Assembly (NCBI GenBank): GCA_009780625.1
Contig: WQZR01000002.1
Span: 1-34,088 of the forward strand
DNA length: 34,088 nucleotides
Direction of reading: 5' to 3'
Source of the DNA: Bacillota bacterium
GTDB taxonomy: Bacteria > Bacillota > Clostridia > Christensenellales > UBA1242
Of the stretch, positions 1 through 34,088 are shown piece after piece. The notes beneath the pieces are model-generated. The model had not been told where the DNA came from, searched no databases, and was given only the letters and a program-made list of their open reading frames with translations. The translations under genes and the position numbers were made by a program. Within the stretch, counting starts at the first letter, position 1, and each line of letters begins with the position of its first letter.

Positions 1-1
1 A

Positions 2-523
2 AATTTTTATGACAAGATTGACAAACTTCGATATATTTTTCTAAATGGCTTGGCGTCGGTTGAGAAGGGAATTGGAACAGAAGGTGGCTATGGTTATGAC
101 TATGGTTTCATTTTTTCCGAAGATGCATATGCAAAACCGTCTGTAACAAGACATTTGATTGATGGGCAGTTTTATGACATTCCTGCTTTCACAGACGACA
201 CAACAAGATTATCGCCAACGGTTCACATCACAAAGTTAGCACAATGCACAACATATGCAAGTGAGGTTTCAAGCATTCTGAACAATTGTGGCATTCAATG
301 CGAGAAGGTGACAAAAGCCCAGATGTGTTTAAATCTTAGAGAAGGAAGGCTTGCAAGAATTGGTCATCAGTTTAATGGCGTGCAACTTAGAAAGAAGGGC
401 AAACTTTATTATATCGACGTGACGGCGGACATAATGAAACGCGACGCAGAAAATGCAGGGTTTGATGTTGACCTTTCGAAACTAGATAGAAACGCCAAAT
501 GTGCTAGAATAAAGCATGAATAA
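2..523 (+). CDS. hypothetical protein, probably 5'-truncated by the window edge
   Basis: The frame is open from base 2 to the TAA at 521-523. The track start at 50 is a TTG with no SD and no nearby in-frame ATG. The 3' end overlaps the next ATG (516) by 8 nt. No motif recognised. Confidence 0.5.
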   Translation, partial: NFYDKIDKLRYIFLNGLASVEKGIGTEGGYGYDYGFIFSEDAYAKPSVTRHLIDGQFYDIPAFTDDTTRLSPTVHITKLAQCTTYASEVSSILNNCGIQCEKVTKAQMCLNLREGRLARIGHQFNGVQLRKKGKLYYIDVTADIMKRDAENAGFDVDLSKLDRNAKCARIKHE

Positions 524-1661
524 AATATTGAAAGAAACAGAATGCTGGGTGTTCTATTCAGCAGATGGAACAGATAAATTTTTTAAGAAGTTTTTTGGGG
601 GAGAAGTTGGCAGAAAGTTGCCGGAGTCTTTTGTTGTTTTAAGTAAAGACAAAACGTTTTTGATTACATCAACACTAGATATAGATAATGTGAAAGGTTT
701 TAATGGAACGACGTTGTCCTACAACTCTTCTGCAGAGATTGATATGCACTTAGTAAAGATTTTTACTGAGTTGAAATTTCCAAAAGAAATCTATTTAAAC
801 TATTCAAGCATTTCAGCGTTAGACTCTCTTGGTTATGGTGGGTTTATTAAACTTCAAAAAAGAATTAAGGAAGCATATAAGAGCAATAAGTTTAAAATCA
901 AATCTGGCGAAAATTTGATTTTAAGTGCTGGTGAAAACAACACAGAGGAAGATATTGAAAACATGAGAAAGGTTACCGTTCGCACTCAGGAAATTATGGG
1001 GCAAGTTTTTGTTGCAATGAAAGTTGGAATAAGCGAAAAAGAAATTGAACAGCTGGCAATAAGTTTTCTTGGTGAAGGAGAAGAAGCGTCTTTTGAACCG
1101 ATTATTTTGATTGGTGAAAACCTGACAAAAGGTGGACACGCAAATCCGAGCGACAAGAAACTTCAAAAAGGCGAAACTGTTTATATAGATTTTGGAATAA
1201 GAGTTATTGCGGAAAACGGCAAGACATATTGCAGCGACCTTCAACGTATGGGCTATGCTCTAAAAGATGGCGAAACAAAGGCTGAATCGGGAGTGCAAAA
1301 AGTTTTTGACACATTGATTAAGGCAATCGATTTAGGAAGAAGGGCAATGAAGCCAAGCAAGAAAGGGCATCAAATCGATGAGATTGTGAGGGGATATGTT
1401 CTAAAAAGTGGCTACCCAAGTTATAACCACGGAACCGGTCACCCAGTTGGAAGCCTTGTGCACGAACTTGGCACAACACTTGCAGGAAAAAACAAACTTA
1501 GGTTTACAACAATGCGAAAGCTTGCACTAAACGGAATCTACACAGTTGAACCGCGTATTGCAATCAAGAACGGTGGAAGTATTGAGGAAATGGTTTTGGT
1601 GACAGAAAAGGGCGGGGAGTTTTTAGGCTCACCGCAAAAGAAACTTTACTTGATTAAATAA
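516..1661 (+). CDS. M24-family metallopeptidase (Xaa-Pro aminopeptidase / creatinase-like)
   Basis: C-terminal pita-bread fold signatures: YIDFG, HGTGHPVGSLVHE, VEPRIAI, EEMVLVTE (metal ligands D/D/H/E/E pattern). Start overlaps the upstream stop. Confidence 0.8.
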   Translation: MNKILKETECWVFYSADGTDKFFKKFFGGEVGRKLPESFVVLSKDKTFLITSTLDIDNVKGFNGTTLSYNSSAEIDMHLVKIFTELKFPKEIYLNYSSISALDSLGYGGFIKLQKRIKEAYKSNKFKIKSGENLILSAGENNTEEDIENMRKVTVRTQEIMGQVFVAMKVGISEKEIEQLAISFLGEGEEASFEPIILIGENLTKGGHANPSDKKLQKGETVYIDFGIRVIAENGKTYCSDLQRMGYALKDGETKAESGVQKVFDTLIKAIDLGRRAMKPSKKGHQIDEIVRGYVLKSGYPSYNHGTGHPVGSLVHELGTTLAGKNKLRFTTMRKLALNGIYTVEPRIAIKNGGSIEEMVLVTEKGGEFLGSPQKKLYLIK

Positions 1662-1703
1662 CGACGAATTAATTTTGTGTTATACGTCGTCAAATTAAAA
1701 GAA

Positions 1704-1752
1704 ATTGCAAGACTTGTGTATGTTTAATACACGGCGTCTCGCAATTTTTTTA
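1704..1752 (+). terminator. intrinsic terminator after the peptidase gene
   Basis: Long hairpin attgcaagac...gtctcgcaat (one A.C mismatch; inner gtgtat/atacac pairing) followed by a T7 run. Confidence 0.7.
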
Positions 1753-1831
1753 TTTTCCTTGTCTAACACTAAAACTATCTTCGTCTTATATCGCTATTGA
1801 AATTTCTTTCTTTTTATAATAGAATATACGT

Positions 1832-2263
1832 ATGTTATTAACGCCACCAAATAAGTTGATTATGCTAGACAGAAGCATCATAATTCGAGATGGCAGCAGG
1901 CTTAAAATTAATCTCGATTCTATACGCGAAGACCTTAGGGAAAATCTTACATGGGCTGACATGTTTGCCGAAGAAATCGGTGGTGTTTTTATGTGGACAG
2001 AAAACAGAATGGAAGAAATCGCTGAAAAGATTATTGGAAAAACAATGGCAGATAGGCATAAAGCAAGAGCGTTTTATCCAAAGTGTAGATATGTTGATTT
2101 AGATAAACACGGAAGGGCAATTGTTCCAAGAGAAACGGCTGAGAAGTTTGATTTTAGAAAAACGCCACTTATGATTGCAAGCGATGAGGAACTTGGAATT
2201 GGTTTTTGGGATGAAGCAAAAAAGCTTCAAAGAATACAAGACGGCAAGACGACATTGCTCTAA
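1832..2263 (+). CDS. putative AbrB/SpoVT-fold (MraZ-like) DNA-binding protein
   Basis: C-terminal segment VDLDKHGRAIVPRETAEKFDF resembles the D-x-K-G-R-h-x-h-P swapped-hairpin motif of MraZ/AbrB/MazE. The N-terminal 70 aa are unassigned. TATAAT at 1815-1820 lies upstream. Confidence 0.4.
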   Translation: MLLTPPNKLIMLDRSIIIRDGSRLKINLDSIREDLRENLTWADMFAEEIGGVFMWTENRMEEIAEKIIGKTMADRHKARAFYPKCRYVDLDKHGRAIVPRETAEKFDFRKTPLMIASDEELGIGFWDEAKKLQRIQDGKTTLL

Positions 2264-2267
2264 AAAG

Positions 2268-2276
2268 TGCTATACT
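2268..2276 (+). promoter_or_regulatory. extended -10 promoter (TGcTATACT) for acetate kinase
   Basis: TGcTATACT lies 25 nt upstream of ATG 2302. A short leader carries AAAGGA at 2285-2290. Confidence 0.5.
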
Positions 2277-2301
2277 GTAAGTCTAAAGGAAAATGATATA
2301 T

Positions 2302-3468
2302 ATGAAAGTATTTGTTGTTAATGCAGGAAGTTCGAGTTTAAAGTTTCAAGTTTTTGAAATGCCAAAAGAAGAAGTTTTGGTTTCGGGGCTTGTTGAAAGA
2401 ATTGGTGAGAAAGAAAGTTTTATTGAAATTAAACTAAACGGTCAAAAAATAAGAAAAGATGTTTATTTAAAAACTCACCTTGAGGGTGTTGAAGCGGCTG
2501 TTGAGTTCTTGATTGTGAATGGTGTTATTAAAAACAAAAAAGAAATTGAAGCTGTTGGGCATAGAGTTGTTTTTGGTGGAGCAAAAAACACACAGACAAA
2601 GAAAATAGACGCAGAAATTTTATCTCAAGAAAAAGAATTGTCTAAAGTTGCACCTCTTCATATTCCTGGAAGTTTTATGGGAATCAGAGCATGCACGGAG
2701 ACTTTTGGAAAAGAAAACTATGCAGTGTTCGACACAGCGTTTCATAGAGACATTCCAGAGAAAGCATATATGTATCCAATCAAATACGAAGACTATGAAA
2801 ATCTAGGCTATAGAAAATATGGATATCATGGAATAAGTCATCAATATGTTTCAGAAATTGCAATAACAAAATATGGCGGAAAGAAAATTATTTCTTGTCA
2901 CCTTGGAAGTGGTGCTTCTATTGCGGCGATTGACAATGGAAAATGTGTTGAAACATCAATGGGCTACACTCCACTTGATGGTCTTATTATGGGAACAAGA
3001 ACTGGAGCAATTGATGCGTCTGTTGCTCTAAACCTTATGAGAGCAAAAGGTATGACGGTTGATGAAGTTCTAAACTATTTAAATAAAGAATGCGGGCTTA
3101 AAGGAATTTTTGGAAAGAACGACTTTAGAGACATTGAAGCGGCAATGGAAACAGACAAAAAAGCAAGACTTGCTCAAGATATGTTTTGTTATAGAGTTGC
3201 GCAGTTTATTGGAAGTTATGCAGCAAGTATGAACGGCGTGGACACAATTGTTTTTACAGCAGGAGTTGGAGAAAGAGGAATTATGCAGAGGACTGAGATT
3301 GCAAAATACCTTGGGTTTTTGGGTGCATATATGAACGAAGAAGCAAACAAAGCCTGTTTTGCAAAAGAAGGAATTATTTCAACTAAAGACAGCAAAGTTC
3401 AGATGATTGTTATTCCAACAAACGAAGAACTTGTTATTGCTAGGGAAGTTTATAGACTTAAGAAGTAG
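2302..3468 (+). CDS. ackA: acetate kinase
   Basis: N-terminus MKVFVVNAGSSSLKFQVF is the classic acetate/propionate kinase signature; also HRVVFGG, GYHGISH, TAGVGE. ATG 2302 preferred over 2293 on SD spacing. Confidence 0.93.
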   Translation: MKVFVVNAGSSSLKFQVFEMPKEEVLVSGLVERIGEKESFIEIKLNGQKIRKDVYLKTHLEGVEAAVEFLIVNGVIKNKKEIEAVGHRVVFGGAKNTQTKKIDAEILSQEKELSKVAPLHIPGSFMGIRACTETFGKENYAVFDTAFHRDIPEKAYMYPIKYEDYENLGYRKYGYHGISHQYVSEIAITKYGGKKIISCHLGSGASIAAIDNGKCVETSMGYTPLDGLIMGTRTGAIDASVALNLMRAKGMTVDEVLNYLNKECGLKGIFGKNDFRDIEAAMETDKKARLAQDMFCYRVAQFIGSYAASMNGVDTIVFTAGVGERGIMQRTEIAKYLGFLGAYMNEEANKACFAKEGIISTKDSKVQMIVIPTNEELVIAREVYRLKK

Positions 3469-3471
3469 GTC

Positions 3472-3500
3472 TTGAAATATAGATTTTTAGTGTGTATAAT
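3472..3500 (+). promoter_or_regulatory. sigma-A type promoter TTGAAA-17-TATAAT, 6 nt before ATG 3507
   Basis: TTGAAA 3472-3477, 17-nt spacer, TATAAT 3495-3500, then 6 nt and ATG. There is no space for an SD. Confidence 0.65.
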
Positions 3501-3506
3501 TTATAC

Positions 3507-4052
3507 ATGACAGAAAAGTGCAGAAAGGTTCAGTTAGAAATACAAGCACTGATTGAGAAGGCTAAAAAAGATGGTTCTTTTAATGCAACCTTTTTTGTTT
3601 TAAACCCTAGAAATAGAATAGATAAACTTAAAAGAGCAAGGGGCTATGTTTCTTTGACTGTAAGCACAGAAAAACGAAGCACATATATTTCGGAAATGTA
3701 TATTAGAAAGAAAGAACAAGGGCAAGCACTAGGCAGCAAACTTATGCACCTTGCTGCATGCTTTGCAAGAAAACATCGCTCTGGAACTTTGCTTGCACAA
3801 ATAAGTTGTGATGGAACAGAAGAAGATATTGAAAGAAGAAGAAACTTTTTTATAAGAGAAAAGTTTGCCACCGATAAAAGTAAAGTCAGCAGCTATGCAA
3901 TAAGAAATATTTGCGGTGTTTCTGAAGACAGGTTTGATGAACTCGGCGTGAAATATTTAGACGCAAGCCTTTGTGAGTTTGTTAAGTCTATTTGCGATGA
4001 AATAAAAGACGATGCACTTGGCAGAAAATCTGAGACGGGTCTTGAAATCTAG
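3507..4052 (+). CDS. GNAT-like acetyltransferase paralogue 1 (likely leaderless)
   Basis: MYIRKKEQGQALGSKLMH fits the GNAT motif A (Q/R-x-x-G-x-G/A). The GTG 3492 start in the track lies inside the -10 box, so ATG 3507 is preferred. Paralogous to the next gene. Confidence 0.6.
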   Translation: MTEKCRKVQLEIQALIEKAKKDGSFNATFFVLNPRNRIDKLKRARGYVSLTVSTEKRSTYISEMYIRKKEQGQALGSKLMHLAACFARKHRSGTLLAQISCDGTEEDIERRRNFFIREKFATDKSKVSSYAIRNICGVSEDRFDELGVKYLDASLCEFVKSICDEIKDDALGRKSETGLEI

Positions 4053-4070
4053 AGTTTAAATGTGTATAAT
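4042..4070 (+). promoter_or_regulatory. duplicated sigma-A type promoter TTGAAA-17-TATAAT, 6 nt before ATG 4077
   Basis: Same geometry as 3472-3500. The -35 lies inside the last codons of the upstream paralogue. Confidence 0.65.
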
Positions 4071-4076
4071 TTAAAC

Positions 4077-4646
4077 ATGGACAAAAAGTGCGAAACACTT
4101 GAAGTTAAACTTTTGGGGTTGATTAAAGAAATCAAAAAGACTCGTTCTTTTGTTGCAACGTTTTTGATTATAGATTCTAAACAAACAGACAAGATTGAAA
4201 AAATTAGAAGTGCAATTGCATATATCAGAGTTCATAACTACACCACTCCAGAAAAGACGGCTCACGTTTCAACACTATATGTAAGAAGAAACTTTCAAAG
4301 CGAAGGTCTTGGTGGGAAGCTTTTGGAGATTGGAATGTGCTATGCAAGAAAAAGAAAATGCGAAAAAGTGACTGCACAACTAAGTGCATTTGGAAAAATT
4401 AAGAGAAGAAGCAAGTTCTTCAAACGTCACGGGTTTGTTATAGACAGGAGAAACAAAGGTAACCATATAGAAAAGAACATAAAGAGAATTACTCAAAAGC
4501 AGTTTGACACATTCCCGATTGAATATTTGAAGATAGGAAGAGATGAAAAGTTTATTGACCTTATATGCGACGAGATTTCGGCAGATGCAAGAGGCGAAAT
4601 CAAGGGACCTCATAACCAAGACGTTTTCCTTAGATGGCTAGAATAG
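4077..4646 (+). CDS. GNAT-like acetyltransferase paralogue 2 (likely leaderless)
   Basis: LYVRRNFQSEGLGGKLLE is GNAT motif A. It is collinear with paralogue 1 (M-x-x-KC...L-I-K-E/K..SF.ATF, ICDEI..DA.G). Confidence 0.6.
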   Translation: MDKKCETLEVKLLGLIKEIKKTRSFVATFLIIDSKQTDKIEKIRSAIAYIRVHNYTTPEKTAHVSTLYVRRNFQSEGLGGKLLEIGMCYARKRKCEKVTAQLSAFGKIKRRSKFFKRHGFVIDRRNKGNHIEKNIKRITQKQFDTFPIEYLKIGRDEKFIDLICDEISADARGEIKGPHNQDVFLRWLE

Positions 4647-4672
4647 AGATTTTTCAAAAATCTCTTTTTTTA
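4645..4672 (+). terminator. intrinsic terminator
   Basis: agagatttt / aaaatctct hairpin followed by a T7 run. Confidence 0.65.
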
Positions 4673-4689
4673 TTTATGGGTGTAAAAAT

Positions 4690-4714
4690 TTCGACAACAT
4701 ATTGTTGCTAGACT
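4690..4714 (+). promoter_or_regulatory. spoIIA promoter region: Spo0A-box-like TTCGACA plus extended -10 TGcTAGACT
   Basis: TTCGACA (complement TGTCGAA) at 4690-4696 sits where a -35 would be. TGcTAGACT is at 4706-4714, followed by 6 nt and ATG 4721. Confidence 0.45.
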
Positions 4715-4720
4715 TACGCT

Positions 4721-5029
4721 ATGCAAATGTTTCATAAAAAAGTTAAAGATGTTTTGGAAATTTATTTGGTTGGTGAGCTTGATGAACACGCCAGCCATTA
4801 TATAAGACCCAAACTGGATGCGCTTATTGAAAGCGAAAGTTTTTCTAAAATGGTTATTGATTTTAGGGAACTCTTTTTTATGGACAGCACAGGGGTGGGT
4901 GTTCTTATTGGAAGATATAAGAAACTAAGCCAAAGGCAGATTCCGCTTTTTCTTAAAAACCCAAGTGCACAAATAGATAGAATTTTTAGGATGAGCGGAT
5001 TATATAAAATCATGCCCCTAACTGTGTAA
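4721..5029 (+). CDS. spoIIAA: anti-sigma-F factor antagonist SpoIIAA (STAS domain)
   Basis: VGELDEH..., FMDSTGVGVLIGRYKK (phosphorylatable Ser context) and MSGLYKI match SpoIIAA. Gene order is AA-AB-sigF. Confidence 0.9.
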   Translation: MQMFHKKVKDVLEIYLVGELDEHASHYIRPKLDALIESESFSKMVIDFRELFFMDSTGVGVLIGRYKKLSQRQIPLFLKNPSAQIDRIFRMSGLYKIMPLTV

Positions 5030-5038
5030 GGAGAATAT

Positions 5039-5491
5039 ATGAAGAGAATAAACAAATTCAAAATGGAGTTTGATGCAATAAGCCAAAACGAAAGTTTTGC
5101 TCGCGGTGTTGTTGGTGCGTTTTTGGCACGGCTTAACCCAAGCATTGATGAAATTAATGATGTGAAAACAGCAGTTTCAGAAGCGGTGACGAACGCAATT
5201 GTTCATGGCTATGAGGGAAGAGAAAACGGAATTATCACCCTTTCTGTTTTGATTGATGGAATGTTGGCAACAATAACCATTGAAGACAAAGGTGAGGGAA
5301 TACCTGATATTGAAAAAGCAAAGGAGCCGTTTTATACAACAAAACCAGAAGAAGAGAGAAGCGGCATGGGGTTTACCGTTATGGAAAGTTTTATGGACAG
5401 TGTGGAGGTTAGAAGCGGAAAGAAAGGCACAGTGGTTATTTTAAAAAAGGAGTTAGGCAAATGCTTTCACATGAGGAGACTCTCTCTTTAA
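5039..5491 (+). CDS. spoIIAB: anti-sigma-F factor SpoIIAB (Ser kinase, GHKL fold)
   Basis: AVSEAVTNAIVHGY (N box), DKGEGIPD (G1), ERSGMGFTVM (G2). AAGGAG SD lies 7 nt upstream. Confidence 0.9.
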   Translation: MKRINKFKMEFDAISQNESFARGVVGAFLARLNPSIDEINDVKTAVSEAVTNAIVHGYEGRENGIITLSVLIDGMLATITIEDKGEGIPDIEKAKEPFYTTKPEEERSGMGFTVMESFMDSVEVRSGKKGTVVILKKELGKCFHMRRLSL

Positions 5492-6198
5492 TTAAGAAAG
5501 CAAAAGAAGAAGATGCGGAGGCAATGGAACAGTTGGTTAGGCTAAACAGTCCGCTTGTGAAAAGCATTGTGAAGCGCTATTTAAGAAAAAACGTAGACTA
5601 TGAAGATTTGTTTCAACTTGGAAGCATGGGTTTGGTTAAGGCAATAAAGAATTTCGATTCTTCATTTGGCGTTCGGTTTTCAACTTACGCAGTGCCTATG
5701 ATTGCGGGGGAGATTAAACGCTTTCTTCGAGATGATGGGAGTATTAAGGTAAGCCGAAGCACAAAGATGTTATATTCTGATATAAAAAACTTTATTGAAG
5801 AATATAAGGCTGTGAATGAAGACAGTCCAAAAGTTGAAACGATTGCAAAACATTTTGATTTGGAAGTGGAAGAAATCATCTTTGCCATGCAGGCAAGCAG
5901 CATGCCGGTTTCGATTTACAAGAAACTTGATGGGGCAAAGGGTGAAAGAACTCAAACAGTGTTTGAAAAGATTACCGATGGAGACAAGACAGAAGAACTC
6001 ATCACAAGCCTTGCTTTAAAAAAGATGCTTGGCGAGCTTAGTTTGAAAGAACAAAAGATTGTTCTGCTTCGGTTCTATAGGGGAAAAACTCAAAGCGAGG
6101 TGGCGGAACTTCTAAATGTCAGTCAGGTTCAAGTCTCTAGACTAGAAACCAAAATTTTAAACGACTTAAGAAGAAAACTGATTGAAGAAGTTAATTAA
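5461..6198 (+). CDS. sigF: sporulation sigma factor F
   Basis: Sigma-70 regions 2-4: DLFQLGSMGLVKAIKNFD, FSTYAVPMIAGEIKRFLRD, SQSEVAELLNVSQVQVSRLE. It follows spoIIAB with a 31-nt overlap and has a GGAG SD. Confidence 0.9.
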   Translation: MLSHEETLSLIKKAKEEDAEAMEQLVRLNSPLVKSIVKRYLRKNVDYEDLFQLGSMGLVKAIKNFDSSFGVRFSTYAVPMIAGEIKRFLRDDGSIKVSRSTKMLYSDIKNFIEEYKAVNEDSPKVETIAKHFDLEVEEIIFAMQASSMPVSIYKKLDGAKGERTQTVFEKITDGDKTEELITSLALKKMLGELSLKEQKIVLLRFYRGKTQSEVAELLNVSQVQVSRLETKILNDLRRKLIEEVN

Positions 6199-6222
6199 AA
6201 AAACGCCGTTTGGCGTTTTTTG
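6199..6222. terminator. bidirectional intrinsic terminator between sigF and the convergent gene
   Basis: aaaaaacgcc-gttt-ggcgtttttt: a GC stem flanked by an A run and a T run. Confidence 0.8.
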
Positions 6223-6223
6223 A

Positions 6224-7588
6224 TTAGCAACCTTTTTTGCAAAGTTGAGCGTAACCCATGGTTGTTCCAGAAGTGTTTGTTGTTCCGGTGTGTCTGCCGG
6301 TGTTATGTCTTGGAGTTATGTTATGCGTTCCTGTCATTCCATCTGTTGTGTTTGGGGTTGTTTGGTTTTGATTTGTTGTGTCTGTTGTATTTGATGCAGA
6401 AGAGAATACTGTGTTGTTATTAGAGTTGGTTCCCATATTATCGAAGTTCATCATTTGATTATTGTTGTAGCTATTGAAATCTGTTCCCGTATTTAGTCCT
6501 GTGTTATTTACAGAAGTTTGGTCCATATTGTTTCTTGTGTGATTCCTTCTGCCTATTCCTCTAAAATGCGTATTGTCTGTGTTGTTCATCGCAGTGTTGT
6601 TTGAAGTCATCTGATTTGTTGTTTGATTTGTATTGATATGACCAATTGCTTGTTTAAGCTCGTGGTTGATTGCTCGAATGCTGCAGTTTCCTGCTTCAAG
6701 CGCTGCAAGGTTTTTTTCTGCTGAAAGAATCATAAGTTCCACATTTGCTTTTTGCTCGGCTGTGTGATTGCCACGTCCGCCTTGCATATGTGTCATGTTG
6801 TTTCTGCCAACATTAAATTCCGTAACGTCGTGTTTAAGAATTTCTTTTGCCTTGTTTAGAACAATTGCATGGCTTGCGATGTTGTCTCTTTGTTCTTTAG
6901 ATAGGTTTTGGTTTGGTGTCGCTTTCATTTGTGCAACAAGTTGATTTGATTGTTGAACTTGGTCGTTAAGTTCTCTTTGTGCACGTCTTAGGGCTTGGTT
7001 TGCTTCTCTAAGTTCTTCTTGTCTAAAACTTATGTGATAGAAATCTCCGTTGTGATGTGTGTTTGTGTTTAGCCCTGTTCCTGTGTGGTTGTTTGTCCCC
7101 ATATTTGTGTTTGGGCTGTTATGAGTGTTATTGTTATTTCTGTTTCTTCTGCCAATTCTGCCTCTTCTTCCGGTGTTGTTTGTTGTGGCAAGTGGGTTTG
7201 TGAGTGTTGCAGGTTCTCCGCGTCCCAACTCTGGGTGAGAGTTGATGTAGTCCTTAGACTCGAAGTGATTGTTTGCCGCAAGATGTGGATAGCTTTGAAT
7301 GTTTGTCATGCTTGTGTTTGCACGCCTGTTGTTTGAATGTGTATTGAAGTTTACGTGACTGCTGTTTAGTCCAACATGATTGTTTGTGTTCATGTCTGAA
7401 AAGTCTCCGTCTTCCCAAACGTTTATTTTGCTTGCAATGCTATTGAAAGAATTGATGCTGTTTAGCACAATTGCTTCAGGTGCTTCTGCCACATTGCTTG
7501 TGAATGCTGTTCCTCCAACAACAAGTGCTGTTCCAAGAACTGCAATGCCTCCAAGCATTAGGCTTGTTTTAAGTTTTCTGTTTTTCAT
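6224..7588 (-). CDS. Asn/Thr/His-rich low-complexity protein with N-terminal signal/anchor and central coiled coil
   Basis: AAGGAG SD upstream. N-terminal hydrophobic segment LMLGGIAVLGTALVVGGTAF. Long N/T/H/R-rich tracts (GRRGRIGRRNRNNNN, GIGRRNHTRNN). Helical core FRQEELREANQALRRAQRELNDQVQQ. Ends in CKKGC. No family recognised. Confidence 0.7.
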   Translation of the reverse strand: MKNRKLKTSLMLGGIAVLGTALVVGGTAFTSNVAEAPEAIVLNSINSFNSIASKINVWEDGDFSDMNTNNHVGLNSSHVNFNTHSNNRRANTSMTNIQSYPHLAANNHFESKDYINSHPELGRGEPATLTNPLATTNNTGRRGRIGRRNRNNNNTHNSPNTNMGTNNHTGTGLNTNTHHNGDFYHISFRQEELREANQALRRAQRELNDQVQQSNQLVAQMKATPNQNLSKEQRDNIASHAIVLNKAKEILKHDVTEFNVGRNNMTHMQGGRGNHTAEQKANVELMILSAEKNLAALEAGNCSIRAINHELKQAIGHINTNQTTNQMTSNNTAMNNTDNTHFRGIGRRNHTRNNMDQTSVNNTGLNTGTDFNSYNNNQMMNFDNMGTNSNNNTVFSSASNTTDTTNQNQTTPNTTDGMTGTHNITPRHNTGRHTGTTNTSGTTMGYAQLCKKGC

Positions 7589-7757
7589 TTAAATCTCCTT
7601 ACTGATTTGTGTTAAGGTTATTGTTTGTTGAATTTTATTTTTTTATTCGTTCTTTTTTTTGCGACAAAAAAGAACCAAAAAACCGTTGAGGGTTTCGATT
7701 CCCCAAAACCCTTAAAACCCCGCGAATAAAAGTCGATTTAGTGGCAATAAATGAGTT

Positions 7758-8789
7758 ATGTTTGATATAAAGAAAAACGCGCAGACAGTTGTTTTGAAAA
7801 ACGCTCCAAGGGTTGTGGGTTTCTTTTCTGTTGCTGGTCCAAAGGAAGCTAGGGGAAAACTTGGCGAGTCTTTTGATATCGTTTTAGATGACGACACAAT
7901 GAAAGAAAAGACCTACGAAAAAACTGAAACGAAAATGCTTGTGGAGGCTGTGAACGGGGCAATTGAAAAAGCAAGTTTAAAACAAGAAGACATAAACCTT
8001 ATGCTTGCAGGAGATTTGATGAACCAGTCGACTTCAACGGGTTTTGCGGCAAGGGAGTTGTTGCTCCCGCAACTGGGATTATATGATGCATGTGCAACAA
8101 TGGCTTCAAGTTTGGTTGTTGGAAGTCTTATTCTTTCAGGTGGTGCAATGTCTAACTGCGTGTGTGTGACGGGCAGCCACTTTTCAAGCGCGGAAAGATT
8201 GTTTAGGTTTCCACTGGAACTTGGAAACCAACGGCAGAAGACAAGTCAGTGGACAGTGACTGGAGCAGGGGCTGTTGTTCTTGAAGCAAAGAAAGAGAAC
8301 GTAAAGACTAAAGGCATAAAGATTTCTGCTGTGACGATTGGAAAGGTTATTGATTTTGGAATTGTGGACCCTTCTAACATGGGTGCGGCAATGGCTCCGG
8401 CTGCGGTTCACACATTTCTTACTCATTTAAAAAATACAAAAACGAAGACAGAGGACTATAGTTTGATTGTAACTGGAGATTTGGGTTTGTTCGGAAAGAG
8501 AATTTTTCTTGAGCTTATCGCAAAAGAGGGAATAAACATAAATACTCTAGATAACTATAACGATTGCGGGGCGATGGTCTACGAAGACAGTCAGGGAACA
8601 CAACAAGGTGCAAGCGGTGCAGGGGCAAGTGCGATTGTTCTCACAAGTCATATTCTAAAAAAACTGCAAGAGGGTATATACAAAAAAGTTTTGTTTATGG
8701 CAACAGGTGCTTTGCTTAGCACAACAACAAGTCAGCAGGGTGAAAGCATTCCAAGTGTTTGTCATGCAGTTGTTTTGGAGAGGGAGTAG
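7758..8789 (+). CDS. spoVAD: stage V sporulation protein AD (thiolase-like fold)
   Basis: The N-terminus (GFFSVAGPKEARGKLG), the GDLMNQ segment and overall length match SpoVAD, and spoVAE follows 2 nt later. Confidence 0.88.
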   Translation: MFDIKKNAQTVVLKNAPRVVGFFSVAGPKEARGKLGESFDIVLDDDTMKEKTYEKTETKMLVEAVNGAIEKASLKQEDINLMLAGDLMNQSTSTGFAARELLLPQLGLYDACATMASSLVVGSLILSGGAMSNCVCVTGSHFSSAERLFRFPLELGNQRQKTSQWTVTGAGAVVLEAKKENVKTKGIKISAVTIGKVIDFGIVDPSNMGAAMAPAAVHTFLTHLKNTKTKTEDYSLIVTGDLGLFGKRIFLELIAKEGININTLDNYNDCGAMVYEDSQGTQQGASGAGASAIVLTSHILKKLQEGIYKKVLFMATGALLSTTTSQQGESIPSVCHAVVLERE

Positions 8790-8791
8790 AT

Positions 8792-9166
8792 ATGGAAATT
8801 TTTCTTTCTTTTTTATACACATTTTTGGCGGGAGGGGTTATTGTGCTTTTGGCACAGATTCTTATTGTGAAAACAAAAATAACTCCTGCAAGAATTCTTG
8901 TTGGGCTTTTGGTTCTTGGTGCAATTTTGGAGGCAGTCACTGCGTTTAAGTATCTAGAAGATTTTTTTGGAAGCGGGGTGACGATTCCGATTGTTGGTTT
9001 TGGGGCAGTGCTTGCTAGAGGTGCAATTGAAGGTGCGAGGGCTACGGGTTTCTTGGGAGTTCTTACAGGACCATTGACAGCTGCTAGTGCGGGGCTTTCT
9101 GTTGCAATTGTTTCTGCATTTTTTATGGCGCTTATATTTAAAGCTAGGACTAAAAATCTCAAGTAG
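8792..9166 (+). CDS. spoVAE: stage V sporulation protein AE (SpoVAEb-type membrane protein)
   Basis: MEIFLSFLYTFLAGGVIVLLAQ..., ITPARILV, IPIVGFGAVLARGA are typical of SpoVAC/AE family membrane proteins. GGAG/GGGAG SD present. ATG 8792 preferred over the 8759 extension that overlaps spoVAD. Confidence 0.8.
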   Translation: MEIFLSFLYTFLAGGVIVLLAQILIVKTKITPARILVGLLVLGAILEAVTAFKYLEDFFGSGVTIPIVGFGAVLARGAIEGARATGFLGVLTGPLTAASAGLSVAIVSAFFMALIFKARTKNLK

Positions 9167-9289
9167 TATTTGAAGCTAAATTGTTTTGCTAGAGTCTTAA
9201 AATCTGCGGAACTCGCTTCGCTCAAACAGTCCTCGATTTTAATACGTCTATCAAAATCAATTAATCTTCAAATTATAGAAGGAGTATTT

Positions 9290-9739
9290 ATGAATAAGCA
9301 AAAAAATCAGGAGTATCTAGATTTTATAAAGGAGCGAGAGCCAACAACAAGTTTGTTTCCAAGCATTCTTTGGGCATTTTTGATTGGTGGAGCAATTTGT
9401 GTGGGTGCTGAGGCGCTTGGAATGTGGGCACTTCACTTATGGCCGACGCTTACACCAAAAGACATTGGAGCGATTGAAGCAAGTGCTCTCATTTTTCTTG
9501 CAAGTTTGTTGACCGGCATTGGTGTGTTTGATAAGTTAGGAAAAGTTGCAGGTGCTGGCACGTTTGTGCCAATCACTGGTTTTTCCAATGCAACAACTGC
9601 TTCGGCGATGGATGGAAAAAGTGAGGGTATTGTTTTTGGAGTGTGTGCAAAAATGTTTGCCATTGCCGGGCCGGTTATTGTTATTGGAACGGTTGTAAGC
9701 ACTCTTATTGGTTTTGTCTATCTAATTTTTAGACTATAG
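9290..9739 (+). CDS. spoVAC: stage V sporulation protein AC
   Basis: MNKQKNQEYLDFIKEREPTTSL...WAFLIGGAICVGAE and VPITGFSNATTASAM match the SpoVAC N-terminus and core. GGAG lies 5 nt upstream of ATG 9290. The 9170 extension was rejected. Confidence 0.85.
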   Translation: MNKQKNQEYLDFIKEREPTTSLFPSILWAFLIGGAICVGAEALGMWALHLWPTLTPKDIGAIEASALIFLASLLTGIGVFDKLGKVAGAGTFVPITGFSNATTASAMDGKSEGIVFGVCAKMFAIAGPVIVIGTVVSTLIGFVYLIFRL

Positions 9740-9746
9740 ATAGTTT

Positions 9747-9775
9747 TTGACTTTTTGCCAAAAAAAACATATACT
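9747..9775 (+). promoter_or_regulatory. sigma-A promoter TTGACT-17-TATACT, 8 nt before ATG 9784
   Basis: TTGACT 9747-9752, 17-nt spacer, TATACT 9770-9775. There is no SD between the -10 and the ATG. Confidence 0.65.
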
Positions 9776-9783
9776 GAGACAGT

Positions 9784-10920
9784 ATGATTTATCTAGACAA
9801 CGCAAGCACAACAAGGCCATATAAAAATGTGGTGACAGAAGCAAATCGAATAAACGAACAACTTTTTTATAATCCTTCAAGTCTTCACACAAAAGCAATG
9901 ACGGTTAAAGCTGAAATGGGAAAGGCTAGAACGATTATTAGAAACAAGATGAATGCTGGCGCTGGATATAATATCATTTTCACATCAGGTGCAACGGAAG
10001 CAAACAACATTGCAATATTTCAGGCAACAAGGTTTAAGAAAAAAACAATTCTAATCACTGCAGGCGAACACCCAAGTGTTGAGGGCCCAACAAAGAATCT
10101 TAAACAAGCAGGGTGGGACATTAAACTTATTAACCTAACAAAAGACGGGCAATGTGATGTTAGTCATCTAAAACAACTTTTAAAAGACAATGATGTTTCG
10201 TTTGTTTCTTGTATATTGGTTTCAAATGAAACCGGTGCGGTTAATAACCTAGAAGAAATTTATAAAGTTGTGAAGGGGCATAACCCAAAAATTCTTCTTC
10301 ACACAGATGCAACGCAGGCGTTTTGCAAAGTTGTAGTAAATCTAAAAAAATGTCCTTTTGATATGGTTTCTATTTCGAGTCATAAAGTTCATGGGCTTAA
10401 GGGTGTTGGTGCACTTGTGTTTAACAGTAATATAAATCTTAAACCCCTAATCACTGGTGGCGGGCAAGAAGATGGTTTAAGAAGTGGAACAGAAAACACA
10501 GCGGGCATTGTTGGTTTTGGGGCGGCTGTTGAAAGTTATAGAGATTCGTATTTTGATTATGTAAAGAATTTAAAACAAACATTTTTAAGTGTTGTAAAAA
10601 AAGGCGTATCGCCTTTAAAAGTTAATGCAGATATAAAGGAATCGAGCCCATATATCTTGAGCATGTCGATTGCTGGGGTTAGAAGCGAGCATATTCTTCG
10701 TGCAATGGAAAATAGAGGTGTGATTATTGCAAACGGTTCTGCATGCAGTTCTAAAAATAACCACAACCCAACTTTGGAATCGATTGGTTGCACAATTAAA
10801 GAAATTGAAGGCAGTGTGAGAATTAGTTTCAGTGTTGATAACGGAGTTGATGAGGTTAGTAAGGCTGCAGAGATTTTTGTTGAAGAAGTGAATAAGTTGA
10901 AAAACAACATCGCACGCTAA
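9784..10920 (+). CDS. cysteine desulfurase (class V aminotransferase, NifS/IscS-like)
   Basis: MIYLDNASTT start, FTSGATEANN, PLP-lysine context SISSHKVHGLKGVGAL, RSGTEN, and active-site Cys region NGSACSS. Confidence 0.88.
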   Translation: MIYLDNASTTRPYKNVVTEANRINEQLFYNPSSLHTKAMTVKAEMGKARTIIRNKMNAGAGYNIIFTSGATEANNIAIFQATRFKKKTILITAGEHPSVEGPTKNLKQAGWDIKLINLTKDGQCDVSHLKQLLKDNDVSFVSCILVSNETGAVNNLEEIYKVVKGHNPKILLHTDATQAFCKVVVNLKKCPFDMVSISSHKVHGLKGVGALVFNSNINLKPLITGGGQEDGLRSGTENTAGIVGFGAAVESYRDSYFDYVKNLKQTFLSVVKKGVSPLKVNADIKESSPYILSMSIAGVRSEHILRAMENRGVIIANGSACSSKNNHNPTLESIGCTIKEIEGSVRISFSVDNGVDEVSKAAEIFVEEVNKLKNNIAR

Positions 10921-10924
10921 TCTG

Positions 10925-10933
10925 TGCTAAAAT
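10925..10933 (+). promoter_or_regulatory. extended -10 promoter TGcTAAAAT, 6 nt before ATG 10940
   Basis: TGc + TAAAAT at 10925-10933, then tatctt, then ATG. No SD. Confidence 0.55.
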
Positions 10934-10939
10934 TATCTT

Positions 10940-11614
10940 ATGAAAAAGATAGTTCTAGTTACGGGTGCATCTAGGGGAATTGGAGCAGAAGTTGCAAGAC
11001 AGCTTTCTAGGCTAGGCTTTTTTGTTGTGCTTGGTTATAACAAAAATAAAGAAAAGGCAGAACAGGTTCTAAAAGATTGCGGCGGGAATGGAGTTTGCGT
11101 TCAGGCAGATATTTCTAAATATGAAGACTGCGAACAAATGATTTCTGAGATAAACAAAAATCACGGGGAAATTTACGGGCTTGTTTGCAATGCGGGTGTT
11201 ACGCAGAAGAAGTTGCTTATAGACCAAACAGAAAAAGAGATGGCTGAAATTATAAACACCAATTTAATGAGTGCTATGTATCTAACAAATCTTTGTTTAA
11301 ATCAAGAAAGTGAAGGTTTTGAAAAGCCGCTTAAGCATATTGTGTTTGTTTCGAGTGTGGATGGAATTAAAGGAAACGCGGGTGAGGCGGTTTATTCTGC
11401 AACGAAAGGTGGGTTGATTGCTTTAAGTAAATCGCTTAAAGATGAACTTGAGCCTTTTGGGGTTGCAGTCGAATGCGTTGAACTGCCTGCGGTGCTTGGA
11501 ACTGGAATGATGGATGAGTATACAAAAGAAGAACTTGAAGAAATCAAAAAGACATATAAAGTTATTTCAAAAGAAACAGCGGCAGAATATATAACCAAGC
11601 CGTTCGTTAAATAG
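10940..11614 (+). CDS. short-chain dehydrogenase/reductase (FabG-like)
   Basis: VLVTGASRGIGAEVA (TGxxxGxG), NAGV, and catalytic YSATK (YxxxK). Confidence 0.85.
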   Translation: MKKIVLVTGASRGIGAEVARQLSRLGFFVVLGYNKNKEKAEQVLKDCGGNGVCVQADISKYEDCEQMISEINKNHGEIYGLVCNAGVTQKKLLIDQTEKEMAEIINTNLMSAMYLTNLCLNQESEGFEKPLKHIVFVSSVDGIKGNAGEAVYSATKGGLIALSKSLKDELEPFGVAVECVELPAVLGTGMMDEYTKEELEEIKKTYKVISKETAAEYITKPFVK

Positions 11615-11663
11615 TTTTGTTTAAATCTTAAAATCAATTTAACTTCACTATAATAACAGCAAA

Positions 11664-11686
11664 AGAGCACGGTGTTTCCGTGCTCT
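11664..11686. other. strong 9-bp GC-rich hairpin, no T tract on the + strand
   Basis: agagcacgg-tgttt-ccgtgctct. On the minus strand it is followed by tttgctgtt. Function unclear. Confidence 0.4.
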
Positions 11687-11936
11687 ATTCATGGAGATAG
11701 TTTTTTATCTAGTCTCTATTTTTTTCTGCTTGTTGTTGTGCTACGCGTAGCATTGTTCATCATGCTAGGAGTTGCTCTATTCATGCAGGCCATGCAACCT
11801 TTCGGTTTTGCCATTGGCTTTTTTGTTGTTCTCACGTCTCATACCTCCATGTTGCTATTGTGTGAGGGTGTGGTGTTCTCTATGTGTGCCAATTTTTTAC
11901 AACTAGGTTTTGCCATATTCGGCACAAGATAAAGTA

Positions 11937-13958
11937 ATGACTAAACGCGTTGCTCTATTATGTACTCTAGTTTTGTTGGTTTTAGTGACGGGTTTTGTAT
12001 ATATTCCAACGGTTCATACTGCACAAGCGGCAACGGTGAACAAAAAAGAGTTGGTGGCGGTTTTAGACTTTCCAACTTTTTTTGACATTGAAGGAAAACC
12101 AATAGAGCAGTTTAACAACACAATAAAAACTGCAACGCTTTTGGAACTCAGCCCACACACAGTGCAGGCGTTTTTAAGCATCGAAGATAAAACGTTTTAT
12201 AAACATAATGGTATGAACTATAAGCGAGTGGTTGGTGCGATGGTCAACAATGTTAAAGCAAAGCGGCTTAAAGAAGGGGCAAGCACCATAAGCCAACAAC
12301 TTGTAAAAAACACATATCTAACAAATGAAAAGACATTCAAAAGAAAATATGAAGAAGTGATGACAACTTTCAAACTCGAAAAGCAACTTTCAAAAGAAGA
12401 AATTCTAACGCTCTATTTAAACACAATCTTTTTTGGAAGAGGGGCATATGGAATAAGCCATGCAAGTTTGGTTTATTTTGGTAAGAAGGCAAATGATTTA
12501 AACCTTGCTGAGAGTGCAACACTTGCGGCAATAATTAAAGCACCAAACTTCTATTCTAAACCAGAGAATCACGCAGCGCTTTTGAAGCGAAGAAATTTGG
12601 TTCTAAGCGAAATCTATAAAGATGAGCGATGTAGTTTGGAGGAATATAACAAAGCCAAGGCTAGCGAACTTGCTTTTATTTCTGCAGAGAAACAAACACT
12701 AGATATTGCCTATAAGAATGCAGTTTTGGAAGAAGTTTCAATAAAAACGGGTATTCCGGTCAAGGCTCTAGGGAATAAGAATTTAAATATATACACAACG
12801 TTTTCTCAGGAAAAGCAAGATATATTAAATGAAGCGGAACAAAAAGAAATAAAGAGAAACAAAAGGCTAGCTCACTTTCTAAACGCTTCTGTGATGCTTG
12901 ATACTCACGGCAGAGTGTTGGCGATGACGGGGGAACATAATCAAACACACATCATGCGTCAACCTGCATCTGCTGCAAAACCGTTTATGGTTTATGCCCC
13001 TGCGTTTGAAAAATCTATTGTAAACCCACTTAGTTTGATTGAAGATTCGCCTATTGAAATTGATGGTTGGAAGCCTGCAAACGCCAGCGGAACATATGAT
13101 GGCTGGGTAACCGTTAAGGACAGTTTGAAAAGAAGTTTAAACACCCCAACGGTTAGGCTATACGAAAAAATTGGAGCAAAAGAAGTGGACGAATTCTCCA
13201 GAAAATGTGGCATAAATCTAGATAATCAGGAGATAAACAATGCCATAAGTCTTGGCAGTTTTAGGCGTGGAATGAATGTTGTTGAGCTTGCTGGAGCGTA
13301 TCTTCCGTTGGCTTCTGAAGGTGAGTTTATTAAGCCATATTTTGTTGAAAAAATAGAGCTAAAAACGGGTGGAATTCTCTATAAAAATAAGTCCGAAAAG
13401 ACTCAAGTTTTCAGAACTGACACAGCGTTTTTGGTGACGGACATTCTAAAAGAAGCCACCAGAAGCGGCACAAGCAAAAATATTGGCAATTTGGGCTTTG
13501 ATGTGGCGGCTAAGACAGGCACGCAGGGAAGCGGAATAAACGCCCAAAACACAGACATTTATAGCGTTGCCTACACCACTGAAAATATAGTCGTTTCTTG
13601 GGTTGGTTCTAGAGATTTTAAAGACAGAAATACCATGCCAAAAGAGGTTAATGGAGCGACTGTTACGACCAATTTAAACAAGAAAATTCTAGAGAATTTA
13701 TATAAAGAGCACAAGCCAAAAGGGTTTAAAATTCCACCATCTGTGGTGGAACTTAGAATAGATAAAGATGAGTTAAAGAAAGGCAAGTTGCTTTTGGCTA
13801 GTGAATATGCACCGGAAGAAAATGTGACGAAATCTTTCTTCTCGGTTCACAATCGTCCGTGGCAAAAGAGTGAAAATTTCCCCGAACCAACTATGCCCGG
13901 CAGTGTGTGGGAAAGGTTTTTGGCATGGTATAATTATGTATGTCAAAGAAACCAATAG
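11937..13958 (+). CDS. class A penicillin-binding protein (glycosyltransferase GT51 + transpeptidase)
   Basis: N-terminal TM segment. GT51 motifs EDKTFYKHNG, GASTISQQLVKN, RKYEE. Transpeptidase motifs SAAKP (SxxK), SLN (SxN), KTGT. ATG 11937 preferred over TTG 11910. Confidence 0.9.
   Translation: MTKRVALLCTLVLLVLVTGFVYIPTVHTAQAATVNKKELVAVLDFPTFFDIEGKPIEQFNNTIKTATLLELSPHTVQAFLSIEDKTFYKHNGMNYKRVVGAMVNNVKAKRLKEGASTISQQLVKNTYLTNEKTFKRKYEEVMTTFKLEKQLSKEEILTLYLNTIFFGRGAYGISHASLVYFGKKANDLNLAESATLAAIIKAPNFYSKPENHAALLKRRNLVLSEIYKDERCSLEEYNKAKASELAFISAEKQTLDIAYKNAVLEEVSIKTGIPVKALGNKNLNIYTTFSQEKQDILNEAEQKEIKRNKRLAHFLNASVMLDTHGRVLAMTGEHNQTHIMRQPASAAKPFMVYAPAFEKSIVNPLSLIEDSPIEIDGWKPANASGTYDGWVTVKDSLKRSLNTPTVRLYEKIGAKEVDEFSRKCGINLDNQEINNAISLGSFRRGMNVVELAGAYLPLASEGEFIKPYFVEKIELKTGGILYKNKSEKTQVFRTDTAFLVTDILKEATRSGTSKNIGNLGFDVAAKTGTQGSGINAQNTDIYSVAYTTENIVVSWVGSRDFKDRNTMPKEVNGATVTTNLNKKILENLYKEHKPKGFKIPPSVVELRIDKDELKKGKLLLASEYAPEENVTKSFFSVHNRPWQKSENFPEPTMPGSVWERFLAWYNYVCQRNQ
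13926..13934 (+). promoter_or_regulatory. extended -10 promoter TGgTATAAT inside the PBP 3' end, 5 nt before ATG 13940
   Basis: TGg + TATAAT at 13926-13934, then tatgt, then ATG 13940. No SD. Confidence 0.5.
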
Positions 13959-14551
13959 AAGATGTTGAAGCAAGAATTAAAATGGAAATGTCATACATTG
14001 GAAGCTGGTTTTTTATTAGTTGGAATAAGCAAACCCCAAAAGATTTAAGAGAGAAATATATCACATATAACAGCGAAGTTTTGTATAACATCAAAGCCTT
14101 CGAAAGGCAAAGAGAGACAAAGGTTTTTAAGCATATAACACTTGAAGATATTAAAAACATTTTCACAGAAGGGAAAGCTGTCACTGTTGATTTTTCTAAG
14201 TGTCATTCTGAGGAATCAATCAGTCTAGAAGAGTTATATGAAAAGGCGTGTTTCTATAGAGACAAGAAACAAGACTTTATAGAGTCGTTTGGAACGTTTC
14301 CAAATGCTCCAATAAAAGATGACGCAAACTATATTATGTATAACGAAAAGAAAACCAGATGTGCCGAGGTTTATAAAACAGGTGACTATTTTATGTATCG
14401 TGCGTGGCAAAGATGGTTTTTAGGAAAAGAGACAAAGTTTGTGTGGGTGCCGCTATATTTACAAGGTATTGATTTTTTTAGAACGAAAGAAGAGGCTATT
14501 GAGTTTATAAAGCCTTATATATATTTTGAAGAAAAAAGAATTGATTATTAA
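13940..14551 (+). CDS. hypothetical protein
   Basis: 203-codon ORF overlapping the PBP stop by 19 nt. No motif recognised. Confidence 0.6.
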   Translation: MSKKPIEDVEARIKMEMSYIGSWFFISWNKQTPKDLREKYITYNSEVLYNIKAFERQRETKVFKHITLEDIKNIFTEGKAVTVDFSKCHSEESISLEELYEKACFYRDKKQDFIESFGTFPNAPIKDDANYIMYNEKKTRCAEVYKTGDYFMYRAWQRWFLGKETKFVWVPLYLQGIDFFRTKEEAIEFIKPYIYFEEKRIDY

Positions 14552-14575
14552 AACAAAAACTCCATAATATATTTC

Positions 14576-14785
14576 ATGACTAAAAAGCCTAACAACAAAG
14601 CTAGTCGTGAAATTAAACTTTTTCGAAAGTCAGTTTTGGTTGGGTTTTTTATTTTTGTTCTTTGCGTTTCAATAATCTCAATTCACGCATTCCACCGCAA
14701 AGCACTTGTGGAAAGAATGGAGCATCAACAAGGGCAAATTGTTTCGGTGTTGAAAGATATTGAACAAGACCGAGACCAAATGTAG
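14576..14785 (+). CDS. small single-pass membrane protein, hypothetical
   Basis: 69 aa: basic N-terminus, TM segment VLVGFFIFVLCVSIISI, helical charged tail. TTGATT-16-CATAAT lies upstream with 7 nt to the ATG and no SD. Confidence 0.5.
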   Translation: MTKKPNNKASREIKLFRKSVLVGFFIFVLCVSIISIHAFHRKALVERMEHQQGQIVSVLKDIEQDRDQM

Positions 14786-14811
14786 TGGTCACTGTCTCAG
14801 AGACCCGGTTC

Positions 14812-14833
14812 GGGGCGTTGGGGACAACGCCCC
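14812..14833 (+). terminator. GC-rich hairpin (possible terminator or processing site) upstream of thiI
   Basis: ggggcgtt-ggggac-aacgcccc. The downstream tract is only weakly T-rich. Confidence 0.4.
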
Positions 14834-14849
14834 CTACACAATTATTTTA

Positions 14850-14858
14850 TGTTATAAT
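14850..14858 (+). promoter_or_regulatory. extended -10 promoter TGtTATAAT, 6 nt before ATG 14865
   Basis: TGt + TATAAT at 14850-14858, then gttttt, then ATG. No SD. Confidence 0.6.
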
Positions 14859-14864
14859 GTTTTT

Positions 14865-16073
14865 ATGAAAAACGTAATTATACTAAGCTTTGGCGAACTT
14901 TGGCTTAAAGGCGAAAACCGCGAGCATTTTATCAGACAACTTCTTGGCAACACAAAAAAAGCAATTGAAGAGTTTAACGCAACAATTAAAAGAACAGATG
15001 GTTCTGTTTTGGTATGCGGCTATAACCCAGATGACGAGCAAGATATTCTAAGAAATCTCTCCCTCGTTTTTGGCTATTCAAAAATAGTTAAGGCAATTGA
15101 GGTTGACGCAGACGAAAAGAAAATTTTAGACGCTGTTGTTAAACAACTTGCAGATATTTCCAAACCAATAACATTCAAGGTTCAAACAAAACGCACAGAC
15201 AAAACATTTCCAAAAACCAGCCCAGAGCTAAATGGCATTGTGGGGCACAAAGTCCTGACAACATATTCTCACTTCACCGTTGAAATTCATAACCCAGAAC
15301 TTGTTGTTGGGGTGAGTATCAAACAAAACAAAAAAGCATACATCAGTTTTGGAGAAGAAGAAGCGGCATGCGGACTTCCAGTTGGAGTTTCTGGTGCGGG
15401 TCTTTCACTTCTAAGCGGAGGAATAGATAGCCCAGTTGCAAGCCACCAAATGGCAAAACGCGGACTTGAAATTGTTTATATCAACTTCGAAAGTTTTCCA
15501 TACACAAGCCTTCAAGCAAAACAAAAGGTTTTAGATTTAGCAAAAATTCTTAAACCTGCAACTCTTTCAAAAATTTTGATTTATTGCAACATTAAAGAAA
15601 TTCAAGAAACTCTAAACAAAAACACAGACAAGAAATATGCTGTTGTTCTCACACGAGTTCTTATGGCAAGAATATGTGATGAAATTGTCCGCAACCCAAA
15701 ACTTTTGGAAGAAAGAATTTCAAACAAGAAACTGCTTCCAAAAAATAAACTCTCTATGCTGATTACTGGCGAGAGTCTTGGGCAAGTTGCAAGCCAAACA
15801 ATTGAGAACTTAACTGTTGTAAATAACGCGATAGAAACAATATTCATTCGCCCGCTTATTGCAAGAGATAAAGAAGAGATTATAAAGATTGCAAAAAAGA
15901 TTGGAACATTTGAAACTTCAATCAAACCATATGAAGATTCTTGCACAGTGTTTGCACCACAACATCCAATCACAAAAGCAAAACAAAAAGACGTCGACCT
16001 AGAACTTGCTCGCATCGACGCCGAAACACTTATCAAAAATGCTCTTTCAACTCTTGAGATTGTTGAGATTTAA
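14865..16073 (+). CDS. thiI: tRNA 4-thiouridine(8) synthase ThiI (short form, no rhodanese domain)
   Basis: MKNVIILSFGELWLKGENR is the canonical ThiI N-terminus. PP-loop motif LLSGGIDSPVA present. The 35-codon upstream extension in the track crosses the hairpin and promoter, so it was rejected. Confidence 0.9.
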   Translation: MKNVIILSFGELWLKGENREHFIRQLLGNTKKAIEEFNATIKRTDGSVLVCGYNPDDEQDILRNLSLVFGYSKIVKAIEVDADEKKILDAVVKQLADISKPITFKVQTKRTDKTFPKTSPELNGIVGHKVLTTYSHFTVEIHNPELVVGVSIKQNKKAYISFGEEEAACGLPVGVSGAGLSLLSGGIDSPVASHQMAKRGLEIVYINFESFPYTSLQAKQKVLDLAKILKPATLSKILIYCNIKEIQETLNKNTDKKYAVVLTRVLMARICDEIVRNPKLLEERISNKKLLPKNKLSMLITGESLGQVASQTIENLTVVNNAIETIFIRPLIARDKEEIIKIAKKIGTFETSIKPYEDSCTVFAPQHPITKAKQKDVDLELARIDAETLIKNALSTLEIVEI

Positions 16074-16074
16074 T

Positions 16075-17007
16075 TTACCACCAACCGATATAAATATCAT
16101 CAGCAAAAGGTTTGCCGTTGAAATAGTTTGCTATTTCTGTTGCACGTGCTGTGCCGTTTTCGTTTAAGAAAATTTCAATATAGGCATATCTTGCGCCGAT
16201 GTTTGGCCATTCCCAATATTGATATCGAACACCTGCAATGTTTGGGTGCCAAAAATCATTTGTTGTGAAACTTTCTTCTTTAACTCTGTGGAAATGGCTA
16301 TCTTTAATTGAAACAGTGATTGAAGAGGAAGGGTCGATAACATTTGTTCTGGTGTAAGCAAAACTGGTTGCGGTGAAGTCTGTTCTTGCGATATTTATTT
16401 CATAACTGAACGAGCCAGTTGCTGGAAGCATTGCAAGTGCATATCGGTTGAAGTTTACAACCAAGATGCCATTTTGTTCTTCAATTGTGCTTGGCCAGTT
16501 TATATTTTGGAAATAACCTTCGTGAACATAGTATAGAATTAATATATTGTTTTCAAAATATGCTTCGTTATATCTGGTTTCCAAATCTTTAAATGGGCAG
16601 TCGCACCATTGTCCGAATTCAGGGTCGTCGCAAAAACATCCATGTAGGGTTGCAACTGTAGGTTGAATCATTGCAAGTTCTGTTGTGTTTTGAACCACTG
16701 CAAAGAATGGGTGTCCCCACGTATTTTGCGGGGTGTGTATTCTAGAATCAAAAATGACACCAACTTTTTCATAATATTGAAAAAGGTCTGGCGTCATAGA
16801 CGACCAACTTGAATGACCATTTGAAATGAAAGGAATAGGGGAAACCACATCAGCGGCAACAATAACTTCCTGCCCAAGTGTTGGTCGCCAGTCTTCAGGC
16901 GGCGTCCAGTGTTTCCAAGGGTTTCCATCACCTCCGGCGTCGCATCCCATAAGAAATATTGAGAATAGCAGGGGTATAGCCAAAAATAGATGTTTAAACT
17001 TCTTCAT
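16075..17007 (-). CDS. lipoprotein, hypothetical (Cys-cluster CFCDDPEFGQWCDCP)
   Basis: MKKFKHLFLAIPLLFSIFLMGC is a signal peptide plus lipobox. GGAGG lies 8 nt upstream of ATG 17007 (the track start 17013 is a TTG). Confidence 0.75.
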   Translation of the reverse strand: MKKFKHLFLAIPLLFSIFLMGCDAGGDGNPWKHWTPPEDWRPTLGQEVIVAADVVSPIPFISNGHSSWSSMTPDLFQYYEKVGVIFDSRIHTPQNTWGHPFFAVVQNTTELAMIQPTVATLHGCFCDDPEFGQWCDCPFKDLETRYNEAYFENNILILYYVHEGYFQNINWPSTIEEQNGILVVNFNRYALAMLPATGSFSYEINIARTDFTATSFAYTRTNVIDPSSSITVSIKDSHFHRVKEESFTTNDFWHPNIAGVRYQYWEWPNIGARYAYIEIFLNENGTARATEIANYFNGKPFADDIYIGWW

Positions 17008-17055
17008 TCGCAAGCCCTCCTAAATATATTCGTTACTATAATTATATCGTAGTTC

Positions 17056-17730
17056 TTAGTCTTTAAAAAATAAAAATACGTTGTTTTCAGCCCATTCAAT
17101 AAAGTTGGAAATTGCGTCAATAAACCCATTCATCAGGGTTTCGTTTTCTTTTGTGAAGATTTTTGAGTTCACTTCAATTTGGCAAGCAAAAACTTTTCGC
17201 CCTTCGCCAAAATAGTATGTGATTGTTTTTGGTCCTGCTGAAAAGGGTTGGTCGAAGTGAACTGGCAAGCCTTGCTCTTCAAAGAACTTGATGAGAACAT
17301 CAAGCATAGACTCTTTTCTTTGAGTTTGCAGAAGATAGCCATGATATATGCCAACATTCACAAGTTCTTCTCTCCACGAAGCAAGGCTGTGAATATCTAG
17401 AACAAATCTGATTCTGTGGTCGATAATCATATCTTCCATTTTGGTCTTAAATTTACTTACCATATCGAAATTGGCATCGTTGTGTTCGTTTGCCACTTTT
17501 ATTATTGTGTTGCAACCTGTTTTATTGTTCAACGCTAAAGCAATGCCAATTGTGCTTGGCTCTGCAAATTTCTTTTTTCCAAGCCTAACCTGTCCAACGC
17601 CATGGGGAGCAGAAACAAGAACTCGAGAGTTTTCGCTTTCGATTGTGTGATATTCTTGTTCTCCTTCTTTTAGATGAAGAAGAGATTTTTTGAGTTTAGT
17701 AAACTCTTCAAATGTAACAGTATTCTTCAT
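17056..17730 (-). CDS. hypothetical hydrolase-like protein (possibly N-formylglutamate amidohydrolase fold)
   Basis: SAPHGVGQVRLGKKKFAEPST and FVLDIHS loosely resemble zinc amidohydrolase motifs. The assignment is weak. Confidence 0.6.
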   Translation of the reverse strand: MKNTVTFEEFTKLKKSLLHLKEGEQEYHTIESENSRVLVSAPHGVGQVRLGKKKFAEPSTIGIALALNNKTGCNTIIKVANEHNDANFDMVSKFKTKMEDMIIDHRIRFVLDIHSLASWREELVNVGIYHGYLLQTQRKESMLDVLIKFFEEQGLPVHFDQPFSAGPKTITYYFGEGRKVFACQIEVNSKIFTKENETLMNGFIDAISNFIEWAENNVFLFFKD

Positions 17731-17736
17731 ACATGA

Positions 17737-17745
17737 ATTATAGCA
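17737..17745 (-). promoter_or_regulatory. extended -10 promoter TGcTATAAT (minus strand), 6 nt before ATG 17730
   Basis: The reverse complement reads TGcTATAAT-tcatgt-ATG. No SD. Confidence 0.6.
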
Positions 17746-17747
17746 TT

Positions 17748-17770
17748 AAAAAAAGCCCCTAAGGGCTTTT
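17748..17770 (-). terminator. intrinsic terminator, stronger in the minus orientation
   Basis: aaaagccc-ctaa-gggctttt. The minus strand reads stem + T7; the plus strand reads stem + T4. Confidence 0.6.
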
Positions 17771-17945
17771 AAGTTTGGTTGGGTAGGGGTGGAACACCTT
17801 GAACGCCTAAGGGCTGGAGAACCCTTTGAGCCGTTTACAATATTCTTTGAGGGGCTTGTTGCTCTCGTTATACCCTGGACAAAGTCGAAAAGAAAAGGCT
17901 ACTATAATGTGAGGGATGAGAGGGCAAAGTTTGTAAAGATAGATA

Positions 17946-17971
17946 AAGGGCAGTAATACTGCTCTTTTTTT
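17946..17971 (+). terminator. intrinsic terminator (plus strand); member of a 25-bp repeat pair
   Basis: gggcag-taata-ctgctc followed by a T7 run. Near-identical to 20200-20225. Confidence 0.6.
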
Positions 17972-17972
17972 G

Positions 17973-17981
17973 TGATATAAT
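17973..17981 (+). promoter_or_regulatory. extended -10 promoter TGaTATAAT, 6 nt before ATG 17988
   Basis: TGa + TATAAT, then ttcgac, then ATG. No SD. Confidence 0.55.
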
Positions 17982-17987
17982 TTCGAC

Positions 17988-18335
17988 ATGGCAACTTATC
18001 AAGAATTAATATATAAAGAAATAGGTGAAATAATTAAAATCGTCCAGTACATTGAATGGAATTTGCTTGGTAGATTAAAGCGAGATAATTTTGAAGAAAT
18101 GACACTCGGGCAAATAATAAAACTAATTCGCACAAAAAAAGTCCTTCACATAACTGCTATAGATGAGCTAGAAGAAATATTGAGAAAGAGAAATGACTTA
18201 GTGCATTCTTACTTTAAACGCAAAGATTTTGAAAAACATTGTAATAATGAATTTTTCCTTTCAAACGAATTGAGGTATCTTGAAAATTTTTGTGATCAGG
18301 TTCAAAAATTTAATGAGTGGCTTGTTAAAAATTAA
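17988..18335 (+). CDS. small HEPN-like protein (R-x4-H motif)
   Basis: 115 aa, predicted all-helical, with RNDLVH (R-N-x3-H) in the second half, as in HEPN RNase domains. Confidence 0.5.
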   Translation: MATYQELIYKEIGEIIKIVQYIEWNLLGRLKRDNFEEMTLGQIIKLIRTKKVLHITAIDELEEILRKRNDLVHSYFKRKDFEKHCNNEFFLSNELRYLENFCDQVQKFNEWLVKN

Positions 18336-18350
18336 TCCTCGCAACTAAAT

Positions 18351-18377
18351 AAAAAGAAGCCTTAGTGACTTCTTTTT
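18351..18377. terminator. bidirectional terminator between convergent genes
   Basis: aaaaagaag...cttcttttt hairpin flanked by A/T runs. It overlaps the stop of the minus-strand gene. Confidence 0.55.
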
Positions 18378-18864
18378 AGATACTGTGTTCATTAACAAAA
18401 GTTGAATTAATTTCTAGTTTATGCAACTTCATGTTAGCTACAATCATAAATCCCAATTCATACTTAAAGTAGCTATAACTGTCTGTCATTATTTTCAATC
18501 GCTCTTTGTCATCATCAAGTCCTTCTCTGTTGGTATCTTTTTTAATTTCTATACAAATTAGATTTCTAAATTCATTATTTTGGTCACTACTTCTTTTATG
18601 AACAATTAAATCTACAACAATTCTTCTATCGTCGTCAATAGTTTTAGGCAAATATTCATTGCCCTTAGCACCCCTGTTATACTCCACATCAACAAAGAAA
18701 TCTCTAAACTCAGAAGAGCTAACTTGTCTTTCGACATACATAGCAAATTTAGAACAAATGCATCTTTCACTTAAACCTCTAGAAATTAAATAACTTTCGT
18801 TATCATTGAAAGACTTGATTGCAAGTCTGACTACTTTTTCTAACTTTCTTTGTGTTTCTGTCAT
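18376..18864 (-). CDS. small PD-(D/E)XK-like nuclease-fold protein, hypothetical
   Basis: VVDLIVHKR...(20 aa)...ICIEIKKD fits hhhD-Xn-E-x-K. AAGGAG SD and TGcTATACT promoter lie upstream on the minus strand. Confidence 0.5.
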   Translation of the reverse strand: MTETQRKLEKVVRLAIKSFNDNESYLISRGLSERCICSKFAMYVERQVSSSEFRDFFVDVEYNRGAKGNEYLPKTIDDDRRIVVDLIVHKRSSDQNNEFRNLICIEIKKDTNREGLDDDKERLKIMTDSYSYFKYELGFMIVANMKLHKLEINSTFVNEHSI

Positions 18865-18902
18865 GCCGCTTTCTCCTTACTTGAATAGTATAGCATATTG
18901 TT

Positions 18903-18963
18903 ATCGGAAATATATATCGGAAATATGTGCAGATTTAGTATATTTCCTATACATATTTCCGAT
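18903..18963. promoter_or_regulatory. operator-like array: 2 direct + 2 inverted copies of ATCGGAAATAT
   Basis: ATCGGAAATAT at 18903-18913 and 18916-18926. Reverse-complement copies ATATTTCCtAT at 18940-18950 and ATATTTCCGAT at 18953-18963. There is a 13-nt phasing within each pair. The array sits in the divergent intergenic region upstream of the HTH-Fic gene. Confidence 0.6.
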
Positions 18964-18993
18964 AGTATGGTAGACTATGAAATAGGAGAGCGT

Positions 18994-19902
18994 ATGAAAT
19001 TTTTATCAGTAGCAGAAATTGCTGAAAAATTAAATCTGTCAGAAAGAAGAGTTAGAATGCTTTGTGCTGAAGGCAAGTTTGAAAATGCCTACCTTAAAGG
19101 TAAAACTTGGCACATACCAGAAGATTCGCAAAAGCCAGTTGATAGAAGAGTAAGCACTAAAACTCCAACGGGTGATTTAGGTGTAATCGATGAGCTTAAA
19201 AAACAAATAGATGCGTGTCGCCCTTTAACACAAGGAGAACGCGATAGGTTTAATGAAGAGTTTCTTGTTGAGTTTACTCATAACAGTAATGCTATCGAAG
19301 GAAACACTTTAACCCTAAGAGAGACAGCTCTTGTTTTGCAGGGAATAACAATCGACCAAAAGCCACTTAAAGACCATTTGGAAGCTATCGGACATAGAGA
19401 CGCTTTTAACTATGTTCTTGATATAGTGAAGCATAAGGAAGAACTTACCGAGTCAGTTATTAAAACCATTCATTCAATTGTATTGATGGATAAGCCAGAG
19501 GATAGAGGCGTTTACCGTAAAGTTCCTGTGACAATAGGTGGCTCTACATATACGCCACCACAACCTTACATAATACCGAAACAAATGGAAGAGTTAATGT
19601 ATAACCTTCAAGACTGGAAAAATACAAAACACATAGCTGAGCAAATAGCTTTGTTTCATTTAGTGTTTGAATCTATTCACCCATTTATTGACGGCAATGG
19701 CAGAACAGGTAGACTGCTTTTAAACCTGAAACTAATGCAGCAAGGCTATCCGCCAATTAACATTAAGTTTTCAGACCGTAGTAAGTATTACTCATGTTTT
19801 GAAAGCTATCATAAAACTGGCTCACCTAAAGCTATGATAAAGCTTGTAGCAAGCCTACTAGAAAAAGAAATGAAAGAGTATTTAAAGAAGTTTAAGGGAT
19901 AA
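18994..19902 (+). CDS. Fic-family protein (AMPylator-type) with N-terminal HTH and internal inhibitory motif
   Basis: HPFIDGNGRTGRLL matches the Fic core HxFx(D/E)GNGRxxR. SNAIEG matches the (S/T)xxxE(G/N) inhibitory helix. N-terminal SVAEIAEKLNLSERRVRMLCAEGKF is HTH-like. AGGAG lies 5 nt before ATG 18994; the 18898 extension was rejected. Confidence 0.85.
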   Translation: MKFLSVAEIAEKLNLSERRVRMLCAEGKFENAYLKGKTWHIPEDSQKPVDRRVSTKTPTGDLGVIDELKKQIDACRPLTQGERDRFNEEFLVEFTHNSNAIEGNTLTLRETALVLQGITIDQKPLKDHLEAIGHRDAFNYVLDIVKHKEELTESVIKTIHSIVLMDKPEDRGVYRKVPVTIGGSTYTPPQPYIIPKQMEELMYNLQDWKNTKHIAEQIALFHLVFESIHPFIDGNGRTGRLLLNLKLMQQGYPPINIKFSDRSKYYSCFESYHKTGSPKAMIKLVASLLEKEMKEYLKKFKG

Positions 19903-19930
19903 ACAAAATATTTATAAAGGAGTTTTAATT

Positions 19931-20170
19931 ATGGCAATTATAACAAAAATTGATAAGGGTGGAGAGAAAAAACTAACAAGGGCTATAACTTATTGCGAGG
20001 CTGAATATAATGAATATTTTGAAGGACATAAAAATGAAAAGTTTGTTGGGATACAAACCTTCGGAAGTAAAGATAGAGTTGATCAGGGAAAACAAAGCCA
20101 AGTTATTCATTTAAATAAGGAAACTGCAATAAAACTTGTTGAATTATTAAGAAAGTCTTTTAACCTATAA
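19931..20170 (+). CDS. hypothetical small protein
   Basis: 79 aa with AAGGAG SD, 28 nt downstream of the Fic gene. No motif recognised. Confidence 0.5.
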   Translation: MAIITKIDKGGEKKLTRAITYCEAEYNEYFEGHKNEKFVGIQTFGSKDRVDQGKQSQVIHLNKETAIKLVELLRKSFNL

Positions 20171-20199
20171 CAATATTAGATAACGAAACTGGTAGAACT

Positions 20200-20225
20200 A
20201 AGGGTAGTAATTAAACTGCTCTTTT
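20200..20225 (+). terminator. intrinsic terminator; second member of the 25-bp repeat pair
   Basis: gggtag-taattaaa-ctgctc + TTTT. Apart from one C/T change and a 3-nt insertion in the loop, it matches aagggcagtaatactgctctttt at 17946-17968. Confidence 0.55.
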
Positions 20226-20242
20226 ATTATCCAACAACATGG

Positions 20243-20316
20243 GCTAATAAATGCAACTCATTTATTAGTATTTAGCTAATAAATGAGTTGACAGGAGCTA
20301 ATTTATGTGGTAGTAT
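20243..20316 (+). promoter_or_regulatory. promoter TTGACA-17-TGgTAGTAT with repeated GCTAATAAATG operator-like motifs
   Basis: Perfect palindrome CTAATAAATG-caact-CATTTATTAG (20244-20268). GCTAATAAATG repeats at 20275-20285, abutting TTGACA (20288-20293). Variant GCTAATTTATG (20297-20307) lies in the spacer. Extended -10 at 20308-20316. Confidence 0.6.
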
Positions 20317-20348
20317 GAATTAACATATTTATACAGGAGGACAATAAT

Positions 20349-21122
20349 ATGGAAGACAATGTAAAAAAAGAAAAAGCAAAAAGTAAGGACTATCCTGCAC
20401 TTACACTTATGGCAGCAGTAGAGTTTTTGCAAGCTTTTAAAGATTACCCATTAAACAAACAAATCTCTTACGCTGTTGCGGCTAAGGTGAAAGGAGTATC
20501 GGAGACGACTAAGTCTTTTAGATATGCTATCAGCGCGGCAAGGCAGTATGGGTTGATTTCAACGGGAGGAAGTGCTTTCTCGTTTCTAGATGCGGGGAAA
20601 AAACTGATACGGCCAACTGATGACGCAGCAACAATTTCATCATTAAAAATGCAATGTTTTTCTAACCCGAAATTGTATGGAGAGTTGATCTCTCAATATA
20701 AGGGAAGATCGATACCAAACATCACGACACTTGAGAATCTTTTAGTAACTTATAATGGAATTATGGCTTCTGCTGCAAATACAGCTGCTCAAACATTCAT
20801 TGACACAGCCACTGAAGTTGGTGCGAATAAAAGTGGAGTTTTAGACTTAGATGTTGATGCTATCGAAGCAGTAGTATCTGGAACTGTTATGGAAGCGCAG
20901 CCAGAAAGAGTTGATGAAGTTTCAAAAGTTGCTGTTTCGGTAACTCCACAAAAAATGTTATTGGAAGAAGGGTTTGAAGCTCCATTAACTATACCTTTTG
21001 GAGAACAAAAAAAGGCTATATTATATATGCCGCAAAATGTAGAGAAAGATGATGCAGAATATGCACTCGAAATGATAAAGTTAATGTTTAAAAAGATTTA
21101 TGGGGTTGGAAAGAATGATTAA
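20349..21122 (+). CDS. uncharacterised protein with putative N-terminal winged-helix domain (operon gene 1)
   Basis: AGGAGG SD. The N-terminus (...SFRYAISAARQYGLISTGGSAFSFLDAGKKL) has a wHTH-like pattern. Ala/Val-rich linker. C-terminal LTIPFGEQKKAILYMPQNVEKDDAEYALEMIKLMF. No family recognised. Confidence 0.7.
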   Translation: MEDNVKKEKAKSKDYPALTLMAAVEFLQAFKDYPLNKQISYAVAAKVKGVSETTKSFRYAISAARQYGLISTGGSAFSFLDAGKKLIRPTDDAATISSLKMQCFSNPKLYGELISQYKGRSIPNITTLENLLVTYNGIMASAANTAAQTFIDTATEVGANKSGVLDLDVDAIEAVVSGTVMEAQPERVDEVSKVAVSVTPQKMLLEEGFEAPLTIPFGEQKKAILYMPQNVEKDDAEYALEMIKLMFKKIYGVGKND

Positions 21123-22077
21123 CGAAATAACAAGACTTTTTCAGTCAGCAGAAAAGACCATTGACAAGCCGATATTGCCATCATACATTTTTTATGTTTC
21201 TGACAAAGGAATTGATAAAGCAATTTATGATTTAGGCACAAAGAAAACACATTTGGAAATCTGCGAAGTTGAGCAGGAGTTTTTAATAGATATGGGCTTA
21301 ATGAACAAGGTTAACTATTCTTTGACTGACGAAGGAAAAGGATATTTCGAAACGCGATTCATACATGGAAATATTGCCGAAGCAGAATTATTTATAAAAC
21401 AGAAGCTTCAACAAAACCCTATAGTAAATCTTGTCTGCCAAGTATTCTATGGCAGAGGAAAAATCGGTTATCAGCAGTTAGTTGCTTTGCTTAACCATCA
21501 TAAAGTAGATGATCATGAACTTACCAGGCAAAATATTTTCCCCTTTCTCGTTTTGTTAAATAAGTTTAAAATATTGGTATTGGACAAGAAAAATGGGACA
21601 TTCTATTTAAAAGAACCACTTGTAAGTGATGTTGTGATTAAACAATATTATATATCGCCAAGTACTCCATTTAGTAATTTGCTTAATATAAAGAAAACTC
21701 TAAGGTCTTGCAAGGGTGACATTTATTGGATAGATAAACACTTTAGAAAAGAAGCATTCGAGATAATCATTGATGGGTTGTCACCAGATGGTGTGAAATC
21801 ACTGACTATTATATCGACGGATGAAAATGCTACTCAAAGTGCAAAAGCAGATTTCGAACTATTGAAACAGGAACTTGCCGCTCGGAACATTATTCTTGCT
21901 TGGCTAGTATTAACGGATAAAACTTTAAAGTTGCATGACAGATGGCTTATTTCTGACAATAATGTTTATAACATACCTCCAGTTCTGGCTATTATTAGAG
22001 GGCAAATGGCAGAAATAATTAAGACTGAAAGCAAAATAGATTTAAAACTACTTATACAAAATAGTGTAAGTGTTTAA
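21115..22077 (+). CDS. uncharacterised protein: two wHTH-like modules + C-terminal PLD-fold (MIT_C-like, HDR motif) module (operon gene 2)
   Basis: ATG 21115 overlaps the upstream stop by 8 nt. wHTH-like segments: LIDMGLMNKVNYSLTDEGKGYF and GYQQLVALLN...KILVLDKKNGTFYLK. The C-terminus (IYWIDKHF...LTIISTDEN...LKLHDRWLISDNNVYNIPP) resembles, from memory, the MIT_C module (..IxDPY...HDRxI..). Confidence 0.7.
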   Translation: MINEITRLFQSAEKTIDKPILPSYIFYVSDKGIDKAIYDLGTKKTHLEICEVEQEFLIDMGLMNKVNYSLTDEGKGYFETRFIHGNIAEAELFIKQKLQQNPIVNLVCQVFYGRGKIGYQQLVALLNHHKVDDHELTRQNIFPFLVLLNKFKILVLDKKNGTFYLKEPLVSDVVIKQYYISPSTPFSNLLNIKKTLRSCKGDIYWIDKHFRKEAFEIIIDGLSPDGVKSLTIISTDENATQSAKADFELLKQELAARNIILAWLVLTDKTLKLHDRWLISDNNVYNIPPVLAIIRGQMAEIIKTESKIDLKLLIQNSVSV

Positions 22078-22099
22078 AGAAGAATTTAAATAATAGAAA

Positions 22100-22126
22100 G
22101 CTGAGTTTACAAACTCGGCCTTTTTT
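22100..22126 (+). terminator. intrinsic terminator closing the two-gene operon
   Basis: gctgagtt-taca-aactcggc stem followed by a T6 run. Confidence 0.7.
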
Positions 22127-22198
22127 ATTTGTAGAATTTTGTAAGATAATAGGGTGAATTATGTTAAACTGGACCATTAGTAATTTGGAGAGTTTAGA

Positions 22199-23491
22199 GT
22201 GAAGGATAAGCCAAGGTTTACATTTATTGATTTGTTTGCAGGAGTTGGTGGTTTTCACCAAGCACTAGAATCGCTTGGCGGTGAATGTATTGCTTTTTCC
22301 GAAATAAATAGAGATTGTGTTGAAGTTTATAAAAACAACTTTCCAGGAGCAGAAGATATTGGCGATATAAATAAATGGAAGGAAAAAGGCTTACCTAAAT
22401 TTGATGTACTATGTGGTGGTTTCCCGTGTCAACCTTTTAGTAAAGCAGGAAGACAAGATGGTTTTAAAGATGAAAGAGGAAATTTTTTTGATGTAATAAT
22501 CGACATATTAAAAGAACATAAAGAGTGTAAATTTATAATTTTAGAAAATGTTCGTAATCTGTCTGATAAAACCGAAAACTGGGCACATATTCAAGAGAGA
22601 CTACAAGAGTTAGATTTTATTGTGACTGAGGAAGCTCTTGTTTTATCACCTTGCCAGTTTGGTGATCCGAGAATACCTCAAATAAGAGAAAGGGTTTATA
22701 TTCTTGGTATAAGGAAGGGAATAAGAGATAAAAAAAGATTATCAAATGGTTGTATCCATTTAGAAGAATTAGGGTTGCAGAACCTACCTAAAAAAGGCTC
22801 TTTGAGAAATGGTGATGCTTGGAATATTTTAAATTCAGAGGTAGTTGACAAAAAATATAACTTAGATGACAAAAAAGTTAAAATACTAAACATTTGGGAT
22901 GAATTTAGAAAGGGTACCAAATACGAACCAAGTAATGTTCCTATTTGGTTAGATTACTTCGGATATAAACTTGATGATAATGAGTTTTACAAAAAGAAAG
23001 ATAGAAATGGGAAAGTCTATAAAGAACTGCCAGAGTGGAAGCAGCACTTTGTTGATAAAAATAGAAAGTTTTATCTAAAGCATAAAGGGTTCATAGACGG
23101 GTGGATAGAAAAACATAATATGTTAGAAGAACATTCAGTTTACAAAAAATTTGAATGGAACTGTGGGGCTGACTATAAATTTCTAAAAGATACAATTATA
23201 CAATTCAGACACTCTGGTATTCGTGCGAAACGACCAAACTTTTTTCCTGCATTGGTTGCTATAAACAATACACCTGTTATTTGGGATAAGAGCAAAAACT
23301 TGTATAGATACATTACTCCACGAGAAGCTGCGAACTTACAAAGTTTCAAGCCCGATTATAAATTTGGAAAAAATGACTCCCAAACGTATAAACAACTTGG
23401 AAATGCTGTGAATGTTGAAGTTGTGAAAATATTAACTGAGAAATTGCTAGGCTTTGCGAAAGATGATTGGAATAAAAAGGAAGACAAATAA
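22199..23491 (+). CDS. DNA (cytosine-5)-methyltransferase
   Basis: Motif I FIDLFAGVGGF, motif IV GGFPCQPFS, motif VI ILENVRNL, motif X YKQLGNAVNV. GTG start with GGAG 8 nt upstream. Confidence 0.92.
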   Translation: MKDKPRFTFIDLFAGVGGFHQALESLGGECIAFSEINRDCVEVYKNNFPGAEDIGDINKWKEKGLPKFDVLCGGFPCQPFSKAGRQDGFKDERGNFFDVIIDILKEHKECKFIILENVRNLSDKTENWAHIQERLQELDFIVTEEALVLSPCQFGDPRIPQIRERVYILGIRKGIRDKKRLSNGCIHLEELGLQNLPKKGSLRNGDAWNILNSEVVDKKYNLDDKKVKILNIWDEFRKGTKYEPSNVPIWLDYFGYKLDDNEFYKKKDRNGKVYKELPEWKQHFVDKNRKFYLKHKGFIDGWIEKHNMLEEHSVYKKFEWNCGADYKFLKDTIIQFRHSGIRAKRPNFFPALVAINNTPVIWDKSKNLYRYITPREAANLQSFKPDYKFGKNDSQTYKQLGNAVNVEVVKILTEKLLGFAKDDWNKKEDK

Positions 23492-25026
23492 TGGACAGAA
23501 AAATAGAATTTAACATACAGCCAGAAGCTGGGATAATGAATGTGTTTTCTAGGCTTAATTATGAAGCACAATATGCTCTTGCTGAATTTGTTGACAATTC
23601 AACGCAGTCGTATTTTAATAATGAGAAAAAAATAAAGGATTCAAATAAGAACTTCGAGCGTCTAGAAATAGATATTGTTTACGATGAAGAAAAGGATAAA
23701 CTTTCGATCACTGACAATGCTTATGGAATGAATTTAGAAGAGTTTAAATATGCTATTCTTTTAGATTCAAAACATCCTAACCAACAAGGAAGAAATGAGT
23801 TTGGTATGGGGTTAAAAACTGCTGCAAGTTGGTTTGGAAACAATTGGAGTGTTTTTAGTACTCAACTAGGCAGAGATAAAATTTATTCGGCAAATGTAGA
23901 TATAAATCATCTTAAAAATAATAGAGTTAATACTATAGATATAATTGAATCGAAAACAACAATCAATAGTCATAGTACGATAATCGTTATAAGAGAATTA
24001 ACTAAAAAGTTAACAAGAAAAACCCTTAACAGAGTTAGAGACTTACTTGGTAGTATGTATAGAAGAGATATTGAATCTGGAAAAGTACAGATTACTCTGA
24101 ACGGAGAAATTATTACTTATCAACCTAATGCTGTTCTTCAGTATAAAGATAGAACGTGGAAGAAAGAATTAAATTTCAATGTTGAGTTTAGAGATAAAAT
24201 TTATCATGTGGACGGTTTTGTTGCAATTATGAATCCTGGTAGTTTTCGTAAGGCTGGGTTTGCCTTGTTTAGAAACAATAGAGTTGTGATTGGTGGAGAT
24301 GACTGCAATTATAAGCCGTTGGAAATATTTGGTCAACTTCAAAGCCAGATAGCATTAAAATTATTCGGTGAATTAAATATGAACTCGTTTCCTGTTAATC
24401 AAGCAAAAGCTGGTTTCATTTGGAACGACGGTCTAGAAGAAGAATTTATCAGAGTGTTAAAAGAAAATATAGAAGAATATCGAAAGATAGCTGATATGTC
24501 TAAACAATCACGAGAAGAAGTAGAGCAATTTTCACCGCAAAAATCTGAAAGCGTTGAACAAGATACTAAATTAGCTCTGGAAAAACTGCAGCGCGAACCT
24601 GATACTGAAATTGTGTTAGAGGAAGATAGCGATTTAGAAGAAACCGACTTGGAAGCTTTTCAAAAGAATTTTGTAGATTCACCTAGTGAAATCGAGAGTG
24701 TTGGAACACTTAGGAAGTATGAAGTACCATTAAATAATTTTGAAAAGATTAAACTATGCGTCACGTGGACAATTGGAAAAAGTGATTATTGGATTGACTT
24801 GAATGAAGAGAAAGAGGAGATACAGGTTATTATCAACATTGACCATCCATTCTTTAAACCTCATTCGAACGAGGAGCACTTTAAAAAAGTTTTAGAAAAG
24901 TTTGTTATTGCATTTGTTGTAGCCGAAAAGCAGGCACTTTCAACATCTGGAAAGGATGGCTATGTATCTCCGTCAGCTATTCGAAATAAAATTAACGAAA
25001 TTCTATCAAAAATGTCTAAGGAGTAG
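23491..25026 (+). CDS. GHKL-superfamily ATPase (HATPase_c_3 / MutL-Hsp90-like N-terminal domain)
   Basis: N box EFVDNSTQS, G1 ITDNAYGM, G2 FGMGLKTAASW. Start shares a base with the methyltransferase stop (TAATG). Acidic linker in the C-terminal half. Confidence 0.8.
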   Translation: MDRKIEFNIQPEAGIMNVFSRLNYEAQYALAEFVDNSTQSYFNNEKKIKDSNKNFERLEIDIVYDEEKDKLSITDNAYGMNLEEFKYAILLDSKHPNQQGRNEFGMGLKTAASWFGNNWSVFSTQLGRDKIYSANVDINHLKNNRVNTIDIIESKTTINSHSTIIVIRELTKKLTRKTLNRVRDLLGSMYRRDIESGKVQITLNGEIITYQPNAVLQYKDRTWKKELNFNVEFRDKIYHVDGFVAIMNPGSFRKAGFALFRNNRVVIGGDDCNYKPLEIFGQLQSQIALKLFGELNMNSFPVNQAKAGFIWNDGLEEEFIRVLKENIEEYRKIADMSKQSREEVEQFSPQKSESVEQDTKLALEKLQREPDTEIVLEEDSDLEETDLEAFQKNFVDSPSEIESVGTLRKYEVPLNNFEKIKLCVTWTIGKSDYWIDLNEEKEEIQVIINIDHPFFKPHSNEEHFKKVLEKFVIAFVVAEKQALSTSGKDGYVSPSAIRNKINEILSKMSKE

Positions 25027-25027
25027 T

Positions 25028-27169
25028 ATGGAAAAATATAAAATTAAAAGCGATGAAGAGATGAAACCTGTCAAATTCGGCAAGTTTTGTGAGATGGTTT
25101 ATGAGAAACAGAAGAAATCGTATGGTGAAGTTTCTGCGGATGAAACTAGAAAAAGAATAAAACATATTTATCAAGAATCACAGAAATTACTTTCTAGAAA
25201 AGAAGAACGAAATTTATTACTTGTGGGTAAAGTTCAATCTGGTAAGACATCTAATCTTGAGATGTTTACAGCTTTTGCCTTTGACAATGGGTACAATTTG
25301 CTAATTATATATGGTGGTTATGACGATACTTTGCTTAATCAAACTAACACCCGCTTTAAAGAAACATTTGAAATTCCTATTTCAGATTCTTTAGACTCAC
25401 CGCATCCAGCATTTTTTAGCACTTCTAAACACGGCAGCAAAGTAGATTTTGAATATCTTGATGATAGTGTTATTCAAGACATGGTTGAAAATAATAAACC
25501 AATAATTATAACTGCGATGAAAAGACCTAAAGCGCTCGCAAATATAAATTCGTTTTTGAAAAGACTAAAATTAAAAAACGTTAAAACTTTTATCATCGAC
25601 GATGAAGGCGACCAAGCAAGTTTGAATACAGCTAAAGATAAAGAAAACTTTGAAGAGTCATCTGCAACTTATAAAGCAATTTGCACAATGAAAGACTTAC
25701 TTGGAAATCCATTATATTTGTCAGTTACTGCCACACCGCAGGCAAATATATTTTCGCCTACGATAAGCAAACTTAATCCGTTAGATATTAAACTTATTGA
25801 CGCTGGAAATGGATATTGTGGTTCCGCGGTTTATCATCTTGGCGATCCAGATTTAATAACTGAGATTGATGATTTTGAAGATGAGGTTGACGGAAGTAAA
25901 ATGCCAGAATCTATGAAGTATGCAATAAATTACTATTTAATAGCTGCTGCAATAATGGATGAAAAAGGTATAGGTGGTGCTGATATTTTAATTCATTCAG
26001 CTAGAGAAGTCGCAATTCATAGAAGGATTTGTTCCTTTATTCAAACATACATTGATGAATTGAAAAATGCAATCAAGTTAGAACAAAAACTTGACATAGA
26101 TAACTTTCTAAAAGAATTAGAGTTTGTGTTTTATACTGAATTTAGCAAGACTATTCAAAAACAATACAATATTGCGGCGTTGAGGGAACGTATTTTTAAG
26201 GTTGTTAATAAGACATTTGTAATAATGAAAAACAACCCAGGAAATGCAAGTACGCTTCCTCTTGAACAATATAAACCTTACAAAATATTTGTTGGAGGCG
26301 ACTTACTACAGAGAGGTGTTACTTTTAAGAATCTAGTTGTCACATATTTTACTAGATGGGCTAAATCTGGAAACATGGATACTACTCTTCAGAGGGCAAG
26401 GTGGTTTGGGTATAGGGAAAAATTTATTGATTTATGTAAAATTTTTACTACAAACGAAATTCAAAGAGAGTTTACTAATCTTGCTGATATAGAAATTGAC
26501 TTATGGGATCAATTTGAAGGTATTCAAAATGGCGAACTTCAAATCGAAAATATCATTATTCCAGCGCAGGACTCTATCTTGAGACCAACAAGAAGTAATG
26601 TTGCAACATTTGCAAAGGTTGAGTTTGCAAGAAGATGGACTAAACAACAATTAGGTATATTTGATAAAAACACTGTCGATAAAAACAATAAAATTATTAG
26701 AGAATTTATTTCTAATAATAAATTCATTGAGTCAAACATTGCAAGAACTGATAAGGAATCTTCTTGCTCTTACGCGTTGGTTAAGACGGCTGATGTTAAA
26801 AAACTTATGGACGCTCTAGCACAGTCGATATTTTTAATGCAGCCATTTAGTCTTAATGCTCATATTATCGAACACTTATTAGCCAGTCAAAAAGAGATTC
26901 CAATTATACTCATGAAAGGTAATCGTGAGCGTAAATTTGATAGTTCTAACCGAATTAACAACATCCATCAAGGTCCAGATAAATCTGAGATTTCTGCAAG
27001 AAAATATATGGGTGATACTGAAGTTGTAATAGACAAAGATAAAATAAATATACAGATACACTATATTGTTCCAAAAAAAGAAGGAGCCGTAAGAGCCGAA
27101 ATTGGTCAGTATATGTTTGCTATATTTACTCCTGGAAAACAAAGTTATTATGTTAGAGGGAAATTATAA
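25028..27169 (+). CDS. Z1-domain protein (SF2 helicase-like P-loop NTPase)
   Basis: Walker A GKVQSGKTSN, Walker B/DExD-like IIDDEGDQAS, SVTATPQAN, QRGVTF, TLQRARWFGYR. AAGGAG SD; ATG 25028 lies 1 nt after the upstream stop. Architecture as recalled for Z1 proteins that neighbour C5-methyltransferases. Confidence 0.75.
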   Translation: MEKYKIKSDEEMKPVKFGKFCEMVYEKQKKSYGEVSADETRKRIKHIYQESQKLLSRKEERNLLLVGKVQSGKTSNLEMFTAFAFDNGYNLLIIYGGYDDTLLNQTNTRFKETFEIPISDSLDSPHPAFFSTSKHGSKVDFEYLDDSVIQDMVENNKPIIITAMKRPKALANINSFLKRLKLKNVKTFIIDDEGDQASLNTAKDKENFEESSATYKAICTMKDLLGNPLYLSVTATPQANIFSPTISKLNPLDIKLIDAGNGYCGSAVYHLGDPDLITEIDDFEDEVDGSKMPESMKYAINYYLIAAAIMDEKGIGGADILIHSAREVAIHRRICSFIQTYIDELKNAIKLEQKLDIDNFLKELEFVFYTEFSKTIQKQYNIAALRERIFKVVNKTFVIMKNNPGNASTLPLEQYKPYKIFVGGDLLQRGVTFKNLVVTYFTRWAKSGNMDTTLQRARWFGYREKFIDLCKIFTTNEIQREFTNLADIEIDLWDQFEGIQNGELQIENIIIPAQDSILRPTRSNVATFAKVEFARRWTKQQLGIFDKNTVDKNNKIIREFISNNKFIESNIARTDKESSCSYALVKTADVKKLMDALAQSIFLMQPFSLNAHIIEHLLASQKEIPIILMKGNRERKFDSSNRINNIHQGPDKSEISARKYMGDTEVVIDKDKINIQIHYIVPKKEGAVRAEIGQYMFAIFTPGKQSYYVRGKL

Positions 27170-27170
27170 T

Positions 27171-28082
27171 ATGGTAGAAAAAATCAAAAATAAAATTAAG
27201 CAGTTGAAACCAAAACAAGATTTTCTTTACCTAGTAGAAAAAATCAATAACAAAGCTGGTTTCTTCTTGTTGAACGACCAAATTGTTTTTGTTGAAGAAA
27301 ACTTCAATAATGAAAAAAAAGATTTAACAGAAACAACTCACTTAACCCTAAGAACATCGGTTGAAATCACTGCTGTTGAGAATGCACCTTCTTTCAAGGA
27401 AGGTTTATATAATTTTATTGTTTTTAAAAATCAAGTTGATAGTGAAGAATTTGAAAGTTTTGTGAACCTTTGCGTTCTATATGTGAAAGATAATACTATT
27501 GGGTTTTCAAAATTCTTTTTTTCTATATATAATCTATTTCAGAAGAAAGAAGAGAAGTATAAGAACTTAGTAGGATTTTGGGGGGAGTTAAAGTTTTTAT
27601 TACTCGCAGACAAATTGGGGGCGGATTTATCTCAAAATTGGCATAGACTGACAAACGATAAGTATGACTTTGTTGTAAGGAAATTTCCATTTGATATAAA
27701 GACCACTATAACAAAAGATGGTTTTGTAAAAATAAAACATAGCCAGATATTTAATGCTGACAATGTTTATCTTGTAGTTTGCGAAGCAGAGATAAGCAAC
27801 GCGGGAGAGACATTGATGGATTTGGTATCACAAATTAAAACTAACAAAACTTTTATTAGAAACGTTCCATTTTTATTAGCGTTAGAAAAAGAAATGACAA
27901 AAGTCTATAAAGAGGATGCTGAAAAGGAAAAATTCTCCTTGCTCGGTTTTAAGATTTTCTTCACTAAAGATATGCCTACGATACAAAACATTCCAAATAA
28001 CGTTATTGATGTAGAGTATAGGTATAATTACATGATGAACAAAAGTATTTCATTTAAAGATTTTGTCAAACTCTTAAAATAA
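27171..28082 (+). CDS. PD-(D/E)XK motif protein (putative nuclease effector)
   Basis: GFWGELKFLL ... DKYDFVV ... FDIKTT fits E...D...(D/E)xK as in the PD-(D/E)XK motif proteins found with Z1/GHKL genes. ATG 27171 lies 1 nt after the Z1 stop. Confidence 0.65.
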   Translation: MVEKIKNKIKQLKPKQDFLYLVEKINNKAGFFLLNDQIVFVEENFNNEKKDLTETTHLTLRTSVEITAVENAPSFKEGLYNFIVFKNQVDSEEFESFVNLCVLYVKDNTIGFSKFFFSIYNLFQKKEEKYKNLVGFWGELKFLLLADKLGADLSQNWHRLTNDKYDFVVRKFPFDIKTTITKDGFVKIKHSQIFNADNVYLVVCEAEISNAGETLMDLVSQIKTNKTFIRNVPFLLALEKEMTKVYKEDAEKEKFSLLGFKIFFTKDMPTIQNIPNNVIDVEYRYNYMMNKSISFKDFVKLLK

Positions 28083-28083
28083 T

Positions 28084-28107
28084 AAAAGACTGAGCAATCA
28101 GTCTTTT
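28084..28107. terminator. bidirectional terminator between convergent genes
   Basis: aaaagactga-gcaa-tcagtctttt. It overlaps the stop of the minus-strand Rep gene. Confidence 0.7.
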
Positions 28108-28829
28108 TTAATTCTCACAACTTTGATGTGTTCTTTGTCTTTGACTAGGCTGACTTTTGTATCACTGTCGAGTCTCATGTTTGAAAAGATGATATCGTCA
28201 AAGTCTTCGTCTTCCATGTAGAGAATAACCTTTTCTTTTTTGTTTAGGTTAAGAGTACGGTAGTAGTATCTTTTATTGTAGTTATCTAGTATGCAGGGTT
28301 CATATAACTGCTTAGTTAGGTATTTAAGACAATAGTTTATAAACTTGTGAGCTTCGGTTTTTGGAAAATGGATGATAGTTGAAAAGCCGAAATCGAATAG
28401 GGGAAGGTTGTAGACTTCTGCACCGTTTGAGCTCATCTCTTCGCCTGTGTGATAGTCTGTTGCTCTTTCCATATATTCTGTTAAATCAATGCTGCCGACG
28501 AGTATATGTAAATGTAGAGCCTTTTTTCCTTCTTCGTTCTTCTTTTTGTGCCGTTCTGGTATTGCTAAAAGTTTCACATCTTTGTTTATTCTTTGGAGCT
28601 TTTGACGGAAGAGTTTCCAAACATATTTGACGGCTTCGTCGTCGTATCTGTCAATAAGTTCGTCTGAAAAAGTTAAGGTTAGGAAATAGTCCCAATCGTT
28701 AGCTAATCCATATCCATAGAAATTATCTTTTGCTCGTCGACGACTTCGTCTTATATTTTCTTTAATCTTTTCCATATCAAATTGTTTATCGGTGAAATTG
28801 AAGAAATCTTTTTTACACGGAACAATCAT
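28098..28829 (-). CDS. rolling-circle replication initiator (HUH Rep) protein, orphan
   Basis: Motif 1 FLTLTF, motif 2 HLHILV (HUH), motif 3 YCLKYLTK (catalytic Tyr context), as in plasmid and Microviridae-like RCR Reps. AAGGAG SD. Confidence 0.7.
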   Translation of the reverse strand: MIVPCKKDFFNFTDKQFDMEKIKENIRRSRRRAKDNFYGYGLANDWDYFLTLTFSDELIDRYDDEAVKYVWKLFRQKLQRINKDVKLLAIPERHKKKNEEGKKALHLHILVGSIDLTEYMERATDYHTGEEMSSNGAEVYNLPLFDFGFSTIIHFPKTEAHKFINYCLKYLTKQLYEPCILDNYNKRYYYRTLNLNKKEKVILYMEDEDFDDIIFSNMRLDSDTKVSLVKDKEHIKVVRIKKD

Positions 28830-28934
28830 TCGTTGGTCATGCTCCTTTACAAATTATAATTATTGGTATTATATCATTTTTCGACATATTTCTAAAGACC
28901 TTTTTCCAAAGCTGAGCCAAATTTAACCAAAAAA

Positions 28935-28943
28935 TGCTATAAT
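28935..28943 (+). promoter_or_regulatory. extended -10 promoter TGcTATAAT for the R-M gene
   Basis: TGcTATAAT is followed by a 34-nt leader with AAGGAG at 28967-28972 and ATG 28978. Confidence 0.55.
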
Positions 28944-28977
28944 GAAAAAATGATAAGTTTTAACTAAGGAGAAGTCG

Positions 28978-31900
28978 ATGCTTGAAAGAGTGAGTGATGA
29001 GCAGTTAAGAAAAGCCGTTATTAAATATTTTAATGCTGTTAAAGAGAGGTCTGCTAAAAATACGGAAACATCTTACAATAGACCGATAATTGAGTTGGTT
29101 GAACTTTTTGGTTGTAAACCCGTTGATTTTTCTGGCGAGAGAAGTGGTATTGCTGGCGAAAATATTGATATAAAAATATGGCGAGCTGACGAAGACTTAA
29201 ATAAGACAGAGCCGTTCGCTGCTATTGAAGTTAAAAAGATTGGTGGAATTGATGAGAGAGCAAGAAGCCAAATTAAAACGGAAGCCAGCAGATATGGGAA
29301 TGTTATTTTAACAGATAATACAGAGTGGAGATTTTATGGTGCTGACGGCAAAATGTACAATGGCTTTGAGTTAATTAAAAAAGACGGCACAGAATTAAAA
29401 CTCGATGAAGAAAAAATAGAATTATTTATTCAATCTATTAAAAGTTTTGTTCTTGCCGATCCAGTGAACATAAGAAGCTCTGGAAAACTTGCTGAATATA
29501 TGGCAACCTACGCAAGAGATATTCGTGTGATAATAAATGGAATTTTACAAACTGATAGTAGTAAACCAATGTTTAACGAATTGTTTGCATTATACTCAAG
29601 ACTAAAACAAGAACTTTTACCAGAACTGAACATAGAAGAGTTTGCTGATATGTATGCTCAAACTATTGTGTATGGCTTATTTATTGCAAGATATAACGAT
29701 AAAGACTTAAAAACTTTTACTCTTGGCGAAGCGATTGCAAACTTATCGCAAGAGAGCCACTTACTTAAACAATTCTTTCAACACATAACAACATCGTCAA
29801 ATATACACCCAACCTTAAAGAATGTAGTAGAAAAGCTTTGTAAACTTTTCTCTATTTCAAACTTACCAGAGCTTCTCGATGAGTGTTCAAAAAAGGACAC
29901 AATCATTCACTTCTACGAAGATTTTTTGAGTTATTATGACATGGCAAAACGAAAAGCTTTTGGTGCATATTACACTCCATATCAAGTTGTTAGGTACATG
30001 GTTTCTATGGTTGATGAAATACTTGTCAACGAGTTTAAAGTTAATGGTGGACTTTCAAATAATGAAACAACAAATATCACAGTGAAATGCGATGAGTACC
30101 AATTCAAAAAGAATGACTGGCGAAAAGAAAAAGAAATTTCAGTTCCTCAAGTCGCAATACTAGACCCAGCTTGTGGAACGGGAACATTCGGTGCAGAAAT
30201 TATTAAGTTTATAAAAGAGAAATATTTTTCTGGTGGCAACTCTGCGTTTTATAAAAAATGGATACAAGACAAAAACGGTTTACTCTCTCGTTTGATAGGT
30301 TTTGAAATTATGATGACAAGTTATGTTGTTGCACACTTAAAGATAAGAAGAACAATCGCAGAAACTTTAGGCGAGCAACCAGACGAAATCTTGCCTAGCA
30401 ATATATTCTTAACAAACACACTAGCAGAGCCGAAATCTCTAATAGAGAAAAACCAACAACAGAGTTTCTTTGATTTTTCTGGTGCGATAACTGAAGAAGC
30501 GGAAAATGCTGATAAGTGGAAATCAAGAAGACCTATTAAGGTTATTATAGGAAACCCACCATATCTTGCTGCTTCCAAAAACCCTTTTGATATTACTGCT
30601 TATAAAACAGAAACAGATGGTGTAACAGATTTTAAAGAAAGAAAACACTGGCTCAATGATGACTATGTTAAGTTTATTCGTTTTGCAGAGCAACGCATTG
30701 AAAAAGACGGAAGCGGTATTCTTGCGTTCATTTCAAACAATGGCTATTTAGACAATCAAACCTTTAGAGGTATGAGAGCAAGTCTTTTAAGAACTTTCGA
30801 CAAAATATTTATCTTAGATTTACACGGAAACGCAGTTAAAAAAGAAACTGCACCAGATGGCTCTAAAGACGAGAATGTATTTGACATTCAACAAGGTGTT
30901 GGAATAATCATTGGAATTAAAACAACTCGAAACAAAGATTGGGCAAAAGTTTATCATGCTGACTTGTTTGGTACACGAGAAAATAAATTTTCTGCACTAG
31001 ATAAGAAAAACATTGTATTTAAGAAACTTGATATAGATACGAAAATGGCATATTTTATTCCGCAGAACGAAACGGGTAAAGATACTTATGAAGACGGGGT
31101 AAATATAAGTGAATTGTTTCTAACAAATGTAACGGGAGTTATGTCTGGAAATAATGATATATCACTTGCTTCAACAGAAAAAGAATTAAGAAAACGAATT
31201 GATATTGTTAATAATGCTTTAAATGAAGAACCTATTCAAAAACTTTGGGGGAGCTTTAGTCGTGGTCAAACGGCAGACAAAATACAAAAAGACTTATTAG
31301 ATAAAGAAGGAAAAATAACACCTATCGCTTTTAGACCATTTGAAGATAAATGGACATATTACTCTGGGACATCTTGCGGTTGGCTACTTTGGGCGAGAGA
31401 AAAGAAAACAATGGGACAATTGGTACATTCTTCGACAAGTCCTATTGGTAAGAATATTGCTTTTATTTATGGAAGAGCTGCACATATCTCAAATGACTTT
31501 GCTATGGTTTTTGTAAGCGACAAAATAATTGATAAAGGTTTATTAGATGTTGTACACCAAGCTTATATATCGCCGTTATATAATGCACCTAGTGGACTAG
31601 AAAAAGAATGGACACCAAACTTTAACAAAGAGCAATTAGACAAACTTACACAAAATTTAAAAAACAAACCGACACCAATAGAGATTTTTGACTATTGCTA
31701 TGGAGTTCTTTATGACCCTACATATCGAGAAAAATATAACGAGTTTTTGAAGCGAGACTTTCCAAGAGTTCCAGTTATAGAAAATGAAAAGACTTTTGAT
31801 AAATATAAAAACATTGGAAAATTACTAAGAGAACTCCACTTAATGCAAACAGAAGCAAAGTTTAATTTAGTTATTACTGGCACAAATCTAAAAATTGATT

Positions 31901-32121
31901 TAGTAAAATACACAAATGGGAAACTGCATATAAACAAAGAAACAACAATAGCGGGAATACCACAGAATGTTTGGAACTACTTTATTGGCGGTTATCAAGT
32001 TTTAGATAAATGGTTTAAATCTCATAAGGGCGAGGAACTTGACATCGGTAAATTCAACCACATTCAAAAAGTCGTTGGAATACTTGCCGAAACAATTAAA
32101 CTGCAAGATGTATTGAGATAG
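28978..32121 (+). CDS. MmeI-like type IIL/IIG restriction-modification enzyme (nuclease + N6-adenine methyltransferase + specificity domain)
   Basis: N-terminal D...EVK (GENIDIKIW...AAIEVKK) PD-ExK nuclease. YYTPYQVVRYMV; motif I DPACGTGTF; motif IV NPPY (IGNPPYLA). The C-terminal IGGYQVLDKWFKSHKG is typical of the MmeI/type ISP C-terminal domain. Confidence 0.85.
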   Translation: MLERVSDEQLRKAVIKYFNAVKERSAKNTETSYNRPIIELVELFGCKPVDFSGERSGIAGENIDIKIWRADEDLNKTEPFAAIEVKKIGGIDERARSQIKTEASRYGNVILTDNTEWRFYGADGKMYNGFELIKKDGTELKLDEEKIELFIQSIKSFVLADPVNIRSSGKLAEYMATYARDIRVIINGILQTDSSKPMFNELFALYSRLKQELLPELNIEEFADMYAQTIVYGLFIARYNDKDLKTFTLGEAIANLSQESHLLKQFFQHITTSSNIHPTLKNVVEKLCKLFSISNLPELLDECSKKDTIIHFYEDFLSYYDMAKRKAFGAYYTPYQVVRYMVSMVDEILVNEFKVNGGLSNNETTNITVKCDEYQFKKNDWRKEKEISVPQVAILDPACGTGTFGAEIIKFIKEKYFSGGNSAFYKKWIQDKNGLLSRLIGFEIMMTSYVVAHLKIRRTIAETLGEQPDEILPSNIFLTNTLAEPKSLIEKNQQQSFFDFSGAITEEAENADKWKSRRPIKVIIGNPPYLAASKNPFDITAYKTETDGVTDFKERKHWLNDDYVKFIRFAEQRIEKDGSGILAFISNNGYLDNQTFRGMRASLLRTFDKIFILDLHGNAVKKETAPDGSKDENVFDIQQGVGIIIGIKTTRNKDWAKVYHADLFGTRENKFSALDKKNIVFKKLDIDTKMAYFIPQNETGKDTYEDGVNISELFLTNVTGVMSGNNDISLASTEKELRKRIDIVNNALNEEPIQKLWGSFSRGQTADKIQKDLLDKEGKITPIAFRPFEDKWTYYSGTSCGWLLWAREKKTMGQLVHSSTSPIGKNIAFIYGRAAHISNDFAMVFVSDKIIDKGLLDVVHQAYISPLYNAPSGLEKEWTPNFNKEQLDKLTQNLKNKPTPIEIFDYCYGVLYDPTYREKYNEFLKRDFPRVPVIENEKTFDKYKNIGKLLRELHLMQTEAKFNLVITGTNLKIDLVKYTNGKLHINKETTIAGIPQNVWNYFIGGYQVLDKWFKSHKGEELDIGKFNHIQKVVGILAETIKLQDVLR

Positions 32122-32125
32122 AAAA

Positions 32126-32157
32126 AAAGCAACAGATTAACTGTTGCTTTCTTTTTT
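32126..32157. terminator. bidirectional intrinsic terminator
   Basis: aaagcaacag-attaa-ctgttgcttt, flanked by A7 upstream and T6 downstream. Confidence 0.75.
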
Positions 32158-32289
32158 CAAGAACCACCCTCTTTCGTCTCGCTGTGCGATGTGAGAATAG
32201 TTTATGAATGGTTTCTGTTGTCGTTCGACCACCAGCACTGGCACTCCTTTGAAGAAGAAATAGCCAACGGTGTTCAAACGCCAACACAC

Positions 32290-32367
<78 letters not shown>

Positions 32368-32391
32368 ATGTGTATTCTTTGCAGATTATTA

Positions 32392-32420
32392 AGTATATGC
32401 TTATTTGATTAATTTGTCAA
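32392..32420 (-). promoter_or_regulatory. sigma-A promoter TTGACA-17-TATACT for the tRNA gene
   Basis: The minus strand reads TTGACA (32420-32415), a 17-nt spacer, then TATACT (32397-32392), about 24 nt upstream of tRNA position 1. Confidence 0.65.
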
Positions 32421-32426
32421 CCGATA

Positions 32427-32435
32427 TGGTAAAAT
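32427..32435 (+). promoter_or_regulatory. extended -10 promoter TGgTAAAAT, 6 nt before ATG 32442
   Basis: TGg + TAAAAT, then actatc, then ATG. No SD. Confidence 0.55.
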
Positions 32436-32441
32436 ACTATC

Positions 32442-32927
32442 ATGTCAAAAGAAATAGAAAGAGTGTTTTTGCTCGCTAAAAATGTAGATATAAAAAGTAT
32501 TATTGTGGGTGCTGAAAAGCAAGTGCAAACCACTGCATATTTAAACGAACCTGGTCTAAAAATGCGTCGTGTGAGAGTTGAAAACGGCGTGTATGTTTAT
32601 TGCGAAAAGGTGTATGACTTAGACAGCCCAACAACAAGAGACGAAAACGAAAGAGCATCTTGCCAAGAAGAGTTTGATGAACTGATTATGGAAGGTGCAA
32701 CATATATTCATAACGCGAGATATTTTGTGAAAATAGGAAAAGGTTTGGTTGCTGAGGTTGATGTGTTTGAAGATAACCTAAGTGGAAATGGTTTTGTTAA
32801 AATCGACGTTGAATTTAAAGCACAAAAAGAAAGCGACGCCTTCGTTCCGCCAAGCTGGTTTGGAAAAGAAATAACCGGAACGCCAAGTGAAAGACACAGA
32901 GAAGCACATTTAAAAGGACAGAAATAG
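32442..32927 (+). CDS. CYTH-domain protein (triphosphate tunnel metalloenzyme)
   Basis: The N-terminal EIERVFLL corresponds to the ExExK-type CYTH signature. Size and beta-rich pattern fit. Confidence 0.65.
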   Translation: MSKEIERVFLLAKNVDIKSIIVGAEKQVQTTAYLNEPGLKMRRVRVENGVYVYCEKVYDLDSPTTRDENERASCQEEFDELIMEGATYIHNARYFVKIGKGLVAEVDVFEDNLSGNGFVKIDVEFKAQKESDAFVPPSWFGKEITGTPSERHREAHLKGQK

Positions 32928-32929
32928 AA

Positions 32930-33343
32930 ATGAAAGATTTAAGAAAAAAAGTTGTAAAAAACGAATTTGAAGAATTGGCTTGCCAGATTAAACTTTGGGG
33001 GCAAGAGACAGACTTTGTTGTATATCTAGATGAAGAAGATGGGTGCGGAAAAGACATCTATTTTGAGTTGATTGAAGAACGTCTAGAATTTGTTGAAGGC
33101 AACAAGGGAATGCTGATTGAAGCAATGCTTGATGCAGTTTTTGAAGAGCGTGTGGACAAAACAAAAACAAGAGACGATTTCAAAAAAGATTTGTCGATTA
33201 TGGGTGCCTTTGTTGAAGCAGGGTTTGAAGATTATTTAGACATAAGCTTCACATTGCCTCCAGAATATTATGGAGAAGAGACATATATCGATGTTTGCGT
33301 GAACGAAGATAATGAAATCGAGAGCATTTCAGTAGAAAGTTAG
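32930..33343 (+). CDS. hypothetical acidic protein
   Basis: 137 aa, Glu/Asp-rich, starting 2 nt after the CYTH stop. No motif recognised. Confidence 0.55.
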   Translation: MKDLRKKVVKNEFEELACQIKLWGQETDFVVYLDEEDGCGKDIYFELIEERLEFVEGNKGMLIEAMLDAVFEERVDKTKTRDDFKKDLSIMGAFVEAGFEDYLDISFTLPPEYYGEETYIDVCVNEDNEIESISVES

Positions 33344-33348
33344 ATTTT

Positions 33349-33380
33349 AAAACCCCGCCGTAAAAGCGGGGTTTTGATTT
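33349..33380 (+). terminator. intrinsic terminator
   Basis: aaaaccccgc-cgtaaaa-gcggggtttt followed by gatttt. Confidence 0.8.
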
Positions 33381-33483
33381 TAGAAAAGAGGGGTTGAAAT
33401 ATTATAATTTAGATAGACAAAGAGCAGTCTTTTTTGGTATCGGTTGGAGAGTGGAATGTCAATATGAAGGGGGATTTTGAAAT

Positions 33484-34088
33484 ATGCGAAATATTCTGAA
33501 ACGGTTTTCGAAAAGAATAATAATCAGCAGTGTTTTTCTTATAGCCATCCCTCTACTTTTTGCAGGATTTTTGATTTCAAACTTCCGTAGCGACCTCTCG
33601 CACCAAAACATCATGTCTACCCAAGCCAGTGCAGCAACAGTGACGTTGACGATTGAGAACGGGATTGGTGGAACAATTAGACAGATTGTGTTGGACGCAG
33701 GAACTAGTATTAACCAATCTGCAGAATTGAATGTAATAGATGCAGTGCAAGCAGGACACTTTTTCAATGGCTGGAGAGTTCCAAGCATTGCACCGTTTCC
33801 AGTGACAACCTGGGAAATAAATAATAGGGTGTGGAACACAGATACAACCATAATTGCAACATGGGGAGTTTTGAACCCAACAACAATTAGGTTTGAAGAC
33901 GGGTTTGGAGCACCAACCTCAGCAAGAACAATTTCAAGAGGACAGTCAATTGACACAACATATAACGTTGCAAAGATTGCCGAGCCCGTATATCCAGGTC
34001 ATACGTTTGCAGGATGGAAATCAGATTTATGGTCTGGACTTAGAACATCTAAGCAAGTTGAAGCAATGCACTTTAGTTCAGGCATGAC
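33484..34088 (+). CDS. surface protein with N-terminal membrane anchor and Listeria-Bacteroides-type repeats; 3'-truncated by the window edge
   Basis: Not in the ORF track because there is no stop before the window end. ATG 33484 follows GGGGGA. Translation MRNILKRFSKRIIISSVFLIAIPLLFAGFLI... is stop-free for 201 codons. GHFFNGW and GHTFAGW match the G-x-F-x-GW repeat signature. Confidence 0.7.
   Translation, partial: MRNILKRFSKRIIISSVFLIAIPLLFAGFLISNFRSDLSHQNIMSTQASAATVTLTIENGIGGTIRQIVLDAGTSINQSAELNVIDAVQAGHFFNGWRVPSIAPFPVTTWEINNRVWNTDTTIIATWGVLNPTTIRFEDGFGAPTSARTISRGQSIDTTYNVAKIAEPVYPGHTFAGWKSDLWSGLRTSKQVEAMHFSSGM

Follow-up and report, generated by a model that had tools for sequence, protein, structure and literature searches.

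Two adjacent genes in the window (the whole stretch of DNA that was analysed, 34,088 nt) form a self-contained operon, and the pair most likely represents an undescribed toxin-antitoxin-like or anti-phage module. The chance that it is an autonomous, autoregulated conflict module of two genes that spreads horizontally and is of the toxin-antitoxin (TA) or abortive-infection (Abi) type is judged to be about even. The anatomy of the operon, the strict pairing and co-divergence of its genes and their independence from neighbouring genes were directly established, and the folds of both proteins are those predicted by structure modelling.

Operon structure and translation signals

The operon consists of two coupled genes (20349-21122 and 21115-22077), with a promoter before and a terminator after them. 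The features are as follows.

20200..20223, + strand: terminator-like hairpin and T-run, 3' of the preceding 79-aa ORF (consensus scan; a weak stem of 9 pairs with 3 G-C)
20243..20307, + strand: four GCTAATWWATG sites in an operator-like cluster (20243-20253, +; 20259-20269, -; 20275-20285, +; 20297-20307, +)
20288..20316, + strand: sigma-70-type promoter, TTGACA (20288-20293)-17-TAGTAT (20311-20316), with extended -10 TG (consensus scan)
20335..20340, + strand: AGGAGG, ribosome-binding site of gene 1, 8 nt 5' of its ATG (read from the sequence)
20349..21122, + strand: gene 1, 257 aa
21115..22077, + strand: gene 2, ATG start at 21115, 320 aa
22100..22127, + strand: intrinsic terminator; stem at 22100-22119 (8 bp, 4 G-C, 4-nt loop), then CTTTTTTATT

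The first-pass annotation had described a self-contained two-gene operon with a strong promoter of its own, translational coupling and a dedicated terminator, and each of these points was confirmed. The promoter is near consensus and carries the TG extension, the gene 2 ATG at 21115 lies inside gene 1 with an 8-nt overlap (ATGATTAA), the terminator stem and its T-run fold at -14 kcal/mol (z = -3.2), and the pair was linked in every homologous locus examined. Another in-frame gene 2 ATG at 21100, chosen by some gene callers, would give a protein of 325 aa; there is no G-rich ribosome-binding site upstream of it, and it would extend an N-terminus that is already long compared with homologues. 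The weak hairpin at 20200..20223 would shield the operon from upstream transcription.

Promoter and operator-like repeats

In the cluster of GCTAATWWATG sites, the copies at 20243, 20275 and 20297 are exact, and the copy at 20259-20269 is inverted with one mismatch. There was no further exact copy in the whole 34-kb window, and three further one-mismatch matches were found compared with approximately 3.7 expected window-wide. Four sites within 65 bp are therefore far above chance. The perfect 10-bp inverted repeat seen earlier was recovered (arms 20244-20253 and 20259-20268), as were the two further GCTAAT(A/T)(A/T)ATG copies. The fourth site lies in the spacer as had been claimed, whereas the third, previously placed over the -35, ends 2 nt before it. 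A larger perfect 15-bp inverted repeat (20254-20268 and 20276-20290), absent from the earlier description, reaches into the -35 with its right arm.

Across homologous loci the promoter is kept, and the operator half-site RCTAAT is kept in part. In 13 of 14 loci, TTGACA was found 54-67 nt 5' of where gene 1 starts, a conserved promoter position. Of 13 homologous loci, 5 carried the half-site RCTAAT[AT], a motif derived from the window, in their promoter windows, with 7 sites compared with 0.69 expected (Poisson p ~8.5e-6; reached in 0.25% of shuffles). Instances of this enrichment are the promoter palindromes of L018 (GCTAATATATTAGC) and L013 (ATATTAGC-N9-GCTAATAT). The absence of the half-site from 8 of the 13 loci is a point against an autoregulated TA or Abi module.

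Pair linkage and distribution

The pairing of the two genes, raised as a question by the first-pass annotation, was strict in the loci with a gene 2 that were examined. Gene 1 was immediately 5' of gene 2 in 23 of 23 non-redundant loci, a count drawn from relatives outside a distant 300-aa subfamily. The same order, with a gap of -20 to +12 nt, held for 5 of 5 genome loci and for all contig or metagenome loci with enough flank, and gene 2 without gene 1 was not found among the loci examined. The pairwise identities of gene 1 and gene 2 were correlated over the 23 non-redundant pairs (r = 0.83), a value reached in none of 2000 Mantel permutations.

An intact orphan gene 1 with its promoter was found in Desulfovibrio sp. 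86, and the search for a gene 2 remnant 3' of it gave nothing convincing (1 of 78 queries at E = 0.019). The asymmetry between an orphan gene 1 and no orphan gene 2 rests on this one orphan. No gene 2 was adjacent to a distant relative of gene 1 in which the similarity is confined to the N-terminal 170 aa.

The distribution of the pair is patchy and rare (5 of 185,579 species genomes). By tblastn, none of 50,697 phage records and none of 72,556 plasmids matched, and IMG/VR viral contigs contained no relative; a phage or plasmid origin was rejected on these grounds, and the lack of such copies also counts against a TA or Abi module. The pair is passed as one unit from one bacterial genome to another.

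Genomic neighbourhoods

The genes flanking the pair are unrelated from locus to locus. The pair stands alone amid housekeeping genes in L003, L006 and L007, and beside large serine recombinases or other mobile-element genes in L002 and L012. It also occurs in defence islands with Hachiman and an AlwI-type R-M system (L009), a BfiI-like R-M system and T5orf172 (L013), a retron RT and PRTase-CE (L014), SIR2-HerA and Thoeris (L018) and, in another island, UzuA, MADS genes and PDC-S41. In the window, the island that holds it is low in GC, adjoins tRNA-Met and also contains Fic, the Dcm-Z1 system and a Type ISP enzyme. On the earlier question of defence-gene neighbours, approximately one context in two is a defence island or a mobile element (a raw share, without a matched background).

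Neither protein had a significant match to the system models of PADLOC-DB v2 (2023), and the statement that no described defence system has such a composition held against this database. The best PADLOC match of gene 2 was PDC-S05 over the C-domain (E = 0.0045, 14.5 bits), with none for gene 1; the PDC-S05 protein tested in another study is reported to carry a Virulence_RhuM domain (10.1101/2024.09.26.614923).

The downstream Dcm/HATPase_c_3/Z1/DUF4420 operon was found as the first-pass annotation had described it, together with the proposal that the pair could be a C-protein-like controller or an accessory specificity component of this adjacent Dcm/GHKL/Z1/DUF4420 operon. The Dcm/Z1 operon is co-oriented with the pair and 121 nt 3' of it, and the arrangement is also present in three other contigs, apparently of the same organism. 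No sigma-70-like promoter scoring at least 9/12 was found between the operon terminator and the dcm GTG at 22199, therefore some read-through is possible in this genome. However, the pair and the Dcm/Z1 operon are separated by that dedicated terminator, and the operon is never a conserved neighbour elsewhere: by tblastn, a Dcm-like gene was present in only one of the other 22 non-redundant pair loci (L036; 25% identity, ~1.7 kb upstream), and GHKL, Z1 and DUF4420 homologues were near the pair in none of them. A role as controller or accessory is largely refuted by this comparative context, and we regard it as very improbable.

The gene 1 protein

The AF2 model of gene 1 (pLDDT 75 overall, >90 across the N-terminal 160 aa) begins with a wHTH (~20-80), followed at ~93-165 by another helical module that resembles a wHTH. 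Residues 171-206 form a linker that is disordered and hypervariable, and 213-251 a beta-beta-alpha tail that is conserved, in agreement with the wHTH, linker and small C-terminal domain noted before. There was no match to gene 1 in Pfam, NCBIfam, PHROGs or PADLOC, and its family consists of 67 clusters, all unnamed. Foldseek searches against the PDB and viral structures gave generic wHTH or dimerisation-domain matches alone, all with E > 1e-3, such as DtxR/MntR, O-methyltransferase N-domains and a FokI-like phage protein. A paralogous relationship between gene 1 and the N-terminus of gene 2 was rejected (hhalign probability 0.2%).

Type II antitoxins and AbiEi classically have this plan, in which a DNA-binding N-terminus is followed by a disordered linker and a C-terminal module that in gene 1 is conserved. 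Gene 1 is predicted to act as an autorepressor and as the partner or neutraliser of gene 2.

The gene 2 protein and its PLD-fold domain

Gene 2 was modelled with high confidence (AF2, pLDDT 91.9) as two wHTH-like modules (~22-70 and 102-165) followed by a C-terminal PLD-fold domain (~176-320), and the PLD alpha/beta fold was recognised in this model by Foldseek. The closest folds were TrmB/TrmBL2, the MIT_C domain of MITD1, FAM83 and PLD3; PssA, NgoAVII and Zucchini were matched as well, with Foldseek probabilities of 0.97-1.0 for PLD3, Streptomyces PLD, PssA, NgoAVII R, Zucchini, MITD1 and FAM83. Over the full length, the best structural matches were TrmBL2 and TrmB (E = 3e-6), and with the MITD1 structures 4a5z and 2ymb the target-normalised TM was 0.57-0.61 over ~157 columns.

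Residues N188, W205, D207, E253, H274, D275, R276 and N286 were at least 86% conserved over 128 diverse sequences, multidomain fusions included. The motif of gene 2 reads HxR(x)4D(x)4N (H274-D-R276-(x)4-D281-(x)4-N286); the canonical HxK(x)4D(x)6G(S/G)xN was not found in gene 2, which has an invariant R for K and a shorter spacing to N. The earlier view of gene 2 as wHTH modules with a PLD-fold, MIT_C-like C-terminus, in which H-D-R replaces HxK, is supported by the model, the fold comparison and this conservation.

At the level of sequence families, the sub-threshold matches of gene 2 were MIT_C, DUF7295, on which no literature was found, and PDC-S05. MIT_C (PF16565) is the nearest Pfam family, and the score of gene 2 (15.8 bits, E = 0.014) stays below its gathering threshold of 25 bits; 6 of 58 and 8 of 25 relatives matched it (best E = 8.4e-5), none listed at the cut-off. 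PLDc_2 gave one marginal match among 25 relatives (E = 0.1). TrmB (PF01978) and Regulator_TrmB (PF11495) did not match gene 2 at E <= 1, and the families that ranked highest over 58 relatives included neither. When the PDB was searched with sequence profiles of the full-length family and of a diverse set of C-domains, there was no meaningful match; gene 2 is linked to PLD proteins by fold comparison only. The predicted role of gene 2 is that of an effector that binds DNA and acts as a phosphodiesterase or nuclease.

The fold matches could also indicate a regulatory pair without an enzyme, with gene 2 as a TrmB-like transcription factor or a chromatin protein with a PLD-like domain that binds a small molecule, gene 1 as a second DNA-binding regulator, and target genes at other places in the genome or on the mobile element. 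TrmB and TrmBL2, like gene 2, have an N-terminal wHTH followed by a PLD-like domain, which is non-catalytic in these proteins. The MIT_C and FAM83 domains, both matched, are regarded as non-catalytic as well, and the operator-like repeats can be taken as a sign of a promoter-binding factor. However, the PLD-like subdomain of TrmB has no HKD-like motif, and sugar binding there also involves another subdomain at the C-terminus, which is absent from gene 2; gene 2 has no sequence-level match to the TrmB Pfam families. HxR(x)4D(x)4N parallels the catalytic HKD and is kept even in NTPase/helicase fusions, a poor fit for a ligand-sensing domain of a transcription factor. The pair loci are also without conserved neighbouring target genes, and a patchy, mobile distribution is atypical for a housekeeping regulator, TrmB itself being a host regulator. 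A purely regulatory role is considered improbable.

Related domains in other proteins

The C-terminal domain of gene 2 is also found at the C-terminus of GmrSD_N, SNF2 helicase and AAA_35/STAND NTPase proteins, and the HDR-variant PLD domain is widespread (553 clusters at 50% identity). In proteins of the GmrSD_N, SNF2 and STAND type, the C-terminus is a position where known defence proteins often bear a nuclease. The distant and multidomain relatives are annotated only as 'hypothetical protein' or 'AAA-like domain-containing protein'.

An HDR-type PLD domain, PB-PLD1, has been described computationally in Menshen NsnC as a predicted nuclease (Li et al., NAR 2025, PMC12065111). In that study the HDR motif is a hallmark of MIT_C and PB-PLD1, HDR-type PLD domains are also reported in BrxL and eukaryotic MITD1, and catalysis by the class is raised as a hypothesis and left open (PMC12065111). 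Compared with PB-PLD1 by description only, gene 2 shows the PLD-like fold, the conserved acidic residue (D/E) after beta2 and the invariant H-D-R before beta5 that mark PB-PLD1/MIT_C-type domains. Relatives of the gene 2 domain are fused to the ParB-like GmrSD_N/DUF262 (cf. the name 'ParB-associated'). In contrast to PB-PLD1, the gene 2 domain shares its chain with two wHTH modules, has a dedicated wHTH gene as partner and is located outside Menshen (NsnA/B/C) and BREX loci, with no Nsn genes at the locus. The novelty claimed earlier therefore applies to the two-protein combination, which is undescribed in PADLOC 2023, and not to the domain itself, as the very similar PB-PLD1 was already reported (PMC12065111).

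Another reading is that gene 2 is a Type IV (modification-dependent) or Type IIS-like endonuclease that reads foreign or modified DNA by its winged helices, with gene 1 as a required partner and not an inhibitor, acting as a specificity or sensor subunit or as an expression controller. Type IV wH-nuclease enzymes act as single chains, whereas gene 1 is an obligatory companion of gene 2 in 23 of 23 loci, and the two diverge in step. The antitoxin-like layout of gene 1 (DNA-binding domain, disordered linker, small tail) and the existence of an orphan gene 1 also count against an endonuclease. On the other hand, BfiI, NgoAVII R, SauUSI and Aba4572I/CbaI, like gene 2, combine a single PLD-type domain and a DNA-recognition domain in one chain; defence islands contain PLD-family restriction enzymes and Type IV enzymes of the wH-nuclease kind as they do the pair, and NgoAVII R was among the Foldseek matches. 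Fusions of wH and nuclease domains, PLD-wH included, are described as 6mA-dependent Type IV enzymes (PMC11037411), and tandem wHTH recognition modules are present in FokI and BpuJI (PMC12065111). Fusions of the C-terminal domain include one with GmrSD_N, which is the N-domain in a family of Type IV enzymes, R-M genes often adjoin the pair, and the lack of a conserved methyltransferase at the pair loci fits Type IV logic, although it sets the pair apart from PLD-family restriction enzymes with a cognate methyltransferase. Gene 2 further differs from these enzymes in its order (wHTH then PLD), its obligatory partner and its HxR(x)4D(x)4N in place of HxK(x)4D(x)6GSxN, and its domain order and HxR motif are unlike those of described PLD-wH enzymes with HxK-type motifs (PMC11037411). 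Overall, we consider an endonuclease of this kind unlikely.

Discussion

The preferred reading of the pair as a TA or Abi module is favoured by the strict pairing and co-divergence, the autonomy from neighbouring genes, the conserved PLD-fold domain of gene 2, the kept promoter with its half-sites and the antitoxin-like layout of gene 1. For the predicted neutralisation of a toxic gene 2 product by gene 1, the obligate pairing, the one orphan gene 1 and the lack of an orphan gene 2 are indirect support. The pair can be compared with AbiE and type II TA systems. These share with the pair an operon of two tightly coupled genes with the DNA-binding protein first, a strong promoter overlaid by inverted repeats, a first protein with an N-terminal wHTH and a separate C-terminal module, and a mobile, patchy distribution with some copies in defence islands. 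However, no AbiEi or AbiEii model (Pfam, PADLOC) matched either protein, the putative toxin is a wHTH-PLD protein and not a nucleotidyltransferase as in AbiEii, and the two proteins far exceed typical TA components in size. No relationship to a known antitoxin or toxin family was found: gene 1 had no match, and gene 2 only weakly matches PLD-clan or unknown-function families.

In a TA or Abi module, the strong, constitutive-type promoter would produce a bicistronic, translationally coupled mRNA. The gene 1 protein, as a dimeric wHTH protein, could bind the RCTAAT-type inverted repeats at the -35 and spacer and repress its own operon, and could restrain the gene 2 protein through the conserved beta-beta-alpha tail carried on the ~35-aa disordered linker. 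The gene 2 protein would bind DNA by its two wHTH modules, and its single HDR-type PLD domain, if a nuclease, would need dimerisation to form an active site, like Nuc and BfiI. When the gene 1 protein is lost or titrated, possibly because a phage shuts off host expression, the element is lost or a signal comes from a phage, the gene 2 protein could be freed to cut or tightly bind DNA, and the invader or the cell would be stopped.

A point against the TA or Abi reading is that no HDR-type PLD domain has proven catalysis, the nuclease role of gene 2 being predicted. The MIT_C domain of MITD1 binds membranes and the PLD-like domain of TrmB binds sugars, so the conserved pocket of gene 2 could bind a ligand instead of catalysing. 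A more specific proposal is put forward as tentative: the pair would be an anti-phage or addiction system not described before, with an HDR-type PLD nuclease that is catalytically active as its effector and that is licensed when its tethered wHTH partner releases it.

For annotation, the pair should be kept separate from the neighbouring Dcm-Z1 system, to which it does not belong, and neither protein is named in any database. If the TA or Abi model is true, it adds a new effector-regulator combination, consisting of a wHTH-IDR-tail partner and a wHTH-wHTH-HDR-PLD protein. A small toxic and neutralised pair would be an easy system for establishing the activity of HDR-type PLD domains. If the HDR nuclease reading is also true, the pair would offer the first tractable, minimal two-protein test of the MIT_C / PB-PLD1 / BrxL-C class, human MITD1 included, as enzymes.

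Organisation of the operon and conservation of its promoter

The sequence confirmed what the first-pass annotation had described, a two-gene operon with an overlap, a promoter, repeats and a terminator, in which gene 1 encodes a wHTH protein and gene 2 a wHTH-wHTH-PLD protein. Its features are:

20200-20223 (+): weaker terminator-like hairpin 5' of the pair promoter, from the consensus scan
20243, 20275 and 20297 (+): exact copies of GCTAATWWATG, from a motif search of the window
20259-20269 (-): inverted copy of GCTAATWWATG with one mismatch, from the motif search
20254-20268 / 20276-20290: perfect 15-bp inverted repeat that extends into the -35, missed in the first-pass annotation
20288 onward (+): promoter, TTGACA-17-TAGTAT with TG before the -10, from the consensus scan
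20349-21122 (+): gene 1, ORF of 257 aa, with AGGAGG 8 nt 5' of the start
21115-22077 (+): gene 2, ORF of 320 aa with an ATG start, co-oriented with gene 1
22100-22119 plus T-run (+): terminator 3' of gene 2 (-14 kcal/mol, z = -3.2)

The two genes overlap by 8 nt (ATGATTAA). An alternative in-frame ATG for gene 2 at 21100 (325 aa), picked by some gene callers, is without a ribosome-binding site, and the N-terminus of gene 2 in the window already exceeds its homologues in length. The GCTAATWWATG sites make up a perfect 10-bp inverted repeat as well as the 15-bp one, and no further exact copy was found elsewhere in the 34-kb window.

As the consensus scan of the pair region returned 10 promoters vs 9.8 expected from shuffles, i.e. 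no enrichment, the credibility of the pair promoter rests on its conservation across loci. Thirteen of 14 loci had TTGACA 54-67 nt 5' of the gene 1 start, in most cases together with a TG-extended -10. A half-site, RCTAAT[AT], was first derived from the window and afterwards looked for at the 13 other loci; the promoter windows of five contained it, with 7 sites in all where locus-wide density would give 0.69 (Poisson p ~8.5e-6, with the count reached by 0.25% of shuffles). Palindromes in the promoters of the homologous loci L018 (GCTAATATATTAGC) and L013 (ATATTAGC-N9-GCTAATAT) are examples. The half-site was absent from the promoter windows of the remaining eight loci, which may use diverged sites.

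Distribution, pairing and co-divergence

At 90% identity, gene 2 was represented by 78 clusters and gene 1 by 67, all unnamed. Named sources were mostly Clostridia (Christensenellaceae, Aminipila, Sedimentibacter, Massiliimalia, Gemmiger and Limiplasma), plus one Desulfovibrio, and the pair was present in only 5 of 185,579 species genomes. At every locus with enough flank, a gene 1 homologue was directly upstream of gene 2, with a gap of -20 to +12 nt, and the divergences of the two proteins correlated across 23 non-redundant pairs (r = 0.83), a value reached by 0 of 2000 permutations in a Mantel test. Linkage of the homologues, which had been raised as a question, holds in this direction, from gene 2 to gene 1; gene 1 and gene 2 travel and evolve as a single unit.

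The converse fails. An apparently intact orphan gene 1 (48% identity) was found in a different phylum, in Desulfovibrio sp. 86 (LT608333.1; locus L015, 10001-10786), where it has its own TTGACA promoter, is followed by a DUF2188 gene and has no clear gene 2 downstream. A distant relative, sharing the N-terminal 170 aa of gene 1 alone, is also without gene 2. Another homologous locus, L038, carries a decaying pair (7106-8456), in which gene 1 has a frameshift near the C-terminal module and the 205-aa gene 2 has lost its wHTH region through an in-frame internal deletion, with the PLD-like domain kept.

Domain structure of the two proteins

The winged-helix domain, linker and small C-terminal domain proposed for gene 1 were supported by structure prediction. 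The model is confident in the N-terminal 160 aa only, which contain a wHTH (~20-80) and then a second helical module with a beta-hairpin at its end. Residues 171-206 are disordered and hypervariable across the alignment; after them, 213-251 make up a beta-beta-alpha unit that is conserved. No family match was obtained in four libraries (Pfam, NCBIfam, PHROGs and PADLOC), and Foldseek matched generic wHTH and dimerisation domains. Relatedness between gene 1 and gene 2 was considered and none was detectable.

The AlphaFold2 model of gene 2 (pLDDT 91.9, pTM 0.84, 58-sequence alignment) contained the two helix-rich wHTH-like modules expected from the earlier reading, at ~22-70 and ~102-165; the elements of the second come in the canonical H-beta-H-H-beta-beta order. 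After these modules, an alpha/beta domain starts at ~176. Among PDB structures, Foldseek matched TrmBL2 and TrmB, which likewise combine a wHTH with a PLD-like domain (E down to 3e-6), and for the C-terminal domain the MIT_C of MITD1 (target-normalised TM ~0.6), in addition to FAM83 DUF1669, PLD3, phosphatidylserine synthase, Streptomyces PLD, NgoAVII R and Zucchini. Sequence matches of gene 2 itself were all sub-threshold (MIT_C, E = 0.014; DUF7295; PADLOC PDC-S05, E = 0.0045). DUF7295 was weakly matched by 27 of 58 family members; for MIT_C, 8 of 25 diverse C-domains gave a match, with E down to 8.4e-5. Membership of Pfam MIT_C fails by score; the description of a PLD-fold, MIT_C-like domain with HDR for HKD is right at the level of fold and motif. 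Across 128 diverse copies, N188, W205, D207, E253, H274, D275, R276, N286 and P288 are 86-100% conserved, and H-x-R-(x)4-D-(x)4-N runs parallel to the catalytic motif HxK(x)4D(x)6GSxN, with R in place of K.

These matches could also point to a non-enzymatic, TrmB-like regulatory pair, as TrmBL2 and TrmB are the top fold matches of gene 2 and both MIT_C and FAM83 domains are regarded as non-catalytic. However, the conserved residue constellation is HKD-like, the domain is fused to NTPases and helicases in other proteins, and target genes near the pair are not conserved, and we consider such a role improbable.

The HDR-type PLD domain in other proteins

An exhaustive profile search with the gene 2 family returned 553 clusters at E <= 1e-3, many of them ~300-aa proteins with the gene 2 architecture, while others matched by the C-terminal domain only. 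In the latter the domain is C-terminal in GmrSD_N (DUF262) proteins, several of which bear additional wHTH or BpuJI_N recognition domains, in SNF2 helicases and in one AAA_35/STAND-like NTPase. In GmrSD, SNF2-PLD and STAND defence proteins, the C-terminus is where the nuclease or effector domain sits, and in GmrSD itself this position is usually taken by an HNH/DUF1524 domain. Five of the GmrSD_N relatives (P0176, P0193, P0205, P0232 and P0234) are proteins of 800-1070 aa with the HDR-PLD domain at the C-terminus, and appear to form a branch of Type IV-like enzymes not yet characterised.

The fusion to GmrSD_N and the wH-nuclease Type IV enzymes already described, PLD-wH among them (PMC11037411), support an alternative in which the pair is an enzyme of the restriction type (Type IV or IIS-like) and gene 1 a required partner. 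The obligate gene 1 partner with its antitoxin-like layout weakens this alternative, and we regard it as unlikely.

A 2025 comparative-genomics paper on Menshen defined PB-PLD1, a ParB-associated PLD-like domain in which an acidic residue after beta2 and an HDR motif are conserved; the domain is nearest to MIT_C and also contained in BrxL C-termini. It was predicted to be a nuclease, with the activity explicitly left unproven by the authors (PMC12065111). Judged against this published description, the gene 2 domain fits.

Genomic neighbourhoods

Genes adjoining the pair differ from locus to locus. The pair was found in three kinds of context: alone amid housekeeping genes; beside large serine recombinases or other mobile-element genes; and in defence islands with Hachiman and R-M, BfiI-like R-M, a retron, SIR2-HerA and Thoeris, Uzume or MADS genes. 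Our impression is of an enrichment in defence islands. A dense island lies directly 3' of the pair in L018, from a Clostridiaceae MAG (12112-17721), with SIR2_2 and DUF87 (SIR2-HerA-like), SIR2-STALD (ThsA-like) and a ThsB TIR protein (Thoeris-like).

In the window, the pair is within a ~14-kb stretch of lower GC (18000-32400; 0.31-0.34 vs 0.35-0.41 in the flanks) that ends at a tRNA-Met gene (32291-32367, minus strand) and also contains Fic, the Dcm-GHKL-Z1-DUF4420 operon, a Rep-like gene and a Type ISP-like enzyme. It looks like a genomic or defence island inserted beside the tRNA. PBP and ThiI housekeeping genes are upstream of it. Other genes of the stretch are:

18898-20170 (+): Fic-domain protein of 334 aa with an N-terminal HTH, then 29 nt on a 79-aa ORF (weak FRD2 match, E = 0.058) followed by a terminator-like hairpin; may be a separate Fic toxin/partner pair directly upstream of gene 1
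22199-28082: four overlapping genes for a Dcm C5-methyltransferase, a GHKL ATPase (HATPase_c_3), a Z1-domain protein and DUF4420 (putative PD-(D/E)XK), with weak or partial similarity in PADLOC to MzaB, MzaC and the "Type II helicase" model
28098-28829 (-): lone replication-initiator-like gene (REP_ORF2-G2P, E = 1.3e-10) on the opposite strand, with the Dcm-Z1 operon on one side and the Type ISP-like gene on the other; possibly left over from a small rolling-circle element or ssDNA phage
28978-32121 (+): 1047-aa single-chain R-M enzyme of Type ISP / IIG design, with N6_Mtase, Eco57I and Type_ISP_C domains

The pair had been suggested as a controller or accessory of the downstream methyltransferase/GHKL/Z1 operon. 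In the window, read-through is possible, as the consensus scan detected no promoter scoring >= 9/12 between the pair terminator and the dcm GTG at 22199. At the other independent pair loci, however, GHKL, Z1 and DUF4420 homologues are absent and a Dcm-like gene occurs only in L036 (25% identity, ~1.7 kb upstream). Because these neighbours are not conserved, the suggestion is withdrawn, and a controller role is very improbable.

Discussion

In the pair, the gene for the DNA-binding protein comes first and translation is coupled. Inverted repeats overlie a strong promoter. The first protein contains a disordered linker and ends in a small conserved tail, and the second has a domain of effector type. 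Pairing is obligate, although the first gene can stand as an orphan, and the distribution is mobile and patchy. This anatomy matches type II toxin-antitoxin or AbiE-like abortive infection modules. Therefore, we favour an autonomous conflict module in which gene 1 restrains gene 2, and give this overall picture about an even chance. The gene 1 protein would repress its own operon and restrain the gene 2 protein, possibly with its tail docking on the PLD domain or blocking the dimer interface of that domain, a detail that we hold less firmly than the whole. Once released, the gene 2 protein would use its wHTH modules to bind DNA, on which it would act with an HDR-PLD site formed by dimerisation. 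Beyond the folds, the pairing, the independence and the promoter and operator conservation, this model is what we infer.

PLD-type nucleases, wHTH sensors and toxin-antitoxin-like logic are each already known. The HDR-type PLD domain class itself was described computationally in 2025 (PMC12065111). The combination of gene 1 and gene 2 is unnamed in all sources searched and absent from PADLOC 2023 and the searched literature, which bears out, for these sources, the earlier statement that no defence system of such composition had been described. The pair is a credible, sharply delimited and rare candidate, and a useful handle on the question of whether HDR-type PLD domains are enzymes.

Follow-up and report, generated by a model that had tools for sequence, protein, structure and literature searches.

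What does a bacterium gain from four genes, packed end to end, for a cytosine methyltransferase, a GHKL ATPase, a helicase-like motor and a putative nuclease, and is this a kind of system already known? The question is raised by one locus in the 34,088-nucleotide stretch of DNA analysed here (the window), where the four tightly packed genes occupy 22199-28082 of the + strand, bracketed by two intrinsic-terminator-like hairpins. The features are as follows.

22100..22128 (hairpin 22100-22119), + strand: intrinsic-terminator-like hairpin and T-run, 8-bp stem with 4 GC pairs, CTTTTTTATT tail
22187..22192, + strand: Shine-Dalgarno GGAGAG, 6 nt 5′ of the MTase GTG start, read from the sequence
22199-23491, + strand: ORF 1, C5-cytosine DNA methyltransferase (MTase), 430 aa, GTG start
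23491-25026, + strand: ORF 2, GHKL ATPase, 511 aa
25028-27169, + strand: ORF 3, DEAD-Z1 SF2 helicase-like motor, 713 aa
27171-28082, + strand: ORF 4, DUF4420 PD-(D/E)XK nuclease, 303 aa
28084..28107, both strands: bidirectional terminator-like hairpin, 10-bp stem

The first hairpin ends an upstream two-gene operon and is the 5′ boundary of the four-gene unit, and the second, common to the unit and a convergent Rep-like gene, is the 3′ boundary; a promoter scan of 22129-22198 flagged none. The MTase and GHKL genes overlap by 1 nt in TAATG (caaaTAATGgac), and the next two junctions read ggagTAGtATG (GHKL/Z1) and ttaTAAtATG (Z1/nuclease), exactly the packing (TAATG, TAG-t-ATG, TAA-t-ATG) described in an earlier note on this DNA. 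The four genes are co-transcribed and translationally coupled. The same note pointed to a two-gene operon upstream, which is present but unrelated, as a terminator stands between and it is absent from 80 of 80 related loci. The unit sits in a low-GC defence island, flanked by a SoFic-like Fic gene and a Type IIG enzyme. Neither AIPR nor Vsr domains, already noted as missing, were found in the window ORFs scanned (most ORFs of at least 100 aa, coding strands), and both are absent among the recurrent annotated neighbours of the 80 nearest loci; thus their absence is normal for this subfamily. A Dcm-Vsr very-short-patch repair pair was rejected, because no scanned window ORF carries a Vsr domain.

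Profile searches returned the four domain assignments that had been proposed for the products, namely Pfam DNA_methylase, HATPase_c_3, Z1 and DUF4420 (putative PD-(D/E)XK). The catalytic motifs are intact in all four proteins, and the motifs quoted earlier and here are conserved across the 67-76 relatives in which they were assessed. The ORF 1 product is a predicted Dcm-type m5C methyltransferase (DNA_methylase, 3.5e-70; TIGR00675 dcm, 1.1e-64) with motifs I DLFAGVGGF, IV GFPCQ (PCQ, catalytic Cys), VI ENV, VIII QxRxR and X GNAVNV. M.HhaI matches its core at 2.8e-39 and leaves the variable region unmatched (residues 176-369, ∼190 aa), which is presumed to be the target-recognition domain.

The ORF 2 product is predicted to be a MutL/MORC-like, ‘paraMORC’, GHKL ATPase (HATPase_c_3, 1.2e-16), whose nucleotide-binding motifs include ExxDN, DxAxGM and GRNEFGMGLKTAA, with D75xxxG79 and GMGLK among the four. 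Residues E32, D35, N36, D75, G79, GMGLKTAA, T163 and K306 are invariant (38-71 relatives). C-terminal to the GHKL domain, the protein has a conserved middle region (residues 190-330) with an invariant Q304-A-K306, in which K306 is a candidate S5 lysine, then a poorly conserved acidic linker (336-410) and a conserved C-terminal domain of ∼100 aa with an N-x-x-H-x-F-F motif. Its relatives number 481 cluster representatives at E ≤ 1e-30, and no match was obtained against PDB sequences.

The ORF 3 product matches Pfam Z1 at 1.3e-42 and PADLOC Helicase_II at 7.2e-48. It has the motifs GKVQSGKTSN (Walker A GKVQSGKT), IDDEGDQ (motif II DEGD), SVTATP (motif III TAT) and QRARWFGYR (motif VI), the stretch D451-TTLQRARWFG-Y462 is invariant, and the protein carries a C-terminal domain of ∼190 aa. 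By BLASTP its residues 34-531 align with N.NgoAVII (L082:5980-7869) at 26% identity over 513 columns (E 3e-33), and both proteins match Pfam Z1. The AF2 model (pLDDT 81) matches the SF2 helicases and translocases RIG-I, Mfd, Hef, PriA, UvrB and EcoR124I HsdR at E 1e-8 to 1e-6. The ORF 4 product matches DUF4420 at 1.1e-11, and its nuclease motif, E139, D166 and (D/E)175-x-K177, is conserved in 60 sequences, among which G135, G138, E139, K177, H190 and Q192 are invariant. In its AF2 model (pLDDT 91.6), an N-terminal beta-strand domain (∼19-85) precedes long helices (92-148) bearing E139, and a C-terminal alpha/beta core bears D166 and (D/E)175-x-K177; a Foldseek search of this model against the PDB gave no match below E 0.5.

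How constant is the arrangement? The order MT-GHKL-Z1-NUC is colinear in 70 of the 80 best related loci, and nearly all of the remaining 10 are interrupted by contig ends. As the same four genes keep the same order in so many loci from different phyla, the arrangement is far beyond chance. Median junctions in these loci are 0, +2 and −1 nt, in a count where start-codon choice favours short gaps. An m5C MTase is found in every related locus not interrupted by a contig end, with the sole exception of L042, and in a few loci it lies downstream or on the opposite strand. Such obligate linkage would be expected if the other three genes (the core) were toxic without methylation. Moreover, the MTase family is uniform across related loci, with a mean identity of 39% even in the variable region, which implies a dedicated partner. 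At least nine phyla are represented among the loci (Bacillota, Bacteroidota, Spirochaetota, Actinomycetota, Verrucomicrobiota, Pseudomonadota, Cloacimonadota, Mycoplasmatota and Gastranaerophilales), and one sits on a Rathayibacter plasmid. NUDIX genes accompany six related loci.

We consider it likely that the operon encodes an ATP-dependent, m5C-protected restriction-modification-like defence system, of a ‘paraMORC / DEAD-Z1 / DUF4420’ class. The restriction-like reading, also that of the earlier note, is supported by the m5C methylase linked in essentially every complete related locus, by the homology of the Z1 protein to the NgoAVII ATPase subunit and by the position in a defence island; restriction activity and licensing of the nuclease are what we infer from this. 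In such a system the MTase would work alone, as in Type II systems and CglI, and methylate cytosine C5 in a short motif to mark host DNA, and the three other proteins would assemble on unmethylated target DNA. The DEAD-Z1 protein would hydrolyse ATP and translocate on dsDNA like its homologue H.CglI. The GHKL protein, dimerising on ATP, may serve as a MutL-like clamp or matchmaker that links recognition of the site to loading of the motor and activation of the nuclease, possibly via DNA looping, a role argued only by analogy with MutL, and the DUF4420 protein would make the double-strand break. The sequence reader could lie in any of three candidate domains, at the N-terminus of the nuclease (the beta domain) or at the C-terminus of the GHKL or the Z1 protein. 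No DNA-reading domain was identified in the core, and this counts against the explanation.

Co-evolution of the components bears on how they would be associated. The GHKL protein, Z1 protein and nuclease co-evolve, with Spearman rho of 0.68-0.88 between all regions and, in Mantel tests of two core pairs, p ≤ 0.0005, which fits a physical complex of the three. Correlation between the MTase and the core is slight at best (rho 0.01-0.18), and one MTase cluster occurs with both of the deep core clades, between which Z1 identity is only 31%; the MTase thus behaves as an exchangeable module, as a free-standing modification enzyme would. The MTase variable region showed no covariation with any of the three candidate readers (rho 0.01-0.05, p 0.15-0.35), which speaks against our explanation in that a reader matching the MTase has no support from covariation, unless the whole family has one specificity.

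These data can also be set against a Type III- or BREX-like organisation, in which the MTase belongs to the restriction complex as a stoichiometric subunit and provides target recognition, and the trio needs no reader of its own. This would agree with the absence of an identified reader in the core and of any core domain covarying with the MTase variable region, with the MTase stop overlapping the GHKL start at a junction that most relatives also keep tight (median 0 nt), and with the unusual length of the variable region, whose ∼190 aa and family-wide motifs could include a docking surface. However, an obligate interface would normally leave a co-evolution signal, whereas the MTase, unlike the core proteins among themselves, hardly co-evolves with its neighbours, serves both core clades with one cluster, and is in a few loci encoded downstream or on the opposite strand. 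We regard this organisation as unlikely.

The closest characterised relatives of the window operon, missed by the earlier note, are the ATP-dependent restriction enzymes CglI, NgoAVII and BceSIV (PMC4267653, PMC5737866, PMC5861437). In CglI, a subunit homologous to the DEAD-Z1 protein drives ATP-dependent translocation on dsDNA that activates cleavage (PMC5861437, PMC4267653), and cleavage by CglI and NgoAVII requires NTP hydrolysis (PMC4267653, PMC5737866, PMC5861437). Recognition in CglI and NgoAVII is done by the R-subunit, and M is not reported as part of the complex (PMC4267653), which again argues against the MTase as a subunit. Like the window operon, these systems have an m5C MTase gene followed by tightly packed restriction genes, a homologous DEAD-Z1 SF2 motor subunit and a nuclease that is a separate polypeptide; in the NgoAVII locus, M, the PLD/B3 R-subunit and the DEAD-Z1 subunit are encoded just as closely together, M overlapping R by 4 nt. 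Two differences stand out. Their nuclease and reader consists of PLD and a B3-like DNA-binding domain (the NgoAVII R-subunit matches RE_NgoFVII and RE_NgoFVII_C at 3e-46 and 6e-46), whereas the window nuclease is a DUF4420 protein with an unrelated N-terminal domain and matches neither RE_NgoFVII nor RE_NgoFVII_C. Moreover, these systems have no GHKL ATPase, and no GHKL gene occurs in the NgoAVII locus, while in the window one stands between MTase and motor. The MTase variable region was not alignable in the comparison with these systems, hence the specificity is probably not GCSGC.

The Mza system is related in another way. Its models (NCBIfam NF041932-NF041934, equivalog cut-offs 850, 1500 and 420 bits; PADLOC MzaB/MzaC) gave the only NCBIfam matches of the three non-methylase proteins: the GHKL protein scored 26.4 bits (2.1e-6) against MzaB, the Z1 protein 124.1 bits against MzaC and the nuclease 16.4 bits (0.0039) against MzaD, and the PADLOC matches to MzaB (0.0021) and MzaC (1.9e-30) were both partial. 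No neighbour matched MzaA or MzaE in PADLOC or NCBIfam, and terminators delimit the operon at either end. Membership in Mza was rejected on these scores, far below the cut-offs, and on the lack of MzaA and MzaE; the kinship that had been suggested holds in that the order GHKL ATPase, Z1 protein, PD-(D/E)XK motif protein is the same, and the three proteins are, by profile comparison, relatives of Mza and not members. MzaC is larger than the window Z1 protein, whose match begins at model position 427 of 806. The Mza operon ends with an AIPR protein. Mza is not known to include a methylase, in contrast to the obligatorily linked m5C methylase of the window operon. The homologous core of Mza is reportedly able to defend with no methylase (Gao et al. 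2020), hence the GHKL-Z1-nuclease core may not need methylation status as its signal, a point against our explanation.

This leads to a methylation-independent defence or abortive infection, in which the core senses a phage feature (DNA ends, replication intermediates or a phage protein, for example) and the methylase is accessory, for instance protecting from neighbouring Type IV enzymes or having a separate epigenetic role. Besides the matches to MzaB, MzaC and MzaD in the same order, the independent evolution of the MTase would suit such a role, and so would the occurrence of Z1 and DUF4420 pairs without a GHKL gene, as on a Priestia plasmid (L085); there, the closest cytosine MTase is ∼3 kb downstream, next to an AlwI-family restriction gene. 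Yet the Mza matches are distant and lack MzaA and MzaE, and a dispensable MTase is hard to reconcile with its presence in essentially every complete locus of the subfamily, its place as the first, translationally coupled gene of the operon, and a family constant enough to indicate a dedicated partner. Such a defence seems to us rather improbable.

A GHKL ATPase, a helicase and a PD-(D/E)XK nuclease tied to a methylation mark also recall MutL-UvrD-MutH/Vsr, a parallel in component logic drawn by Iyer et al. 2008 (PMC2292703) and a functional analogy only. Beyond the GHKL fold, no sequence similarity of the window GHKL protein to MutL could be detected (no PDB match), the helicase is SF2 DEAD-Z1 and not SF1 UvrD, a MutS-like sensor is lacking, and the context is a mobile defence island. 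Could the trio nevertheless be a repair module, an analogue of Dcm-Vsr that fixes T:G mismatches from m5C deamination? The subfamily is without Vsr, so another factor might fill the need, and the NUDIX genes at six loci would be in keeping with repair. However, neither a MutS-like nor a Vsr-like mismatch sensor is present, the patchy, horizontally-transferred-looking spread (defence islands, plasmid) is typical of defence and not of repair, the closest characterised homologues of the motor are restriction-enzyme subunits, and Mza, to which the trio is related, carries an anti-phage annotation; a repair function is therefore very improbable. A paraMORC-type ATPase joined to a PD-(D/E)XK nuclease has a parallel in the Shedu type I-D/paraMORC3 protein VcSduA (PMC12137116), where the ATPase controls the nuclease in anti-phage defence and ATPase and nuclease mutants abolish defence. 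In VcSduA one polypeptide includes a DUF4263 nuclease, and neither helicase nor methylase is present; the window instead encodes the components in separate genes, with a Z1 motor and an MTase beside the DUF4420 nuclease.

The class itself is not new. In 2008 Iyer, Abhiman and Aravind (Biol Direct 3:8, PMC2292703) predicted operons of a DCM, a paraMORC, an SFII helicase with Z1 and a novel RE-fold nuclease, some neighbourhoods being drawn with AIPR and Vsr. In that class the GHKL domain leads into an S5-fold domain that contributes a basic residue, for which K306 is the candidate in the window protein. We found no essential difference between that class and the window operon, whose subfamily lacks AIPR and Vsr: the four components are the same, the cytosine methylase is linked, and the distribution is patchy and looks laterally transferred. 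The diagnostic helicase motif DThhQXuRhFG of the class corresponds to DTTLQRARWFGY in the window Z1 protein, and the RE-fold E-D-ExK of its fourth gene to E139, D166 and D/E175-x-K177; the ExxxH signature of paraMORC2 is not obvious in the window GHKL protein, which has N-x-x-H-x-F-F instead. A literature search found no experimental study of the paraMORC/Z1/RE-fold operons, and the window operon belongs to this class as a kind already known by computational prediction. The restriction-modification role proposed by Iyer et al. 2008 (PMC2292703) agrees with the explanation that we prefer. The window operon is a well-preserved, ordinary member of a widespread four-gene cassette, and the patchy spread of this cassette across phyla and its presence on a plasmid fit a mobile defence module.

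The four genes occupy window positions 22199-28082 on the forward strand, and their boundaries are as follows.

22100-22128, forward strand: terminator-like hairpin with a T-run, ending the preceding two-gene operon
22199-23491, forward strand: ORF of the m5C methyltransferase (MTase)
23491-25026, forward strand: ORF of the GHKL ATPase
25028-27169, forward strand: ORF of the Z1 motor
27171-28082, forward strand: ORF of the DUF4420 nuclease
28084-28107, both strands: bidirectional terminator-like hairpin, ending the four-gene operon and common to it and a Rep-like gene

An earlier note had proposed a methylation-linked, restriction-like operon here, and the ORFs were found where it placed them, with the junctions TAATG, TAG-t-ATG and TAA-t-ATG as it had read them. 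By sequence reading, the MTase starts at a GTG with GGAGAG upstream, and at each of the three junctions a purine-rich ribosome-binding site lies within the preceding gene. A promoter scan of the 79-nt leader before the MTase flagged none. Profile HMM searches, the check that the note had suggested, bore out all of its domain assignments: in Pfam the MTase matches DNA_methylase (3.5e-70), the ATPase HATPase_c_3 (1.2e-16), the motor Z1 (1.3e-42) and the nuclease DUF4420, a putative PD-(D/E)XK family (1.1e-11). The four-gene finding is real, and its first annotation is correct.

Gene content, intact motifs, operon structure, conserved synteny, MTase linkage, the motor's homology to a restriction translocase and co-evolution of the core (GHKL ATPase, Z1 motor and nuclease) together make it likely that the operon encodes an m5C-protected, ATP-dependent restriction system. 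In such a system the methylase would act alone, the Z1 protein would translocate, the GHKL ATPase would serve as clamp or matchmaker in the manner of MutL, and the DUF4420 protein would make the cut.

Alignment with 67-76 relatives showed that all catalytic motifs of the four proteins are kept. Conserved are motifs I, IV (PCQ), VI, VIII and X of the MTase; E32/N36, D75xxxG79, GRNEFGMGLKTAA and T163 of the GHKL ATPase, with QAK306 invariant; GKVQSGKTSN, IDDEGDQ, SVTATP and DTTLQRARWFGY of the Z1 motor; and E139, D166, (D/E)175-x-K177, H190 and Q192 of the nuclease. The MTase core resembles M.HhaI (2.8e-39), and its variable region of ∼190 residues matches no solved MTase and is not alignable to M.NgoAVII; these comparisons gave no methylation motif. 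In the AlphaFold2 model of the nuclease (pLDDT 91.6), a beta domain forms the N-terminus and an alpha/beta core the C-terminus, with long helices in addition. A Foldseek search of this model against the PDB gave nothing below E 0.5, with EcoRV and Hjc appearing only at E>1. A PUA/SRA-like m5C reader was considered as the identity of the N-terminal domain and found no support. Searched against PDB sequences, neither the Z1 and nuclease profiles nor the GHKL protein had a match. The Z1 model (pLDDT 81) resembles SF2 helicases and translocases, among them Mfd, Hef, PriA, UvrB, RIG-I-like proteins and EcoR124I HsdR, and the Z1 protein also matches a REBASE-derived PADLOC model, ‘Type II helicase domain protein’ (7.2e-48). 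That the operon is instead a repair module seems to us very improbable.

The restriction reading has a precedent in computational work. Iyer, Abhiman and Aravind (2008) described operons of a cytosine methylase, a paraMORC (MutL/MORC-like) GHKL ATPase, a distinct SFII helicase whose C-terminal domain (Z1) carries DThhQXuRhFG, and an RE-fold protein with E-D-ExK, and they proposed a restriction–modification role in which the GHKL protein loops DNA between recognition and cleavage sites (PMC2292703). The window shows the methylase, GHKL, helicase and RE-fold sequence signatures of this class, and its copy is an ordinary though divergent example of what was predicted in 2008; hundreds of genomes carry such operons. 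Full-text literature searches turned up no experimental study of the Dcm-GHKL-Z1-DUF4420 system, and the term DUF4420 is used in two computational papers only. In Shedu type I-D (paraMORC3), control of a PD-(D/E)XK nuclease by a paraMORC GHKL ATPase in defence has been shown by experiment (PMC12137116).

Among characterised restriction enzymes, CglI, NgoAVII and BceSIV each comprise an m5C MTase, an R-subunit of PLD and B3 domains, and a DEAD-Z1 ATPase, and in CglI the translocation on dsDNA that triggers cleavage is powered by ATP hydrolysis (PMC4267653, PMC5861437). For comparison, the NgoAVII locus was taken from a gonococcal genome. [quoted passage not shown] The motor may be likened to that of CglI by analogy; however, the nuclease fold differs and a GHKL ATPase is added, so the window does not belong to the CglI group. 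With the anti-phage system Mza the window shares the B-C-D core, but at low similarity only. NCBIfam assigns the MTase to dcm, and the sole matches of the GHKL, Z1 and nuclease proteins are MzaB, MzaC and MzaD at 26, 124 and 16 bits, where the cut-offs of these models are 850, 1500 and 420 bits; PADLOC also gives MzaB and MzaC matches. The Mza system of Gao et al. 2020 is reported to be methylase-free. We consider it improbable that the core works as a methylation-independent, Mza-like sensor; the linkage to an MTase is obligate among the related loci, apart from a single locus (L042) and loci cut by contig ends.

These related loci came from a scan of one genome per species across 185,579 species-representative genomes, in which 243 loci of the subfamily were found and the best 80 of the 243 were analysed. 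Relatives of the Z1 protein number in the thousands, the closest being 57-58% identical. Gene order scored by tblastn was colinear on one strand (MTase-GHKL-Z1-nuclease) in 70 of these best 80 loci; the MTase lies elsewhere in the locus in 4 of the 80, contig ends interrupt 5, and the remaining one, L042, is without an m5C MTase in the available 5.5 kb upstream. Tight gene junctions run throughout. Most loci come from gut or rumen genomes, and the taxa cover Bacillota, Bacteroidota, Spirochaetota, Actinomycetota, Verrucomicrobiota, Alphaproteobacteria, Cloacimonadota, Mycoplasmatota and Gastranaerophilales, with cultured carriers including Xylanibacter brevis ATCC 19188, Olsenella intestinalis and two Paenibacillus species. 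A Rathayibacter festucae plasmid has the same operon, annotated dcm / ATP-binding / Z1 domain-containing / PD-(D/E)XK motif protein, the second and fourth being HATPase_c_3 and DUF4420 in Pfam. Megablast of the region against plasmids gave no match. Two further plasmids show variant arrangements: in Priestia aryabhattai (locus L085, NZ_CP024036.1) an 890-aa Z1 protein and a PD-(D/E)XK motif protein stand without GHKL beside an AlwI-type R-M pair, and in Hymenobacter (locus L084, NZ_CP095048.1) dcm, GHKL and Z1 are followed, in this order, by a 193-aa protein and an HNH endonuclease replacing DUF4420.

The accessory neighbours of the related loci are variable. The lack of AIPR and Vsr, remarked on for this copy in the earlier note, is normal for the subfamily: neither is among the annotated recurrent neighbours of the 80 loci. 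In 15 of 78 loci (for example L006:∼7480-7790, L008 and L010) the gene directly 3′ of the nuclease, in the same orientation, encodes a protein of ∼100 aa without a Pfam match, which may be an optional fifth component. MTaX1 (PF20296, ‘methylase-associated X1’) occurs in loci L035, L042, L045, L049 and L051 and in proteins P0241, P0336 and P0385, either as a gene for a protein of ∼190 aa between MTase and GHKL or as an N-terminal fusion to the GHKL ATPase (700-740 aa), which fits an optional adaptor from methylase to core. The window has neither of these two additions. An SLFN-g3/DUF2075 helicase is a neighbour in 8 loci and NUDIX in 6, and HNH_2 also occurs. In 8 loci (L003, L004, L009, L012 and others) the neighbour is an AspBHI-like Type IV enzyme (RE_AspBHI_N 1.7e-52, with Mrr_cat), a curious pairing of a methylation-dependent enzyme with a methylating system; the specificities of this m5C-dependent enzyme and of the adjoining operon must not overlap.

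Pairwise identities were compared across 56 loci in which all four proteins are full-length. The GHKL, Z1 and nuclease regions correlate strongly with one another (Spearman 0.68-0.88 across all core regions; Mantel p<=0.0005 for the two core pairs tested, rho 0.78 and 0.88), and we read this as the three core proteins forming a complex. For the MTase vs core regions, rho was only 0.01-0.18. Two deep clades make up the core, Z1 identity being 53% inside a clade and 31% across them, whereas MTase identity is 51% in either comparison, and one MTase cluster occurs with both core clades. In our reading the methylase is an independent, exchangeable module from one family, and that it is a specificity subunit in complex with the core we hold to be rather unlikely. 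The MTase variable region has a mean identity of 39% with conserved motifs, and the family probably has one or a few related specificities. No co-variation was detected between this region and the candidate reader domains, namely the N-domain of the nuclease and the C-domains of the GHKL and Z1 proteins (rho 0.01-0.05, p 0.15-0.35). We did not find a methylase decoupled in evolution from a tightly co-evolving three-protein core described in the literature.

A further reading, which we think unlikely, is compatible with the evolutionary independence of the MTase from the core and with the searches having yielded no reader domain. GHKL-Z1-DUF4420 might be a self-contained engine resembling MutL, helicase and MutH, without a reader of its own and common to Mza and the methylase-linked operons, for which the MTase would be an exchangeable licence; self would be told from non-self by m5C sensing or transient MTase contact, with no matched restriction subunit. 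If true, this would be a new mode of restriction and the closest prokaryotic model for the response of eukaryotic MORC ATPases to DNA methylation.

The window belongs to a 51.8-kb metagenome contig. Among the flanking genes are those for SpoVAD, SpoVAC/SpoVAEB, a sigma factor together with a SpoIIAB-like kinase, a class A PBP, acetate kinase and ThiI, by which the window is assigned to the chromosome of a spore-forming Bacillota organism. The operon under study lies in a low-G+C stretch of about 17.9-32.2 kb (window 17900-32370; 0.30-0.34 vs 0.36-0.40 in the flanks), which borders on a tRNA-Met gene (32291-32367, minus strand) at the 3′ end of that gene; neither an integrase gene nor an att-like direct repeat of at least 16 nt was found. 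Besides the four-gene system this island contains:

18898-19902, forward strand: HTH-Fic protein (Fic 3.6e-22; PADLOC PDC-S04 2.7e-42, SoFic 1.8e-34)
20349-22077, forward strand: two-gene operon (257 aa and 325 aa, 23-nt overlap)
28098-28829, reverse strand: rolling-circle replication initiator-like gene (PF23343 REP_ORF2-G2P 1.3e-10; phrog_3419 7e-9)
28978-32121, forward strand: complete Type IIG R-M enzyme, 1047 aa (PADLOC REase_MTase_IIG 1.7e-192; Eco57I, N6_Mtase and Type_ISP_C domains)

From these contents it looks like a defence island. The HTH-Fic protein is, judged by its profile matches, a probable SoFic-type defence gene, and Fic genes also lie near the four-gene system in 7 related loci (among them L040, L048, L054, L061, L066 and L077). 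The two-gene operon had no match in Pfam, NCBIfam or PHROG, and its second protein had a faint PADLOC PDC-S05 match only (0.0045). We rejected it as part of the four-gene system, given the terminator between them and no homologue in the 80 related loci; the two genes may be a defence candidate in their own right. The Rep-like gene is flanked by the four-gene operon and the gene of the Type IIG enzyme, and it may be what is left of an integrated ssDNA phage or plasmid. The Type IIG enzyme gives the island a second, independent R-M system. The part after the tRNA (window 32442-33343, forward strand, and beyond 33459) has two small genes, one of which matches phrog_6660 (2.4e-15); on the parent contig a 2729-aa ORF follows them and extends past the window end.

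The copy in this uncultured spore-forming Bacillota genome contributes little by itself, and the interest lies in a class that is mechanistically unstudied. This class is widespread, with 243 loci in the present subfamily alone, cultured strains and plasmids included. It offers the simplest case of a MORC-like GHKL ATPase occurring together with a DNA methylation mark, a motor and a nuclease, and the question of how GHKL ATPases relate to methylation, which dates from 2008, bears on the function of eukaryotic MORC proteins.
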